64,000 bases of DNA from Candidatus Latescibacterota bacterium (GCA_965248755.1 OZ252149.1:978295-1042294), one strand, 5' to 3'; positions 1 through 64,000 are shown, numbered from the stretch's first letter. Program-made: numbers and translations. The notes: generated from the letters alone by a model not told the origin.

Positions 1-817
1 AATGAAGCCTGTTCTTGTTGTAATTATCGATCCACTGAGATATGATCTTCTCAGCCTGTTCAAAGGATTCAAACTTGTGAAGCCAAACACACTCTTGCTT
101 GAGGGTCCTGAAAAAACGCTCTACAACACCGTTCCAATCGGGTTTACCACTTGGTATGTATTCCTGACGAATTCCCCAATATTCGGTACTGGCCAAATAG
201 GCCCGAGCCAAAAAGATGGAACCATTGTCAGAGCGCAAAGTGAGACCCTGGGGGACAGCCTCCTTGGAAGTGTATCGAGAGATCACGGCCCGATCCAGGG
301 CATCTGTGGCCTCCAGTGCCCTCCCTTTTCGACTAAAACGATACCCAGGAACCTCCCGGCTTCCGTTGTCCACCACCGCAATAAGAGGACACCAACCATC
401 TTTTCCACAGTAAATCTTTGTCAAGTCACTCGACCACAAACTGTCGGGACTATCCACCACAGAACGCTTCTGGGCAACCTGTGGCCCCTTTCTCCCGGGA
501 CGATTCCACAGCTTACACTGCCACCCCTTAAGCTTCATTATCCTATGAACCTTCTTAACGTTGACACATTCCCCTTCCTTGAAACGAAGATGCGCCCAAA
601 CCCGCCTGTGACCAAATGCCTCTTCTTGGTCCAGTATCCCTCGAATACGAAAAGCAAGCTCCTCATCTATCACAGGCTCTTTAACAGAAGAACTGACACC
701 TCTATCCCTAAACCTATACAGAGTCGAACGATGCAAACCCAAAGCCAAAGCTACCACCTTGCGGGAATAGCCTCGACCCAAAAACCGCCCACTCAAGGCA
801 ACCGCTTCGTTTTTTTT
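1..817 (-). CDS. IS3-family transposase OrfB (DDE integrase), expressed by -1 frameshift from OrfA; C-terminal few residues beyond window
   Basis: Not in the ORF track because the stop lies outside the window. Manual translation of the minus strand gives DDE-integrase motifs and the characteristic C-terminal WIDNYNKNRLH. Confidence 0.75.
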
Positions 818-1122
818 AGACGGGCTACCTCTTCGAGTATCTCCAACTGGAGCGTCAACTGCCCTACCTTGCGCTCCAACCGGCTAACCTCTCGCTCCTT
901 CGGATCCTTGCGACCACGCCGAGACTTCAGACTCTCCTGGCCCCCTTCTAAGAAACTATCACGCCAAGCATACGCCTGCGACTGGCTAATTCCATTCTTA
1001 CGACACACCTCAGATAGATCTGCTCCTCTCAAAAGAGCCAACACAATCTCTCCCTTACGGGTCGCCGTCCAGCGCTTACCATCTTTCACTTCGGGGCTCG
1101 ACACCTTGACCTCCCTTCTCAA
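793..1122 (-). CDS. IS3-family transposase OrfA (HTH)
   Basis: 109 aa; ..LALLRGADLSEVCRKNGISQSQAYAWRD.. typical IS3/IS911 OrfA; ends ..LKKTKRLP with stop inside the A8 frameshift window. Confidence 0.8.
   Translation of the reverse strand: MRREVKVSSPEVKDGKRWTATRKGEIVLALLRGADLSEVCRKNGISQSQAYAWRDSFLEGGQESLKSRRGRKDPKEREVSRLERKVGQLTLQLEILEEVARLKKTKRLP
810..817 (-). other. A8 (A AAA AAA-type) programmed -1 ribosomal frameshift site of the IS3 element
   Basis: T8 on plus strand = A8 on coding strand, spanning the orfA stop; classic IS3 slippery heptamer. Confidence 0.7.
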
Positions 1123-1583
1123 ACCCCAATTTGCGAAATATTTGTCGCTCTGTCAAGGGGAGCGGTATGGATCTTCAGGGTCCACAGCTATCGAAAGAGT
1201 CTTCTCGGCTGCGCCTCCCAAGAGTCCAGGATAGTGCAAAAGTAACCCGCTTACAGAAACCAGGAATACGAAGACAGCGCTTGAGGCTCCTATATACCGG
1301 AACCTGCTTGGTTATATCCTTACGTCTCTTTATAGCTCCATTAGATTTGTTGACAAGAGTGCCTCTCTTGGTCGGTTTATCTATTCTTACTTGCGCCATT
1401 TCCCTCCCTCATATAGAGTTCGTCTATCAGGGTCAAGACCCTCTTGGTGCCAGCAATCACAGCCCTAACAGATAGAGTAGCCCCTGTGATATTGATAATA
1501 TCCCTGTTCATTCTGATTTTGCTATGAGAACTTTTTCCGAAAAATTGGTGCAAAAAACGCTTTCTTTTAACTTCTCCTCCGCT

Positions 1584-2023
1584 CTATTCTCTATACACTA
1601 GAATAGCCATATTCGCTATTTTCCCTTCGGGATCGACCTTGACTATAAAGGTGATGGGTCTGTACATACCTATCTGGTTCGCTATCATCGAATAGCCGGC
1701 GATCTTCCCTTTGCTCCATCCGATAGAGACCTTGAACCGGTTCTGTTCCAATCTCCATCCCAAACGTCCCTCTATCTCCTTCTTCTCCTCATCGCTCAAA
1801 ATATGTATTCGAGAGAGACGCTGTCGGTGTTCGGAAACATCTTACTTAAGGCCTCCTCCTCGGTCAGATAGACCTGGATAGAACCTATCTCCTCCTCGCT
1901 CGGTCTTTCCTCTTGAGCGTAAGCAGATCCCCATGGAAAGCTCAATATCACAACGCACAGGAAAATTCTGATTGCTTCTGTTGGCTCGCAATGACATTGC
2001 TTACAGATTCTGATCTCCTCCAC
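1584..2023 (-). CDS. small secreted FMN-binding-domain-like protein, split over two overlapping ORFs (1796..2023 and 1584..1799), possible frameshift/truncation
   Basis: Signal-peptide-like N-terminus in the upstream ORF. The downstream ORF has ..GYSMIANQIGMYRPITFIVKVDPEGKIANMAILVYRE, resembling the FMN_bind domain core (GY.GPI.v.V.vd.dGKI..v.il.h.E) but ending before the ETPG motif. Confidence 0.3.
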
Positions 2024-2029
2024 ATTTAT

Positions 2030-3189
2030 CTAAAAATAGGAAGCTATCGAGAAAAAGAAGCGGTTCTTCGGCTCGCTCCGAGTGCTAATATTTTCGCCCC
2101 TCTCCCAATTGAACTGCCAGTCTATCTTGAAGACAGAATCTTCCACAGGTCTAAAATTTAAGCCCAATGTCAGTCGTTCCTCATCATCGCCCTCTATATC
2201 CGCATCGAAATCTACGGAGTCCCATCTGACCACGCCTGTAGATACAGAGCCGGGCAAGATGACGTCGTGTAGAAAATGATAGCTTCCCTGAAGGTAATAT
2301 CCTTGCTGAGACCCTGCGGCGTTCGGTAAATCAGCCTTTCTATATCTATCTCCGCTCTTGCATACTCGCCCAGAAGGTCTAAGGCTCCTCTGGTATATGC
2401 TCCGTCCAGAGCGAAAATCGTCAGATTGTGTTTGCCCTCGTCGTCGTAATCCCCCGTATGAACAGATGCTCCCAAATCTATGCCCAATTTCGGACTCAAG
2501 TTCACCCTTGCTGCAATCGCCTTATCCTCGTTGTTATCGTTTTTTTGACTCCCTCTTCCGCTCCTGATCCTGATATCACCGTCCCTTATAATCCCGTTAT
2601 TGAAGCCGTTCACCACATATATCTCATAGCCCAAAAGTGAAAGATCAGTCGGATAGAGCGTCCCGTAGATACCCATGCCCGATTCGCTCAGGCTCGTGGG
2701 GATAATCTGTCTGTCGACCATAGGTCTGTCCGTAAGATCGTTTATTGGGCTGTCGTGTATGAGATTAAATTTCCCAAGCGGGGACAATATGACTCCGCCG
2801 CGGATGTTCAACCATTCGTCTATCAGAAAGTCGAAGGTAGCAAACTCCAGCTTTATCTCGCCGTCTGTATCCCCTTTTCCCTTTACCAATCCTCCGTGCT
2901 CGTACTCTATCTCTGCGGATATGTGGATGCGGTCTGTAACCTCTGAGTAGATAAAGGGGAGAAACCTGTGCTGATCGAAGGTCTTATCCCCGTCTTCGGC
3001 CCACTCCAATTCGTGGTCCATGTATCCCCCTAGCACAGTAGCCCTTCCGGCTCGCCGTATATAGGGCTTGTCGTATATCCCCCCTGGCACTGACAGACGT
3101 GGCTTTTCAACCTCCTCCGCCCATATCGCTCCGCTGCAAGCAACAAATATGAATACTGCAGCAGACACCACCCACCACCTTGAAAGCAT
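2030..3189 (-). CDS. outer-membrane beta-barrel (porin-like) protein, reading frame broken between 2212..3189 and 2030..2257
   Basis: Signal peptide MLSRWWVVSAAVFIFVACSGAIWA; alternating amphipathic beta-strand pattern. The second-frame ORF ends in ..FFFSIASYF (aromatic C-terminal residue typical of OM barrels), implying a frameshift near 2257-2330. Confidence 0.5.
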
Positions 3190-3285
3190 TTCGATATCCC
3201 CCTCTTGTTTTTTGTTGTTACAGAGAGTCATTATCCATAGATTAAGAGTGATCCAGGAACTCCACTCGTAAAAAGGGCAAGTACT

Positions 3286-3639
3286 TTACGGCTCCTCGAT
3301 TCTGACATATACCTCGTCCGCCATCTCGCTGTCCACCGCAAATTGAGAATGCTCCACCTGAAATACAAAAGAGTGGAACCTTCGAATAAAATCTAACGAC
3401 ATCACCGGAAGTATCCCCATAGACATAAGCTTTTGAAGTTTTTGAGAGTCGTGAGAGTGAATATAAACTATCTTCCCGCTCTTGCCGACATTCGGATTCC
3501 CTACCAGCGCTACTTTTCTTAGCCCGTTTGACACCCCATCATCCAGACGATGCTCACAGGGAAGACCTAAACATTTCATAAGTCCTGTCGAAAGAGATTC
3601 CATTTTGGGCATCAATTCACCGTAAGCGAGAAAAATCAC
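3286..3639 (-). CDS. FeoA-domain protein with an N-terminal segment carrying a FeoB-like P-loop string (VGNPNVGKS); possibly a rearranged feoAB remnant
   Basis: C-terminal 60 aa match FeoA SH3-like pattern (GKIVYIHSHD..KLMSMGILP..V..A..V.V). ALVGNPNVGKS is identical to the FeoB G1 motif but sits upstream of FeoA within a 117-aa ORF. Confidence 0.45.
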   Translation of the reverse strand: MIFLAYGELMPKMESLSTGLMKCLGLPCEHRLDDGVSNGLRKVALVGNPNVGKSGKIVYIHSHDSQKLQKLMSMGILPVMSLDFIRRFHSFVFQVEHSQFAVDSEMADEVYVRIEEP

Positions 3640-3729
3640 CTCTTGTTATATAGTTTACGGTTGATCAAGATGTGGGAGAGATTCATTATACGATAATATA
3701 GAATGGCATCCATTTCGATTGGAACTCTA

Positions 3730-4251
3730 TTAGGACTGATGCATAAGGCATTCGCCCTCGTCGCACACGGGACATTTCTCCAAATCGGTACATCCGTCTT
3801 GGTGTTTTTCAAACGCAGCCAGGAATGCATGAGTCTCTTTATTATCCTGAAATAGGAATCGTAAGAAGCTCAGAAGCTTTTCAGCCGTTTGGTCGCTGAT
3901 CAAGTGTTCCACCTTGCAGGCGTCTATCTCCGCCTGCACCGGGCTCACTTTTAGCACTTCATCGAAGAATTTTATGAATATCTTTCTCTTGGACTGGATA
4001 GCCTGTGCAAGATTCTCCCCTTCAGGCGAAAGTTGGAGGAATTTGTTACTGTCTTGAAGGATATATCCTCTCATCTTAAGTGGTCTGAGAGTAATAGATA
4101 CACTTCCCCTGGTTATGTCTAAATTCCTGGCAATATCAGATACACGGGCGTATCCGTGGGCCTGAGTCAGTTCCAAGATTGACATCAGATGATGCGCCAC
4201 GCTGTGAGTGATATTGTTCTCGTCAAAGCTCTTCCAAACCTCTTCTAACAT
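3730..4251 (-). CDS. DtxR/MntR-family metal-dependent transcriptional repressor
   Basis: HHLMSILELTQAHGYARVSDIARNLDITRGSVSITLRPLKMRGYI matches DtxR HTH and metal-site region. Start taken at MLEEVWKSF; a longer ORF to 4329 is possible. Confidence 0.8.
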   Translation of the reverse strand: MLEEVWKSFDENNITHSVAHHLMSILELTQAHGYARVSDIARNLDITRGSVSITLRPLKMRGYILQDSNKFLQLSPEGENLAQAIQSKRKIFIKFFDEVLKVSPVQAEIDACKVEHLISDQTAEKLLSFLRFLFQDNKETHAFLAAFEKHQDGCTDLEKCPVCDEGECLMHQS

Positions 4252-4496
4252 TTTGATCACTTCCCCAGTTAGTTTGGTATAGTTATCGCATGATTTATTA
4301 TTAATACATATGACATAACTATAAAACACTTATATCTGTCTGTCAAGGTATTTTTGCTAATTTTTGAGAATTATATAAGCCTATAACAAACCGCTTGACT
4401 TTGACTCTCTTCCAGTCTAATTTAAGCTTATGTTTCTGGCTACCTACTGATCTTTTCTTTCTGCTAATTTGGTATTCTTTTAGGAGTCAAAAGACG

Positions 4497-5684
4497 ATGA
4501 CTGGACCCTTGAGAGGAGTGAGAGTCTTAGATACAAGCAGAGTCCTGTCAGGGCCCTATGCCACGATGATCTTGGCTGACATGGGGGCCGAGGTAATTAA
4601 AATTGAGCTTCCAGGGACAGGAGATGAAGCAAGGGGCATAGGTCCTTTCAAGGACAAAGAGAGCACCTACTTCATCAGTATAAATAGGGGCAAAAAGAGC
4701 GTAACCCTGGACATGAGAAAGAGGGAAGGCGCTGAAATTTTGGCGAAATTGGCCCGCAAGTGCGATGTGCTCGTGGAGAACTTCACACCGGGGACGATGA
4801 AGAAGTTTGGGCTCGATTACGAATCTCTAAAAGGTGAAAATCCAAGACTTATATACACCTCTATATCGGGCTTCGGACAGACGGGTCCCTACTCAGAGAG
4901 ACCCGCCTACGACGCCATCATACAGGGAATGGGGGGAATAGCCAGTCTAACTGGAAGAGAGGGAGATCCGCCCATCAGGGTCGGCACATCTATAGGTGAC
5001 CTGGGAGCGTCTATGTACGCCGTGGTGGGTGTAGTTTCCGCTCTTTACGCCAGAGAGTTCACGGGCGTGGGACAACACATAGATATAGCCATGCTGGACT
5101 GTCAGGTCTCGCTTCTGGAGAATGCCATCGCTCGCTATGCTGTAAATGGAGAAGTTCCCAAACCGCTAGGATCCCGTCATCCGACCATTACGCCCTTTGA
5201 ATTCCTCCAGACCAAGAACGGATACATAGTAATAGCTGCGGGCAATAATACGTTGTGGGCAAAGCTCTGCCAGGTGTTGGGACTCCCACACTTAATTGAA
5301 GATAAGAGATTTCGAACCAATGCCGACAGGACGGATAACTATGAAGAACTTCGACCTATCCTAGCCCAAAGTCTTCTAACCAAGACCTCTCTGGAGTGGG
5401 AGGAGCTGCTTCAGCGGGCAAATGTCCCCTGCGGTCCTATAAATACAATAGACAAAGTTGTGGAGGACGAACACGTTAAGGCTAGGGAGATGATATTGGA
5501 GTCAGAACATAAGAAGATCGGAAAGCTCAAGGTTGCAGGATCTCCCTTGAAATTCTCAGAGGATAGAGTGGAGATAACCGACTCTGCTCCTCTTCTGGGG
5601 GAGCATACTGATGAGGTCTTAAAGAACATTGCAGATTTGAGCGACGAGGAGATAGCAGATTTAAAGAAGAAGAAAGTCATCTAA
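4497..5684 (+). CDS. CoA-transferase family III (CaiB/BaiF/formyl-CoA transferase-like)
   Basis: MTGPLRGVRVLDTSRVLSGPYATMILADMGAEVIKIE.. with conserved Asp region; full-length ~395 aa. Start at MTGPL preferred over the upstream ATG at 4395. Confidence 0.85.
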   Translation: MTGPLRGVRVLDTSRVLSGPYATMILADMGAEVIKIELPGTGDEARGIGPFKDKESTYFISINRGKKSVTLDMRKREGAEILAKLARKCDVLVENFTPGTMKKFGLDYESLKGENPRLIYTSISGFGQTGPYSERPAYDAIIQGMGGIASLTGREGDPPIRVGTSIGDLGASMYAVVGVVSALYAREFTGVGQHIDIAMLDCQVSLLENAIARYAVNGEVPKPLGSRHPTITPFEFLQTKNGYIVIAAGNNTLWAKLCQVLGLPHLIEDKRFRTNADRTDNYEELRPILAQSLLTKTSLEWEELLQRANVPCGPINTIDKVVEDEHVKAREMILESEHKKIGKLKVAGSPLKFSEDRVEITDSAPLLGEHTDEVLKNIADLSDEEIADLKKKKVI

Positions 5685-5710
5685 CCCGATAAATTTATAA
5701 ACTTGGTGGA

Positions 5711-5831
5711 GTCATTGCGAGGAGCAACGCGACGAAGAAATCTCAAGGTTTTATGGTAGTCGCCTATGAGAGCCGGAGAGTCTTACATCTACCACAGAAT
5801 CGAGATTGCTTCGCCTTCGGCTCGCAATGAC
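5711..5831. repeat. MITE-like element: 38-bp inverted repeats GTCATTGCGAG..GAAGAAATCTCAAGG / GAGATTGCTTCG..CTCGCAATGAC flanking a ~53-bp core
   Basis: Left arm 5711-5748; right arm 5802-5831 is its imperfect reverse complement. Same motif family recurs at more than 8 other intergenic sites in the window. Confidence 0.7.
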
Positions 5832-6119
5832 ACCGAAGGTAGTTAAACGGCATAACTATAATATCTTACAATCCCTTAATTAGTACACGGCCTTTTTTTG
5901 TGAATTATTCGGGCTAAAGGAGGTAAAAAGCTGTGGAATGTACGCCGAGAATTATCAGAGAAAGAAAACAGGTGGGAAAGTTTCCCGGAGACAAGTCGCA
6001 GACGATAGTTAAGATATACTGCCCCATCTTGGGAGAGATAGTTCTCAGAGGAGAGCAGGCGGAAAAAGCGGTCAAGAACATAAGAGAAAAAGGCGGTAAC
6101 TTCTAAGGTAGAGAGTTCT

Positions 6120-6641
6120 ATGACCACAAGGGAGCTTGCCAGATTGTCTCTGCTTACTGCCCTGACCGCTGTGGCTACCATGATCATAAAGGTTCCTACT
6201 CCAGCTACCAAGGGCTATGTGAACCTGGGCGATTCGATGGTGTTCGTCTCGGCCCTTCTGTTCGGGGCAAAAACTGGAGCCATAGCAGGGGGCCTGGGAT
6301 CATCTTTAGCTGACCTTTTGGGAGGATACTTCCTTTGGGCTCCGATGACACTATTTATAAAGGGGATAGAGGGACTCTTGGTCGGAAAACTTTTCAGTAT
6401 GACTCGAAAGTCGCTTCTGGACAGAACCGGCATCCTTCTGGCTATTCCCATAATCCTTCTGGGCGGCGCCTGGATGCTGTCCGGCTACTTTATGTGTGAA
6501 ACTCAGCTGTTCGGGTGGGGCGCCGCCTTGGGAGCACTGCCCGGCAACACCTTTCAGGCGATATTGGGGCTCGCAGTGTCCATTCCTACAGCAGCGGCGC
6601 TCACGAGGATGGGAATCGGTCAGGACGAATATATGGAGTAG
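6120..6641 (+). CDS. ECF-transporter substrate-specific (S) component (QueT/ThiW/BioY-like fold)
   Basis: 173 aa, 5-6 TM helices; ..LTALTAVATMIIKVPTPATKGYVNLGDSMVFVSALLFGAKTGAIAGGLGSSLADLL typical of ECF S components. Exact substrate family not assignable. Confidence 0.65.
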   Translation: MTTRELARLSLLTALTAVATMIIKVPTPATKGYVNLGDSMVFVSALLFGAKTGAIAGGLGSSLADLLGGYFLWAPMTLFIKGIEGLLVGKLFSMTRKSLLDRTGILLAIPIILLGGAWMLSGYFMCETQLFGWGAALGALPGNTFQAILGLAVSIPTAAALTRMGIGQDEYME

Positions 6642-6664
6642 CCCCCGATTGAATCTATCGGGGG
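6642..6664. repeat. GC-rich palindromic hairpin CCCCCGATTGAATCTATCGGGGG (repeat family B), immediately after the ECF-S stop
   Basis: 8-bp perfect stem; near-identical copies at 7559, 21962, 30345, 37300, 43483 and 50140. Confidence 0.7.
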
Positions 6665-6686
6665 TAGATTGAAATCGGAGAATTAA

Positions 6687-7493
6687 ATGGATCTTTGCCG
6701 AAGGATATTGCCTCTTTTTCTTACCTTTATAATCTTCCTTACAGCTTATGAACCCGTCTACGCACAGAGGCCATTTATCACAGAAAACGCAGAACTCCTG
6801 GCTCCGGGCAGAATAGAACTGGAGATCGGCTTTGAGTATTGGGGCAAAAGCTACAACTTCCAAACGGACGCTAAATCAAGAACCCAAGTCAGATTGGGCG
6901 TCCTCGGAGCAAATATCGGAGTCGGAAAGATAGTCGAAATACAGCTCGCCTTCCCCTCCGCAGTCTTACAAAGTGACGACATCATCGGGAACGACAGGGA
7001 CGTCGGTGATGCGACGTTCTTCACGAAGGTGAGACTCTTCAAAGAACGAGGATCCTATCCCTCAGTAGCAGTCAGGTTCGGAACGAAGCTACCCAACGCC
7101 GAAGAGGAGTTCGGCATTGGCACAGATGAAAACGACTTTATGGGATCGTTCCCGATCACCAAGAATTTCGGCTCGCTGCGCACTTCTTTGGACTTGGGGT
7201 TAGGCATCCTCGGAAATCCGACAAGGAACAACGCCCAGCACGATGTCTACACTTTTGGACTGTCGCTTATGTACCCGTCGAAAGGGACTTTGAGCTTTCT
7301 GTCGGAGATATACGCTAGAAAAGGGACATCACGGTTCGATGACCTCTTATCCGTCCGCGCCGGTCTTCAGTTCAAGAGCAAAAAGGGACACAGATTAGAT
7401 GTAGTGGGGAGCATCGGAATGGCTGAAGAAAGCCCCGAATGGGAGATTACTACCGGATTGGCGTGGGATTTCAAGGCGTTCAGCCTGCAATAG
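6687..7493 (+). CDS. outer-membrane beta-barrel protein (MetA-pathway/phenol-degradation-like transporter family)
   Basis: Signal peptide ..LTAYEPVYAQ; alternating beta-strand pattern; paralog-like to 55967..56845. Confidence 0.45.
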   Translation: MDLCRRILPLFLTFIIFLTAYEPVYAQRPFITENAELLAPGRIELEIGFEYWGKSYNFQTDAKSRTQVRLGVLGANIGVGKIVEIQLAFPSAVLQSDDIIGNDRDVGDATFFTKVRLFKERGSYPSVAVRFGTKLPNAEEEFGIGTDENDFMGSFPITKNFGSLRTSLDLGLGILGNPTRNNAQHDVYTFGLSLMYPSKGTLSFLSEIYARKGTSRFDDLLSVRAGLQFKSKKGHRLDVVGSIGMAEESPEWEITTGLAWDFKAFSLQ

Positions 7494-7769
7494 CCCGAAA
7501 ATGGTAGACAGCAAACAGGGACTCCCCCTGCTCCCTCCGGTCTACGACATTGCTGCGGGCCCCCGATAGATTCAATCAGGGGTCACCCCTCGCAAAGACT
7601 AAGGGTCGAATCCCAGCACCGTCACTCCGAGCACGTCCTGTGTCATTGCGAGACAAAGCCCAGAGCGTAGCGAAGGGTCAGCGAAGCAATCTCAAGGGGT
7701 GGGAGGAAGTACCCCCTGTCTACTAACTGCTGTCTACTTGGTAGGGCTGGGAGGAGATGGAGAAATATA
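7494..7769. repeat. Composite ~240-bp MITE-like insertion carrying all three repeat modules (family C arms, family B hairpin, family A)
   Basis: 7505-7540 GGTAGACAGCAAACAGGGACTCCCCCTGC.. and 7700-7745 (reverse complement AAGTAGACAGCAGTTAGTAGACAGGGGGTAC..) form terminal inverted repeats. Inside: hairpin 7559-7582 and GTCATTGCGAG..GAAGCAATCTCAAGG at 7642-7697. Confidence 0.65.
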
Positions 7770-8879
7770 GTGAGACCCGCGTGGATAGAGGTGGACCTTG
7801 AGGCCGTAAAGCAGAACATAAGGAGCATTAAAAGCGTTGTAGGGGATAAAACCCAGGTCATGGCCGTGACGAAAGCCAACGGCTACGGGCACGGGTTAAT
7901 AGAGGTCTCCAGGTCATCCCTCCAGGCGGGGGCGACGATGCTCGGGGCGGCGATATTAGACGAAGCGCTTGCGATCAGAGAGAACGGTATAAAAGACCCC
8001 ATACTCATCTTGGGATGTCCTCTCCCCGATCAAGCCCCGGATATAGTAAATAATTACATCTCTCACGTAGTAACGAACATAGAAGCGGCGGAATCCCTTT
8101 CAAGGGAAGCGGTAAAAAGAGGTATCCCAGCTAAGGTTCACATAAAGATCGACACAGGGATGGGAAGAATCGGGGTGACTATGGATAAAGCCCTCAGCTT
8201 TGCTCAAGAGCTTACGGCTCATCCCGGAATAGAGATAGAGGGTGTGATGATGCATTTTTCCAGTGCCGACCAGCCCGACCTGAGCTTTTCAAGGCAGCAG
8301 ATTGGTAAATTCGCCGATGTTCTTTCGAAGCTCTCCTGTGCAGGCATAGCTCCCAAATGGAGACACACAGCAAATAGCGCCGCCATAGCCTTCTTACCTG
8401 AGTCCCACTTTGACATGGTCCGCCCCGGGCTCTTGATCTACGGGATACCGCCGACTCCAGAGTCGTGCGATATCCCTTTGAGACCCGCTATGACCATTAA
8501 AGCGCGCATAACGCAGATCAGGAGTGTGCCGAAGGGCCAAAACATAAGCTACGGCAGGAGCTTCGTAACAAATAGGAAAAGCGTGTTAGGAATAGTCCCA
8601 CTGGGCTATGGAGACGGCTATTCCCGCGCGCATAGCAACAGAGGAAAGGTGTTGGTCAAAGGCACGTTTGCCCCGATCCTGGGGAGAGTCTGCATGGATC
8701 AGTTCGTCGTAGACCTTACGGATATTCCCCGGGTCGCGTTGGGAGAGGAAGTCGTAGTTATGGGGAGGCAGAGGCATAATCAGATAACCACCTGGGATGT
8801 CGCAGAGTGGATGAACAGCATCCCCCACGAGGTAGTTTCAGCGCTCGGGACTCGGCTCCCAAGGGTTTTCATAAGCTGA
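7770..8879 (+). CDS. alr: alanine racemase
   Basis: VMAVTKANGYGHG PLP-lysine motif; full-length 369 aa with conserved C-terminal domain. Confidence 0.9.
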   Translation: MRPAWIEVDLEAVKQNIRSIKSVVGDKTQVMAVTKANGYGHGLIEVSRSSLQAGATMLGAAILDEALAIRENGIKDPILILGCPLPDQAPDIVNNYISHVVTNIEAAESLSREAVKRGIPAKVHIKIDTGMGRIGVTMDKALSFAQELTAHPGIEIEGVMMHFSSADQPDLSFSRQQIGKFADVLSKLSCAGIAPKWRHTANSAAIAFLPESHFDMVRPGLLIYGIPPTPESCDIPLRPAMTIKARITQIRSVPKGQNISYGRSFVTNRKSVLGIVPLGYGDGYSRAHSNRGKVLVKGTFAPILGRVCMDQFVVDLTDIPRVALGEEVVVMGRQRHNQITTWDVAEWMNSIPHEVVSALGTRLPRVFIS

Positions 8880-8888
8880 GGAAAAAAC

Positions 8889-9623
8889 ATGAAACTTGCC
8901 CAACTGAATTGGCCCGACATGGAGAAGGTGTCAAGAGACCTTGTAGTGATATTCCCTATAGGATCATTCGAACAGCACGGTCCACACCTTCCGTTCGTCA
9001 CTGACACAGCCGAGGTAACGGTGATAGTGGATCGTCTGGATGAAACGATACCGGATGATATTCTATGCCTGCCCACGCAGTGGCTCGGTTACTCTCCTCA
9101 TCACATGAGGTTTAAGGGGACAATAACTGCGAAGTCGGAGACACACATAAATATCATCGTGGAAACTGTAAGCTGTATGATAGATGCTGGCTTCAACAGG
9201 ATCATTGTCCTCAACGGACATGGGGGAAACGTACCTAATATGGGAGTAGCGCTCCAGAGACTCATGGAGGCATGGCCTGATGCGAACGTCTACGGGATAA
9301 ATTGGTACGAATTTGACGAGTTGGAGAAGATAAGAGAGGCAGGGCCCCACGGATGGGGACACGCAGGCGAGATGGAAACGTCCGTTATGATGACGGCCCA
9401 TCCCGATTTAGTCAAGACGGACAGGTTCCAGAAGGACGGCTTCCCGCCTAAATCAAAATTAGCTTCTAAGACCTTACTATTTAAGAAGATAGATCATATT
9501 ACTGCCAGAGGAAACTACGGAGATCCAAATTTTGCCTCAGCAGAGAAGGGAGAACGTTTCCTGAAAACCGCGGTGGATGTCCTCATCGGGATCGTCGAAG
9601 ATATTAAAAAGGGAGCCTTATAG
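8889..9623 (+). CDS. creatininase-family amidohydrolase (creatinine amidohydrolase / MftE / ArfB family)
   Basis: VIFPIGSFEQHGPHLP and LNGHGGN motifs of PF02633; 10-nt spacing to alr suggests co-transcription. Confidence 0.8.
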   Translation: MKLAQLNWPDMEKVSRDLVVIFPIGSFEQHGPHLPFVTDTAEVTVIVDRLDETIPDDILCLPTQWLGYSPHHMRFKGTITAKSETHINIIVETVSCMIDAGFNRIIVLNGHGGNVPNMGVALQRLMEAWPDANVYGINWYEFDELEKIREAGPHGWGHAGEMETSVMMTAHPDLVKTDRFQKDGFPPKSKLASKTLLFKKIDHITARGNYGDPNFASAEKGERFLKTAVDVLIGIVEDIKKGAL

Positions 9624-9773
9624 GCCCGCCATTTCTGACGAGCCGGATGTTCCAGACTCCGTGGGCTTTTATGAAAACGACACAACGTCGCACAATGTTT
9701 TTCGATCCATCTGCCTTCATTCGTTACTGAACTGGAAAGTCTAACTCTCAAAGTTAGGTTGCTTCCTCTGAGT

Positions 9774-10769
9774 CTACAGCCTTTCCCACTTCCATATCTT
9801 GACCCACCCCTCAGCTGATTCCGGCCCCCAGTTTGGATGAAATAGCTGTAACTGATATAGATTCCCATTTCCATCTACAACAAAATCATCACCATCACCT
9901 GGTCTGGGTACGGTTTTCTTAGGACATTCAGGAATTTTCCCAAGGTACTCTCCACCACTACCGTAAATTTCCATACTAAACTTTCGCTCATCTAGTGCAT
10001 TAACAAATGAGTTGCCTTGTCCATCAATTGCGACTAGATCTCCCACGCGTGAGCCCTGCTTAGTAAATGTTACTGGCAATCCAGAGATGCCTTTTTCAGG
10101 GCGTTGCGCATATCGCTCAAACGCTCCCCAAGGGTCTCCGCCTTCCGGATAATTATGTAACAAAGTATAATCAGAAAAGGCTGAGGTAGTTATTCGGCGA
10201 ACATATCCCCTTGATAGCACAGTCGTGCCTTCCTTGTTAAGAAATAGAGCACGTGAGTCACCGAATATGGATATATCCCCCTTAGAATTAACGCGCAGGG
10301 AAAGCTCAGTAAAACGTCCAAACTCACACTGAAAGTGGCTCACAAACTTAGCCTGATTGTCTAATTTAGAGCCTCTCAAAACCTCCATCGCCCTATTCTC
10401 AGTCACTACATAAATGTTACCCTGGTTATCCGCCTCCAAACTTGCCCCTATGCGTATCCGCCATCCATCTTCAGGCGGCCTCCATGCAAGTATGAACTTT
10501 CCATTCCTGTTAAACTTCTGTATCCTAGCATTCACATCGTCTTGAATCCAGAAGTTACCATTGGAATCAACAGTAAAATCATACGGATATACAGGCTCAC
10601 CTTCTGGCTTTGGCTCACTCCGTCCAAACTCTCCTGGATTTGCCCCTTCTGGAGCGGAGAAAACAACTTTGGGGTTTTTAAACAGAATCTGGGCTTTGGC
10701 TGAGGCAATACAACAGCACAGTAGCGCCGCTGTGATTCCTACGGAAATAGAGAAAATTCTTTGCTTCAT
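9774..10769 (-). CDS. secreted NHL-repeat beta-propeller protein
   Basis: Signal peptide MKQRIFSISVGITAALLCCCIASAKA; repeated ..DSNGNFWIQDDVNARIQKFN.., ..AIDGQGNSFV.., ..VVDGNGNLY.. NHL-like blades. Confidence 0.5.
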   Translation of the reverse strand: MKQRIFSISVGITAALLCCCIASAKAQILFKNPKVVFSAPEGANPGEFGRSEPKPEGEPVYPYDFTVDSNGNFWIQDDVNARIQKFNRNGKFILAWRPPEDGWRIRIGASLEADNQGNIYVVTENRAMEVLRGSKLDNQAKFVSHFQCEFGRFTELSLRVNSKGDISIFGDSRALFLNKEGTTVLSRGYVRRITTSAFSDYTLLHNYPEGGDPWGAFERYAQRPEKGISGLPVTFTKQGSRVGDLVAIDGQGNSFVNALDERKFSMEIYGSGGEYLGKIPECPKKTVPRPGDGDDFVVDGNGNLYQLQLFHPNWGPESAEGWVKIWKWERL

Positions 10770-10855
10770 ATGTATAACTCCTAGTATTTACCGAAGTCTT
10801 TCAGGACCGAATCCTATATGAAGGAACACATTAACTATTTAATTCAGTACAGTGA

Positions 10856-11446
10856 TCAACACCCCTTGGGTCTTAGAACTACTCGATCATGGGTTGAATT
10901 CTCACCCCAATAGGTGTTAGTTGACATATTTCTATCATTTTTTTTGTTAATGCTGTCAGGATCGTCATTATTCTGGTTACCAGATGCTGTGTGTATATCG
11001 ACCACATTATTGCCTTCCAGTTTTGTAATAATTCCACCGTGGGTAAATTCATTGCTATCAACTTTTAAGGCAATGATATCGCCTCTTTTATAGTCGCCTG
11101 TCGCTGTGACTTCATCGAAGTGAGTACGGTTATTAGCGATACCGTCCATATTTGTGTCGCCAATATCTTTCCCGGACACTGCAAGAGTCGTAAGGACAAG
11201 TCCTGAACAGTCCAAACCCTCATCACAAGTACTCGTGAACTCGTTGTTATTATATTCATCTTCCCGTTCAGAGGGTGTACCGTGTCCTCCTCCCCAAGTA
11301 TAATCACAACCATTCAGGTTTTCCGCAATGTCTGCTATACAATCGCCTATGCTAGAGCAGCCGCCACCAGAGCTCCCTATCTGTTTCAAACTAACTACGC
11401 AAAGCAAGCAAATCAGCGCTGTGAGAAGAAATAACCACTTTTTCAT
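10856..11446 (-). CDS. secreted NlpC/P60-family (CHAP-like) cysteine peptidase, probable peptidoglycan hydrolase
   Basis: Signal peptide; YTWGGGHG..LDCSGLV (catalytic Cys) and ..FTHGGII (His) arrangement of NlpC/P60. Confidence 0.65.
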   Translation of the reverse strand: MKKWLFLLTALICLLCVVSLKQIGSSGGGCSSIGDCIADIAENLNGCDYTWGGGHGTPSEREDEYNNNEFTSTCDEGLDCSGLVLTTLAVSGKDIGDTNMDGIANNRTHFDEVTATGDYKRGDIIALKVDSNEFTHGGIITKLEGNNVVDIHTASGNQNNDDPDSINKKNDRNMSTNTYWGENSTHDRVVLRPKGC

Positions 11447-11479
11447 ACTGTAACCCTCCTTATTGTCAAGACTTTATAA

Positions 11480-11786
11480 CGTCCCACCGCTTCTTTTATG
11501 TATCATGAGCAAGACTCTCCTTGATTTCCGCACTAGTTCTGGATAATTCACATGCTCGTCTATCAGCTTCTCCAGAATTTCTTTGGCTTGTTCGTACTCG
11601 CCCACTCTAAAATTGATTTGACCTATCGAGTAACGTTCCACCGCTTCTTTTATGTATCATGAGCAAGACTCTCCTTGATTTCCGCACTAGTTCTGGATAA
11701 TTCACATGCTCGTCTATCAGCTTCTCCAGAATTTCTTTGGCTTGCTCGTACTCGCCCACTCTAAAATTGATTTGACCTATCGAGTA
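11480..11786. repeat. Perfect 154-bp tandem duplication (2 units) at the 3' end of CDS 11607..13442
   Basis: Unit 1 ~11476-11629 and unit 2 ~11630-11783 are identical apart from one t/c difference. The period of 154 is not a multiple of 3, so the second unit is read out of frame and terminates the ORF (..LLDRSNQF*). Confidence 0.85.
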
Positions 11787-13442
11787 TTGAGCCAATGCTA
11801 CAAGGTTGGGATATAACTCGCCTACTTTATGATATTGGGCAATGGCATCCTTGTATTTTCCCTGTTGTTCATAAACGTACCCTAACGCCATTAGAATTGA
11901 TACCCCGCTTTCCCCGAGGGAATCCCTTCTTTGCGCCAAAACCTTCCAAGACTCCTCATACATCTTCGCGACTTGCTCGAGTCCTACGAGTTTGATCCTG
12001 GGATGCACTGTGTGTACGACATCAAACTCATATTGGGCAATGGCATCCTTATATATCCCTTGTCGATAAGCATCTCCAAACGCTATTAGTCGGGAACCTT
12101 CTCGCTCCTTCCAGACCTCTTCATACAACTGGAAGCCTTGATTATATTCTCCCAGTTTGATCTTATATAGCCCCATTTCTACGGTCGCATACTTTGCCAA
12201 ATATGAACCTGAGTCCACAATATTGAGTATCTGCTCACAACTCGTAATAGCTTTTTGATATTCCCCCAAGGCATCATACGCATTAGCCATCACCTGTTGG
12301 GCCTGGCATCTTACAATCTCTGATGATGAAAGATGCACAAGTCTTTCCATTGTCTGAATCACTTTCTGATACTGTCCAGACTGCCAATAAAATCTGCCCA
12401 GAAGGTACACCGCCCGTCTTCTTTGCCTATCTTCCTTGCGGATCTCGACCCACTCTTCCAATTTTGCCTGAGCTTCAGTTATCTTGCCTTCGGAGATAAG
12501 GCCATAAATATCCTGAAGTTCTAAGTCCTCCTGCGGCTCCATGGTCACCACCAGCTCCTGTGAACCTTGTTCTACTTTCACCTTCCCGACGACTAAGTCT
12601 ACCATCTCCGAAGACTCTGTAACACCTTCTATCTGTACCACCCCGTAGGGACCCCCACTCTCGGTTCCCATCTGTACGACCTCGTAGGGATACCCACTCT
12701 CGGTTTCCTTATACCTAATCCAACTTAATACATTATCACGTTCTCCCCCATCATCATCATCTACAATTCTCACATTCAAACCGATTTGAGTTCCTTGAAC
12801 GAATTGCCTTAAACCTAATACTTCTTTTGGTATACGCACTTCAACTGTATATCCGGTATCTGTCTGCTTAACTCCTGCCTCTACTCCTAAAAGCTCCCAT
12901 ATATACGGAATCTCCTGCGCATAGGGATATGGCTCGACATTGAAAAAGACACCCGCACCTTCCAGATGAACCTTTCCCGGTGCGTCCATCACAATCCGTA
13001 TCTCCCCGTCGTTGAGATCAAAATAGTCCTTCTCTTTCCCCCGCAACACTTGTACGTTCCCGTCCAGATCCCCATTAAAAGACACCTCCACAACATCATC
13101 CTGAAACCATTTTCTGCCCCATGTAGTGCCTGAACAGACCAGGTCGTCGCTTACCTTAACCCCTATATACAGGTGATCCCTTCCCACAAAAGTCCGGAAT
13201 CTTCCCGAAATGTCTGCCGCATCTGCTGTGGGTCCAAACCAGAAATGTTCAATATTGACTGCCTCTAACCCTATCTTGTCCCAGTCTGCTAAATCCCCAT
13301 TTAGAGTAATCTTTAGATCTTCAACCAAAATGGTGGAGTAAGTTGTTCCTACAACATCGGACCAGGCTGAAAAAGGGAACGAAAGTGCAAGCGCCAAAGC
13401 TACTATACTGATCTTCCAATCCATGCTAATCCTCCTTTGCAT
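11607..13442 (-). CDS. secreted CBM9-like (DOMON-like) N-terminal domain + TPR-repeat protein, copy A (C-terminus truncated relative to copy B)
   Basis: About 87% identical to 16312..18309. N-terminus has NGDLADWDKIG..LYIGVKVSDD..DDVVEVSF..GYTVEVRIPKEVLG..GLNVRIVDDDDGG, consistent with the family-9 carbohydrate-binding module. C-terminal half has TPR-like repeats. Confidence 0.6.
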   Translation of the reverse strand: MQRRISMDWKISIVALALALSFPFSAWSDVVGTTYSTILVEDLKITLNGDLADWDKIGLEAVNIEHFWFGPTADAADISGRFRTFVGRDHLYIGVKVSDDLVCSGTTWGRKWFQDDVVEVSFNGDLDGNVQVLRGKEKDYFDLNDGEIRIVMDAPGKVHLEGAGVFFNVEPYPYAQEIPYIWELLGVEAGVKQTDTGYTVEVRIPKEVLGLRQFVQGTQIGLNVRIVDDDDGGERDNVLSWIRYKETESGYPYEVVQMGTESGGPYGVVQIEGVTESSEMVDLVVGKVKVEQGSQELVVTMEPQEDLELQDIYGLISEGKITEAQAKLEEWVEIRKEDRQRRRAVYLLGRFYWQSGQYQKVIQTMERLVHLSSSEIVRCQAQQVMANAYDALGEYQKAITSCEQILNIVDSGSYLAKYATVEMGLYKIKLGEYNQGFQLYEEVWKEREGSRLIAFGDAYRQGIYKDAIAQYEFDVVHTVHPRIKLVGLEQVAKMYEESWKVLAQRRDSLGESGVSILMALGYVYEQQGKYKDAIAQYHKVGELYPNLVALAQYSIGQINFRVGEYEQAKEILEKLIDEHVNYPELVRKSRRVLLMIHKRSGGTLLDRSNQF

Positions 13443-13444
13443 TT

Positions 13445-14110
13445 ATTTTAGCAAAACCATTTTCCTTGTCTTCACAAATTTTCCTGCAGCTAGTTTGAAG
13501 AAATACACTCCGCTGGCGACCTTCTGTTCCTGATCATCCAAGCCATTCCATATGACGGAGTAATAATCAGGCGCCTGGGGCTCATTCACCAATGTCCGTA
13601 TCTTCTGCCCCATAATGTGAATATCTTCAATTGCGTGGGAACAGTTTCAGTTCCTCCCAATGTATACTGAATCACTGTAACTGGATTGAACGGATTGGGT
13701 GCGTTCTGCGTGAGCGCGAAGGACTTTGGACGAGCCTTTTTAATCTCTACCAACACCTCGAATGTCCAAGTACGGCCATCCGCAACGCTTAACACTATTG
13801 GTAGCTCGAAGGTTTCACCCACCACTTCTTCCTCCACATACATGGGAATCGTTAGTTTTTCTGTTCCAGTAGACCTTTTAGGTATATCTATCCGCTTCAC
13901 TAGTTCTCCGATCTGAACCCACTCGGGTAGATCTTTCGCTCTCACTTCAACCCCTACCCCCTTTAAAGTCAATTCTCCCTCATTTACTACTGAAAGAAAT
14001 ACTAAGTTATCACCTTCATATAAACCCAACACCGGCAATTCATCTCCCTGCACTACTCCAAGAAACATTACCAGCATCAATAATCCTATGAAATAAATTA
14101 TGCGAATCAT
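13445..14110 (-). pseudogene. small secreted T9SS-CTD protein, copy A, with a 1-nt deletion frameshift inside the C-terminal sorting domain
   Basis: Paralog of 18310..18978. The in-frame ORF stops at 13586 (..FTLWGRRYGHW). A frame-shifted continuation to ~13445 encodes the rest of the CTD (..MGQKIRTLVNEPQAPDYYSVIWNGLDD..KTRKMVLLK). Copy B has 'aatgttgaatat' where copy A has 'aatgtgaatat'. Confidence 0.55.
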
Positions 14111-14721
14111 CGAACCCTCCTTCTTTTGTAGGCTTACTAATTCATAAGAAATTCTTTTTTTTTCTACTAGAATAAATACGTCTTCTCGATCACATCTGCC
14201 ATCGACAATACTATAGTACAATTCCAACCCTTTTTTGATGATAAAATATATATATTTTACAAATATTTAGTATTTATCAATCATTCTACAAATACTATAA
14301 GAAATTTATATCACTGTCATAGTATAGATACGTGAGAGAGACAAAACATCCAAAACTTTTTTGAGTTTTTATAAATTCAAGATAGAGTACAATACCTTAA
14401 AGAAAGTATTAATAAAATTAAGAGTTTAGATGATATATAGAATTTTTGAGGACTTTGAGTGATTTCACAGATTTCAGCCTTTAATCAGCTAGAGTCACTG
14501 GAAATGGAGAGATTTCGCCTACAGATAAACTTAAGGGAAGAGGAAAACAATGTGGGTGAAGTAAGGATGATTTGCCTAAAAGAAATTAGCCTGTGAAAGT
14601 AGATACGTCAACTGGGGATGGGATCATGCACTTCTTCAAGAAAATCTGACACAGTAGCATCGATTTTAGAAGAGTGCAATTCATACCACTTCGATCTGGA
14701 AATATGGAATCCATACATATA

Positions 14722-15549
14722 TTACTCAGAATTCACAGGGCTCTGTGACTCGTTTTTTGATTGCCGGGCAGCTCTTATCTTTTCTATAGCCTTCTTTGCA
14801 TAGATCCTGTTCTCGTACCTACCACTGTTAGGTTGAACATATGGATCTTGCGCTGCTATCTTCTGCAGAATAGGAATAGTGGAAGCATCCCCAAAAACCT
14901 CTAATGCCACGATATTGGGTGTCCTATATGTGACCTTCGAATCCCCTAAAAGAGAATGAAGACGCTCCCTGATATTATCTTTATCTTCTTTAGTCAAAAA
15001 GTTGGGATCCAACGTAGCAATCTTCCTGAGTGTTAACATAGCTCCCCTTCTTATTCTTCGTCGGGTACTACCTAGCGAATCAATAATGTCAGGCACTACG
15101 GAGCGTCCAAGTTCCATCAAACCCCAAGCTACTCCTCGTCCATACTTCATGCCTTCAAGCTGAATAGCTTTGGAGCGCTCATCGCCTATTCTACCCAACA
15201 GCTCTAGAATTCCTAATGTACTTTCCGCTTGTAATTCCCCTGGTGGCCCCTTTAATAGAGGTTCCGTCTCTAGTTCATTGAATCTGTATATTAACGCAGG
15301 CACAGCTGGCCTGACTGCGTCTTTACCCTCTCTACCGAGAAGTCTCCACAATTTAGTAATCACAATGCTTGCAGAACGAAGATCGCCGTGCTTGATTATT
15401 TGGGCATCATCATCTGAAAAAGACCAGCCCTCCACATCAAATAAGGTTCTTTGCTCTTGAGCATCCCCTTGTGTACTTAGCCAATTGGTAGCGGAGAGAA
15501 CTAAAGTGACACATACGAAGAAAAGTAGCAGAGAGTATTTTCGTTTCAT
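14722..15549 (-). CDS. secreted HEAT-repeat protein
   Basis: Signal peptide MKRKYSLLLFFVCVTLVLSA; PBS-lyase/HEAT-like helical repeats (..AVPALIYRF.., ..RRGAMLTLRKIA..). Confidence 0.45.
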   Translation of the reverse strand: MKRKYSLLLFFVCVTLVLSATNWLSTQGDAQEQRTLFDVEGWSFSDDDAQIIKHGDLRSASIVITKLWRLLGREGKDAVRPAVPALIYRFNELETEPLLKGPPGELQAESTLGILELLGRIGDERSKAIQLEGMKYGRGVAWGLMELGRSVVPDIIDSLGSTRRRIRRGAMLTLRKIATLDPNFLTKEDKDNIRERLHSLLGDSKVTYRTPNIVALEVFGDASTIPILQKIAAQDPYVQPNSGRYENRIYAKKAIEKIRAARQSKNESQSPVNSE

Positions 15550-15653
15550 CTTATATTCCTTTCGAGGATCTTTAAACTCATCTTTGGAGATGGAAGCGAA
15601 GAAGGTAAATTCTCAATATTCCATCAGCTTGCACATATATCCATGTCCACCTG

Positions 15654-16181
15654 TTAGCAAGGAGGGACAGAACCAGTTCTTAAATGAAGATGATCAGACT
15701 TCTTTTTTACAAAATCAAAGTAAAGATTAACTCCGGTCTCAATTCTATCCCTTTCACTATCAGATGATAGGGATTGCCATAAAGTATCCCCTACACCATA
15801 CTTCCAACCATCACCAGCTGTACCATACATATGGCGACTTTTTGGTGTACCACCTTCATTATCATTCCAATCGGGAGTTCTGTAAATACTTGAGGCAGTA
15901 ACCTTGTCATCATACCATTCTCGAAAGCAATCCATGTTATCCATGTGTTCTTGGTTCCATACCCAGTAGTTAGCACCATCGTTACTATTCATCTCGTTCT
16001 CTCCGAAATAAGTAGATGTTTGATCACAAGTAAATTCTGCCCTATCAGGTTCTGGTAAACCCAGAGCTCCGTACTGTGATTGTATCTGATGAATCTCGTC
16101 ATGCCACGAATAAGTATTGCTCCACAAAAGCGCTGCTACTAGTAACACGACAAACAGAATTATGATTTCTCTTGGCTGCAT
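15654..16181 (-). CDS. hypothetical membrane-anchored protein (Trp/Asp-rich ectodomain)
   Basis: N-terminal TM helix IIILFVVLLVAALLW; no recognisable domain. Confidence 0.35.
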   Translation of the reverse strand: MQPREIIILFVVLLVAALLWSNTYSWHDEIHQIQSQYGALGLPEPDRAEFTCDQTSTYFGENEMNSNDGANYWVWNQEHMDNMDCFREWYDDKVTASSIYRTPDWNDNEGGTPKSRHMYGTAGDGWKYGVGDTLWQSLSSDSERDRIETGVNLYFDFVKKKSDHLHLRTGSVPPC

Positions 16182-16311
16182 CTTTATCTCCCTTTCCATT
16201 TCACGTTAAGGTTAGCAACCTTATGGTGTTCTGCTTCGCTATGGACTTGTAGTTCATAAAGATAATACTCCTCTCTTCTGCCGGGAATCTAAGCCAGGAT
16301 AATTGTTAGTC

Positions 16312-18309
16312 TTACTGTTCAATTCCCTGCAATTGCAGGAATTCGGAGAAGACTTCCTTAAACACTCCCCGTTTGCGGAACATATCCCCTACAGTGCGAA
16401 TGAGTCGGCCATTGAGGCCCTCATGAGCATGGTCAAGGAGATCTTTATATATGGTTGCAGCTTCCTCATATCTGCCAGCATTCACCATATCCAACGCATT
16501 TCCGACTACCCTCCATTCCTCTCCGGGATAATTTCTTCTCATAGCATAGAGTTGTTCCAAATAAATTTGTGTATTAGCAAGGTACTCTTTAGAAATAACG
16601 TCAGCATAATTATCCAGTACCTTTTCGAACTCCACGATAGCACGATCAACTTCAAACAGTAACCAGTAATTGTAGCCTATCGAATATTGAGCCGATGCTT
16701 CAAGGTTGGGATATAACTCCATAACTTTCTGATATTGGGCAATGGCCTCTCTATGTCTTCCCTGTTTTTCATAAACAGATACTAGCGCCATTAGAATTGA
16801 TACCCAGCTTTGCCCGGGGGAATCTTTTCTACGCTCCAAAACCTCCCAAGACTCTTCATACATCTTCGCCACTTTCTCAAGTCCTACCAGTTTGATCCTG
16901 GGATGCACTGTTTGTACGACATCACTCTCATATTGGGCGATGGCATCCTTATACATACCCTGTCCTTGATAAGCAGCTCCAAACGCTAATAGTCGAGAAC
17001 CTTCTCTTTCCTTCCAGGCCTCTTCATACAGCCGCAAGCCTTGCTCATATTCTCCCAGTTTGATCTTATATAGCCCCATTTCTACGGTCGCATACTTTGC
17101 CACATATGAACCTGAGTCTACAATATTGAGTATCTGCTCACAACTCGTAATAGCTTTTTGATATTCCCCCAAGGCATCATACGCATTAGCCATCACCTGT
17201 AGAGCCTGGCATCTTACAATCTCTGATGATGAAAGATGCACAAGTTTTTCCATTGTCTGAATCACTTTCTGATACTGTCCAGACTGCCAGTAAAATCTCC
17301 CCAGAAGGTACACCGCCCGTCTTCTTTGCGTATCTTCCTTACGGATCTCGACCCATTCCTCCAATTTGGCCTGAGCTTCAGTTACCTTTCCTTCGGAGAT
17401 AAGAGCAGAAATAGCGTGCACTTCTGAGCTCTCCTGCGGCTCCATAGTCACCAACAGCTCTTGTGAACCTTCTTCTACTTTCACCTCCCCAACAACTAAA
17501 TCTACCAACTCGGAAGCCGCTGGAACTGCTTCTACCTGTACTATCCCATAGGGTATCGTACCCTCGGTTTCCTTTTCTCTAGTCCAACTTAAAACATTGT
17601 CATGTTCTCCCCCATCATCATCATCTATAATTCGCACATTCAAACCGATCTGGGTTCCTTGAACGAATTGCTCCACACCTAATACTTCTTTAGGTATACG
17701 CATTTCAACTATATATCCTGTATCTGTACGCTTAACTACTGCCTCTACTCCTAAAAGCTCCCATGTATACGGAATCTCCTGATCGTAGGGATCTGTCACG
17801 GGATAGAAAAAGACTCCTGAACCTTCCAGATGAACCTTTCCCGGTGCGTCCGCCACAATCTGTATCTCCCCGTCGTTGAGATCGAAATAGTCCTTCTCCC
17901 ATATCTCAAACACCGGTATCTTGTCAGCGTCCAGATCCCCATTAAAAGATATCTGCACGACATCATCCTGAAACCATTTTCTGCCCCATGTAGTGCCTGA
18001 GCACACCAGGTCGTCGCTTACCTTAACCCCTATATATAGGTGATCCCTACTCACAAAAGTCCGGAAGTTTCCCGAAATGTCTGCCGCATCTGTTGTGGGT
18101 CCAAACCAGAAATGTTCAATATTGACTGGCTCTAACCCTATCTTCTCCCAGTCTGCTAAATCCCCATTTAAAGTAATCTTTGGATCTTCAACCAAAATGG
18201 TGGAGTAAGTTGTTCCTACAACATCGGACCAGGCTGAAAAAGGGAACGAAAGTGCAAGCGCCAAAGCTACTATACTGATCTTCCAATCCATGCTAATCCT
18301 CCTTTTCAT
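16312..18309 (-). CDS. secreted CBM9-like N-terminal domain + TPR-repeat protein, copy B (full length)
   Basis: 665 aa; signal peptide; same domain order as copy A plus ~150 extra C-terminal residues with additional TPR-like repeats. Confidence 0.65.
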   Translation of the reverse strand: MKRRISMDWKISIVALALALSFPFSAWSDVVGTTYSTILVEDPKITLNGDLADWEKIGLEPVNIEHFWFGPTTDAADISGNFRTFVSRDHLYIGVKVSDDLVCSGTTWGRKWFQDDVVQISFNGDLDADKIPVFEIWEKDYFDLNDGEIQIVADAPGKVHLEGSGVFFYPVTDPYDQEIPYTWELLGVEAVVKRTDTGYIVEMRIPKEVLGVEQFVQGTQIGLNVRIIDDDDGGEHDNVLSWTREKETEGTIPYGIVQVEAVPAASELVDLVVGEVKVEEGSQELLVTMEPQESSEVHAISALISEGKVTEAQAKLEEWVEIRKEDTQRRRAVYLLGRFYWQSGQYQKVIQTMEKLVHLSSSEIVRCQALQVMANAYDALGEYQKAITSCEQILNIVDSGSYVAKYATVEMGLYKIKLGEYEQGLRLYEEAWKEREGSRLLAFGAAYQGQGMYKDAIAQYESDVVQTVHPRIKLVGLEKVAKMYEESWEVLERRKDSPGQSWVSILMALVSVYEKQGRHREAIAQYQKVMELYPNLEASAQYSIGYNYWLLFEVDRAIVEFEKVLDNYADVISKEYLANTQIYLEQLYAMRRNYPGEEWRVVGNALDMVNAGRYEEAATIYKDLLDHAHEGLNGRLIRTVGDMFRKRGVFKEVFSEFLQLQGIEQ

Positions 18310-18978
18310 TTATTTTAGCAAAACCATTTTCCTTGTCTTCACAAATTTTCCTGCAGCTAGTTTGAAGAAATACACTCCGGTGGCGACCTTTTGTTCGTGA
18401 TCATCCAAGCCATTCCATATGACGGAGTAATAATCTGGCGCCTGGGGCTCATTGACCAATGTCCGTATCTTCTGCCCCATAATGTTGAATATATTCAATT
18501 GCGTGGGAACAGTTTCAGTTCCTCCCAATGTATACTGAATCACTGTAACTGGATTGAACGGATTGGGTGCGTTCTGCATGAGCGCGAAGGACTTTGGACG
18601 AGCCTTTTTAATCTCTACCAACACCTCGAACGTCCACGTACGGCCATCTGCAACGCTCAACACTATTGGTAGCTCGAAGGCTTCACCCACCATTTTTCCC
18701 TCCACAAACATGGGAATCATCAGCTTTTCTGTTCCAGTAGACGTTTTAGGTATATCTATCCGCTTCACTGCTTCTCCGATCTGAACCCACTCGGGTAGAT
18801 CTTTCGCTCTTACTTCCACCCCAACCCCCTTTAAAGTCAATTCTCCCTCATTTACTACTGAAAGAAATACTAAGTTATCACCTTCATATAACACCAATAC
18901 TGGCATTTCGTCTCCCTGCACTACTCCAACAAACGTTACTAGCATCAAAAGTCCCGTGAAATAAATTCTGCGAACCAT
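18310..18978 (-). CDS. small secreted protein with T9SS C-terminal sorting domain, copy B (intact)
   Basis: Signal peptide; ..FALMQNAPNPFNPVTVIQYTLGGTETVPTQLNIFNIMGQKIRTLVNEPQAPDYYSVIWNGLDDHEQKVATGVYFFKLAAGKFVKTRKMVLLK is a canonical T9SS CTD. Its stop abuts the ATG of 16312..18309, indicating translational coupling. Confidence 0.7.
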   Translation of the reverse strand: MVRRIYFTGLLMLVTFVGVVQGDEMPVLVLYEGDNLVFLSVVNEGELTLKGVGVEVRAKDLPEWVQIGEAVKRIDIPKTSTGTEKLMIPMFVEGKMVGEAFELPIVLSVADGRTWTFEVLVEIKKARPKSFALMQNAPNPFNPVTVIQYTLGGTETVPTQLNIFNIMGQKIRTLVNEPQAPDYYSVIWNGLDDHEQKVATGVYFFKLAAGKFVKTRKMVLLK

Positions 18979-19332
18979 CGAACCCTCCTTACTTTTATAG
19001 GGTTACTACTTCATAAGAAATTCTTTTTTCTTCTACTAGAATATATACGTCTTCTCGATTTATCTTTAATCACCGACAGTATACGACAAGTTCAGTCCTT
19101 TGTCAAGACTTTTTTTGGTATTATTTTGATAATACCTATATATTTTACAAGTTGTTATATATGTCCAGTATTCTATAAATACTACAATAACTATATGTAA
19201 AAATAGACCATCCCTGCATTAGATTACTGCCCCTGTATGAGAGCAATCTTAGATGGACACTTTGTCGAACACTACCGGGAAATTATCTTCCAACCTGTTT
19301 CTCTTCCCTATAGTCTATCATCTTTTTCAGCA

Positions 19333-20760
19333 TCATATCCTGTCAGCCGTAGAAAGGAGGAACGACTCGATCTCCTCCCTGTATTCACACCCCTTCTTCG
19401 ATTCCCTGAATGTCGTAAGCCACGTTCTCATCTTTTTTGATCCCTCTGCTTTTCCGTTCAACTCGATCAGGCCCTGCAAGATGCCCTTGAACGCTCTAAA
19501 AGGTGTCATTACCCCGATGTGCAGAGCCTGTGCTTCCTCAGATTCCGCATCTGTCGCCTTTAACGTTATCAATCTATGAATAAATTCAGGAACGTCCACA
19601 CCGTCCTCGTAGCCCTTGACCATAGTCAACTTAACGCTGATTTCCCCCGCAGTGGTCTGACCACCTGTAGCCGAGTTCCGCCTGAAGACAAAATCCCCGC
19701 CGTTGATCCATAGCCCCTTGGACAGAATCGACCGCCCCTTTTCCGGATCGGAATAGATAGTCAAGATCTTGGCGATCTCCTCGCTTACGCTGCCCGAATC
19801 CTCCTCATCCAGCAACTCGTGATCATCCTTGCTGTGCCACACTATAAACCTATCACCATTTTCCGAATACTTCATGTGTAGCTCTTTATATCCATCCAGC
19901 CACTCTTCAGCCACAATCCCGATCTTGATAGATTCCTGGCTCCTTTTCGCTTGGGAAAACCCGAATAAGTAGGGCTGGGGCACATAGCTGCCATTTACGG
20001 CGTAGCATTCCGCAGCAGTCCGATACGCTCCGAGCAGCACATCGCTGCTTGGTTCGTTTTTGGCCGCGTGCAGGGCGAACTCTGCGTTCTGTTCCCTGTC
20101 CTTTAGCTCCACCCTTATATGAAAGACGCCTGTAAATTTCCCCTCAGCTATAGACTGCATCTCTACATCCCTAATGTCTTTAAGATCCACCCTCTCTCTG
20201 AGAAGGCACTCAAGAACATGCAGGAGATACCTCGCCCCGTCTCCGGACAGATGGCGATGGACCACAGCCCTCATCTGCTGCGGAGCGATCCCCTCTTCCA
20301 AATAGGCGTTGATGTCGAATCTCTCCTCTCCTCTATCAGGATAGAAGGGCTTAGATTTGAAAGCCACCTGCTCTCCACGGGCGTCAATTATTCTCCAATA
20401 TCGGCCTATTTCCATCTCAAACTGACGAATCTTGAGATAATCAGACGCCTTAAGAAACGCTGTAAAGGCTCCATAAGAGGCAAGCTGACCTAAACACTTC
20501 ATAACGCCCTGAATGCGCTCCTCTAACGTCTGATCTTTCAATAATATCAGCTTCTCGACAAGCTCTTTCTCTTTGCTGTTCGCCTTCAACCATCCATCCA
20601 GATATGAACTCCGTCCATCCGCTTCCGTTCCATTGAAGACATCTATGGCGTCTACCAGTAAGACGCTAATTGAGATCCAGGGGTCCATGTCGGGGTTGAT
20701 CCCCATGAGACGATCATATAATGGATGTTGTCTGATGAAGCGATCCATGTAGCCTCGCAT
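19333..20760 (-). CDS. hypothetical cytoplasmic protein (475 aa), no recognisable domain, immediately downstream of the ABC permease
   Basis: No signal peptide or TM; no motif I can assign. Confidence 0.45.
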   Translation of the reverse strand: MRGYMDRFIRQHPLYDRLMGINPDMDPWISISVLLVDAIDVFNGTEADGRSSYLDGWLKANSKEKELVEKLILLKDQTLEERIQGVMKCLGQLASYGAFTAFLKASDYLKIRQFEMEIGRYWRIIDARGEQVAFKSKPFYPDRGEERFDINAYLEEGIAPQQMRAVVHRHLSGDGARYLLHVLECLLRERVDLKDIRDVEMQSIAEGKFTGVFHIRVELKDREQNAEFALHAAKNEPSSDVLLGAYRTAAECYAVNGSYVPQPYLFGFSQAKRSQESIKIGIVAEEWLDGYKELHMKYSENGDRFIVWHSKDDHELLDEEDSGSVSEEIAKILTIYSDPEKGRSILSKGLWINGGDFVFRRNSATGGQTTAGEISVKLTMVKGYEDGVDVPEFIHRLITLKATDAESEEAQALHIGVMTPFRAFKGILQGLIELNGKAEGSKKMRTWLTTFRESKKGCEYREEIESFLLSTADRI

Positions 20761-20800
20761 CTTCCCGTGGAAACGGGAATCCAGCCTTATTATTTCACAA

Positions 20801-21811
20801 TCACTGCATCCTTACCCTGGGATCAGTTAGTGCGAGCAGAATATCCGCCAGCAGATTCCCGGCTATCAACAGCATAGCCCCCATGGTCAGACTCCCCATT
20901 ACCAAGAACATATCCTGACTCAACACAGCATCCAGGATAAGCTTTCCGAGTCCCGGCCACGAGACGATAGCCTCCGTTATTCCCGCTCCGGATAATAGAC
21001 CCGATATTTGATACCCGAATATGGTCACAAAGGGATTTATGGCGTTCCTGAGAGCGTGCTTGTAGATGACGATCTTCTCCGACAGCCCCTTGCTCCTGGC
21101 TGTGGTCACAAAGTTCTCCTTCAACGCCTCAAGCATGTAGCCCCGCATCAATCTCACCAGCCCCGCCATTCCCCCTGTGCCCAGAACTACCGTAGGAATT
21201 ATAAGATAATGCAGCCTTTGCAGGATCTTCCCGAAGGCGCTGAAAGAATCGTAGTCCGAGCCGTACAGTCCCCCTATGGGGAACCATCCCGTCACAGATG
21301 CGATATAGAGGAGAATGAAAGCCAGAAAGAAATTGGGCACCGACATGCCAAAGAAGGCTAAAAAGGAGAGGATCCTGTCCATCCACGTATGCTGATGAAC
21401 CGCAGAGTAGATCCCTATCGGGATAGCCAGACCCCACGAGAAGACCATCGCACAGAGGGACAGGATCAAAGTGTTTACTAAACGTCCCTTTATCAGGGTA
21501 GATACAGGAACGTGGTATGTGAAGGAATAGCCAAAGTTGAGCTTAGGCCGTATAATCGGAATGCCCCATACCCTATCTACTATTGGAACTAAAATCTCCT
21601 TGAGCCATCTGACATACTGTACATAGACAGGCTTATCCAGGGCAAATTCCGCCTCCATCTGCCTTATCGTCTCCTCCTTGATCTCGGGATTCATCTTCAA
21701 CTGCGTAAAGTAATTGCCCGGCGCAAGCTGGAGGATCAAAAACGAAAGCAGAGTTATCCCGAACAGAAGGGGGATCGTATGGAGCAGGCGTCTTGCTATG
21801 TACCCGATCAT
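20801..21811 (-). CDS. ABC transporter permease, oligopeptide/dipeptide (OppB/DppB) family
   Basis: N-terminal MIGYIARRLLHTIPLLFGITLLSFLIL..APGN.. and the EAA-loop region of binding-protein-dependent permeases. Confidence 0.85.
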   Translation of the reverse strand: MIGYIARRLLHTIPLLFGITLLSFLILQLAPGNYFTQLKMNPEIKEETIRQMEAEFALDKPVYVQYVRWLKEILVPIVDRVWGIPIIRPKLNFGYSFTYHVPVSTLIKGRLVNTLILSLCAMVFSWGLAIPIGIYSAVHQHTWMDRILSFLAFFGMSVPNFFLAFILLYIASVTGWFPIGGLYGSDYDSFSAFGKILQRLHYLIIPTVVLGTGGMAGLVRLMRGYMLEALKENFVTTARSKGLSEKIVIYKHALRNAINPFVTIFGYQISGLLSGAGITEAIVSWPGLGKLILDAVLSQDMFLVMGSLTMGAMLLIAGNLLADILLALTDPRVRMQ

Positions 21812-21844
21812 ATTTGACTACCGAATAAGTTGGTAGAACAGACA

Positions 21845-22030
21845 TTTTTGTCTGTTCAGTAGACAGGTGAGATTGCTTTGTCAGACAGGAATGTCTGACC
21901 CACCAGGTTTCACCCCTTGCGATGACTGAAGGCCAAAGCCAAGCAACGTCATTGCAAGCAACCTCCGATTGAATCTATCGGGGGGAAGCAATTTACGTTA
22001 GACTGCCTCTCCTCCCTGTATGCTGTTTAC
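21845..22030. repeat. Composite MITE-like repeat (family C arms + family A + family B hairpin) between permease start and SBP stop
   Basis: CAGTAGACAGG..GAGATTGCTTTG..CCCCTTGCGATGACTGAAGGCCAAAGCCAAGCAACGTCATTGCAAGC..CCTCCGATTGAATCTATCGGGGGG..CTGTATGCTGTTTACTATATGCTGTCTACTG. Its right arm overlaps the last codons (..KTVDSI*) of 22030..23817. Confidence 0.6.
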
Positions 22031-23817
22031 TATATGCTGTCTACTGTTTTGATGAATATCTCCTCGATATTATGCAGATAGCCGCCGTATGCCGTCGGCT
22101 TCAGATTTCCAAATTTGTTTCTAACCGCCATCAAGCTGGCGGGACTAGCTGTGTAGATCATCGGAAGTTGCTCTGACACTATCACCTGCCAGTGATCGTA
22201 AAGCTCTTTCCTCTTATCTTCATCTAACTCGACGGCTCCTTTTTCGAAGATCTCATCTATCTCTTTTTCCCACTCTGTCTCAGGGGAGTCTTGCTTTGGA
22301 TTCCACATGTGCAGATGGCCGCTTGAGTGCCAGACATTTTTGCCACCGTGAGGCTCAATACCTCCCGTCAGACCAAGGATTATGGCGTCGAAGTCGAACG
22401 TGGCGTCTATACGGATCACTAACGAATTGAAAAGGATAGCGGCGTAGTTCACCTTCATACCTATCTTCTTGAGATCGTCCTGTATTATCAGTGCGATGTC
22501 CTCTCTGACCTGATTCCCGCTGTTAGTCAAAAGGTTGAATTCAACTGTGTTTCCATCTTCATCCTCTATCCATCCATCGCCGTCCCTGTCCTCATATCCC
22601 GCCTCTTCAAGGATAGCTTTAGCCTTTGAAAGATCGTATTCATATTTCTTCGTGTTGGGATTAGAGAAGAACTTCGCGGCCTCCGACACAGGGGAGTCCT
22701 GAGGATAGCCTAGGCCGTTCATCACGCTTGAAATTACCGTCTCCTTATCCACAGCGTGAGCCACAGCCCTGCGGAAGTTTATATCAGTAAACCACTTCAG
22801 TTTATGAGGCTGGACAAACCACTCTCCTTCATTATCCCTCCTTGAATTGTGATTGAAAAACACAAAGTTGGAGCCGAACGTGGGTCCTGCGTTGTAAATG
22901 GTGAAATTACCCTCCTGTTCCTTCGGCTTTAGTAGAGGAAAATCCTGACCCCTTAACCGCAATCCATCTAGCTCCCCCGCCTGAAACTTCAACACCTGTA
23001 TAGCCTGATTCGGAACGGTAAGGATCACTATTTGATCTAAATAAGGGAGTCTGTTCCCTTTTGTATCTTTCTTCCAGTAATTTGGGTTCCTCTCCAATAT
23101 CACGTGCTGACCGGGCTTGAACTCCTTTAACTTGAACGGACCTGTCCCTATTATCTGAGATGGGGGGGTGTCTATCCCCCAGGTGGAGTTGAATCTCCCC
23201 TCCTCGACCGACTTTTCGAGAACATGCTGTGGCATTATCTCCGTGCCGATAGACCTCAGAAAAGGAGCAAAGGGTTTAGGAGTCGTTATTCTCACCGTAT
23301 AGTCGTCCACCTTTTCGACCTTAAAGAACTCCCCCTCAATGTTGAGAATGTCCCTTGCACTTGTAGGAATGTCCTCATTGTATATCAAACTGTTGAACGT
23401 AAATACCACGTCATCCGCAGTCAGCGGCTCCCCGTCGAACCACTCAACGTCTCTCCTTAAATGAAACGTCCAGGTCTTCTTATCCTCCGCCACCTCCCAC
23501 GACTCCGCAAGGGAAGGCTCAACCTCCGTAGTTACCCCATCCACAGTCGTAAGCCCCTCAAACATATAACCCGTGATGCCGGTGGTCGAGGTCTCCTTAG
23601 CTATTACTGCATTAAAAGACTTGGGATCAGAGATAGTTGAGTAGGTAATCTTCCCTCTATATCTCCCAATCTGTGTCTTTAGCATCTCCTGCTCTGTCGT
23701 CTTTTTGTCAGAACGTTCGCTGCTAACTGCCCCTTTCGATGCCTCCTTGTCTGTTCCTGAGCACGATAGGAGGACAACATACCAGAATAATGCAAAAATC
23801 AAATATCTGAAGCTCAT
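22030..23817 (-). CDS. ABC transporter substrate-binding protein, family 5 (OppA/DppA-like), lipoprotein
   Basis: 595 aa; lipobox-like LLSCSG; SBP_bac_5 architecture. Confidence 0.85.
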   Translation of the reverse strand: MSFRYLIFALFWYVVLLSCSGTDKEASKGAVSSERSDKKTTEQEMLKTQIGRYRGKITYSTISDPKSFNAVIAKETSTTGITGYMFEGLTTVDGVTTEVEPSLAESWEVAEDKKTWTFHLRRDVEWFDGEPLTADDVVFTFNSLIYNEDIPTSARDILNIEGEFFKVEKVDDYTVRITTPKPFAPFLRSIGTEIMPQHVLEKSVEEGRFNSTWGIDTPPSQIIGTGPFKLKEFKPGQHVILERNPNYWKKDTKGNRLPYLDQIVILTVPNQAIQVLKFQAGELDGLRLRGQDFPLLKPKEQEGNFTIYNAGPTFGSNFVFFNHNSRRDNEGEWFVQPHKLKWFTDINFRRAVAHAVDKETVISSVMNGLGYPQDSPVSEAAKFFSNPNTKKYEYDLSKAKAILEEAGYEDRDGDGWIEDEDGNTVEFNLLTNSGNQVREDIALIIQDDLKKIGMKVNYAAILFNSLVIRIDATFDFDAIILGLTGGIEPHGGKNVWHSSGHLHMWNPKQDSPETEWEKEIDEIFEKGAVELDEDKRKELYDHWQVIVSEQLPMIYTASPASLMAVRNKFGNLKPTAYGGYLHNIEEIFIKTVDSI

Positions 23818-23848
23818 TTTATCGTATCTCCGCTACGCTGTATTTCGT

Positions 23849-24811
23849 TCAATCTATAAGGCAATCTGAATTTCGTGATTCAGACTGCGGCTGAAGCCCT
23901 GCGGGAGTCCGCTGTAAATTCCACTTCTGGCTTCCATATTTTTTGGAGGACAGGATCTCAGCCACTTGGAACTCATCTGACGTAGGCTCTTCACATATCA
24001 TCTCAACATCCAGATGCTCTTCAAAGCCCCTCTTAAGGGCGCAGCCAAGCTGATCGAAACCTATCCGGGAAGATGAAATCTCAGAGAGACTAACTGTCGT
24101 TCTGTCCAGTTCCTCTTTTAGATCTGTTTTGAACTTATCAGAATCCCTCCGGAGAATCTCCGATATAGCCTTGTGAGCAGGTCCCATCAATATAGAACCG
24201 TGTTGAAGCATTGTATTTTTTACTCTTCGCTGTGCGCTCCCCACAAGCTTCCTGCCCCCAACTGTAATCTCATATTTAGAGGCACTGGCAAAACAGGCTG
24301 TGCGTCCACTGCGAAACGATGTCACCATATTCCTGCGGCCTGAAGAACTCACACATTCGAACTCGGCCGGTATTCCTATACTTCTAAGAGCCAAGAGCAG
24401 ACACTGGCTTATCACTTTATAGACGCTCTCTAAGCTTCCCTCTATGCGGTGATGGTCTTTAAAGGGTCCGCCAAAACGTATCGAACAACTTTGTCCTATA
24501 TGACCGCTTGGGGAAAGAGGGGCGATAACACTGTACGTAAGTTCCTCCCAGTGTAAGACAGCCCTTCCACCCGTTATCCGTCTAACTATGTCTATCCCCA
24601 TCTTTTTGCATCTTTCTAACTCGATCTTTCTGTCCACAGGCTGAGCGTACCCGAAGGACACGGCCGGAGGGTTCCATCTATAGACGCGAAGGGTCGGAGG
24701 AGATTTGCCCTTCCGCACCGAGCTCAGGATCGCCTCATCTAAAGCCATATTAAAAAAGGCGTCTCCCGGACCTGTATTTAGGAAACGCCATCTGTTATCT
24801 TTACCATCCAC
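23849..24811 (-). CDS. lipoate-protein ligase / octanoyltransferase family protein (BPL_LplA_LipB domain)
   Basis: ..FFNMALDEAILSSVRKGKSPPTLRVYRWNPPAVSFGYAQ.. and ..RKLVGSAQRR.. (Lys-containing active site region) typical of LplA/LipB-like enzymes. Confidence 0.7.
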   Translation of the reverse strand: MDGKDNRWRFLNTGPGDAFFNMALDEAILSSVRKGKSPPTLRVYRWNPPAVSFGYAQPVDRKIELERCKKMGIDIVRRITGGRAVLHWEELTYSVIAPLSPSGHIGQSCSIRFGGPFKDHHRIEGSLESVYKVISQCLLLALRSIGIPAEFECVSSSGRRNMVTSFRSGRTACFASASKYEITVGGRKLVGSAQRRVKNTMLQHGSILMGPAHKAISEILRRDSDKFKTDLKEELDRTTVSLSEISSSRIGFDQLGCALKRGFEEHLDVEMICEEPTSDEFQVAEILSSKKYGSQKWNLQRTPAGLQPQSESRNSDCLID

Positions 24812-24814
24812 TGT

Positions 24815-24885
24815 TGAGCAGGCAGTAGACAGGGGAATCCCTCCTATCCCTCTATGCTGTCTATCGTTTGCCGTCTACTGTACAT
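24815..24885. repeat. Palindromic family C unit (AGTAGACAGGGGAATCCCTCC..CTATGCTGTCTATCGTTTGCCGTCTACTG)
   Basis: Inverted TAGACAG arms around a CCCTCC-rich centre; between lipoate ligase start and rnc stop. Confidence 0.55.
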
Positions 24886-24898
24886 TAAAGAGGTTCTA

Positions 24899-25690
24899 TT
24901 ATTGGCCATCAGATTCTTTGAAAGCCCCCAATTTCTTGAGAGCCTCTTTGGCCGCTCTTTGCTCGGCCTGTTTTTTGCTTTTGCCTGTCCCTTTTCCCAG
25001 GCCTGTGCTCTCAAGGCTCACCTCGATCGTAAAGATCTTTTGGTGATCTGGTCCCTCCTCAGAGTTGACGCTGTATTCGGGCTGCCCGCGCCCATTTTTT
25101 TGAGCGTGCTCCAGAAGAGAGCTCTTGAAATTGACGTATTTGTCGTCAGAAGCGATCTCTTGGATCTTGCTGAGTATCTGGTTTGAAATAAATCGTCGAG
25201 CGCTGTCCAATCCCCCGTCTGTGTATATAGCCCCGAGTAGGGCCTCGTAGGCATCGCTTATTATTGAAGTTCTCTCTCTCCCGCCTGATGCTTCCTCTTC
25301 AGGGCTTAACAGTACGTAGGCTCCAAGATTTATCTTTCTTGCCTTGCGTGCCAGGATAGTTTTGCTCACCATCAAAGACTTTATCTGAGTTAGCTCTCCT
25401 TCGCGCTTTTGAGGGAAATTCTGATGGAGATATTCTGTGACGACCAGGTTCAGCACTGCATCCCCTAGAAACTCCAGCCTCTCATTGGAATCTATGCCGT
25501 CTTCCTCCTTGAAGTAGACATACGAGCGGTGCTTCAAGGATCGAATCAAGAGACCTATATCCTGAAACTGATAATCTATAATCGTCTGTACATCAAAAAG
25601 CATAGCCTCAAGATCTTTCTCATCCAGGGAAAACTTCCTCAGAATACCCCTGGGGATTATCCTCTTGAGCGATCGTATTAAATTCATCAC
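24899..25690 (-). CDS. rnc: ribonuclease III
   Basis: ERLEFLGDAVLNLVVTEYL RNase III signature plus C-terminal dsRBD (..KSKKQAEQRAAKEALKKL). Confidence 0.9.
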   Translation of the reverse strand: MMNLIRSLKRIIPRGILRKFSLDEKDLEAMLFDVQTIIDYQFQDIGLLIRSLKHRSYVYFKEEDGIDSNERLEFLGDAVLNLVVTEYLHQNFPQKREGELTQIKSLMVSKTILARKARKINLGAYVLLSPEEEASGGRERTSIISDAYEALLGAIYTDGGLDSARRFISNQILSKIQEIASDDKYVNFKSSLLEHAQKNGRGQPEYSVNSEEGPDHQKIFTIEVSLESTGLGKGTGKSKKQAEQRAAKEALKKLGAFKESDGQ

Positions 25691-25768
25691 GTAAGCACAA
25701 CCACGCAGGGCATAGAATCGAGGTCGGTCGTCACGAAGGTTCTGGCGGCTGTGACTTGGCCTTTAACT

Positions 25769-27022
25769 CTAACCTTTCTCATTCTTGAACCGCCCTACAG
25801 CGATCACCGCGTTGTGTCCGCCAAATCCGAAGGAATTGTTCAAAGCCACCTTTACATCCAAAGATCTGGCCTTGTTCGGCACATAATCAAGGTCGCAGTC
25901 AGGGTCTCTATATTCATGATTGATTGTGGGAGGCACAATTGAGTGGTAGATGGACAATGCGCAGGCTATCATCTCAACTGCGCCTGAGGCTCCTAAAAGA
26001 TGACCCGTCATCGATTTTGTGGAACTTGCAGCAAGCTTGTAAGCGTGTTCCCTAAATAGCATCTTTATCGCCTTGGTCTCGTTCCTGTCCCCTACGTCGG
26101 TCGACGTCCCGTGTGTGTTGATGTAATCCACGTCCTCAGGCGAAAGTCCAGCGTCCTCTATGGCCAGCTTCATCGCCCGTGCTCCGCCCTCGCCGTCGGG
26201 AGCCATCGCCGTTTCGTGATAAGCATCAGCCGTAAACCCTATCCCTAGGATCTCTCCGTAGATCGTGGCTCCTCTCCCTACTGCGTGCTCCAGACTCTCA
26301 AGGATCATAGTCCCTGCTCCCTCTCCTATCACGAAACCGTCCCTTTGGGAATCGAATGGCCTGCTGGCTTTCTGGGGCTCATCGTTCCTGGTAGACAGGG
26401 CCCTCATTGCCGCGAAGCCCCCTACTCCCATTGGAGTTACCGCCGCTTCGGCTCCTCCCGTTATCATCACGTCTGCCTCTCCTCTTTTGATTGTCCTGAA
26501 GGAATCACCTATGGCGTGAGCCGCAGATGAGCAGGCCGACGTAGTTGTGTAGTTTACACCCTTGGCTCCTAACAATATGGAGATCATCCCGGATGACATA
26601 TCTGATATGAGCATGGGGATGAAAAACGGGCTTATTCTCCTTGGCCCTTTTTCCAGGAAATTGCAGTGTTGCTTCTCCAGGGTTGTGATCCCGCCAATTC
26701 CCGATCCGTAGATTACGCCAACTCTTTCCGGGTTATTTCCTCTTATATCGAGCTTTGCGTCCTCCACAGCATCTAAAGCGGAGCAGACAGCATACTGGGT
26801 GAAGGGATCCATTCTCCGTGCGCGTTTCTTATCCAGATAGAGATGAGGATCAAATTCCTTAAGTTCACCGGCGATCTTGGATGGGTATTCCGAAGTGTCG
26901 AACTTGGTGATCTTATCTATCCCGCTTACACCCCCACAGATGGACTTCCAGAACTCATCAACAGAAAGACCATTAGGCGCAAGTACACCCATGCCTGTTA
27001 TTACCACTCTCTTGGGATCCAA
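25769..27022 (-). CDS. fabF: 3-oxoacyl-ACP synthase II
   Basis: MDPKRVVITGMGVLAPNG..; active-site Cys (TTSACSS), two His and Lys of KAS II; 417 aa. Confidence 0.95.
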   Translation of the reverse strand: MDPKRVVITGMGVLAPNGLSVDEFWKSICGGVSGIDKITKFDTSEYPSKIAGELKEFDPHLYLDKKRARRMDPFTQYAVCSALDAVEDAKLDIRGNNPERVGVIYGSGIGGITTLEKQHCNFLEKGPRRISPFFIPMLISDMSSGMISILLGAKGVNYTTTSACSSAAHAIGDSFRTIKRGEADVMITGGAEAAVTPMGVGGFAAMRALSTRNDEPQKASRPFDSQRDGFVIGEGAGTMILESLEHAVGRGATIYGEILGIGFTADAYHETAMAPDGEGGARAMKLAIEDAGLSPEDVDYINTHGTSTDVGDRNETKAIKMLFREHAYKLAASSTKSMTGHLLGASGAVEMIACALSIYHSIVPPTINHEYRDPDCDLDYVPNKARSLDVKVALNNSFGFGGHNAVIAVGRFKNEKG

Positions 27023-27134
27023 AGTCCTCTCCCCTTAGAACAGGTAGACACTAGATAGTAGCAAGAGCACCTCCTGCCCTTCTCTAGGGCACCTCCTGCC
27101 CCTTTCTACTATTAGCTGGCTACTGATCTGGCCG

Positions 27135-27365
27135 TCAATGGCTCTCTAAATACCCTATCGCATCTCCTACAGTTACCATTTTCTCAGCGTCCTCGTCGGG
27201 TATTTCCAAGTCAAACTCCTCCTCAAACGCCATTACTAATTCCACCGTATCCAGTGAATCTGCTCCAAGATCGTCGATAAAGGATGCATCTTCTGCGACC
27301 TGTTCGGGGCTTACGCCTAATTGTTCAACCACAAGATCCACTATTTTTTCCTTAATCGACGCCAT
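27135..27365 (-). CDS. acpP: acyl carrier protein
   Basis: [20 protein letters not shown] phosphopantetheine attachment site; 76 aa. Confidence 0.95.
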
Positions 27366-27384
27366 AGGTCCCTCCTTTTAAAAT

Positions 27385-27450
27385 TAGTAGACAGAGACCG
27401 GGCATCCTCTCCTCCGACCTGCTATCTACCTATCTACTGTTTACATAATC
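27385..27450. repeat. Family C inverted unit pair (TAGTAGACAGAGACC..GCTATCTACCTATCTACTGTTTACAT) between acpP and fabG
   Basis: Same TAGACAG arm motif as other sites. Confidence 0.5.
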
Positions 27451-28196
27451 ATCCCGCCGTCCACGTTTATCACCTGCCCTGTTATATACGACGAACCCTC
27501 TGACGCCAAGAATGCCACCACCTCAGCTACATCTTCCGGCTTTCCTGGACGCCCAATCGGTATCTTATCTATAAAAGACTTATTAACTTCCTCGGGGAGA
27601 CAAGAGGTCATTCTGGTCTCTATATGTCCGGGCGCAACAGCATTTGCTGTGATGCCCCTTGTTGCAACCTCCTTAGCTGTGGTCTTGGTAAGACCTATAA
27701 TCCCCGCTTTTGACGCTACATAGTTGGACTGTCCGGGATTCCCGGAAAGTCCAACGACAGAAGTTATATTTATTATCCTGCCGTACTTAGCCCTCATCAT
27801 CTGTTTCAGGGACGCCTTGGTGCAGCTGAAAGCCCCTTTGAGATTAACATCGATTACCCTATCCCAATCCTCTTCCTTCATCCTCACTATCAGACTGTCG
27901 CTTGTAATTCCTGCATTGTTTACAAGTATGTGAAGTCCACCGAGCGCCTCAACACTCCTTTCTACAAACTCTCCTACCTGCTGGGGATCCGATACGTCCA
28001 CCTGCATAGCCAGAGAATTTACACCTACAGATCTTATCTCTAAAGACACCTGTTGAGCCTTATCCACACTCTGGCTTGAGCATACTGCTACATCTGCACC
28101 CTCCTTAGATAGCCGGATCGCCACAGCTTTGCCTATCCCCATGGAACCACCTGTGACTATAGCCTTTTTGCCTTTCAATCTATCCTTGCATATCAT
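27441..28196 (-). CDS. fabG: 3-oxoacyl-ACP reductase
   Basis: TGGSMGIGKA NAD(P)-binding motif; SDR catalytic Y..K (..YVASKAG..). Confidence 0.9.
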   Translation of the reverse strand: MICKDRLKGKKAIVTGGSMGIGKAVAIRLSKEGADVAVCSSQSVDKAQQVSLEIRSVGVNSLAMQVDVSDPQQVGEFVERSVEALGGLHILVNNAGITSDSLIVRMKEEDWDRVIDVNLKGAFSCTKASLKQMMRAKYGRIINITSVVGLSGNPGQSNYVASKAGIIGLTKTTAKEVATRGITANAVAPGHIETRMTSCLPEEVNKSFIDKIPIGRPGKPEDVAEVVAFLASEGSSYITGQVINVDGGMIM

Positions 28197-28197
28197 C

Positions 28198-29205
28198 TTA
28201 TGCCTGGAACTGGATCGTTTTAGCGACAGAATTCCGCTTCGTGTCTCCTCTAGTGGTACGATTGCTTCGCGTTGTTTGAACTGACGATATAAATTCCTTT
28301 ATTTGCTCTCTATCTCCCAGTGCGATTGTCTCAACACTCTTATCGATTCGTCTTAAAAGCCCCACCAACACATGACCTGGCCCTACTTCAGCCATACTTG
28401 TGATTCCAGATGAAATTATGCTTATCATGGAGTCCGACCATCGCACAGGACTCGTCAACTGCTCGACTAAAAGCCCTCTGATCTCTTCAGGATCTTTTTC
28501 AAAATCCCCGGTCACATTTGCCACAAACGGGACTTCGGGTTCTGATAACTTAATCTGCGACAGTGCCTTTTCCATTCCACTTTTGGCGCTAGACATCAAC
28601 TCTGAATGGAACGCTCCACTGACCTCCAGTTCGACTGCTCTTTTTGCCCCTTTTTGTTTGGCTATCTCCATCGCTCTTTTAACAGCCCGCGCCTCCCCTG
28701 AAATAGCCATCTGCCCTGGACAGTTAAAGTTAGCTGCCCCAACAATTCCCTCTTCTGAAGCTTGCCGGCACACTAAAACTGCATCCTCAAAAGAGAGTCC
28801 TATTATCGCTGCCATCGTCCCCGGACGTTTCTCGCCCGCCTCCTGCATGAGCCTTCCGCGCAGCCCTACTAAACTTAGAGCGTCAGGCAATTCCAAAGCT
28901 CCAGCGGCAAAGAGAGCCGAATATTCTCCCAGACTGTGCCCGGCTACCGACGAAGGCTTTACACCTTTGCCTTTCAGAATAAGGACTGCCGCCGCGCTGT
29001 GCACAAATATGGCCGGCTGGGTGTATTTTGTCTGCCTTAAATCCTCCTGTGGTCCCTCAAACGATAACTTCTTTACATCGAATTCCAGTATCTCTTCGGC
29101 CCGGTCGTAGATCTTTTTAGCGACATCAAAGCTTTCGTAGAGATCCTTCCCCATCCCCACAGACTGCGAGCCCTGACCGGGGAATATAAACGCAGGACCA
29201 ACCAT
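28198..29205 (-). CDS. fabD: malonyl-CoA:ACP transacylase
   Basis: FIFPGQGSQSVGMG and GHSLGEYSAL active-site serine motif. Confidence 0.9.
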   Translation of the reverse strand: MVGPAFIFPGQGSQSVGMGKDLYESFDVAKKIYDRAEEILEFDVKKLSFEGPQEDLRQTKYTQPAIFVHSAAAVLILKGKGVKPSSVAGHSLGEYSALFAAGALELPDALSLVGLRGRLMQEAGEKRPGTMAAIIGLSFEDAVLVCRQASEEGIVGAANFNCPGQMAISGEARAVKRAMEIAKQKGAKRAVELEVSGAFHSELMSSAKSGMEKALSQIKLSEPEVPFVANVTGDFEKDPEEIRGLLVEQLTSPVRWSDSMISIISSGITSMAEVGPGHVLVGLLRRIDKSVETIALGDREQIKEFISSVQTTRSNRTTRGDTKRNSVAKTIQFQA

Positions 29206-30333
29206 CTAATACGTCCACCTTAGAAGCACACTTCCGGCAGTATATCCTGCGCCGAAACTCGTTAAGAGTATCAGGTTACCAGCCTTAAGCCTCCCCTCTT
29301 CAACTGTCTCCGAAAGACAGATCGGTATAGTCCCACAGGTGGTATTTGCGTATTTATCTATATTTATGATTATCTTTGAGTCATCGAGTCCTATCCTCTT
29401 TACGCTGGCATCTATTATCCTTTTGTTGGCCTGATGAGGGATAAAAAGGTCAATATCCTTTCCCGTAAGACTGTTGCGGTTCAATACATCCAAAGACACC
29501 TCTATCATTCCCTCCACAGCCGCTCTAAACAGAACTCTGCCGTCCTGGTGGACTCGGTGCATATTTCTATCTATCGTCTCGTGGGTCGGCGGATTCAGAC
29601 TCCCTCCTCCGGGCATGTAGAGGAATTCTCCACCAGAGCCGTCTATGTAGAAAGAAAAATCCAAAATTCCCACCTCGGGATCGTTCGTAGGCTCCAAAAG
29701 CACAGCGCCCGCTCCATCACCAAATAGAACACAGGTAGCTCTGTCATTATAGTCAACTATGGAACTCATCTTGTCGGCGCCGACTACCATTACCTTTCTT
29801 TCCGCTCCCGTCTCCACAAACTGAGCGCCGACCATCAAAGAATATATAAAGCCGCAGCAGGCTCCCAAAAGATCGAATCCCCAGGCGTTCTTAGCCCCTA
29901 TTTTGTTCTGGATGATGCAGGCAGTCGAAGGAAACATCATATCGGGAGTCACTGTGCCTACTATTATCAGTCCTATCTCGTCAGGTGATGTGCCTGTAGA
30001 ATCCAACAGGCTCTGCGCGGCCTTGACAGCCATGTAAGACGTCGGCAAGCCATCGTCCAGGATCCTCCTTTCCGAGATGCCTGTCCTTGCCTTGATCCAC
30101 TCGTCAGAGGTATCCGTCACCTTCTCCAGGTCCAAGTTAGTGAGCCTTCCTTCGGGAAGATACCTTGAAACTCCTGTGATCGTTGCGTTGAATGGTTTGT
30201 CAGGGACCCCAGAAAGGTGGTGTGGCCACTTTGACAGGGTGGGGGCAGTGGTCGAAGAGCTTTTTGGGGACAAAGAAGAATCTCCCACAGCGCCCGGTTT
30301 TTTCTTCAATCTGCTCATAACTTCCTCAAACAA
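29206..30333 (-). CDS. fabH: 3-oxoacyl-ACP synthase III (about 45-aa N-terminal extension in the longest ORF; true start may be internal/non-ATG)
   Basis: ..ITGVSRYLPE.., active-site Cys (GACCGF), His/Asn in C-terminal half; FabH family. Confidence 0.85.
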   Translation of the reverse strand: MFEEVMSRLKKKPGAVGDSSLSPKSSSTTAPTLSKWPHHLSGVPDKPFNATITGVSRYLPEGRLTNLDLEKVTDTSDEWIKARTGISERRILDDGLPTSYMAVKAAQSLLDSTGTSPDEIGLIIVGTVTPDMMFPSTACIIQNKIGAKNAWGFDLLGACCGFIYSLMVGAQFVETGAERKVMVVGADKMSSIVDYNDRATCVLFGDGAGAVLLEPTNDPEVGILDFSFYIDGSGGEFLYMPGGGSLNPPTHETIDRNMHRVHQDGRVLFRAAVEGMIEVSLDVLNRNSLTGKDIDLFIPHQANKRIIDASVKRIGLDDSKIIINIDKYANTTCGTIPICLSETVEEGRLKAGNLILLTSFGAGYTAGSVLLRWTY

Positions 30334-30335
30334 TT

Positions 30336-30412
30336 AGACGGTAGCCCCCAATTGAATCTATTGGGGGTCGGAGTAGTCAGGGCACATCCTCCCTTGCCTG
30401 TATGCTGTCTGA
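30336..30412. repeat. Family B hairpin CCCCCAATTGAATCTATTGGGGG + family C unit between plsX stop and fabH start
   Basis: 30345-30367 hairpin; 30372-30410 GGAGTAGTCAGGGCACATCCTCCC..CCTGTATGCTGTCTGAG. Confidence 0.6.
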
Positions 30413-30435
30413 GAGTCACAATCTCCTCGATGAGG

Positions 30436-31446
30436 CTATGCAAGCGTGTAGTGGTGATCCAACGCCTCTTTGATGTGATCGTTTATCCTTCCTTCAACTG
30501 TCCTTTTGGCGACCTTTATGGCGTTGCAGATAGCTTTTGAGGATGAACTCCCATGACATATAATCGTGACGCCGTCCACTCCTAAAAGTGGAGCCCCCCC
30601 GTATTCTTCATAGTCCATCTTCCGGCCTATCCCCTTAAAGACAGGCTTTAGAAGCAAAGCCCCAAGTTTTCTGCTCAAATTTTCGCCACTCTCCTCTTTA
30701 ATCATTTGATAGAACATCCCTATGATGCTCTCTGTAAACTTGAGTATTATGTTGCCCACAAAGCCGTCGCAGACCACAACGTCCGCTGTCCCTCTCAGTA
30801 TGTCCCTTCCCTCTACATTTCCTATGAAGTTGAGATCAGAGCCAGCAAGCAGATTGTGAGACTTGATTGTAAGCTCATTCCCCTTGGAACTCTCCTCTCC
30901 GATGTTCAAAAGCCCCACCTTCGGAGCTTGGATACCGAGTGCACAGTCCACGTACACACTGCCCATAACAGCGAACTGTAAAAGGTTGCCAGGTTTACAC
31001 TGCAAGTTTGCTCCCACGTCAAGGACCAGGCACGGCTTTCCCTTTTCTGTAGGGAAGACGCTTGCAATAGCAGGTCTCCTTACATGCTTGAGAGATCCAA
31101 GTTCTCCTAAGGAAAAGCCCACGGCCGCCCCTGTGTTCCCTGCGCTTATAACCGCCTCGACTTCCCCTTTTTTGGCAAGCGCCATTGCAACAGCTATGGA
31201 TGAATCCCTCTTCCTCCTTAGAGCGTGGCTGGGGGACTCGTGCATCTGGACGACCTCTCCAGCGTGAACAATAGAAATATTGTCCACGTCTGGGAACTTG
31301 GAAAGTTCTCCTTCTAAAATATCCCTGTCCCCTGTCAGTACTATCCCAAGGTCATCCGTATCCGCCGCTTGCAAGGCTTCCACTACACCTTTGATCTGGG
31401 CATTAGGAGCCTTGTCCCCTCCTGCTGTGTCTACGGCGATTCTCAT
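30436..31446 (-). CDS. plsX: phosphate:acyl-ACP acyltransferase
   Basis: MRIAVDTAGGDKAPN.. and full-length PlsX architecture. Confidence 0.9.
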   Translation of the reverse strand: MRIAVDTAGGDKAPNAQIKGVVEALQAADTDDLGIVLTGDRDILEGELSKFPDVDNISIVHAGEVVQMHESPSHALRRKRDSSIAVAMALAKKGEVEAVISAGNTGAAVGFSLGELGSLKHVRRPAIASVFPTEKGKPCLVLDVGANLQCKPGNLLQFAVMGSVYVDCALGIQAPKVGLLNIGEESSKGNELTIKSHNLLAGSDLNFIGNVEGRDILRGTADVVVCDGFVGNIILKFTESIIGMFYQMIKEESGENLSRKLGALLLKPVFKGIGRKMDYEEYGGAPLLGVDGVTIICHGSSSSKAICNAIKVAKRTVEGRINDHIKEALDHHYTLA

Positions 31447-31483
31447 AACTTCTCTATCTATCCTATAATTCGTGACACTAGTC

Positions 31484-31666
31484 TTAGGCCTCTTCGACCT
31501 TCACTATCTCTCGTTCGTTATAGTATCCACAGCTATGACAGATCCTGTGAGGGAGCTTAGGTTGATGACAGTGCGGACATTCAACTAACATCGGCCGCGA
31601 GAGCTTCCAGTTAGCTCGCCTCTTATCTCTTCTGGATCTAGATTGTCTTCTCTTAGGTAGGGCCAA
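31484..31666 (-). CDS. rpmF: 50S ribosomal protein L32
   Basis: MALPKRRQSRSRRDKRRANWKL.. with C4 zinc knuckle (CPHCHQ..CHSCG). Confidence 0.85.
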   Translation of the reverse strand: MALPKRRQSRSRRDKRRANWKLSRPMLVECPHCHQPKLPHRICHSCGYYNEREIVKVEEA

Positions 31667-32292
31667 TTGTTTTTCGCCTCCTTGCTGTTATGTTTCTGGG
31701 AACTATCAATCCATTTTCCCAAAATATCTCTATTTATAAGTTTAGTATGATTGGATTCGGCCAGTTCGTATGCACCTTTTGTAAAATAATTATTCGTAAC
31801 CACCATAGATGCATTGCACCCATACTCCTTAATTCCGCCCACTGCGTCACTTACAGCATTTCTTGGAACAGGTGTGGCTTGTCGCTTGGCCTGAATGGAG
31901 TACTTTTTGCCGTCCTTCTTGGCCACAAGATCGACACCTTTATCTCCAGGACGGCCTGTAAGTAAAACGCCACTATAGCCCTGATGTCGAAGAAGATGCC
32001 CTACGTATTCTGGAAACTCTTTACGTCCATCCATGTTATCTACATCCGCTATCCGAAGTGCTTGAATACGTTGTTTTTCATCGAACCTGAGAGAAAAACT
32101 TCTGATTGTAAATATCACGTATACTGGCAATACTAGTAATGCTGGTAGCCCTTTAAGTCTGGTCCTCTGTCCTGAGTAGTATACGTCAAGCGTGAAATCT
32201 TTCATGATTTTAAACAAGATTAGTATTAATACTGGTACTATTATTAGTTCCACTCTCCATTTTCCCCTTATTAGTGTAACGCCAAATCTCAA
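31585..32292 (-). CDS. membrane-anchored Mrr-like (Mrr_cat, PD-(D/E)xK) restriction-endonuclease-domain protein
   Basis: Three N-terminal TM helices. ..FPEYVGHLLRHQGYSGVLLTGRPGDKGVDLVAKKDGKKYSIQAKRQA.. matches Mrr catalytic core (D..D/E..QxK). 3' end overlaps the first 82 nt of rpmF in another frame. Confidence 0.6.
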   Translation of the reverse strand: MRFGVTLIRGKWRVELIIVPVLILILFKIMKDFTLDVYYSGQRTRLKGLPALLVLPVYVIFTIRSFSLRFDEKQRIQALRIADVDNMDGRKEFPEYVGHLLRHQGYSGVLLTGRPGDKGVDLVAKKDGKKYSIQAKRQATPVPRNAVSDAVGGIKEYGCNASMVVTNNYFTKGAYELAESNHTKLINRDILGKWIDSSQKHNSKEAKNNWPYLREDNLDPEEIRGELTGSSRGRC

Positions 32293-32305
32293 GAGCCATC
32301 CGAAT

Positions 32306-32821
32306 TTAGAGATTTACCTTTAGCTGAGCAAGAGCCTCCCATCTGGGATCTATCTTGGTATGATCGCATCTGCAGGGTCCCTCGTTCAGATTCGCCCCGC
32401 ACAGATGGCACAGCCCAGCGCAATCGGAAGAACACAGTGGCTTGCTCGGCACATCCAACAAGATGGCGTCCCTTATCACCGCCTTCAAGTCGATGTAAGT
32501 ATCATCGAATCCTATAGTGATAACCTCGCTGTCCTCCAACTGATCTTCAGAGCGTGCCTCTTTTTCCCTCTGGAAGATCGCGCTGAATTGAGGGGCGATC
32601 TGGGACTCAAACTCCTCTAAGCAGCGGCAGCATGACATCATAGCCATCGAGATTACGGATCCATCTACAAAGAAGGAGTTAGAACTTTTGCCTATCGTCA
32701 ATTTTACGGTCACAGGATCCATGAACCCTACGTCCTCATCCGTCAATTCCAAGCTCAGAGCCTTGGCCTTCAACTCCAGTCTATTGATCCCTTCCTCCAG
32801 CTCCTTCATCTCAATTTGCAT
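32306..32821 (-). CDS. yceD: YceD/DUF177-family protein (large-ribosomal-subunit accumulation protein)
   Basis: Cys-rich C-terminus ..CSSDCAGLCHLCGANLNEGPCRCD typical of DUF177; conserved position upstream of rpmF. Confidence 0.8.
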   Translation of the reverse strand: MQIEMKELEEGINRLELKAKALSLELTDEDVGFMDPVTVKLTIGKSSNSFFVDGSVISMAMMSCCRCLEEFESQIAPQFSAIFQREKEARSEDQLEDSEVITIGFDDTYIDLKAVIRDAILLDVPSKPLCSSDCAGLCHLCGANLNEGPCRCDHTKIDPRWEALAQLKVNL

Positions 32822-32852
32822 AACTTACCAGCGCCCTTCTATTCAGACGGAA

Positions 32853-33278
32853 TTACACCTTGTATATATCCTTCGTTCCGAAGAAGAATGTTATTTCAAC
32901 CTCAGCGTTTTGGGGAGAATCGGATGCGTGGACAGCGTTATTTTGAACATCCGTGGCAAAGTCGCTTCTGATAGTTTCAGGTTCAGCCTCTTCGGGGTTA
33001 GTGGCTCCGATGACCTTTCTTAAATACTCGACGGCATCCTCCCGCTCTAACACCATCGGAACGATCCTGCCGGACGTCATAAAATCCAAAAGGCTCTCGT
33101 AGAAGCCCCTCTCTTTATGTACTTCGTAGAACCTTGCGGCTTCTTCCCTCCTCAGAGTTGTCATCTCCATAGCTAGAACTCTAAAGCCTTCTTTTTCGAC
33201 TCTGCCTATTATCTCTCCTATATGGTTTTGAGACGCAGCATCAGGCTTGATTATCATCAAAGTTCTCTGCATAAGCAT
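32853..33278 (-). CDS. ndk: nucleoside diphosphate kinase
   Basis: RTLMIIKPDA..; NDK active-site His region (..NAVHASDS..); 141 aa. Confidence 0.95.
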   Translation of the reverse strand: MLMQRTLMIIKPDAASQNHIGEIIGRVEKEGFRVLAMEMTTLRREEAARFYEVHKERGFYESLLDFMTSGRIVPMVLEREDAVEYLRKVIGATNPEEAEPETIRSDFATDVQNNAVHASDSPQNAEVEITFFFGTKDIYKV

Positions 33279-33754
33279 ACTCTAAAAGCCTATTGGCTTA
33301 TCGCCTCCCACGTCGTGGGCCACGTAGATATTCCCGGCTTACGAGTTTGCGACCGATGAACTTGCTGATGATCCTGCGTAGAATCCTCACCGGATTCCCC
33401 GACGTCAAGGCCTGAAGATCGGCGCTTCTTAGAGCCATCCCAAAAAGTTTTGAAGTCAAAGACATTGCTCGCCTTCTCGGTTTTGAGGCCTCAACACTGT
33501 CGACTGCATTCTGATGTAACGTAGCACACCAAAACGAGCAAAGGGAGGACTACGAATTTACTCAGCCCAACGACTAACTGCATGTTACTGTCAATGGATA
33601 ACAAGATAGGCTTTTTCGCCGTTCTTGTCAATATATATTTTTCTCCCAACAACACCCGATTTCTTTGAACTGTTGGAAAAGCCATCGTGGAACACAAGGT
33701 AATTTATCGCCTGGATAGGGTGTATCCAACGACTTCTTGTGGAAAAGGTAAGAT

Positions 33755-35404
33755 CTATTTTAGAAGCGTCATCTTCTTTTGGAAGACGCCGCCTTGTGAA
33801 GTTCTGAGGAGCGCAAAATAGACCCCGCTTGAGACCGGATCGCGGTTCTTATCCCTACCGTCCCAGTTGAGACGATAGCTCCCCGCTCGGATTATCTCAT
33901 TTAAAAGGCTGGCAATTCTTTGTCCCGAAGAATTGTATATATCAAGTTTGACCTGTGTGCGATCTCCTTCGTGAGGAACGAGGAAGGTAATAAAAGTTGT
34001 GGGATTAAAAGGATTCGGAAAGTTACCTTCCAGCTCCCAGTTCGAAGGCAGAAGGCCAAAATCTGTCTCTTCCTCCTGCACCAGCGAGATGGTACTCGCT
34101 TGAGCAGAGTATCGATAGTTGCCGCCAAAATCAGAGGTCTTTGCTACAACAAGCGTTACCGTATCTGCCTCTATAGCTTCCAAAGTAGAGTTTAAGTCCT
34201 CATCCGAAGCAGGAAAGTCCAGAATCTGAGCTTTTCCGTTCCTCCTCAATATCAAACGTGGAGTAAAGCCCTCCCCCCTGAACGTGATTTTGAGGTTCTC
34301 TCCAGTTACAAACTCTATATATTGAGCCGCCCATCCTTGGACTCGACCGGAGGACGTCTCAACTGGCAGTAAATTTTCCAGGGACGTTTCAGGTTTGTCT
34401 ATGTCGAGTCCGCTGTAGCCATACTTGCCGTTGCCATCCAGATAATTGGCGACTGTCCAGTCTGAGAAGATATCCTTGAATTGAGCGGCCAATTCCAGCT
34501 TCTGAAGAGTCCTATCTATCCCCAAAATACCGTTCTCTTTGGTATCCACAAGCTCCCTTACAGTGGGAAGTCCTCCGTAGTGTTCCGCAAAATACGATAC
34601 AAAGAGGAAGGTCTTGTCGTAGTCCGCCTCTGTGGCTATCGGAAGGGAGAAAAATGTCAGACTGTTGTTGGGATTAGGTGGGAAGAGGGTCCCGTAGCGT
34701 TCGTCAGCGTAGCCACATATATCCTCAGCATAGCCGGACAGTCCTTCGTTGATCCAGGCGTCCTCATCAATATCGTGCGCCCAATGTATCAGATGCTGGA
34801 ATTCATGCGCCAGCGTAGCCTTGGCCAATCGACTTTCTAGATCCAGTGGATCGCTGTCTAAATAGACTATCTCCCTGCCCCTGGAGGGAACCTGATTGTT
34901 GAAATCGAAGTAACCAGCTACAAAGTTGGTCAAAGTTCCCGGCAGGTGACCGTCCTGAATGTCCAAAAGGACTATGTATATCCGGGGATCAGCGTCCACA
35001 TCGGGAGGATCGCCAAAAGCAGAGATATCGATTTGGAATATCCCTTTTCCCGGATCGGCGTCTGTAGACTCGTCGAAGATATGTGCCATAAGCTCCACGT
35101 CTTCCTGGGTCACATTCAAGTTCCACTGAGAATCCTCCACAAAGACGTAGCAATTAGCTCCGACAATTCGTAAGGTTGTCTCTATATCGTAGCGCCCTGA
35201 GGTCAGGAAACTGTAGGCTTTAAACATCTCAGACTTCCCCAGGGATATGGGCTTAGATGAAGGCAAAGACAAAGGCTTTGGAGGTGAATCAGGTGATCTA
35301 TCCCGGATACGGGACGTCCCGCATATCCCTTTTGAAAAGCATTCTTCGGCTCTGGGACTGGCGGGGAAAGTTGCTAAAAGCACAAAAAGAAGGATAAGAA
35401 ACAT
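33755..35404 (-). CDS. secreted zinc metallopeptidase (HEFQHLIHWAHD, M30/hyicolysin-like) with T9SS C-terminal sorting domain
   Basis: Signal peptide; HExxH + downstream NEGLSGYAE; C-terminus ..GNFPNPFNPTTFITFLVPHEGDRTQVKLDIYNSSGQRIASL..GVYFALLRTSQGGVFQKKMTLLK = T9SS CTD. Confidence 0.7.
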   Translation of the reverse strand: MFLILLFVLLATFPASPRAEECFSKGICGTSRIRDRSPDSPPKPLSLPSSKPISLGKSEMFKAYSFLTSGRYDIETTLRIVGANCYVFVEDSQWNLNVTQEDVELMAHIFDESTDADPGKGIFQIDISAFGDPPDVDADPRIYIVLLDIQDGHLPGTLTNFVAGYFDFNNQVPSRGREIVYLDSDPLDLESRLAKATLAHEFQHLIHWAHDIDEDAWINEGLSGYAEDICGYADERYGTLFPPNPNNSLTFFSLPIATEADYDKTFLFVSYFAEHYGGLPTVRELVDTKENGILGIDRTLQKLELAAQFKDIFSDWTVANYLDGNGKYGYSGLDIDKPETSLENLLPVETSSGRVQGWAAQYIEFVTGENLKITFRGEGFTPRLILRRNGKAQILDFPASDEDLNSTLEAIEADTVTLVVAKTSDFGGNYRYSAQASTISLVQEEETDFGLLPSNWELEGNFPNPFNPTTFITFLVPHEGDRTQVKLDIYNSSGQRIASLLNEIIRAGSYRLNWDGRDKNRDPVSSGVYFALLRTSQGGVFQKKMTLLK

Positions 35405-35507
35405 TTCAAGTATTAGGTCAAAATAGTCCCGACAGGATTATGAAGTTCTGAAATAATGGACAGCGTACAGGGAGAGGTAGTCTAATTAAGATTGTTTCTG
35501 GCTTCGT

Positions 35508-35625
35508 CCCTTGCAATGACTGGTAGTGGATAGTAGCACGTCATTGCGAGCGAAGCGAAGCAATCTCAAGGGAGGGGAAGCGGTGCCCTGTCTACTGTCT
35601 ACTGTCTGCTGACTGCTATCTACTT
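35508..35625. repeat. Family A element (CCCTTGCAATGAC..GTCATTGCGAGCGAAGCGAAGCAATCTCAAGGG) followed by (CTGTCTACTG)n family C arm
   Basis: Generates the spurious ORF 35486..35668 and the SRFRGNDR-type N-terminal extension of the next ORF when translated. Confidence 0.65.
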
Positions 35626-35627
35626 GT

Positions 35628-36296
35628 TTAGAAGTGCTTCGATAGTCCGATGTGAATGTGGGATACATAGTCCGTCTCTACGCGGAAACTTAAGTCTCGA
35701 TCCGAGGGAAGACTTCTATCAAGATCCTTTGCTACTCTTGAAGCGTTGATCGCGCTTATGGTCCTGATCAGAACACCAGCACCTATGGCAAAGAGCGATC
35801 TTCGCCGGGCAACTTCACTGCTGTTTTTGAGCTCTCTATATCTTTTTCTGGATTCTCTAGAGTTCCATTCCCACACAGAAGCCGGATCGTCCTCAGAGTA
35901 GACGAATCCGCCGGGACCCTCATCTGCGCGGGCTGTGCTGTTGTGCTCGTACACGCTGGAGTAAAATCCGAGGTCGTCGAAGAACTCTTGCGACTTTCCC
36001 CCAGGCGACGCTTTAGCGTGCACAGCAGCAAATGTCTTATAGTCCTCTTCCCGTATGTTCCCGTACTTCCTGAAAGCCGCGAAACTAGCCCAGACTGCTG
36101 CCTCAGTACTCCAGAAGAACTTCGTCGTCCTGTTCATGCCCTGGACGGAGTATTCCCCAAGACCGGGAACGATCAATGACAAAACGAACGCTCCTTTTGA
36201 GGACTTCGTCTGGGCGCAAGCTTGCGGCGTGAACAGCATTCCGCCAATTAAACCCAGAAGAATTGCAATCTGCAAGAGCCTTCTCATCTGTCTCAT
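35628..36296 (-). CDS. hypothetical secreted/outer-membrane protein, paralog pair member 1
   Basis: Start chosen at MRQMRRLLQIAILLGLIGGM (signal peptide); the upstream ATG at 36341 would translate repeat sequence. Shares ..LSLIVPGLGEYS.. motif with the next gene; C-terminal F. Confidence 0.4.
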   Translation of the reverse strand: MRQMRRLLQIAILLGLIGGMLFTPQACAQTKSSKGAFVLSLIVPGLGEYSVQGMNRTTKFFWSTEAAVWASFAAFRKYGNIREEDYKTFAAVHAKASPGGKSQEFFDDLGFYSSVYEHNSTARADEGPGGFVYSEDDPASVWEWNSRESRKRYRELKNSSEVARRRSLFAIGAGVLIRTISAINASRVAKDLDRSLPSDRDLSFRVETDYVSHIHIGLSKHF

Positions 36297-36341
36297 CCGT
36301 CTGTCATTTCCGCGAAAGCGGGAATCCAGTGTCGGGAACAA

Positions 36342-37253
36342 TTAGAACCTCCTGGACAAATATACCATCAACACATCGCGGCCGTCCCTGTTCTCCATTC
36401 TCGCTTTGAACTTGGTCTTTCTTTCTAATAACGCGTTTCCCTTCAGGGACTTTGCATGAAGAGCCGCATCTACAGCGCTTACTACATGGTTGAACAGAAC
36501 CGCGCCCGTGCTGAAGGACGCCCTTTTGAGATTTCTGTTGCTGTCGTCTCTTCTATCTTCGTATTGTTCTCGTATTACGGACGTTACAGTGTATGTACGA
36601 TCGAAAGAGCCATCGCTATTGGGACCTTTACTCCTGTCCTCCCAGCCATAGACGAACTGATCGTACTTGCCTATCAGTTCGTAGTACTGCTGAATATCCT
36701 CTTCCTTGGAAGGCAGAACGTGCGTAGTATCTCCGCGGGTAGATCCTGAGCTGAGCCATTCTAAATATCTTTCTCTACCCCAGTTTTGATCGGCAAAGGC
36801 CCGAAACTCCTTTTCTATGTCATTTCCCCTGTCTCTAAATATTCCGTACGATATCCAGGAGGCGATCTCAATCCCCAGAAAAGCTATACCCCTTTTTTTC
36901 GCCCCACTGTATAGTTCCCCCAGCCCCGGCACAAGCAGAGAAAATAAAAACGCCTTTTTAGGAGACTTGGCACTGTAATTCATCTTTACAGGATCGGATT
37001 TACTTGCAAATTTCACCTGATGTCTTGCACCGTCAAACATATCAGGATCGATTTTCTCGGACAACTCAAATCGGTTCAGGCTACTTTTATCCACAGCCAG
37101 AAGCAGTTGTGCAGACTCAGCGAACTTCTGCGCACCAGAAATCGTATCGGACGCTCCACTGGAGACAAGTATTGACGCTACAACCTCGGAAGCTCCCGAT
37201 AAAACAGCCACAGTGAGGATCGTCAGGATAGCTTTCATGTTCATTTTTTCCAT
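36342..37253 (-). CDS. hypothetical secreted/outer-membrane protein, paralog pair member 2
   Basis: Signal peptide MEKMNMKAILTILTVAVLSGASEVVAS; ..FLFSLLVPGLGELYSG..; ends ..YLSRRF; stop-start adjacent to member 1. Confidence 0.4.
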   Translation of the reverse strand: MEKMNMKAILTILTVAVLSGASEVVASILVSSGASDTISGAQKFAESAQLLLAVDKSSLNRFELSEKIDPDMFDGARHQVKFASKSDPVKMNYSAKSPKKAFLFSLLVPGLGELYSGAKKRGIAFLGIEIASWISYGIFRDRGNDIEKEFRAFADQNWGRERYLEWLSSGSTRGDTTHVLPSKEEDIQQYYELIGKYDQFVYGWEDRSKGPNSDGSFDRTYTVTSVIREQYEDRRDDSNRNLKRASFSTGAVLFNHVVSAVDAALHAKSLKGNALLERKTKFKARMENRDGRDVLMVYLSRRF

Positions 37254-37299
37254 TTAGCAACATAAAAGGAGCGATTTTGCAGGATAAGATTGCCTCGCT

Positions 37300-37390
37300 C
37301 CCCCCGATTAAATCAGGGGGTCGCAATGACGTTGCTTGGCTTCAACCTTCAGTTATTGCGAGGGGTAAAACCCCGAAGCAATCTCAATCT
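37300..37390. repeat. Family B hairpin (CCCCCCGATTAAATCAGGGGG) + family A element (TCGCAATGACGTTGCTTGGCTTCAACCTTCAGTTATTGCGAGGGGTAAAACCCCGAAGCAATCTCAAT)
   Basis: Reverse-complement orientation of the 44785-44870 and 21913-21960 copies. Confidence 0.65.
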
Positions 37391-37419
37391 GTCGTTGAAA
37401 CAATTTTGCAATACTCATT

Positions 37420-40512
<3,093 letters not shown>

Positions 40513-40623
40513 AAGGATCATATTTCGCTCTTTCCAAATATAGATACCACATTAAGAAATGGCACTAAAATCCAGCAATAAATAATGTAGGGGCGAGGTG
40601 ATCTCGCACCTACTATACGCTGT

Positions 40624-43600
40624 TTACTTACTCACGGCCGCCTTTATGAAGACCTCTTCCTGTTTCCCGTTACCCGTAGCCTCAAGCCGAAAGATGTAAA
40701 GACCGCTTGCGTAATTGCTCATATCCATCAGGATTTCATTATCCGACACCGGTTCTAAATCGTCCTTTGACATCTCTCCCACAAGCTCTCCCGCTCCGTT
40801 GAACATTTTGACGTTTATCCTGGCTTCTCCTCCCAGGAAGAACCTTAAATGAGCCGAATCACCATCTATGGGATTGGGATAACAGTAAGCTCTGTCCGAA
40901 GGCAGAAGACTTACAGATTGCGGGGGGGGGGATGTAACACCCGGATAGACTCCTGGATTAGCCGGACCTGCGTTTGACTGACCCCACGTTATATCGGTTC
41001 CCGTGTAGGATGAAGCTATCTTGGATATGTCCCAGACATGAGCAGTACCCGAGGCGGTCAGAGCGCACAGTTCGAGGCGGTCATCGCCATCCAAATCATC
41101 TATTACAAGCGATGAGACGATATCTCCTATCGAGGTTAGAGGAAATCCGGAGGCTATTTGACCGTCAGAACGGAGGGCGTAGACCAGATCTTGCGATGTC
41201 CCGAAAATTATCTCCTGATCCCCGTCGCCATCTATGTCAGCCGCGATAGGCGAAGATGCGATCCCTCCGACCTTATCCTTCAGAGGCAAAATGAGGGGAA
41301 AATTGGCCTCTGGGATGCCGTTAAACCTCCAGGCGTGCACCTTTCCCTCTCCCGTAAATACAACCTCCAAAGAACCGTCTCCATCCAGATCGGTCAAAAT
41401 AGGGGACGACCGAATATCATCTCCGATATCTGCCTGGAACAGCGGACGTTCCTCCCCGATAGACTCAATCAGGGATTTAGAATAGACAGTCAAAATCCCA
41501 TTTTCTGACAGGAGGATAATTTCAACCTTCCCGTCTCCATCCATATCTCCAAGCACGGGAGAACCTGAGGGACGACCTTCGATATTGCCGACCGGAGCTT
41601 GCTCTCCGCTTCCGTCCTCTCCTACGATAAATAGTTCTCCCTCTTCGTTGACAGCAATTATGTCCTTGCCCTTTATTGCTATCCCGACTATCTTTGACCC
41701 TCCTGTTTCGACTTTGCGAAGGAGGCTCCCATCCTGGCCATCTAAAATGGCAATTGAACCGTCGTCTGAGCCTACTATAACTTCTCCTGTCGCATCCGTA
41801 TCCACGTTAGAGATAATTGGAGCCGTCGAGGCACCTATCCCCTCTATTCTCCACAGTAGAGAAGTGGACTCAGAGTTCCAAGAAGATACGTCTCCGTTTT
41901 CGTGAACCAGCACGACTTCTGGCGTCAAATCCCCATCCACATCGCCTACCGCAGGGTCGAGTAGGACACCAGAATCCGTCTGAAAGGCAGAAAGAGTCGT
42001 CCCATCCAACCTCCAGATATGCACATTGCCATCGCGCGCGACGGCTATTATCTCTTTTTCCCCATCTCCATTTACATTAACGGTCTTCGGAGACGCCACG
42101 AATCCCGACGGCAAAGAGAGCGGCCATCCTTCCTTATTTGCGTTAAACGTAATTTCCACCGTCATTTCATCTTGTAGAGAGTCCTTCACAACTATCGTAA
42201 TACCCGTCACTGTCCCGGACTTGCTATCTGAACTCGGGACAGTAGAGGGCGAAAAGGCCGTCGCTCCGCCCACAAAAAAAGGATCTTTCTTTGACCCGGC
42301 GATCCCGGCGATCCTATCGAAATTAAGATTGCCGATGTCCTCATAGCCGTCTGCCTCTTCAAGGTCTATGCCTCTGTCAAAGGAATCATCATTTATACTT
42401 CCTGTAGCTCTTTTTCCCCTTATAACGGCCTTGTCTATATGCCATATCAATATCCCTGATCCGGGGATATAGGAATCGTAGCTGTCGACGGAGAGCCACA
42501 CTCCCGCGCTGTCCCCTGTCGAATACTCCACATCGGGAAGTTCACCCTCCCGTCGTCTCATCTGTCTGTTTTCCAGGAGAAAGTATTCGTCGGAGTCTAT
42601 GGGAACCAAAACCGCTTTGGGGTGGTGGGACGAAATGTCTGTTGCTGCAATGGTCAGAGTCGTATCTCTGGTCACCTTTAGGGGGTCTATCCATCCGAGT
42701 TCTATCTTCGACCACGCCATGGGATAGCTCGGAACGTATCCCAGAAGCCCAGCTCCCACGTTTATAAATCCAGTATCCATCAAACTCCAGCCACCTACGG
42801 CGGGGAGATTATCTTCAAAGTTCGATAGCCCCGGAAGTCCCAGTTGATTCCCAAAGATCCGCGCCGCCGTCCCGTTCAAGCCGCCTACGCCATTTTGACT
42901 TATAGACTCCGGAAGTATCCAACCGTTATCTATGGCGAAAGATCCTTCCTCCACAAAGACAGGACCGCCCACAAAAGTATCAAAGTCACGAGGAGATAGA
43001 TAGGCAGATGGGATATCGTTCAAAGCTCCTGTGCTGCCGTCCATCCCTGCGTGGATGACCAGAAAACTGTTGTACTGCTCAAAATCTAAGTTGTCCCCTT
43101 CCACAGAATCGGCCAAGGATAAGGCGTTCTTAAACAGATCAACCAACCTTTGATCGATCTCGTCCTGATTCCTCCCGTTTCCGTAGCTTATCATTGTTCG
43201 TCGGAGCTTGTAGCTGGAGTCCTGTTTTGTCGGGAAGACATCGAATCGGATCTCTACCTTGCCCTCTGAGACTTTATCGTAGTAGTTGGCAAGGGCCTGA
43301 AGATGCCATTCGAAGTACTGGCGATTGTGCGGGGGGGTGTCGTAGGGAAATTCATACGAGGGGAGGGCTTCCTGGAAGCTCCTCAGATCAAATATACCGT
43401 CCCCTGTGGTTGTAGGATCGTCCGGCTCCTCTTTAGGGAACTCCACCCTTAGTGCCAAAATGTTCCACACGGAGTCGACCCCCCCGATTAAATCGGGGGT
43501 CGACCTCTCTTGGTCCGAGGACGAAGATGCGGCAAACGATAACACCAAGCAAAGAGCAGATAGGCTAAGGCAAAGACAGCTACGCAGTTCCTTCGCCTTT

Positions 43601-43671
43601 CCCTTCTTCTTTCTATAGTGTGGACGTTCCTTTGCCTTAGGAGCGTTGCAAGAAGGCTTTGCCATCCTCAC
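40624..43671 (-). CDS. large secreted protein with FG-GAP/VCBS-like repeats and T9SS C-terminal sorting domain; N-terminal ~500 aa of unknown function
   Basis: Signal peptide; repeated D.DGDG..E (DVDGDLTPEVV, DMDGDGKVEII, DLDGDGSLEVVF, DIDGDGDQEIIFG) FG-GAP-type motifs; C-terminus ..CYPNPIDGDSAHLRFFLGGEARINVKMFNGAGELV..GLYIFRLEATGNGKQEEVFIKAAVSK = CTD. No HExxH found. Confidence 0.6.
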   Translation of the reverse strand: MRMAKPSCNAPKAKERPHYRKKKGKAKELRSCLCLSLSALCLVLSFAASSSSDQERSTPDLIGGVDSVWNILALRVEFPKEEPDDPTTTGDGIFDLRSFQEALPSYEFPYDTPPHNRQYFEWHLQALANYYDKVSEGKVEIRFDVFPTKQDSSYKLRRTMISYGNGRNQDEIDQRLVDLFKNALSLADSVEGDNLDFEQYNSFLVIHAGMDGSTGALNDIPSAYLSPRDFDTFVGGPVFVEEGSFAIDNGWILPESISQNGVGGLNGTAARIFGNQLGLPGLSNFEDNLPAVGGWSLMDTGFINVGAGLLGYVPSYPMAWSKIELGWIDPLKVTRDTTLTIAATDISSHHPKAVLVPIDSDEYFLLENRQMRRREGELPDVEYSTGDSAGVWLSVDSYDSYIPGSGILIWHIDKAVIRGKRATGSINDDSFDRGIDLEEADGYEDIGNLNFDRIAGIAGSKKDPFFVGGATAFSPSTVPSSDSKSGTVTGITIVVKDSLQDEMTVEITFNANKEGWPLSLPSGFVASPKTVNVNGDGEKEIIAVARDGNVHIWRLDGTTLSAFQTDSGVLLDPAVGDVDGDLTPEVVLVHENGDVSSWNSESTSLLWRIEGIGASTAPIISNVDTDATGEVIVGSDDGSIAILDGQDGSLLRKVETGGSKIVGIAIKGKDIIAVNEEGELFIVGEDGSGEQAPVGNIEGRPSGSPVLGDMDGDGKVEIILLSENGILTVYSKSLIESIGEERPLFQADIGDDIRSSPILTDLDGDGSLEVVFTGEGKVHAWRFNGIPEANFPLILPLKDKVGGIASSPIAADIDGDGDQEIIFGTSQDLVYALRSDGQIASGFPLTSIGDIVSSLVIDDLDGDDRLELCALTASGTAHVWDISKIASSYTGTDITWGQSNAGPANPGVYPGVTSPPPQSVSLLPSDRAYCYPNPIDGDSAHLRFFLGGEARINVKMFNGAGELVGEMSKDDLEPVSDNEILMDMSNYASGLYIFRLEATGNGKQEEVFIKAAVSK
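40922..40931. repeat. G10/C10 homopolymer inside the CTD-coding part of 40624..43671 (in-frame, encodes PPP)
   Basis: ttgCGGGGGGGGGGatg on plus strand; coding strand reads ACA TCC CCC CCC CCG CAA (TSPPPQ). Confidence 0.8.
43483..43513. repeat. Family B hairpin GTCGACCCCCCCGATTAAATCGGGGGTCGAC
   Basis: Extended 12-bp stem. Lies on the minus strand inside the 5' coding region of 40624..43671, overlapping signal-peptide codons. Confidence 0.55.
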
Positions 43672-43687
43672 AGGTGGACGATCCGCC

Positions 43688-44743
43688 TTAGAAGTTCAAG
43701 TTTACCGAAAACTTCGTGCTGTCCTGGAGGGGAGAATCCTTCGAACCGCCAGAGATGTAGGCAAAATCGAATCTCACCCAGTCGTACTTGAGACCTACGC
43801 CGAAAGTCGGGGTTTTGATCTCGCCGTCCTTGTCGTAGGTGTAACCGGCTCTCAGAGCGAAAAAGGAGTTTTGATTGGGATCCAGAAAGTACTGATACTC
43901 TCCTCCCAAGTGGATGTCAATTTCGTCTCTTTCATTCTTGAAGGATTCATCTCCCCACGCCTTGACCAAAGCTACCAGGAAGTTACTGTCCCTGGTTATT
44001 AAGGGCTTATAGAAGTCGGTCGTCAGCATTATGTCGTTAAACTCGGTGTTGAGGATCTTGTACGACGCTCCGACTACGATGTGCTGAGGTAGTGGATCTG
44101 CCTGAGAAGCATCTACGAAGCTGATTTTGGGCCCCAGGTTGCGAAGGGCGACTCCGAAGTTGATGCCGTCTTCTGAGCGCCGCAGGTAGCCAAGATCGGT
44201 GGCGAACGTTGTGCCGACGCCATCTCCTCTCTCCTTACCGGTGCCTACACCTGCAAGATTGCTGCGGATTATCTTGAGCGTAAGACCCGCTGCACTCTCT
44301 TTAGTTACAAACGCTCCGTACGAAAGTGAAAGGGCAAAATCGTAGCTGGAGAACGTTCCTAAATCGTTGTTGAACTCGTCTCTCCTTTCCTGAGTTCCCA
44401 AAGTGAGGAACGAAAGGTTGACCCCGAAGTTTCCCCATCCTTCAATAGGCTGAGAGTATCCGACAAACTCGAAGAACAGGTCATCCGCCAGCCCTGGAAG
44501 CCACTTGGTATGGGTAAAGGTCATATCCCTCTTTTTCTGTCCCGCTAAGCCAGCAGGATTAAAGTAGCTGGCTGTGGCGTCGTCCGCTATAGAAACGTAA
44601 GCGTCGCCTAAGGCTGAGGCCCGTGCCCCCGGCTCTATCAACAGAAAGAGGACAGCAGCCTGGCTTTCTGGCGTAGCCTCTGAAGGTGGTGCAAGAGAGA
44701 GGAACATTATCGCTGAGATGACGATACGAATGACTAGTTGCAT
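43688..44743 (-). CDS. porV: T9SS outer-membrane channel/shuttle protein PorV (PorV/PorQ family, FadL-like barrel)
   Basis: Start at MQLVIRIVISAIMFL..; ..GARASALGDAYVSIADDATASYFNPAGLA.. is the conserved PorV/PorQ N-terminal motif; ends ..FSVNLNF; immediately downstream of the PorU-like gene. Confidence 0.75.
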   Translation of the reverse strand: MQLVIRIVISAIMFLSLAPPSEATPESQAAVLFLLIEPGARASALGDAYVSIADDATASYFNPAGLAGQKKRDMTFTHTKWLPGLADDLFFEFVGYSQPIEGWGNFGVNLSFLTLGTQERRDEFNNDLGTFSSYDFALSLSYGAFVTKESAAGLTLKIIRSNLAGVGTGKERGDGVGTTFATDLGYLRRSEDGINFGVALRNLGPKISFVDASQADPLPQHIVVGASYKILNTEFNDIMLTTDFYKPLITRDSNFLVALVKAWGDESFKNERDEIDIHLGGEYQYFLDPNQNSFFALRAGYTYDKDGEIKTPTFGVGLKYDWVRFDFAYISGGSKDSPLQDSTKFSVNLNF

Positions 44744-44784
44744 TTTTACCTCCTTTTGACAAAGGGAATAAAATAATTCCTTTG

Positions 44785-44870
44785 AGATTGCTTCGGGGTT
44801 CCACCCCTCGCAATGACTAAGGCAAAAGCCAAGCAAACTGTCATTGCGGGCGAAGCGAGGCAAACTCAAT
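44785..44870. repeat. Family A element GAGATTGCTTCGGGGTTCCACCCCTCGCAATGACTAAGGCAAAAGCCAAGCAAACTGTCATTGCGGGCGAAGCGAGGCAAACTCAAT between porU stop and porV start
   Basis: Near-identical to 21913-21960 and (reverse-complemented) 37321-37388. Confidence 0.7.
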
Positions 44871-44884
44871 TCTGTCCTGGTTGA

Positions 44885-47800
44885 CTATCTCATAACTACA
44901 ATCTTATCCGTCTTTTCATCTTTGTCTCCTCCAGATCCGAGGACCTCAATTTTGTAGAGATATACGCCGTTTGCTAACTTGACATCGGGTATCCAACCAG
45001 TCTGGTTGTATCCCGTTCCAGTCTCCCCCTCAAGATCGTCTATAAGTCTGCCTGAAGGTGAGAACACTTTGATCTTTACCCTCCTAGCTGGATGACTGAG
45101 TTCGTACGTGAAGGTCGTTTGGGACGTCATCGGATTCGGATAGCACAAAAGGTTTGAAACCGAAAACTCCCTTTCGGAAGCTACCACGACCCGTACAACC
45201 TTCTTGGATGAATTGTTGAACGTATCCCAGGCTTTAACTACTATAGTATGTTCTCCTTCTGAAAGCTGCGGGAGTTGATACTTCAGAACCCCCATCTGGT
45301 AGCCGTCTTGGTTTACAAAGTTATCCGTAACCTTAAAGACCTTTTCGTCATCTATTTTGATCTGTATCTCGTGCCCTATTTCCCCTGTTACGTTTATTCC
45401 GTTTTCGTCCTGGATAGTCGCTTCTAGAATAGGAGTGCGCGATACAAAATCCCCGTCTTGAAAGCCTTTTTGTCCCTGGAATCCTATCTCAATAGTAGGT
45501 CCTGTCTCATCTTGCACGGAAGTTTCTGCAGTTCCAGTTATAGATATAGACTCAACTTCACCTGTGCCTGAGATCCTGTCGTTCCATACAAACGCGCTTA
45601 TTCTGGCAAAACGCCCCCCGTATGTTATGTCCTTGGGGACCTTAAAAGCGCCCTCAAAGTGACCGTTATCCACGGGGAGGGTGCCTTTAAATATAGTAGC
45701 TCCGGGGAGAAGATAGCTGACGTCTCTGGGAGACAGAATAGTCCTGATTACTTGAATCCCCGAGTCGAAGACCTTTATAATGGCCTGTCCCTGGAAGTCT
45801 GTAGGATCTCCATCAGGTGATAGCACGGAACCTTCAAACGTAACCTCTTCTAACGCCTTGATGTTCTTTGAGATGGCGATGTCAACAGAAAGTCGAGGGA
45901 GGGAAAGCCTTGTGCCTGGGTCCCCGAAGATGGTGTATCTGCGGGTGTTAAAGATAGCGGAAACGTTGACCAGTAGCTTTGCTTCCCAAAATGCCAGGCC
46001 TATGGGGACACTTTCTCTTTCTGAAAGGAAGAGCCTGTCGTAGAATCTCCTGTTCAGATCCATGTTTGAATTGTGAAAGCCTATTCTTGTGGCTCCGATG
46101 ACGGCTATGCACCCTCCCTCTGGCCATTTGACCATCGTCTCGGGCATAGATTCAAAATCAGGGTCGTCGAACCAGCCTGTCTGGCTTGCCGCCAGATACA
46201 TCAGCGGAAGCTTCCTGCCGTTGTTTATCTTGGACATGTCGCTTGAGGCTACAAAGACATGCTCGTGGGCAAGGACATCAGAGTTTCCGTGCCCGACATA
46301 GCTTAAAAGCAACGCCCCTTTATTAAAAGCGTCTATGAATGCCCTGTTGGCATCGGGTTTGAATCTTCCTATTTTGTCAAATTCCATAAGGAATATCTTA
46401 ACCTGATCCAACTCCTGCGGCACAAAATTTAGCGATATATCTTCGGCATCCTGGGCAAAAATGGGCTCTATTCTACCCGGCCTGGACTGCCTTTCGTCAT
46501 CCGCCACGATAATGATCTTGCTTTGCCAGTCTCCTATCTCGGGATCTCTGTCGTAGCCGATGATCTTATCCGAGACAATCTTCGCCTCTTCTTTAGTCTG
46601 AACGGAGATCCTTCCTATAGCCATATCAGGACGCCTGTCTCTGTCGCCACTTACAAGGACGTACCACTCGTCCAGACTGCTTATGCTCTTCTCATAGGGA
46701 GGTATCCAATTACCCGGGCTGATGCCGCTGTTGTTCTTGTAATCGAACGACCCGTCGCCGAAGAGATTGACAAATGTCGGTCTTATCCTCCAGTTGCCGA
46801 AAGTATGCTTCATAAAATCCCTTATGGCTGTAGGATCGAAGACCCCCCAGGAAAACTCATCGTAGATGTGTTCAACATCTATAAGCTCGACAGATAGGGG
46901 CGGTCCAAAGCGGTCATCGGTCTCCCTCCATTCGGCAAGCCTTCTGGCCTCGTCAATAAAGTCCCTGTGCGTAATGAGCAGATAGTCGGCGCCATTATCG
47001 GGGCTTCTGAGGTTGGAGTTTTCCTTCAAAGATATTCTAGCGGGAGACTTCCACTGAGAATCTAACGCAATACAATACTGCATGGGAGGATCTCTTCTAC
47101 CTTGGCCCTGAAATGTGACGGACTCCTTGCCACTGTCGTAGGAAAAGTTGACAACCCTTAAGACATTGAAAGGATCTGAGACCTCAAGAATTTCAAAGAT
47201 CGGACTTAAAACACCGGAAATTTCAAATTGGGCGCTCCCGGAATCGACAGGGGAGGTGAAGAAGAGTTCCCCCTCGTCTATGACGAACTTTCTAGAATAC
47301 TCTAATTCGTACCAGTCCAGTCGGACGGATGTCTTTCCTATCTGTCTTATCTCTAAATCATTAAGTCCGTCCCTGGGAGGCTCGGGAGACTCAAGCTCTA
47401 CGATCTCTGGAGTTCTGTTGTAGAACTGAGCGTTCCCAAGGGAAGAGCCGTTGAAAGAGAACGAAAACTCGTGCTTTACGTTGTCTTGATTGCCTAGAAA
47501 TCTGACTTTAACGTTTGTAGGTCCTTCGGCAGGAGAGGTGATCAACCGCCTTTTGACTCTCCTGTTTCCTGAGTAATCTTCCCAGTACCACCGTTTTCCC
47601 GAGTCCTTCTCAAACGAAAAGAGTTCCTGCTCAACGTGGAGTCTGTCCCTATAACTTAAGGGACGCACAGGGTCAGGTTCCTTGAGACTGCCGTCCTGAG
47701 GGATCATCCTCTTGCCCTGTCCACTCCCGAAGGTAAGCCAATATACGTTCTGTCTGGTAAATTCATTAAGGAAGTACGCAAATTCCTTCTTCCTCGAGAA

Positions 47801-48712
47801 ATAACGCCATCTGGAGATATTGTTCCCGTAGAAGAGCACATAATCGTCCGGATCCAGCCTTCCGTCTCCTTCGTCCTCCACGAGGATAGCTATCTGGTCC
47901 ATATTCTGTCTTCTTGGGGTGAGCATTCCCTCGGGGAGTTGTTCCCCCCCTCCGTAAAACATCTTTATGGTCTTCGGATCGATCCTAGATATGTCCACTC
48001 CGGAGTTTTGGATATCCCGGCCGCTTATGACATGTATTCCATCATCTTCGATGTAAATCTTCAGCCACTCTCCCGAAGCAAAGGGACCATCAGAAATGAC
48101 CTTGGGACTGGAGTCATCTGTACCTTTCCTCCAGTACTTGCCCTGTTGATAGTTGAGAAGGATTTTGTATATTTCTTCTCCTATTTCCGATTCACGGTGA
48201 GAGACGGAGAGGGGACCTTCATAATCGCCGTAGAACCCAATATTAGCTTCTATTTGCTTGTAGGCGACGATATGATCTTTTGAGGGATCGTACACCGCTG
48301 GGTAAAAGGTGAGGGTAACGACACTTTGATCCCTCAAAGTGCCCGGTTCTGAAAGAACCACCGCTTGTGTTGGCGCGTCACGATAGTCCTTTGTGGACTC
48401 AGTCTGAAAAATTTTATGCGGTGGAACACTATCTACTCGTCTGAGTATAGCCCCGCCCTTAGGTGGAACCGCTATCAAGAAGGATTCTGAAGGGAAGACT
48501 ATCGAACCTCTGCCTGTCTCCGCCTGATCCACGTCCATAAAAAGAGCTACGTCCTCCCTTACGTTTCTTTCTAACCGGGCTCCTTCAAATTCATCTATCG
48601 TGTAAACTAATCCTATTCCAGAACGATCCGAACTTGTCACTGCTATATGTCCGGCCTCACTGTACGCCGATAGGCCTAAAATTAAGGAGGTAAACAGAGC
48701 AAAGCGATGCAT
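44885..48712 (-). CDS. porU: T9SS C-terminal signal peptidase/sortase PorU-like protein (large, with own CTD)
   Basis: 1276 aa from MHRFALFTSLILGLSAYS; position directly upstream of porV (canonical porU-porV pair); gingipain/C25-like region (..SYVGHGNSDVLAHEHVF..); C-terminal CTD ..LLCYPNPMTSQTTFTYELSHPARRVKIKVFSPSGRLI..GVYLYKIEVL... The ORF-track start at 48760 is TTG and overlaps the preceding gene. Confidence 0.65.
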   Translation of the reverse strand: MHRFALFTSLILGLSAYSEAGHIAVTSSDRSGIGLVYTIDEFEGARLERNVREDVALFMDVDQAETGRGSIVFPSESFLIAVPPKGGAILRRVDSVPPHKIFQTESTKDYRDAPTQAVVLSEPGTLRDQSVVTLTFYPAVYDPSKDHIVAYKQIEANIGFYGDYEGPLSVSHRESEIGEEIYKILLNYQQGKYWRKGTDDSSPKVISDGPFASGEWLKIYIEDDGIHVISGRDIQNSGVDISRIDPKTIKMFYGGGEQLPEGMLTPRRQNMDQIAILVEDEGDGRLDPDDYVLFYGNNISRWRYFSRKKEFAYFLNEFTRQNVYWLTFGSGQGKRMIPQDGSLKEPDPVRPLSYRDRLHVEQELFSFEKDSGKRWYWEDYSGNRRVKRRLITSPAEGPTNVKVRFLGNQDNVKHEFSFSFNGSSLGNAQFYNRTPEIVELESPEPPRDGLNDLEIRQIGKTSVRLDWYELEYSRKFVIDEGELFFTSPVDSGSAQFEISGVLSPIFEILEVSDPFNVLRVVNFSYDSGKESVTFQGQGRRDPPMQYCIALDSQWKSPARISLKENSNLRSPDNGADYLLITHRDFIDEARRLAEWRETDDRFGPPLSVELIDVEHIYDEFSWGVFDPTAIRDFMKHTFGNWRIRPTFVNLFGDGSFDYKNNSGISPGNWIPPYEKSISSLDEWYVLVSGDRDRRPDMAIGRISVQTKEEAKIVSDKIIGYDRDPEIGDWQSKIIIVADDERQSRPGRIEPIFAQDAEDISLNFVPQELDQVKIFLMEFDKIGRFKPDANRAFIDAFNKGALLLSYVGHGNSDVLAHEHVFVASSDMSKINNGRKLPLMYLAASQTGWFDDPDFESMPETMVKWPEGGCIAVIGATRIGFHNSNMDLNRRFYDRLFLSERESVPIGLAFWEAKLLVNVSAIFNTRRYTIFGDPGTRLSLPRLSVDIAISKNIKALEEVTFEGSVLSPDGDPTDFQGQAIIKVFDSGIQVIRTILSPRDVSYLLPGATIFKGTLPVDNGHFEGAFKVPKDITYGGRFARISAFVWNDRISGTGEVESISITGTAETSVQDETGPTIEIGFQGQKGFQDGDFVSRTPILEATIQDENGINVTGEIGHEIQIKIDDEKVFKVTDNFVNQDGYQMGVLKYQLPQLSEGEHTIVVKAWDTFNNSSKKVVRVVVASEREFSVSNLLCYPNPMTSQTTFTYELSHPARRVKIKVFSPSGRLIDDLEGETGTGYNQTGWIPDVKLANGVYLYKIEVLGSGGDKDEKTDKIVVMR

Positions 48713-48757
48713 ATATAAGCCTTCTGCGGACACCTTGCGAATTTTTTCACCGATGTT

Positions 48758-48930
48758 CAATCTTCGATCTTTTCCGCCTCATCTATGAGCATAATAGGTA
48801 TGTCATCCTCAATGGAATATCGCAGCTTGCACGACCAGCAGGTAAGCTTTTCGTTGTCTTGATCGTATTGCAACTCCCCCTTGCACTTAGGACATGCAAG
48901 GATATCCAGAAGTTCCTTTTTCAGAGACAT
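48758..48930 (-). CDS. Trm112/YcaR (DUF343)-family small zinc-ribbon protein (57 aa; below ORF-track cut-off)
   Basis: Manual translation MSLKKELLDILACPKCKGELQYDQDNEKLTCWSCKLRYSIEDDIPIMLIDEAEKIED; CPxC..C..C pattern and IEDGIP-like box of Trm112p-like proteins. Confidence 0.55.
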
Positions 48931-49040
48931 TTCCCTTTCCTTCTAATAATTAGAATCTGAACCCAGTAGCTTGACAAAAGTTAGCGGATATGAGTACACA
49001 GCGGAACTTCCCCCTATCCACCGCGTACAGGTTATTCGTC

Positions 49041-49586
49041 CTATGAAGTCAGGAGACTTCTCCTTGGACCTTTGATTAATCTTGAATGATAGGTTTTGAC
49101 ATCCTGATGACGCCCTGCATGTCGCATGACGCCCTGCATGTCGCCGTCGCTGGCTGCTACATGCCCTTTATATTCGTGACTGTGATCCGTCCCGCCCTCA
49201 TCACCAGCAACAGCATCCCTATGACAACCACGATCAACTTCGTGTTCTATGTCATCAGTCACTTCATCACTGTGAGAATCACTATCGCCGTCTTGCTCTA
49301 TGTCATGAGTTATCTGATCACTATGAGAACCACCATGACCCTCGGGATCCGCGCCAGCCACAAGGTCAATCAGGTTCCTGATGTCTCCTGAATCCTCCGT
49401 ACTGACCACGAGATCACCGCTGTCGTCCTCTCCTGCAGCTTTCTTAAGTCTATCTGTTGACTCCTGATCAGCCGATGTGGAGCCTGAGTAATCCGATCCA
49501 ATTACACTATCGGTTGGTCCCCGACCACATCCAAGAATGAGGAGCATAGCACCGATCCCCGACGAAAATGTTACAATCATGCGCAT
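49041..49586 (-). CDS. His/Asp-rich lipoprotein (putative metal-binding); 3' end altered by a 19-bp tandem duplication
   Basis: Lipobox ..LLILGCG; repeated H.SD/HE.D strings (HGGSHSDQITHDIEQDGDSDSHSDEVTDDIEHEVD). Confidence 0.5.
   Translation of the reverse strand: MRMIVTFSSGIGAMLLILGCGRGPTDSVIGSDYSGSTSADQESTDRLKKAAGEDDSGDLVVSTEDSGDIRNLIDLVAGADPEGHGGSHSDQITHDIEQDGDSDSHSDEVTDDIEHEVDRGCHRDAVAGDEGGTDHSHEYKGHVAASDGDMQGVMRHAGRHQDVKTYHSRLIKGPRRSLLTS
49107..49144. repeat. 19-bp perfect tandem duplication (ATGACGCCCTGCATGTCGC x2) inside the 3' end of 49041..49586
   Basis: Shifts frame: without the second unit the ORF would end about 20 codons earlier (..GDMQGVIRMSKPIIQD*). Confidence 0.8.
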
Positions 49587-49756
49587 CCCAACTCCATCTC
49601 CTTTTGAAGATGTTATGCAACATCTACTAAGTCTATATGACTACCTCTTCCGCCGGTGGGATTCAACTTTTTCCGCTTTGAAGTTATAAATTTGCAACAA
49701 TGTCCACATCATGTCAAGTTAATTCTATTTTGCCCAAAAGGTTCTTCGATACCCCT

Positions 49757-50101
49757 TCATCCGGGCGGCCAGTTCATGCTCCTGCCTCCCAAAAGGTGCA
49801 TATGTATATGAAATACCGACTGTCCCGCCCCGCGGTTGCAGTTAAAAACGAGCCTGTAGCCCGAATCCGATATCCCTCGGTCCTTGGCTATCTTGGCTGC
49901 TGCTATGATCATTTTGGCTGTTGTATCGCTATCACCCACTGAAAGATCGTTCAAGGTAGAAATGTGCCTTCTGGGAATGACCAATATATGGACTGGGGCT
50001 TGTGGGTTTACATCCTCAAAAGCCACAAGATCGTCGTCGCTGTATACTATAGTGCTTTGGATTTCTCCATCAGCTATCTTGCAGAATATGCAGTCGGGCA
50101 T
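49757..50101 (-). CDS. HIT-family (histidine triad) nucleotide hydrolase
   Basis: ..CIFCKIADGEI.. and HIHMHLLGG histidine-triad motif; start at MPDCIFCKI. Confidence 0.85.
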   Translation of the reverse strand: MPDCIFCKIADGEIQSTIVYSDDDLVAFEDVNPQAPVHILVIPRRHISTLNDLSVGDSDTTAKMIIAAAKIAKDRGISDSGYRLVFNCNRGAGQSVFHIHMHLLGGRSMNWPPG

Positions 50102-50139
50102 AGAAGGCCTCCTCAAAAGAAGTAGTCGGTAGCCCCCGA

Positions 50140-50200
50140 CCCCCGATAGAGTCAATCGGGGGTAGACAGGGCCACTCCACCCCCTGCTTACTGTCTATTA
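50140..50200. repeat. Family B hairpin CCCCCGATAGAGTCAATCGGGGG + family C palindromic unit GGTAGACAGGGCCACTCCACCCCCTGCTTACTGTCTATTA
   Basis: Between rsmE stop and HIT start. Confidence 0.6.
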
Positions 50201-50201
50201 A

Positions 50202-50930
50202 TCACACTATCTGTCGCAGTTGGTATAATACGAGAGCTGTCGAGACTATTCCGGCGGTCTCGGATTTAAGCTTTGTGGGTCCAAGAGAAAAGGTGGATGC
50301 TCCGAATTTGCGAGCTATTTGGACCTCCTCCTTTGTGAACCCTCCCTCAGGACCGATAACGACTCCTACAGATTCTACTCCCTTACATTCAGAAAGCGCA
50401 TCTTTGAGGGTCCCATCCGTTTCGCCCTCCCAGGCCATCAGAAGGACGTCCGTATCGTTATTAAGCAGACAGAGGGAATCGTCAAGGGATAGTGGATTAC
50501 AGATTTGGGGGAGACGGGATCTTCCCGACTGTTTCATAGCCGACTTTGCTATCTTCCTCCACCGCCCTGTTTTCCCCTTCAAAGCGCGCACGGTTCTACA
50601 GGAAATGACCGGCACTATCCTGTAGATTCCGACCTCCACAGCCTTTTCGACCACCAGATCGAATCTGTTTCCTCTTATCAGAGATTGTGCCAAAGTTACC
50701 TTATATTCAGGCTCTCCGACGTTCTGATCGCAAAAGAGGATGTGGCCTTCGAGTCTGTCACTCTCGACAGAATCTATTTCGATCCGGTAGTAATTTCCGA
50801 TGCCATCTACCGCGTCTATGATATCTCCTATGTTAGTCCGCTTTACGTGAATTGCGTGATGAAATTCTTCACCCCTGAGGATGGCGCGGTCTTTACGCAC
50901 GTCATCCGGAGCGATGTAGAAGCCGGACAT
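50202..50930 (-). CDS. rsmE: 16S rRNA (uracil1498-N3)-methyltransferase RsmE
   Basis: PUA-like N-terminus and SPOUT C-terminus (..VVIGPEGGFTKEEV..GPTKLKSETAGI..). Confidence 0.85.
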   Translation of the reverse strand: MSGFYIAPDDVRKDRAILRGEEFHHAIHVKRTNIGDIIDAVDGIGNYYRIEIDSVESDRLEGHILFCDQNVGEPEYKVTLAQSLIRGNRFDLVVEKAVEVGIYRIVPVISCRTVRALKGKTGRWRKIAKSAMKQSGRSRLPQICNPLSLDDSLCLLNNDTDVLLMAWEGETDGTLKDALSECKGVESVGVVIGPEGGFTKEEVQIARKFGASTFSLGPTKLKSETAGIVSTALVLYQLRQIV

Positions 50931-51898
50931 TACTTTCCTTTCGAGATGGCCGATATTCCCACCCACTGGCCCATCTTCTCCGACGAGGGATTCTCAAATC
51001 CCCGCTCTTTGAGTTTTGAGCTGAATAGATCCTCCTCAGATGCCAGAATACCAGAAAAAATAACCCTTCCCCTGGGCTTGAGAAGCTCTTTGAATCTGTC
51101 TAAACAGGGAAGGAGAGCCTGTGTCTCTATGTTAGCCACAATAAGGTCAAAATCTCTGGCGGCTATATCTGTTACTGTACCGGTCTGGAGGAGGACTTTA
51201 GAGGAGACGTTGTTCAAAGTTAAATTCTCCCCTGCATCCCTTATCGCCTGTAGATCTATGTCAACAGCCACTATCCTTTCTGCCCCTAATTTGGCGGCCG
51301 CGATGCTCTGTATTCCCGTTCCTGTCCCCACATCGAGCACAAAATCTCCTTTTCGCATCGTTTTTTCCAAAAGCAGAAGCGCAACCTGTGTGGTCTCGTG
51401 CTTACCCGTCCCGAACGCCATCTTTGGATCGATAACGATAAAAAGTGGAGCGTTCACTTCGGTCTTGGAAGGACTTTTCCCCCAAGGAGGGATAATAATA
51501 ATCTTTTCGGAGATCCTAACCGGAGGGAAGTGCAGCCGCCTTTTAGCCTCCCAATTCAAGGCTTTCAAATCACAAAGCAAAGGAGGCAAGATCGAAGTCA
51601 GAGAGCCGATATCTAAGAGACAACGCAGGTAGATATCCAGTCGGAATAGAATCTCCTCGGGGTCTGTTGTCCTGTGAAAATAGGCGGTCAATTTGACGAA
51701 AGGGTCAGACGATGCCTCGTCCAACTGGATTCCCAAACTTCCCATCTCCATCAGGAAGTTAGCCACCGAGTCCGCAGATTGGTATGATACCTGTATCTTT
51801 AACTCGAACCAATCCCTATCCTGAGAGGCCTGTCCTTTTACATCCGTCACATTGTCAGCCCCTATAGTCACTGTACGTTCAACTAAGTATCGGGTCAA
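50930..51898 (-). CDS. prmA: ribosomal protein L11 methyltransferase
   Basis: ..VLDVGTGTGIQSIAAAKLGAERIVAVDID.. SAM-binding motif and PrmA N-terminal domain. Confidence 0.85.
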   Translation of the reverse strand: MTRYLVERTVTIGADNVTDVKGQASQDRDWFELKIQVSYQSADSVANFLMEMGSLGIQLDEASSDPFVKLTAYFHRTTDPEEILFRLDIYLRCLLDIGSLTSILPPLLCDLKALNWEAKRRLHFPPVRISEKIIIIPPWGKSPSKTEVNAPLFIVIDPKMAFGTGKHETTQVALLLLEKTMRKGDFVLDVGTGTGIQSIAAAKLGAERIVAVDIDLQAIRDAGENLTLNNVSSKVLLQTGTVTDIAARDFDLIVANIETQALLPCLDRFKELLKPRGRVIFSGILASEEDLFSSKLKERGFENPSSEKMGQWVGISAISKGK

Positions 51899-51924
51899 AA
51901 TAGTCTGGATTGGTGATTATAGAG

Positions 51925-52032
51925 ATCCAAAATAGTGGACAGCAAATAGTAGACGAGGCAGTTTAAGTGAGATTGCTTTGCTTCGCTCACAATGACGGTT
52001 TGGAGGAGAGGCGGCACCCCCTGTTTACTGTC
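51925..52032. repeat. MITE-like: family C arms (AGTGGACAGCAAATAGTAGACGAGG / CCCCCTGTTTACTGTCTTACTATTG) flanking family A core (GAGATTGCTTTGCTTCGCTCACAATGAC)
   Basis: Same architecture as 7494-7769, about 105 bp. Confidence 0.65.
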
Positions 52033-52035
52033 TTA

Positions 52036-53187
52036 CTATTGAAAAGCATCTTTGAATTTTTGGAAGAATCCCTTTTCAGATACGGGAGGAGAGATATTTT
52101 CGTGTTTGGCTAGTTCTCTGAAGAGCTCTCTTTCTTCTTGACTAAGTTTAGTTGGCGTCCAAACCGTAACTTTGACCAATTGATCGCCCCTTCCCGATCC
52201 GTTCAACTTAGGTATAGCCTTTCCTCTGAGTCGAAGTATCTGGCCGGACTGAGTTCCTGGTTTTATTGTCATTTTGACCCGTCCCGAAAGAGTTGGAACC
52301 TCCACTTCATCTCCCAAAGCAGCTTGGGTGACGTCTATTAGATGTTCGTAGAGCACATCGTCTCCGTGCCTTTCGAAATACTCATGTTCCTCTTCTTCTA
52401 GGAAGACCAGAAGGTCACCTCGGGGTCCACCTTTGGGTCCGGCGTCTCCCTGCTCGCGCATAGAAATATAGTTTCCCGCAGCCACACCGGCCGGAACATC
52501 TACAGAGATAGTAGTTGAGCTTTGCACTCTTCCCTCACCCGAGCATTTGTGGCACTGCTTATCTATCGCCTGTCCTTCCCCACCACAGGTCGGACAGGTC
52601 GTCACGTTGATGAACTGACCGAACAGCGACCTGGATGCCTGTCTTACCTCTCCGCTCCCGCTACAGGTCGGACAGGTCTTTGGAGACGTTCCTGGCTCAG
52701 CTCCGCTCCCCTGACAGACATCGCAGCGCTCCAACCGTGAAACCCTCACCTTCTTCTGGACGCCTGTAGATATCTCCTCCAAAGTCAGCCTTAAAGTGAT
52801 CCTTCTATCCCTTCCCTTTCGAGGACTGCCTCTCCTTGAGCGTCTCCTGGAACCGAAGAAGTCCTCAAAAAGGCTGCCGCCGAAAAGGTTCCCTAATACA
52901 TCCTCAAGATCCGCAGCGTGCGTAAAATCCGACCACTGGAAATTCCCCGTTCCAAACGAACCACCCAGACCCTCGTGCCCAAATCGGTCGTAGGCAGATC
53001 TCTTTTCAGAATCGGTCAGAACCTCGTAGGCCTCGGATGCCTCTTTGAACTTTTCCTCTGCCTCATTATCTCCAGGGTTTCTGTCCGGATGAAATTTGAG
53101 AGCCTGTTTTCTGTAAGCTTTCTTTATCTCCTCAAGAGAGGAGCCTTTGTCTATTTCCAATATCTCGTAATAATCGCGTTTTGCCAT
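52036..53187 (-). CDS. dnaJ: molecular chaperone DnaJ
   Basis: J-domain (..[16 protein letters not shown]..), G/F region, four CxxCxG zinc-finger repeats, C-terminal domains. Confidence 0.95.
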
Positions 53188-53218
53188 TTAACTATGTCCG
53201 TTTAATAGGTTCTTCCTG

Positions 53219-53812
53219 CTATTTGTTTACCACGACCTTTGCATGGCGGATTACCTTATCCTTGAGCATATATCCCTTTTCAACTTCTTCGATCACGGTG
53301 CTCGAATCCTGCCCTTCTTCCTCCAACTGCATTACGGCTTCATGGAAATCGGGATCGAAGGGTTTACCCAAAGACTCTATCGTCCGGAGTCCCTCTTTGC
53401 TTAAGACACCCTTGAACTGTTCCAATATCATCTCGATTCCCTTCTTGAGAGCCTGCGGATCCGTATCATCTTCGACGTGATTTAGCGATCTTTCAATGTT
53501 GTCCAAAACAGAGATCAACTGCACTATCAAATCCTCGTTTGCCGTCTTGATAAGCGTTGCGAACTCCTTTTGGGTGCGCTTTTTGTAATTCTCAAACTCC
53601 GCTTTCAATCTAATCCATCTGTCGTAATGCCCATTTGCCTGTGCCTTAATCTTATCTAATTCTTCTTTGAGTTTATCTTTTTCACTTTCCTGCTCTCCTT
53701 CTGTGTTTTCTACCGTGTCCCCAGAATCGTCAGCAAGGTCTGATTTTACCTTTCGTGTTTGCGTCTCCTCATCCTGTTCCTGCTCATCTTGAAGATCGGT
53801 CTCTTTTGCCAT
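53219..53812 (-). CDS. grpE: nucleotide exchange factor GrpE
   Basis: Coiled-coil N-terminus and conserved GrpE C-terminal beta-domain (..VMQLEEEGQDSSTVIEEVEKGYMLKDKVIRHAKVVV). Confidence 0.9.
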   Translation of the reverse strand: MAKETDLQDEQEQDEETQTRKVKSDLADDSGDTVENTEGEQESEKDKLKEELDKIKAQANGHYDRWIRLKAEFENYKKRTQKEFATLIKTANEDLIVQLISVLDNIERSLNHVEDDTDPQALKKGIEMILEQFKGVLSKEGLRTIESLGKPFDPDFHEAVMQLEEEGQDSSTVIEEVEKGYMLKDKVIRHAKVVVNK

Positions 53813-53844
53813 TCTGCATCCAACCTCCGCGATATCTTAACTTA

Positions 53845-54873
53845 TTATAGAAGACTGCTCGTCAGTTCGCACGCGTATTTAACCAACGCTGTCAATCTGT
53901 TATACTTCATCCTGGTCGGGCCTATCAAGCCTATAATGCCGGCGTTCCCGCCGACAACATAGGAAGAGGTAACCATACTGCACATCTCCATCCCCTCAGC
54001 CCTATTTTCATGACCGATAGTTATGGAGATTCCTTCTTCATCTGTATTCTTGTGGAGCATATAGACAACGGACTCCCTGTCCTCCAGAAGATTCATAAGG
54101 TCTGAAATTTTTTCTCTATCGCTAAACTCAGGCTGCATAAAAACATTGGTGGTTCCGTCTAGGTAGAGCCTACCTAGACCAACGAAATCAAAAAGGACGT
54201 TAACCTCTTCAACTACTATTTGGATCAGTTTAGGATTTCCTCTGGATACCGATTTGAACCTGTCCTTTATAGATCTTCTGATCTGGCCTATTGAAAGTCC
54301 AGATAGCCTGTCGTTTAATATGCCAGCGGTCTCCAAAAGCTCATCGGACGATATTCTGGAATCTAACTCCACTGTGACCGTCTTGATAGGGCCAGAAACA
54401 ACCTTAAGTACTAAAAGGAGCTTATAAGTTGTGAACGATACTAACTCAACTTTCTCAAGTAAGCCATTTTCAAAGCGGGGAGCCAGAGCGATACCGAGCT
54501 GTTTCGATACATCTGCAATAGCTTTGGAGACCTGCTCCAGGATGTTTTCGATATCACCTTCCCTGATGTGTGAACGCACCGCTTGACTGATCAAAGACTT
54601 CTCAGTGCTTGTTAATATCCCATCCCCCATAAGAAGATCCACATAACACCGATAGCCTTTATCAGTAGGGATCCGGCCCGCAGACGTATGAGGCTGGCGG
54701 ACGTAGCCTTTTTCCTCCAGGTCAGCCATAGAATTCCTGATTGTAGCTGGACTCACCCCAAGAGAACCGGTTTGAGATATTGCCCTCGATCCGATGGGTT
54801 CAGCCCTGTCTATATATGCGTCGACCAGAAAGTGAAGGATAGTTTTCTCCCGCCCTGATAATACATCATCCAT
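53845..54873 (-). CDS. hrcA: heat-inducible transcription repressor HrcA
   Basis: Winged-helix N-terminus ..REKTILHFLVDAYIDRAEPIGSRAIS..; start set at MDDVLSG because the upstream ATG (54927) would place the CIRCE operator inside the CDS. Confidence 0.85.
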   Translation of the reverse strand: MDDVLSGREKTILHFLVDAYIDRAEPIGSRAISQTGSLGVSPATIRNSMADLEEKGYVRQPHTSAGRIPTDKGYRCYVDLLMGDGILTSTEKSLISQAVRSHIREGDIENILEQVSKAIADVSKQLGIALAPRFENGLLEKVELVSFTTYKLLLVLKVVSGPIKTVTVELDSRISSDELLETAGILNDRLSGLSIGQIRRSIKDRFKSVSRGNPKLIQIVVEEVNVLFDFVGLGRLYLDGTTNVFMQPEFSDREKISDLMNLLEDRESVVYMLHKNTDEEGISITIGHENRAEGMEMCSMVTSSYVVGGNAGIIGLIGPTRMKYNRLTALVKYACELTSSLL

Positions 54874-54914
54874 GGTATACCTCTTTTGGTCTTTTTGTGT
54901 TTGCGCTCGGCTCC

Positions 54915-54941
54915 TTAGCACTTTCACATCTTGAGTGCTAA
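54915..54941. promoter_or_regulatory. CIRCE operator (HrcA binding site) TTAGCACTT-N9-GAGTGCTAA
   Basis: Exact 9-bp inverted repeat separated by 9 bp, consensus TTAGCACTC-N9-GAGTGCTAA, directly upstream of hrcA-grpE-dnaJ. Confidence 0.85.
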
Positions 54942-55133
54942 GATACTCTACACCATATATTATTAGATAACCTGGCTTTTGTCAAGTCAAAATACGTTCT
55001 TAATAGGATGCTACTTGGTAACATCGTGGAGATTAATCCTTGACAAATGCCTATAGAATAGATATATTGCCAAAGAAGTATCATGTTCGCATATAACCAC
55101 CAGATTCATATATAGACGGACAGGGCATATCCT

Positions 55134-55793
55134 ATGGGTAAAATAGACGCCATAATCGTCGCAGCAATCGTCATCAGCGTCATCTACAGCCTCTTCAGGG
55201 GCTTTCTCAAAGACTTGATGTCTGCCGTATCCGTTATCGCTGCAATCATCATAGCGGCTTATATCCAGAAGATCCCTCAAGGCTGGGCAGAAGAGCTATT
55301 CGGAGAGCCGGGACTCGGGATTCGTCTTTTAAGTTTAGGAGTCCCTTTCATCATTATATTCATCGTCCTAAAGACGGTCACAACTCTACTCAGAGGAATC
55401 CTTGGGGTGCTCTCAAAGCCGATCGACAAGGTTCTAGGAGGGGTAGTCGGACTCGCTAAAGTGATCATGTTAGTAGCTGTGACACTATTTTTAATTAACG
55501 CATACGCGGATGATCCCGATCAGATCATAGGAGATTCGGTAATCGCCCCTTGGATAATAGACAGATCGGGATTCCTGGCTGACCTCTTCCCTGACGACTT
55601 GACGGATGAGCTTGAGAAGTTAGACGAAGCCATGAAGGAGCTGAAGGACTACAAAGAGGAAATAAGCGATACAAGTCATATAACGGAAACACGCAAGAAA
55701 ATAGGAAAGGCCCAATTGAGAAAGGCTGAGATAGAAAGTAAAATGAAGGAGATAGAGGAAAAGAGAAAGGAGGTGCTGTCAGGAACTAAGTAA
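55134..55793 (+). CDS. cvpA: CvpA-family membrane protein with C-terminal coiled-coil extension
   Basis: Four TM helices with the CvpA pattern (MGKIDAIIVAAIVISVIYSLFRGFLKDL..), followed by a K/E-rich helical tail. Confidence 0.7.
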   Translation: MGKIDAIIVAAIVISVIYSLFRGFLKDLMSAVSVIAAIIIAAYIQKIPQGWAEELFGEPGLGIRLLSLGVPFIIIFIVLKTVTTLLRGILGVLSKPIDKVLGGVVGLAKVIMLVAVTLFLINAYADDPDQIIGDSVIAPWIIDRSGFLADLFPDDLTDELEKLDEAMKELKDYKEEISDTSHITETRKKIGKAQLRKAEIESKMKEIEEKRKEVLSGTK

Positions 55794-55966
55794 CCGATCA
55801 TTCTTGAAGATCCAAAAGGAGGAAGGCTTTTCGTCGCTTATGGAGTAAGGGTCGCGTACCTAATCTGCTCCGCTGAAACTAAGAATCAGCTTGTGCGTCA
55901 GCTAATAGAGATTTTCTATGGCGGCAGGGATCCTAAACGACAATTTCCCAAGACCGATACAACGTA

Positions 55967-56845
55967 ATGGGATTACATATAGCTCTGATCCTTTTAATAT
56001 ATCTTCTCCTCCCTGATACTTTGTTTGCCGGGGCGTGGATCCTTCCGAAGAAGAGTCTCTGGACTAAAGTCTCTTTCTTCCACGAATCGGACAAAGAGAG
56101 ATTCTGTCCCGAAAGAGAGACCTGTAAAGACGGAGAGAAAGTCCCTTTAAGTCTTTTCACCGATGACGCTGAGAACGTCTCCACAGTTCTATCAGTTGAT
56201 GTATCCTATGCATTGACCGACAGGTTAGAAATAGGGACTCAGATACCTTACTTCAGGTTGGATTTTGAGGAAAACCTCGGTAACATAGCAGTTACAGATA
56301 TATCTAGCGCTGGATTCGGAGACATAAGATTCTTTGGAAGATATAACGTTCTGTCTGAGCCAGCCGTCGTGACGGTCAAAATAGGGGTCAAAGCCCCGGT
56401 AGGAAAGTTCGACAACGACATCTTTGCACTGCCTGTGGGCGAAGGTCAATGGGATGTGGAGTATTTCCTCCAGATCGGAAGATCGCTCTATCCGATCCCT
56501 GGATATGTCAATCTGGACATCGGCTACAGGTCCAGGCAGGAAAACGACACTAACAAGTTCAGACCGGGAGATGAGTTTGTATTCCTTGCAGAGATAGGAT
56601 ACACCGCACTTCATGGGATAGGGTTAAAAGCCACAACTTCAGGCCTATTTGGAAGGGATCCTGAAAACTCAGGCATAAGCGCCAGCGGAGCTCGCCGTCA
56701 GATAATATATATGGGGCAGGGGATAATCTTGGGTCCTGTAATGGGAGTGAATATAGAAACTTCTTTGAAATTGCCTGTAAAAGGCTTAAATTTTCCAGCG
56801 GGCGCTCAGTTCTTAGGGGAAATTTCCTATAACATCAGTCTGTAG
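55967..56845 (+). CDS. outer-membrane beta-barrel protein (same putative transporter family as 6687..7493)
   Basis: Signal peptide; alternating beta-strands. Confidence 0.45.
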   Translation: MGLHIALILLIYLLLPDTLFAGAWILPKKSLWTKVSFFHESDKERFCPERETCKDGEKVPLSLFTDDAENVSTVLSVDVSYALTDRLEIGTQIPYFRLDFEENLGNIAVTDISSAGFGDIRFFGRYNVLSEPAVVTVKIGVKAPVGKFDNDIFALPVGEGQWDVEYFLQIGRSLYPIPGYVNLDIGYRSRQENDTNKFRPGDEFVFLAEIGYTALHGIGLKATTSGLFGRDPENSGISASGARRQIIYMGQGIILGPVMGVNIETSLKLPVKGLNFPAGAQFLGEISYNISL

Positions 56846-56949
56846 AATCTTCAGCTACAGATCTTAAGCTCTACCGAAAGGGACCCTGCTTTAAAAAGAC
56901 CGCTGGGTCTGGGGTCTCTGCTTTTAATTGCTCCTCACAACCGGAAAGA

Positions 56950-57807
56950 ATGTTAATTATGAAATTCAGAAAGCTCGTTTTCTTATCGTTGTTCTCCGTA
57001 AGCATGGGATTCATATGGGGCTGTGGAGACGATGAAGAAAGCCCCTTGACACCTGGCAGCGGTACTCCAATAGAGGGCGCATATTCTATAAAGACCGTCA
57101 GGTTCTCCACAAGCGATGATCTTACAATATCTGGAGGCTGGACCCTTCCCAAGATGGAGAAAGACAAATTCCCGGCGGTGATCCTCCTTCACTCACTCCG
57201 CTCCGACCGCGACAATTGGATCTTAAGTTCTCTTTGGACTGAGCTTCTCGAGGGCGGATACGCTGTGCTTCGGATAGATCTTCGAGGACACGGAGAAAGC
57301 CAAAATCCTGGCGGTCGTTCGTGCGATTTGTCATCTTGTACCCTGACTATACAGGATCTGGAAAACACTCCTCTGGATGTTAAGGGAGCCTTAGACTGGC
57401 TCTTTAGCAAACCTGAGGTAGATACGGACAAAATCGCCCTTATCGGCGAGGATATAGGAGCCAATGTCGCTTATGTAAGTTCAGGGGCTTTCAGCGGGAT
57501 CAAGACCGCTGTTTTAATTTCACCTGTAGCTTTGCAGAGCGCAAGTACAGGAGAGACCATCCTGATCGCGCCCCGGTTTGTGGGAGCCGACGCTGGGAGC
57601 TTCAGTCCTCGTTCTATTCTCTTTGTAGCGTCTCAAGCTGATTCAAATTCTGTATTCATGGTCGACAACATGCTGCCGCTTACATCAGAACCGAGGGGAT
57701 CCATAGGGATTAGCGATACCAATGCCCACGGCATCGCAACGTTGGCAATCCAAGGGGTTAGGAACGCGATTATAGAGTGGCTGAGGGACAGATTAGGAGA
57801 GGAGTAA
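56950..57807 (+). CDS. secreted alpha/beta-hydrolase (dienelactone hydrolase/S9-like) lipoprotein
   Basis: Lipobox ..GFIWGCGDDEE; ..FPAVILLHSLRSDRDNW.. and ..IALIGEDIGANVAY.. (nucleophile elbow variant). Confidence 0.6.
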   Translation: MLIMKFRKLVFLSLFSVSMGFIWGCGDDEESPLTPGSGTPIEGAYSIKTVRFSTSDDLTISGGWTLPKMEKDKFPAVILLHSLRSDRDNWILSSLWTELLEGGYAVLRIDLRGHGESQNPGGRSCDLSSCTLTIQDLENTPLDVKGALDWLFSKPEVDTDKIALIGEDIGANVAYVSSGAFSGIKTAVLISPVALQSASTGETILIAPRFVGADAGSFSPRSILFVASQADSNSVFMVDNMLPLTSEPRGSIGISDTNAHGIATLAIQGVRNAIIEWLRDRLGEE

Positions 57808-57840
57808 TTATCTAGAGATCAAAAACTAAATTGCGCGATT

Positions 57841-59100
57841 ATGGGGGGAGTGATCGTAGCTTCTCGAAAGGAGCGGATAAAGGTGCTAAGATTACTCTTG
57901 ACCGCATTAGGTGTACCTGTTATTTTTCTCTCCATCTCCTGCGGCGGTAGTGGCACAGACAGAGACACTAATATCCTATCGCCAGGATCTGAGTCTGATA
58001 ATACCAATCAAACTCCCTCTGATTCAGAAGCTCCCCAGCCTGGTGGAGATATTGCAGATCAGATCCCTGTTGAAGACGGTGGAACTGGCGAATCTGCAGT
58101 CTCTTCATTTTCTCCCTTCAGGATCAAAGATAAAGAGACCGGAACCGTCTGGAACATCAAAGGTGAAGCTGAAAGCGGCCCCCTTAAAGGTGCCGTCTCG
58201 AACAGATAGCAGCCTACAGTGCATATTGGTTCGCCTGGGCATCTTTCTGGCAACGCACTCAGATATGGAGTCCTGATGGAACATCCTCAGAAAATCTGGT
58301 CTTCAGAGAAGTTTCCCCCGGCGAAATATTTCAGGATCTCCCAAAAGATGCAATCCCTCCTTTAGATTCCCCCCTCTTTCTGAATGCAGATGAATCGTTC
58401 GGCCTCTTCGACGACGACATAATCCTGGGAGTAGCCATCAATGGCGATGCCAAAGCTTACCCCATAAGGATTATGAACTGGCACGAGATAGTAAATCATT
58501 CGGTCGGCGGACAGAAGATATCCGTGACCTACTGTCCCTTGACCGCATCAGGCGTCAACTTTGACGCATCAGAGACAGAGTTCGGAAACACAGGAGCACT
58601 CTTCAACAACAATGTGGTTGTATATGACAGAGAAAATCGGGATTACTGGACTCAGATGGGGTTTACCAATCTGACTGGAAGCATGGGCGAAAAGGAGCTT
58701 ACGATGCTCCCTATAGTCCAGACTACGTGGGGAATGTAGAGGAAACTCTATCCCGACACAGAGGTCTTGTCTTTCGATAGCAGGATATAGAAGGAACTAT
58801 GACGTAGACCGCTACGTCGAAGCTGGGTACACTGTCCAGGAAGTCGTATGGTTTAGGCAATTTGTCCCTATTGACAGACGTCTGAATTTAAAAGAGATGG
58901 TCCTGGGCCTTGTGGACAAAGAGGCGGAAATCGCCAGAGCTTATCCGTACTCCAACATGGGGAATCAGGCTGCGATAAACGACAATTTCGTCGGACGCGA
59001 TGTTCTGATCCTCTATAAAGGTTCCGGACTCTTGGCCATAGCCTACGAAAAATCGGTGTCTGGAATGACTCTTACCTTCGACATTATCCCAAATATATAA
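57841..59100 (+). pseudogene. DUF3179-family lipoprotein gene disrupted by at least two frameshifts (ORF fragments 57841..58209, 58473..58739, 58897..59100)
   Basis: Fragments together reconstruct ..DDDIILGVAINGDAKAYPIRIMNWHEIVNHSVGGQKISVTYCPLTASGVNFD..GEKELTMLPIVQTTWGM / ..YPDTEVLSFDSR.. / ..DVLILYKGSGLLAIAYEKSVSGMTLTF.., the DUF3179 signature (AYP.RI.NWHEIVND..GG..v.VTYCPLC). Confidence 0.5.
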
Positions 59101-59296
59101 GCAGATTTCAAACAGTAGAAAGCATACAGGGCATCCCCACTCCTTCGCAATTCCTGTCTACGAAATTGCTTTTTTCGCTCACAGTGGAAGCTTCTGAAAC
59201 GTTTAGTCATTGAAAGGGGAGTCTATGTCTACTGGGGCGAAACCGTGGGTTTTCCCCTACATTCATCTCTACGGGCGACGCGTGTGTTTGTCCCTG

Positions 59297-60070
59297 CTAC
59301 TGACTACTGTCTACTGCTCTTAGCTGGTCCATCACCCGGCGCACTATCTCTCGTATAGTATCCTGATCCACCTCCTGATCGCGACTTTCACAGGAATCTT
59401 GAGGGCCCTCTTCCGCTGTCTCACACAGAAGGTCTCCGGGTCTGTAGCTCGTATCCATAAGCCTCTGAACCTTTTCCGAAGAAAGGACGTTTACGTTTCC
59501 CATCTGACGGGCGATGTAGATGATCTGAGCCGAATGCTCCACAGTCTCCATCTTGTAGTAGGCGTCCATCAGGTCCTTACCCACTGTCAGAGCACCATGG
59601 TTCTCCAGCAAAAGAGCGTCATAATCGCGCACGTATTTTCGTACGGACTCAGGGACCTCCTCCGTAGAGGGAGTGCCGTACCTGGTCAATGGGATCGAGC
59701 CCAACTGCAGAATAACCTCAGGCAGAACGCATTCTCTGATCGAGATACCTGCTACTGCAAAGCCTGTTGCATAGGGGGGATGAGCGTGAACCACACCAGC
59801 CACATCTGCTCTCTCCTTGTATACCATAAGGTGCATCTTGATCTCCGACGACGGCTTCAATCCGCCCGATACTACCCTCCCATCCAGATCGCAGAGGACC
59901 AACTGATCCTCACTTAAGAATCCCTTGCTAAAGCCGCTCGGAGTCGAAAGGATCCGATCGTTAGTGACCTTTGCGCTCACGTTGCCTTCGCTTGCCACCA
60001 CATATCCCCGCTCATACATCCTCTTGCAGACCTCTAAAACCTCTCTTTTTATCCTGTAAGCCGAATTCAT
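59297..60070 (-). CDS. class II aldolase/adducin-family protein (fuculose-1-phosphate aldolase-like)
   Basis: ..GYVVASEGNVSAKV.., ..VVHAHPPYATGFAV.., ..ENHGALTVGKDLMDAYYKMETVEH.. conserved class II aldolase metal/active-site regions. Confidence 0.85.
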   Translation of the reverse strand: MNSAYRIKREVLEVCKRMYERGYVVASEGNVSAKVTNDRILSTPSGFSKGFLSEDQLVLCDLDGRVVSGGLKPSSEIKMHLMVYKERADVAGVVHAHPPYATGFAVAGISIRECVLPEVILQLGSIPLTRYGTPSTEEVPESVRKYVRDYDALLLENHGALTVGKDLMDAYYKMETVEHSAQIIYIARQMGNVNVLSSEKVQRLMDTSYRPGDLLCETAEEGPQDSCESRDQEVDQDTIREIVRRVMDQLRAVDSSQ

Positions 60071-60073
60071 CTT

Positions 60074-60346
60074 TCAAGCTTCTCCATCTACCGAATCTAT
60101 CACTCCAACTATCACCGACCTCAGGGGCGCGACTTCCAGATCCAATATTTGCCTTGCTCCGATCCCCTCACTCATGACAAGCACCGTCTCGCCTGCGCCT
60201 GCGCCTACACTATCGACCGCCAGAAACGTCTCCTCTTGAGGTTTAAGATCCGTGTCCAGAGCCTGAACGATCATCAACTTCCTTCCCGAATAAGCTCCGT
60301 TCTTTATCGTAGATACGACACTGCCAATCACCTTAGCGATCTTCAC
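60074..60346 (-). CDS. EutN/CcmL/PduN-family bacterial-microcompartment vertex (BMC-P) protein, paralog 1
   Basis: MKIAKVIGSVVSTIKNGAYSGRKLMIVQ..AVDSVGAGAGETVLVMSEGIGAR..VIVGVIDSVD aligns position-by-position with E. coli EutN (VIGTVVSTQK..KKLLLV..AVDNVQAGVGEWVLLSRGSAAR..VVVGIVD). Confidence 0.85.
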   Translation of the reverse strand: MKIAKVIGSVVSTIKNGAYSGRKLMIVQALDTDLKPQEETFLAVDSVGAGAGETVLVMSEGIGARQILDLEVAPLRSVIVGVIDSVDGEA

Positions 60347-61259
60347 TATAGTGTGTCCTCTCAGGTTTGAGGGTCAAGATCAGGACACCCCCCACAATTC
60401 CCGGCGCTGCGACATCTATAAGGAACAGCATAAAGGCAGCGTTAAAAGCGTAGACGCCCTCCACGTTAAAGTTGGAAAGCAGCAGCACAGACACGGCCTC
60501 CCTGACTCCCAGATCTACAAAAGTTATGGGGAAAAGGCTCTTTATCACAAATATGGAGGGTATCACAGACGCAGCGGCTTTCAGCGATATATCTGTAAAG
60601 GAGAGAACCAAGAGATAAAATTGCGCAAAAAACGTGAGGTTGAAAAGAACGGACAAGATCAGGATATATAAGATTCTCCTGTTGTTCAGCACGTTAAAGC
60701 TCTCCAGAAGTGGATATATCTTCTCCTTGAAGGGCAAATTTGGGAATTTTTCCTTTAGCTTGTCCCCCAGGCGATCAACGTTGAAGCATCCCCACGTCAT
60801 GACGCTGATAACCGCAAGTCCCGGCAGGACGATAAGATAGGGATAGAGCAGGAAAAGGCCCAATATCGCCGCTATAAGAGTCACGGCAAAGGACGAGAGC
60901 TTATCAATAAGGGCAAGTCCCGCTATTCTGGCCGGACTTTGATCCTTTATACACAAGCCCCGCATAAGCTCCCCCGACCTTGCCGGCGACACAGCCCCCA
61001 AGGACATGCCGACAAATAGAGAAGAAACTATCTCCGCAACTGTCACATTGGGCTTGAGGGTCTTGGCTAAATATCCCCACTTTAAGAGCTGAATCAACAG
61101 ATTAGGGATCAAAAGAAGAGCCGCCCAACCTAATAGACCTGTATCCATGTTTCTCAACACGGATACGATCTCAGATGGACGGACCTTGAAGACGATGAGA
61201 GCCAGAATTCCTATTGATGCTGCGATCTTGAGAGCTGTAAAATAGCGCCTTGGGATCAT
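60333..61259 (-). CDS. polytopic membrane protein, UPF0104 / lysyl-phosphatidylglycerol-synthase-TM (flippase-like) family
   Basis: 308 aa, ~8 TM helices, pattern typical of LPG_synthase_TM domain proteins; overlaps BMC-P paralog 1 start by 14 nt. Confidence 0.5.
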   Translation of the reverse strand: MIPRRYFTALKIAASIGILALIVFKVRPSEIVSVLRNMDTGLLGWAALLLIPNLLIQLLKWGYLAKTLKPNVTVAEIVSSLFVGMSLGAVSPARSGELMRGLCIKDQSPARIAGLALIDKLSSFAVTLIAAILGLFLLYPYLIVLPGLAVISVMTWGCFNVDRLGDKLKEKFPNLPFKEKIYPLLESFNVLNNRRILYILILSVLFNLTFFAQFYLLVLSFTDISLKAAASVIPSIFVIKSLFPITFVDLGVREAVSVLLLSNFNVEGVYAFNAAFMLFLIDVAAPGIVGGVLILTLKPERTHYSEDR

Positions 61260-61262
61260 ATC

Positions 61263-61733
61263 CTACTCTTTCTTCTCCTCTTTTTCTTCCTTCTCAGGCT
61301 CTTTGACGCCCTTTACCTTCTGCTCCAACTTCTCGATCTCCTTCTGTATATCGGATCTAAGCCTCTGCTCCCTTTCCTTCAGCAGCTTCTCCCTAAAAAC
61401 ATCCGCCTCAGACTTTGCAGCCGGCGTTATAATAGCCGACTTTACCCCCAATTTGATCTTTAGCAGATCCTGGGAACTTTCCAACTTCAGCACATCTGAC
61501 TCAGCCCTGGCCGCAGTCAATCTCTCCTTCAGTTCCTTATTTTCCGACTGCAGACGCTCTATTTCTCCTTCCAGCTCAGCTATCTTCTCCTTGAGAGTCC
61601 TCTTCTTTATCTGTGTCCTTTCCACTTCCGCTGTCAGGTCATCTACCCTCTTGTTCAGAGCCGCAGAACTCCCGCATCCGGCCAGCATAGAGAAAATCAG
61701 AGCAATTGACATCAAGTTCAGTGCTTTTATCAT
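61263..61733 (-). CDS. coiled-coil lipoprotein
   Basis: Lipobox ..FSMLAGCGSS; long heptad-rich K/E sequence; KEEKEEKKE tail. Confidence 0.5.
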   Translation of the reverse strand: MIKALNLMSIALIFSMLAGCGSSAALNKRVDDLTAEVERTQIKKRTLKEKIAELEGEIERLQSENKELKERLTAARAESDVLKLESSQDLLKIKLGVKSAIITPAAKSEADVFREKLLKEREQRLRSDIQKEIEKLEQKVKGVKEPEKEEKEEKKE

Positions 61734-62017
61734 ACGGATTCATCACCTTCCTGCATTACATCTATTCTGTCCACGATCCCTACCACAGCCGCGTCCACAG
61801 GCCCGTAGACGTTCGGGAGAGCGTGCGTAGCGTCCCGGCTCGTCACGTAAAAGACCGTCTCCTTATAGTCCGCACCCACCATATCCACAGCCACCAATGG
61901 CTCCTCGACCTCCTCGCGCCGATGATTCAACGGCTGGACGATCCTCAGCTTGATGCCCTCTAAATTAGGGTCTTTCCGCGTGGCTACGACCGAGCCTATT
62001 ACTTTTCCTAAGCGCAT
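61730..62017 (-). CDS. EutN/CcmL/PduN-family BMC vertex (BMC-P) protein, paralog 2
   Basis: MRLGKVIGSVVATRKDPNLEGIKLRIVQPL..AVDMVGADYKETVFYVTSRDA..VDAAVVGIVDRIDV; 4-nt overlap (ATGA) with the lipoprotein gene. Confidence 0.85.
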   Translation of the reverse strand: MRLGKVIGSVVATRKDPNLEGIKLRIVQPLNHRREEVEEPLVAVDMVGADYKETVFYVTSRDATHALPNVYGPVDAAVVGIVDRIDVMQEGDESV

Positions 62018-62109
62018 TGAATTGAATTATCCTCCAGACTATCGAAGGCAATTTTAGTCAAACGTAGTGAGCCGTAAAGCCCGTGTTATATGAAGTCGCC
62101 TCGTTCCTG

Positions 62110-62424
62110 TTATTTTAGTTTTACCGCGGTCCCATAAACCAGCAATTCTGACATATTCGAAGCAATCATGCTGGTAACAAAGCGCACATTCACGATAGCA
62201 TCTGCACCCAGCTTATCTCCTTCTTCAACCATACGCTTGAACGCCTCTTCGCGAGCCTCAATAAGGAGATGTGTGTATTGGCCAATCTCGCCGCCAATGA
62301 TGCTCTTTAAGCCAGCGAGAATATCTCTACCAATATGCTTTGCCCGTACCGTATTGCCACGAACAACGTCCAATATTTCTGCAATGTCTCTGCCGGGAAC
62401 TGTTTCTGTGTTCGTTACAATCAT
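62110..62424 (-). CDS. ybjQ: YbjQ/UPF0145 (DUF74) family protein
   Basis: MIVTNTETVPGRDIAEILDVVRGNTVRAKHIGRDILAGLKSIIGGEIGQYTHLLIEAREEAFKRMVEEGDKLGADAIVNVRF.. matches the UPF0145 family throughout. Confidence 0.8.
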   Translation of the reverse strand: MIVTNTETVPGRDIAEILDVVRGNTVRAKHIGRDILAGLKSIIGGEIGQYTHLLIEAREEAFKRMVEEGDKLGADAIVNVRFVTSMIASNMSELLVYGTAVKLK

Positions 62425-62610
62425 TTTCCCGTCTCCTTGTGGGCCGCACCGACCATGTCCACGGCAACCAGAGGCTCTTCGATCTTGTCACCCCTATGAT
62501 TTAGAGGCTGAGACTATCTTCAGCTTGATGCCCTCTAAATTAGGGTCTTTCCGCGTGGCTACGACAGAGCCTATTACTTTTCCCAAGCGCATTGGATTGA
62601 ATTATCCTCC
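62425..62610 (-). pseudogene. truncated, frameshifted duplicate of the 5' end (+ upstream ~60 bp) of BMC-P paralog 2, fused in front of ybjQ
   Basis: 62500-62610 about 90% identical to 61940-62045. Minus-strand translation MRLGKVIGSVVATRKDPNLEGIKLKIVSASKS* then shifted ..GDKIEEPLVAVDMVGAAHKETGK* whose TGA overlaps the ybjQ ATG. Confidence 0.65.
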
Positions 62611-62660
62611 AGACTACCCGTTTATAAATTGGAGAACGTTCAGATGGAAGGAGTTGAACA

Positions 62661-63191
62661 CTACGATGTGTTACCTGAAGATGATCCTCTTATCCTGTGC
62701 CCGTAGGCCAACCCCATCAGGAAACGACCATCTTTCAATAGGTAGACACCAACCCCAAGAAGTATGTATCCAGGCACAATGTAAGACCACAACTGCATCT
62801 GAAAAGAAGGATTGAGCATTATCCTCATAATCCCCTGTCCCACAATCTGAGGGATCGAGAAGGCAACACAGACAGCGCCGATAACTTTCAACGCAAACTG
62901 GAACATATCCTGACTCTTAGAGAGATCATTCAATCCTCTTATATCAATCTCTTCATCGGAGGAGACAAATTTTGCGGTCAGCGGATCCGCATATCTAAAA
63001 AGCAGACAGGCTGCGACAAGGCTCAGAATAAAAGCTGACGCTTGAGATGCGATATTGGGCCACTGGGAGGGTTCATGAGACAGGAGTTGCGCCATACTCC
63101 AGCCAATCATCGGTACATAAACAATGGCGTGGATCCCCAACAGTAAGGCAATAAGTCTCATACTGAGAGATAATATAGCGGACGCTTTCAT
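62661..63191 (-). CDS. hypothetical membrane protein (4-5 TM)
   Basis: Hydrophobic segments; no assignable domain. Confidence 0.35.
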   Translation of the reverse strand: MKASAILSLSMRLIALLLGIHAIVYVPMIGWSMAQLLSHEPSQWPNIASQASAFILSLVAACLLFRYADPLTAKFVSSDEEIDIRGLNDLSKSQDMFQFALKVIGAVCVAFSIPQIVGQGIMRIMLNPSFQMQLWSYIVPGYILLGVGVYLLKDGRFLMGLAYGHRIRGSSSGNTS

Positions 63192-63261
63192 CTAATTCTT
63201 CCTGCTTAAATAGATTCAGAATTAAATAGATTCAGATAACTTGCTAATACCCATTCAGACT

Positions 63262-63840
63262 TCAGTCACTCCAGCTCCCCATAGATAGAAACTCCTGTAA
63301 TTGCTTCTGTAGTTCGTCCAAAGAGACTTGTATCTGTTCGATCTCCTTCTGGGGAGCGCCCTTGAGCTTCAGATTCTCCAGTTTTAACTCAAGAATTTCG
63401 TTCTGGCTAATATAACCATATCCTCTTATCGTTGTCATAAGATTTGGGAAACCTATATGTTGTACTTCCCAGCCTAAATCCCTTTTGAATCGCTTCAGAT
63501 CTTTGCCCTTAACTTTAAAGATGATAACCTGATCATCGGAAATCTTGTTAAAGTGAAGCTTATTGGGATGATTAAGATTGCTGTTTTCTCCAAGCAGATT
63601 GGTAAAACCAGCGAAGTTCTTCAGGGTAGTACCTACCCTTTCAACTTTCTCTCTAAAGTTTGTGAAACTGAATCTCTTATCATCTGCCTTTAACTTCGAC
63701 CATTCATCCTCTCCGGATACAGAATTTTCTGGCATGAGCAGTATCACGACCAGAGACAGTAAACAGCTAAAACAGCGTACGAACCACATAGCAACCTCAT
63801 TAGGCGATGCCCATGACGCATTATGATCGTACTTTCTCAA
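63262..63840 (-). CDS. hypothetical protein (N-terminal TM/signal, coiled-coil C-terminus)
   Basis: No assignable domain. Confidence 0.35.
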
Positions 63841-64000
63841 ATAATCCTAAAATAATCCACAAGCGTGCACCGCCTCTGCCTTGTGAACGTGCGGGGCGAA
63901 GTTAAGCCTTCACCCGTCGGACCTGCTATCGAAAACGAAAGGTGCCCTTCGCCGCCCACTCCAAGACCCGCTATCGAAGGCCCGTTCTTCACAAAGATGG

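Follow-up and report, generated by a model that had tools for sequence, protein, structure and literature searches.

A repeated four-gene cassette in a Latescibacterota bacterium joins a T9SS sorting-domain protein and a CBM9-like/TPR protein to variable peptidoglycan peptidase genes

Introduction

[quoted passage not shown] In described T9SS cargo, the functional domain and the CTD normally sit on one polypeptide, and cargo is thought to require a sorting domain of its own; we know of no route by which a CTD-less protein passes through the T9SS. The question is raised by a locus of Candidatus Latescibacterota bacterium (GCA_965248755.1 OZ252149.1:978295-1042294), analyzed here within a stretch of 64,000 nucleotides, referred to as the window. 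A first-pass annotation described the locus as a single, old, retained tandem pair of two-gene modules, each encoding a small CTD protein and a larger CBM9-like and TPR protein. The repeated unit is instead four genes long, with a two-gene head and a two-gene tail, and the cassette belongs to a multicopy, recombining family.

Results

Organization of the two cassettes

Two cassettes, A and B, lie in tandem on the minus strand (Table 1). Positions 11776-14190 of copy A correspond to 16676-19059 of copy B with 89-92% nucleotide identity (blastn), and the copies differ in 3' gene content, cassette A having an NlpC/P60 gene in place of M15 and an NHL propeller gene in place of the one for the HEAT-like protein. 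The M15 and HEAT-like genes between the copies had been regarded as unrelated to the duplication; both travel with the head pair at other loci and are part of the repeated unit. The window gave no match to Rfam at the gathering threshold and no tRNA.

Table 1. Features of cassettes A and B and T9SS components in the window, with positions counted from its first nucleotide
Feature	Position	Strand	Remarks
Cassette B upstream region	18979..19210	(-)	promoter, leader, SD, AT-rich strings
Cassette B gene 1, small T9SS-CTD protein	18310..18978	(-)	222 aa, intact
Cassette B gene 2, CBM9-like + TPR	16312..18309	(-)	665 aa
Cassette B gene 3, Peptidase_M15_3	15654..16199	(-)	PF08291
Cassette B gene 4, HEAT-like repeat protein	14722..15549	(-)	275 aa, signal peptide
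Cassette A upstream region	14111..14335	(-)	leader, AT-rich strings, 12-nt deletion
Cassette A gene 1, small CTD gene, frameshifted	13443..14110	(-)	alignment, tblastn in two frames
Cassette A gene 2, CBM9-like + TPR paralog	11607..13442	(-)	611 aa, PF06452
Cassette A gene 3, NlpC/P60 cysteine peptidoglycan peptidase	10856..11446	(-)	PF00877, signal peptide
Cassette A gene 4, NHL-repeat beta-propeller	9774..10769	(-)	PDB sequence matches, signal peptide
PorV	43688..44869	(-)	PF19572 E 1.4e-22
PorU-like C25 sortase	44885..48760	(-)	Peptidase_C25 E 6e-80

The reading frames ran as first annotated except for the small gene of copy A, which begins at ATG 14110 and not at TTG 14227. One base pair is missing from its CTD region near 13617 (ATATTC-ACATT versus ATATTCAACATT in the alignment), so that the gene is either a pseudogene or the product of an assembly indel. 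The protein identity of 85-90% proposed for the two copies holds for the small gene (~89%, with 87% over residues 1-170 and 95% over residues 165-222); the large genes are 78% identical over 590 residues. The C-termini of the large proteins are nonhomologous after about residue 520-556, the breakpoint falling inside the last TPRs, and the identity profile has divergent patches; the copy A gene is of mosaic origin and differs in its C-terminal tail.

A single old pair does not describe the family. At least four intact small-gene paralogs occur on the 4.54-Mb contig, and the paralogous loci were read in the relatives L033, L091, and L092. The same locus holds one cassette in L002, two in L033, and two in the window, with insertion of IS elements and frameshifts, and there is a second locus elsewhere.

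Upstream regions and gene starts

In both copies, and not only in the intact one, the TAA stop of the small gene directly abuts an ATG of the large gene. Another ATG follows 18 nt further on, after AAGGAGG; this start, at 18291 (MDWK..., 659 aa), is the one used by gene callers (P0086, 659 aa; L033 annotation). The translational coupling first proposed is thus one of two possible start arrangements.

The similarity upstream of the copies extends over ~225 bp with indels, close to the ~240 bp first given. Two AT-rich strings had been singled out as promoter-like: ATATATTTTACAA occurs exactly twice in the window (14250 and 19138), and TTCTACAAATACTA is present at 14284 and again at 19171 with a single mismatch; shuffled sequences gave 0 matches for either. 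The strings are common to both copies as claimed, but downstream of them is a better sigma-70-like promoter, TTGACA-17-TATACT, found in cassette B at 19106-19078 and followed by a nearly invariant leader of ~95 nt with the SD sequence AAGGAGG. Upstream of cassette A, a 12-nt deletion removes the -35 box, and the same deletion is present in cassette 2 of L033.

The head proteins

The small protein of cassette B has a signal peptide-like start (MVRRIYFTGLLMLVTFVGVVQG/DE, judged by eye), a predicted all-beta N-domain of ~115 residues, and a T9SS type A CTD. A profile search bore out the CTD assignment (TIGR04183, 30.3 bits versus a cutoff of 23); among Pfam models, FlgD_ig scored 30.1 bits against a cutoff of 27 and Por_Secre_tail only 18.8 against 27. 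A single-sequence AF2 model was all-beta but poor (pLDDT 36). The N-domain belongs to a very rare family, with relatives only in P0006, P0236, L037, and L096.

The large protein of cassette B comprises a signal peptide-like N-terminus, a CBM9-like beta-sandwich, a linker, and a TPR superhelix of ~14 helix pairs. PF06452 (CBM9_1) matched copy B (E 5.6e-15, 56.1 bits) and copy A (E 1.2e-15, 58.3 bits) well above the cutoff of 23.4 bits, as well as 30 of the 30 top homologs; an exhaustive search of representatives placed the protein in a family of 547 cluster representatives. In an AF2 model (pLDDT 73.7; 80-95 over most of the CBM9-like domain), the N-domain resembled the CBM9 structures 1i82_A (Foldseek TMt 0.83, E 1.3e-8) and 7nwn (TMt 0.79), at a sequence identity of 13-16%. 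The domain shares profile and predicted fold with the CBM9 family (Thermotoga maritima Xyn10A CBM9-2, 1i82); it lies outside any carbohydrate-active enzyme, and neither the large protein nor the cassette contains a glycoside hydrolase domain. The sequence alignment to 1i82 covers only part of the domain, which is best described as a CBM9-like, DOMON-type sandwich rather than a proven carbohydrate-binding module. The C-terminal TPRs were likewise upheld: more than 10 Pfam TPR families scored above their cutoffs, helix pairs run from 289 to 658 in the AF2 model, and consensus TPR proteins were among the Foldseek matches. As first reported, the protein has a signal peptide-like N-terminus and no CTD, with no match to our own CTD HMM and a helical C-terminus.

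The tail genes

The product of 15654..16199, first described as a small membrane protein, is a LAS-type zinc peptidoglycan peptidase: Peptidase_M15_3 was matched with E 9.5e-11 (PF08291, 42.2 bits versus a cutoff of 23.2), and the translation contains SRHMYGTAGD and DHLHL, corresponding to the H..D and HxH zinc motifs. Its hydrophobic N-terminal export segment could be a membrane anchor instead of a cleaved signal. M15 homologs follow the pair in L001, L002, L033, and L092. The HEAT-like gene co-occurs with M15 in every cassette, its HEAT_2 match is weak and below the cutoff (E 1.5e-4), and an orphan HEAT gene lies upstream of the cassette in L092; its product may be the cognate partner of the M15 peptidase, or may inhibit it. 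In cassette A, the NlpC/P60 match is marginal (PF00877, 24.2 bits versus 23), and the translation contains DCSG and downstream His residues, consistent with a catalytic Cys/His arrangement; the propeller matched NHL domains in PDB sequence searches (E 2e-10). The same searches with the M15, NlpC/P60, and HEAT-like proteins gave marginal matches only, and neither type of repeat protein matched any known immunity family.

Across the cassettes, the third gene encodes a cell-wall peptidase in four nonhomologous forms, M15_3, NlpC/P60, M74 (33.3 bits, above 25), and C39 (one subfamily), and the fourth encodes a propeller of NHL or PD40-like type or a HEAT-like protein. Because M15 and NlpC/P60 match PHROG endolysin and tail families (M15_3 an endolysin family, E 7e-9), we also weighed descent from a phage. 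It was rejected, with no relatives of the large protein in IMG/VR and no phage genes nearby.

Conservation, exchange, and selection

In five independent, distant lineages the small CTD gene sits next to the CBM9-TPR gene in the same orientation, at gaps of 3-60 nt and 26-43% identity of the large protein, so that the pairing extends well beyond this genome. Neither outcome that the first-pass annotation had named as weakening the module, a pairing confined to this genome and a CBM9 assignment that fails profile searches, was obtained. The distant homologs with gene context amount to seven or eight loci. The small gene of L037 is complete (210 aa), and phmmer matches its N-domain (E 3e-10); that of L095/L096 (216 aa) encodes N-domain and CTD alike, and a CTD tail lies beside the large gene in L035. 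In L093, there is a CTD remnant and an NHL propeller homolog after the CBM9-TPR gene, with no peptidase; in L094, the CTD is kept, the N-terminal part is cut by an IS element, and neither peptidase nor propeller is present. L097 is without the small CTD gene. The small protein as query brought up 31 genome loci, mostly through the generic CTD and with a CBM9-TPR neighbor in L002 only; these are uninformative on pairing.

In a single species-level clade, identity reaches 89-99.5% among small genes and 95-98% among large genes, but only 39% between the two M15 types (a and b) and 51% between the two HEAT types. At unsaturated dS, the head genes give dN/dS values of 0.19-0.36 and the tail genes (M15 and HEAT-like) values of 0.77-1.13. 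The head is held by purifying selection, and the tail evolves fast and is exchanged; instead of an arms race, tail values near 1 could mean that redundant copies are under relaxed constraint. A conserved 5' part followed by variable, nonhomologous 3' enzymes among close strains, the pattern by which polymorphic toxins are recognized, is present here, with the variable enzyme encoded as a separate gene and no fused domain.

T9SS components in the window

PorU and PorV are needed for the processing of CTD cargo, and a PorU-like protein and PorV are encoded 25 kb from the cassettes. The check for T9SS machinery covered the window; GldK/L/M/N and SprA fall outside it. A full-text literature search found no paper naming both Latescibacterota and type IX secretion, and searches on hitch-hiking through the T9SS returned nothing relevant.

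Discussion

The explanation that we favor, at a probability of roughly 0.4, is that the locus holds a T9SS-linked cassette in which a constant scaffold head is combined with a swappable peptidoglycan peptidase and its cognate inhibitor. Gene content, conservation of the head pair, the exchange and rapid evolution of the tail, and the presence of T9SS components in the window are observed; we infer the protein-protein contacts, the localization, and any lytic or immunity activity in the following model. The unit would be a Sec-exported envelope cassette of a Latescibacterota lineage, present here as a tandem pair, with its head genes, 0-18 nt apart, probably transcribed from the sigma-70-like promoter through the conserved leader. 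All four proteins would enter the periplasm, where the TPR solenoid may bind the peptidase; the last repeats seem to co-vary with peptidase type. The CBM9-like domain may bind a cell-wall or surface glycan, and the small protein, whose N-domain is possibly Ig-like, would link the complex to the T9SS and the cell surface through its CTD. The peptidase would thereby be deployed outward, against the walls of other cells or cell-wall debris, and the repeat protein, an inhibitor acting in the periplasm, would keep the producer's wall from being cut.

Known systems offer partial parallels. In T6SS effector-immunity pairs such as Tse1/Tsi1, a gene for a peptidoglycan hydrolase of NlpC/P60 or metallopeptidase type is also followed by one for a periplasmic repeat or propeller-like protein, and a partial beta-propeller immunity protein is known to act in the periplasm against an NlpC/P60-type amidase (PMC3391265). 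The order vgrG-adaptor-effector-immunity likewise resembles the cassette in its constant 5' module, swappable 3' pair, and orphan immunity-like genes. Unlike in the T6SS, however, the enzymes here have putative Sec signals, delivery would be two-step via the T9SS or absent, no T6SS genes were seen here, and the repeat proteins lie outside known Tsi/Tai families. In Bacteroidetes, CTD-less toxins are encoded next to T9SS CTD genes, and T9SS export of the TANFOR toxins has been hypothesized only (PMC7073777). These toxins share with the cassette the position of CTD-less, signal peptide-bearing candidate effectors beside a CTD protein and the variable toxin with downstream immunity-like genes. 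They differ in that no TANFOR domain is found here, the variable enzyme has its own gene, the constant part is CBM9-TPR, and the phylum is Latescibacterota.

In a bolder version of the favored explanation, which we regard as unlikely, the locus would encode a polymorphic bacteriolytic system that is linked to the T9SS and lies outside Bacteroidota. A minimal CTD carrier and a CBM9-TPR adaptor would export or display interchangeable CTD-less peptidases on the surface, with cognate periplasmic immunity provided by the HEAT or propeller protein. Such a system would be analogous to the VgrG/adaptor/effector/immunity series of the T6SS, except that secretion would be a two-step process of hitch-hiking.

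A self-directed role in wall remodeling is somewhat improbable but deserves attention first among the alternatives. The periplasmic CBM9-TPR protein would then scaffold or regulate the cell's own peptidoglycan peptidases, with the repeat protein as regulator and the CTD protein as a co-expressed surface protein or T9SS-linked signal. Scaffolding and targeting of peptidoglycan endopeptidases by TPR proteins is established for NlpI (PMC7049810, PMC11211486) and for LbcA-CtpA (PMC6050968, PMC8764530); in the cassette, too, a TPR solenoid is genetically linked to cell-wall peptidases of NlpC/P60 and metallo-endopeptidase type, the peptidases are of peptidoglycan-directed families, and the large protein has a Sec signal-like N-terminus and no CTD. 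Unlike NlpI and LbcA, however, the large protein carries an extra CBM9-like domain and is no lipoprotein, with no lipobox cysteine in its N-terminus (MDWKISIVALALALSFPFSAWS/D). No Prc/CtpA-type or S41 protease gene was found in any cassette. Nor does self-directed remodeling account for polymorphic, multicopy peptidase genes: nonhomologous peptidase/partner pairs are swapped at strain level, with dN/dS of 0.8-1.1 in the tail, orphan partner genes, and decay by IS insertion. The conservation of a CTD protein as partner would also be left unexplained.

It is more doubtful that the head works on its own at the cell surface, as a module of two components: the small protein, sorted by the T9SS, would tether the CBM9-TPR protein for adhesion or glycan capture, and the downstream genes would be incidental. 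Conservation of the pair, a CTD on the small partner only, the confirmed CBM9-like fold, and purifying selection on both genes are what such a module would predict. Several lineages, though, have genes for a peptidase and a repeat protein downstream of the pair, so these are not incidental, and the conservation of downstream peptidoglycan peptidases sets a periplasmic adaptor in competition with tethering. Tethering also gives the large protein no export route, and the pair has no linked glycoside hydrolase or SusC/D-type uptake genes. In L001, the small gene is kept and only the C-terminal TPR tail of the large gene is left, with M15 and HEAT; it is the CBM9 domain that has been lost.

Less probable still is a set of decaying, redundant accessory genes without joint function, spread by block duplication and neutral turnover of the tail. 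Frameshifts, IS insertions, and remnants are common (copy A of the window, L001, cassette 1 of L033, L093, and L094), and the tail dN/dS near 1 is compatible with such turnover. Against this, the pair survives at 26-43% identity with intact frames in L037 and L095/L096, the head ratios stay at 0.2-0.36, and the tail repeatedly encodes a cell-wall peptidase of a different fold, which neutral turnover does not predict. An assembly artefact, namely a collapsed or misjoined repeat, is suggested by the many frameshifts of related long-read MAGs (L002) and can be dismissed as extremely improbable given the 8-11% nucleotide difference between copies, their unlike 3' gene content, and the independent L033 assembly, in which two cassettes occupy the syntenic site.

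A CTD-only carrier gene conserved next to a CTD-less adaptor and swappable peptidases offers a testable case for indirect recruitment of T9SS cargo. The same holds for a possible part of the T9SS in competition between bacteria or in the scavenging of cell walls. Even conservatively, the small CTD protein and the CBM9-TPR protein define a new conserved operon, and the peptidoglycan peptidases provide a first functional context for a CBM9_1 family of this size. The small protein resembles T9SS type A cargo (TIGR04183/Por_Secre_tail) in its signal peptide-like start and sorting domain and in having PorU/PorV in the same window; it differs in that its passenger is a single, predicted all-beta domain, always followed by the gene for a CTD-less partner. 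At L049 and L052, CBM9 and CTD occur in one protein.

Results

The small and big genes, first described as a duplicated two-gene secreted module with two unrelated genes between its copies, are the head of a four-gene cassette whose members all lie on the minus strand. The intervening genes, which encode a Peptidase_M15_3 protein with LAS zinc motifs visible in its sequence and a HEAT-like protein, belong to the unit, since the same succession of small, big, M15_3, and HEAT-like genes is seen in related assemblies. The tail of copy A differs, consisting of an NlpC/P60 peptidase gene followed by an NHL beta-propeller gene. An AT-rich spacer lies between the HEAT-like gene and small A. Copies A and B are 89-92% identical in nucleotide sequence (blastn, 11776-14190 against 16676-19059); their small proteins share ~89% identity and their big proteins 78% over 590 aa, with unrelated C-terminal tails.

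Table. Features of the cassette array and its surroundings in the window
Feature	Position	Strand	Remarks
Alanine racemase, creatininase-family amidohydrolase	7770-9623	+	one side of the array
331-aa gene, copy A fourth	10769-9774	-	NHL beta-propeller
196-aa gene, copy A third	11446-10856	-	NlpC/P60 peptidase
big A	13442-11607	-	611 aa
small A	14110-13443	-	1-bp deletion in CTD
275-aa gene, copy B fourth	15549-14722	-	HEAT-like, signal peptide
181-aa gene, copy B third	16199-15654	-	Peptidase_M15_3, E 9.5e-11
big B	18309-16312	-	665 aa
small B	18978-18310	-	222 aa
Leader	18979-19075 and 14111-14205	-	between -10 box and small ATG; also upstream in L002/L033/L092
475-aa gene	19333-20760	-	just upstream of the array
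549-aa gene	33755-35404	-	FlgD_ig-type C-terminal sorting domain
PD40 repeats + Peptidase_MA_2, ~1000 aa	37420-40521	-
FG-GAP repeat protein, ~1000 aa	40624-43671	-
PorV and PorU-like C25 sortase (1291 aa)	43688-48760	-

Profile searches and modeling bore out the domains that the first-pass annotation had assigned from the sequence alone. The small protein scored above the cut-offs for the T9SS C-terminal sorting domain, or CTD (TIGR04183, 30.3 bits versus 23), and for FlgD_ig (30.1 versus 27). In the big proteins, CBM9_1 (PF06452) was matched at E ~1e-15, and more than 10 TPR families exceeded their cut-offs. The big protein was modeled with AF2 from a 30-sequence alignment (pLDDT 73.7); in the model, a disordered linker joins a beta-sandwich (28-254) to a helical solenoid (289-658). 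Foldseek paired the sandwich with CBM9 structures 1i82 (TM 0.83) and 7nwn (0.79) and the remainder with TPR superhelices. A purpose-built CTD HMM found no CTD in the big protein, whose C-terminus is helical in the model.

The pairing also extends beyond this genome. When the CBM9-like half was used as query in an exhaustive HMMER search, 547 cluster representatives were recovered, 102 of them at E <= 1e-10; among the top 30 of the 547, CBM9_1 was present in 30/30 and recognizable TPRs in 12/30. Since the pair or a remnant is kept at five of six TPR-bearing distant loci, and the distant contig L001 keeps the small gene (41% identical) with only the C-terminal TPR tail of big, followed by M15 and HEAT genes, the earlier concern that the pairing might prove private to this genome does not hold. 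The companion concern, that profile searches might not support the CBM9-like assignment, falls as well. The small partner was absent beside CBM9-only proteins lacking TPRs at L034 and L036.

Table. Gene context of big homologs at distant TPR-bearing loci
Locus	Upstream	big	Downstream
L037	210-aa small gene, N-domain match E 3e-10, CTD, ends 11 nt before big	CBM9-like, truncated by contig end	contig ends
L035	CTD tail, 3 nt before big	549 aa	contig ends
L095/L096	216-aa small gene, N-domain HMM 1e-10 + CTD	684 aa	Peptidase_M74 (33.3 bits vs 25), then PD40-like propeller
L093	CTD remnant	502 aa	NHL propeller homologous to 9774-10769
L094	CTD kept, N-part cut by DDE transposase	571 aa	Cys-rich 120-aa protein, then LolA-like protein
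L097	no CTD gene	493 aa	Peptidase_C39 + DUF1573

One CBM9-TPR subfamily (L097 1724-2701, L038 1373-1589) has a Peptidase_C39 + DUF1573 protein downstream, not a peptidoglycan peptidase. Giant proteins of 1341-2191 aa (L049 617-6763, L052 2275-12898) follow the conventional arrangement, in which CBM9-like domains are fused to a T9SS CTD; in the small/big pair the two are split.

The cassette occurs in multiple copies, which tend to be disrupted by IS elements and to decay through frameshifts. Among close relatives, L002 has one cassette and L033 two at the syntenic site, and L091/L092 has one at a different chromosomal site with an orphan HEAT-like gene in front; on one 4,540,735-bp contig, at least four intact small paralogs and two copy-A fragments were found. 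In the CTD of small A, a base is deleted near 13617 (ATATTC-ACATT versus ATATTCAACATT). In the MAG L002, the closest public relative, none of the small, big, M15, and HEAT genes is in one piece, so the deletion may reflect either a real pseudogene or an assembly indel. The L002 genes (10001-14284) are broken by frameshifts or stops between flanking genes that look intact at the ORF level; either the cassette has decayed completely or the assembly introduced indel errors in this repeat-rich region.

The two-gene core is conserved and under purifying selection, whereas the peptidase/repeat-protein tail is exchangeable and fast-evolving. Within the species-level clade, amino acid identity is 89-99.5% for small and 95-98% for big (78-81% between A and B types), compared with 39% between the peptidase variants M15a and M15b (72% for b versus b') and 51% between HEATa and HEATb (81-88% for b versus b' or the orphan). 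Nei-Gojobori dN/dS was 0.19-0.32 for small and 0.23-0.36 for big, whereas at dS 0.06-0.17 the M15 b/b' pair reached 0.89 and the HEAT-like copies 0.77-1.13. By its alignment to L033 cassette 2, big A is a mosaic: ~96% nucleotide identity over the first 1 kb gives way to 59-75% patches in a CBM9 loop and in the linker. Homology is lost from approximately aa 520-556 onward; thus, the exchanged segment comprises the last TPRs, the peptidase, and the repeat protein. In L033 cassette 1, a 396-aa ORF with no Pfam match (6156-7346, minus strand), probably an unclassified IS transposase, interrupts big at ~aa 561, close to where copies A and B lose homology, and may mark a recombination-prone site.

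All cassette copies share a conserved region of approximately 230 bp in front of the small gene. The two AT-rich strings singled out in the first reading occur in both copies, one with a single mismatch, and had 0 occurrences in shuffled sequence. The conserved promoter-like element is CTTGAC-17-TATAGT, represented in copy B by TTGACA-17-TATACT (11/12 matches). It is followed by a leader of ~95 nt that ends in AAGGAGG and hardly varies among all six cassette copies, much of whose coding sequence is less conserved. The leader contains the near-palindrome AAGAATTTCTT and matched no Rfam family at gathering thresholds; it may act as a regulatory RNA or as an operator. A 12-nt deletion common to copy A and L033 cassette 2 removes the -35 box (14150-14200 versus 19078-19106, minus strand), so the later cassettes in an array may rely on transcription reading through from the cassette before. 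Two starts are possible for the big gene: an ATG directly against the stop codon of small (MKRRIS...), and the one chosen by gene callers, which lies 18 nt further on behind AAGGAGG (MDWK...); with either start, small and big are almost certainly co-transcribed.

Discussion

Every domain in the cassette is of a known kind; in the literature searched, we found no description of the conserved operon or of the cassette logic. The polymorphism would be best explained by a scaffold head serving an exchangeable peptidase and its inhibitor. The TPR solenoid of the big protein, whose terminal repeats would co-vary with peptidase type, would bind the peptidase; the CBM9-like domain would bind a glycan; the small CTD protein would link the assembly to the T9SS; and the tail repeat protein may be a periplasmic inhibitor. 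There are two precedents for such a mechanism: TANFOR toxins without a CTD are encoded beside CTD genes (PMC7073777), and in Tse1/Tsi1 a partial beta-propeller neutralizes an NlpC/P60-type amidase (PMC3391265). Demonstrating T9SS-dependent hitch-hiking of CTD-less peptidases would be of high interest.

In the main alternative, the cassette would provide an NlpI- or LbcA-type scaffold that is self-directed (PMC7049810, PMC11211486, PMC6050968). This agrees with a link between TPRs and peptidase; however, it leaves strain-level tail swapping unaccounted for, and the big protein is not a lipoprotein. The surface tethering of big by small, as first proposed, is less likely; it leaves the conserved peptidase genes out of account and would require an export route of no known kind.

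The T9SS is plausibly active in the source organism, because the window encodes PorV and a PorU-like C25 sortase. Together with the two ~1000-aa proteins that follow, these genes (37420-48760) may make up an operon of this Latescibacterota genome for the T9SS attachment complex, the large proteins being cargo or accessory factors. The 475-aa protein encoded beside the array, ~92% identical in L002 and L033, had no match in Pfam, NCBIfam, or PHROG; its gene is directly downstream of an SBP_bac_5/BPD_transp_1 peptide-type ABC transporter. The array has alanine racemase and amidohydrolase genes on one flank and, on the other, genes for a permease and a solute-binding protein of family 5 (peptide), which could hint at cell-wall peptide use; however, the neighbors at the second cassette locus (L092) are altogether different. 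The 549-aa protein has no Pfam match in its N-terminal part, and its sorting domain is 37% identical to the small CTD (tblastn).
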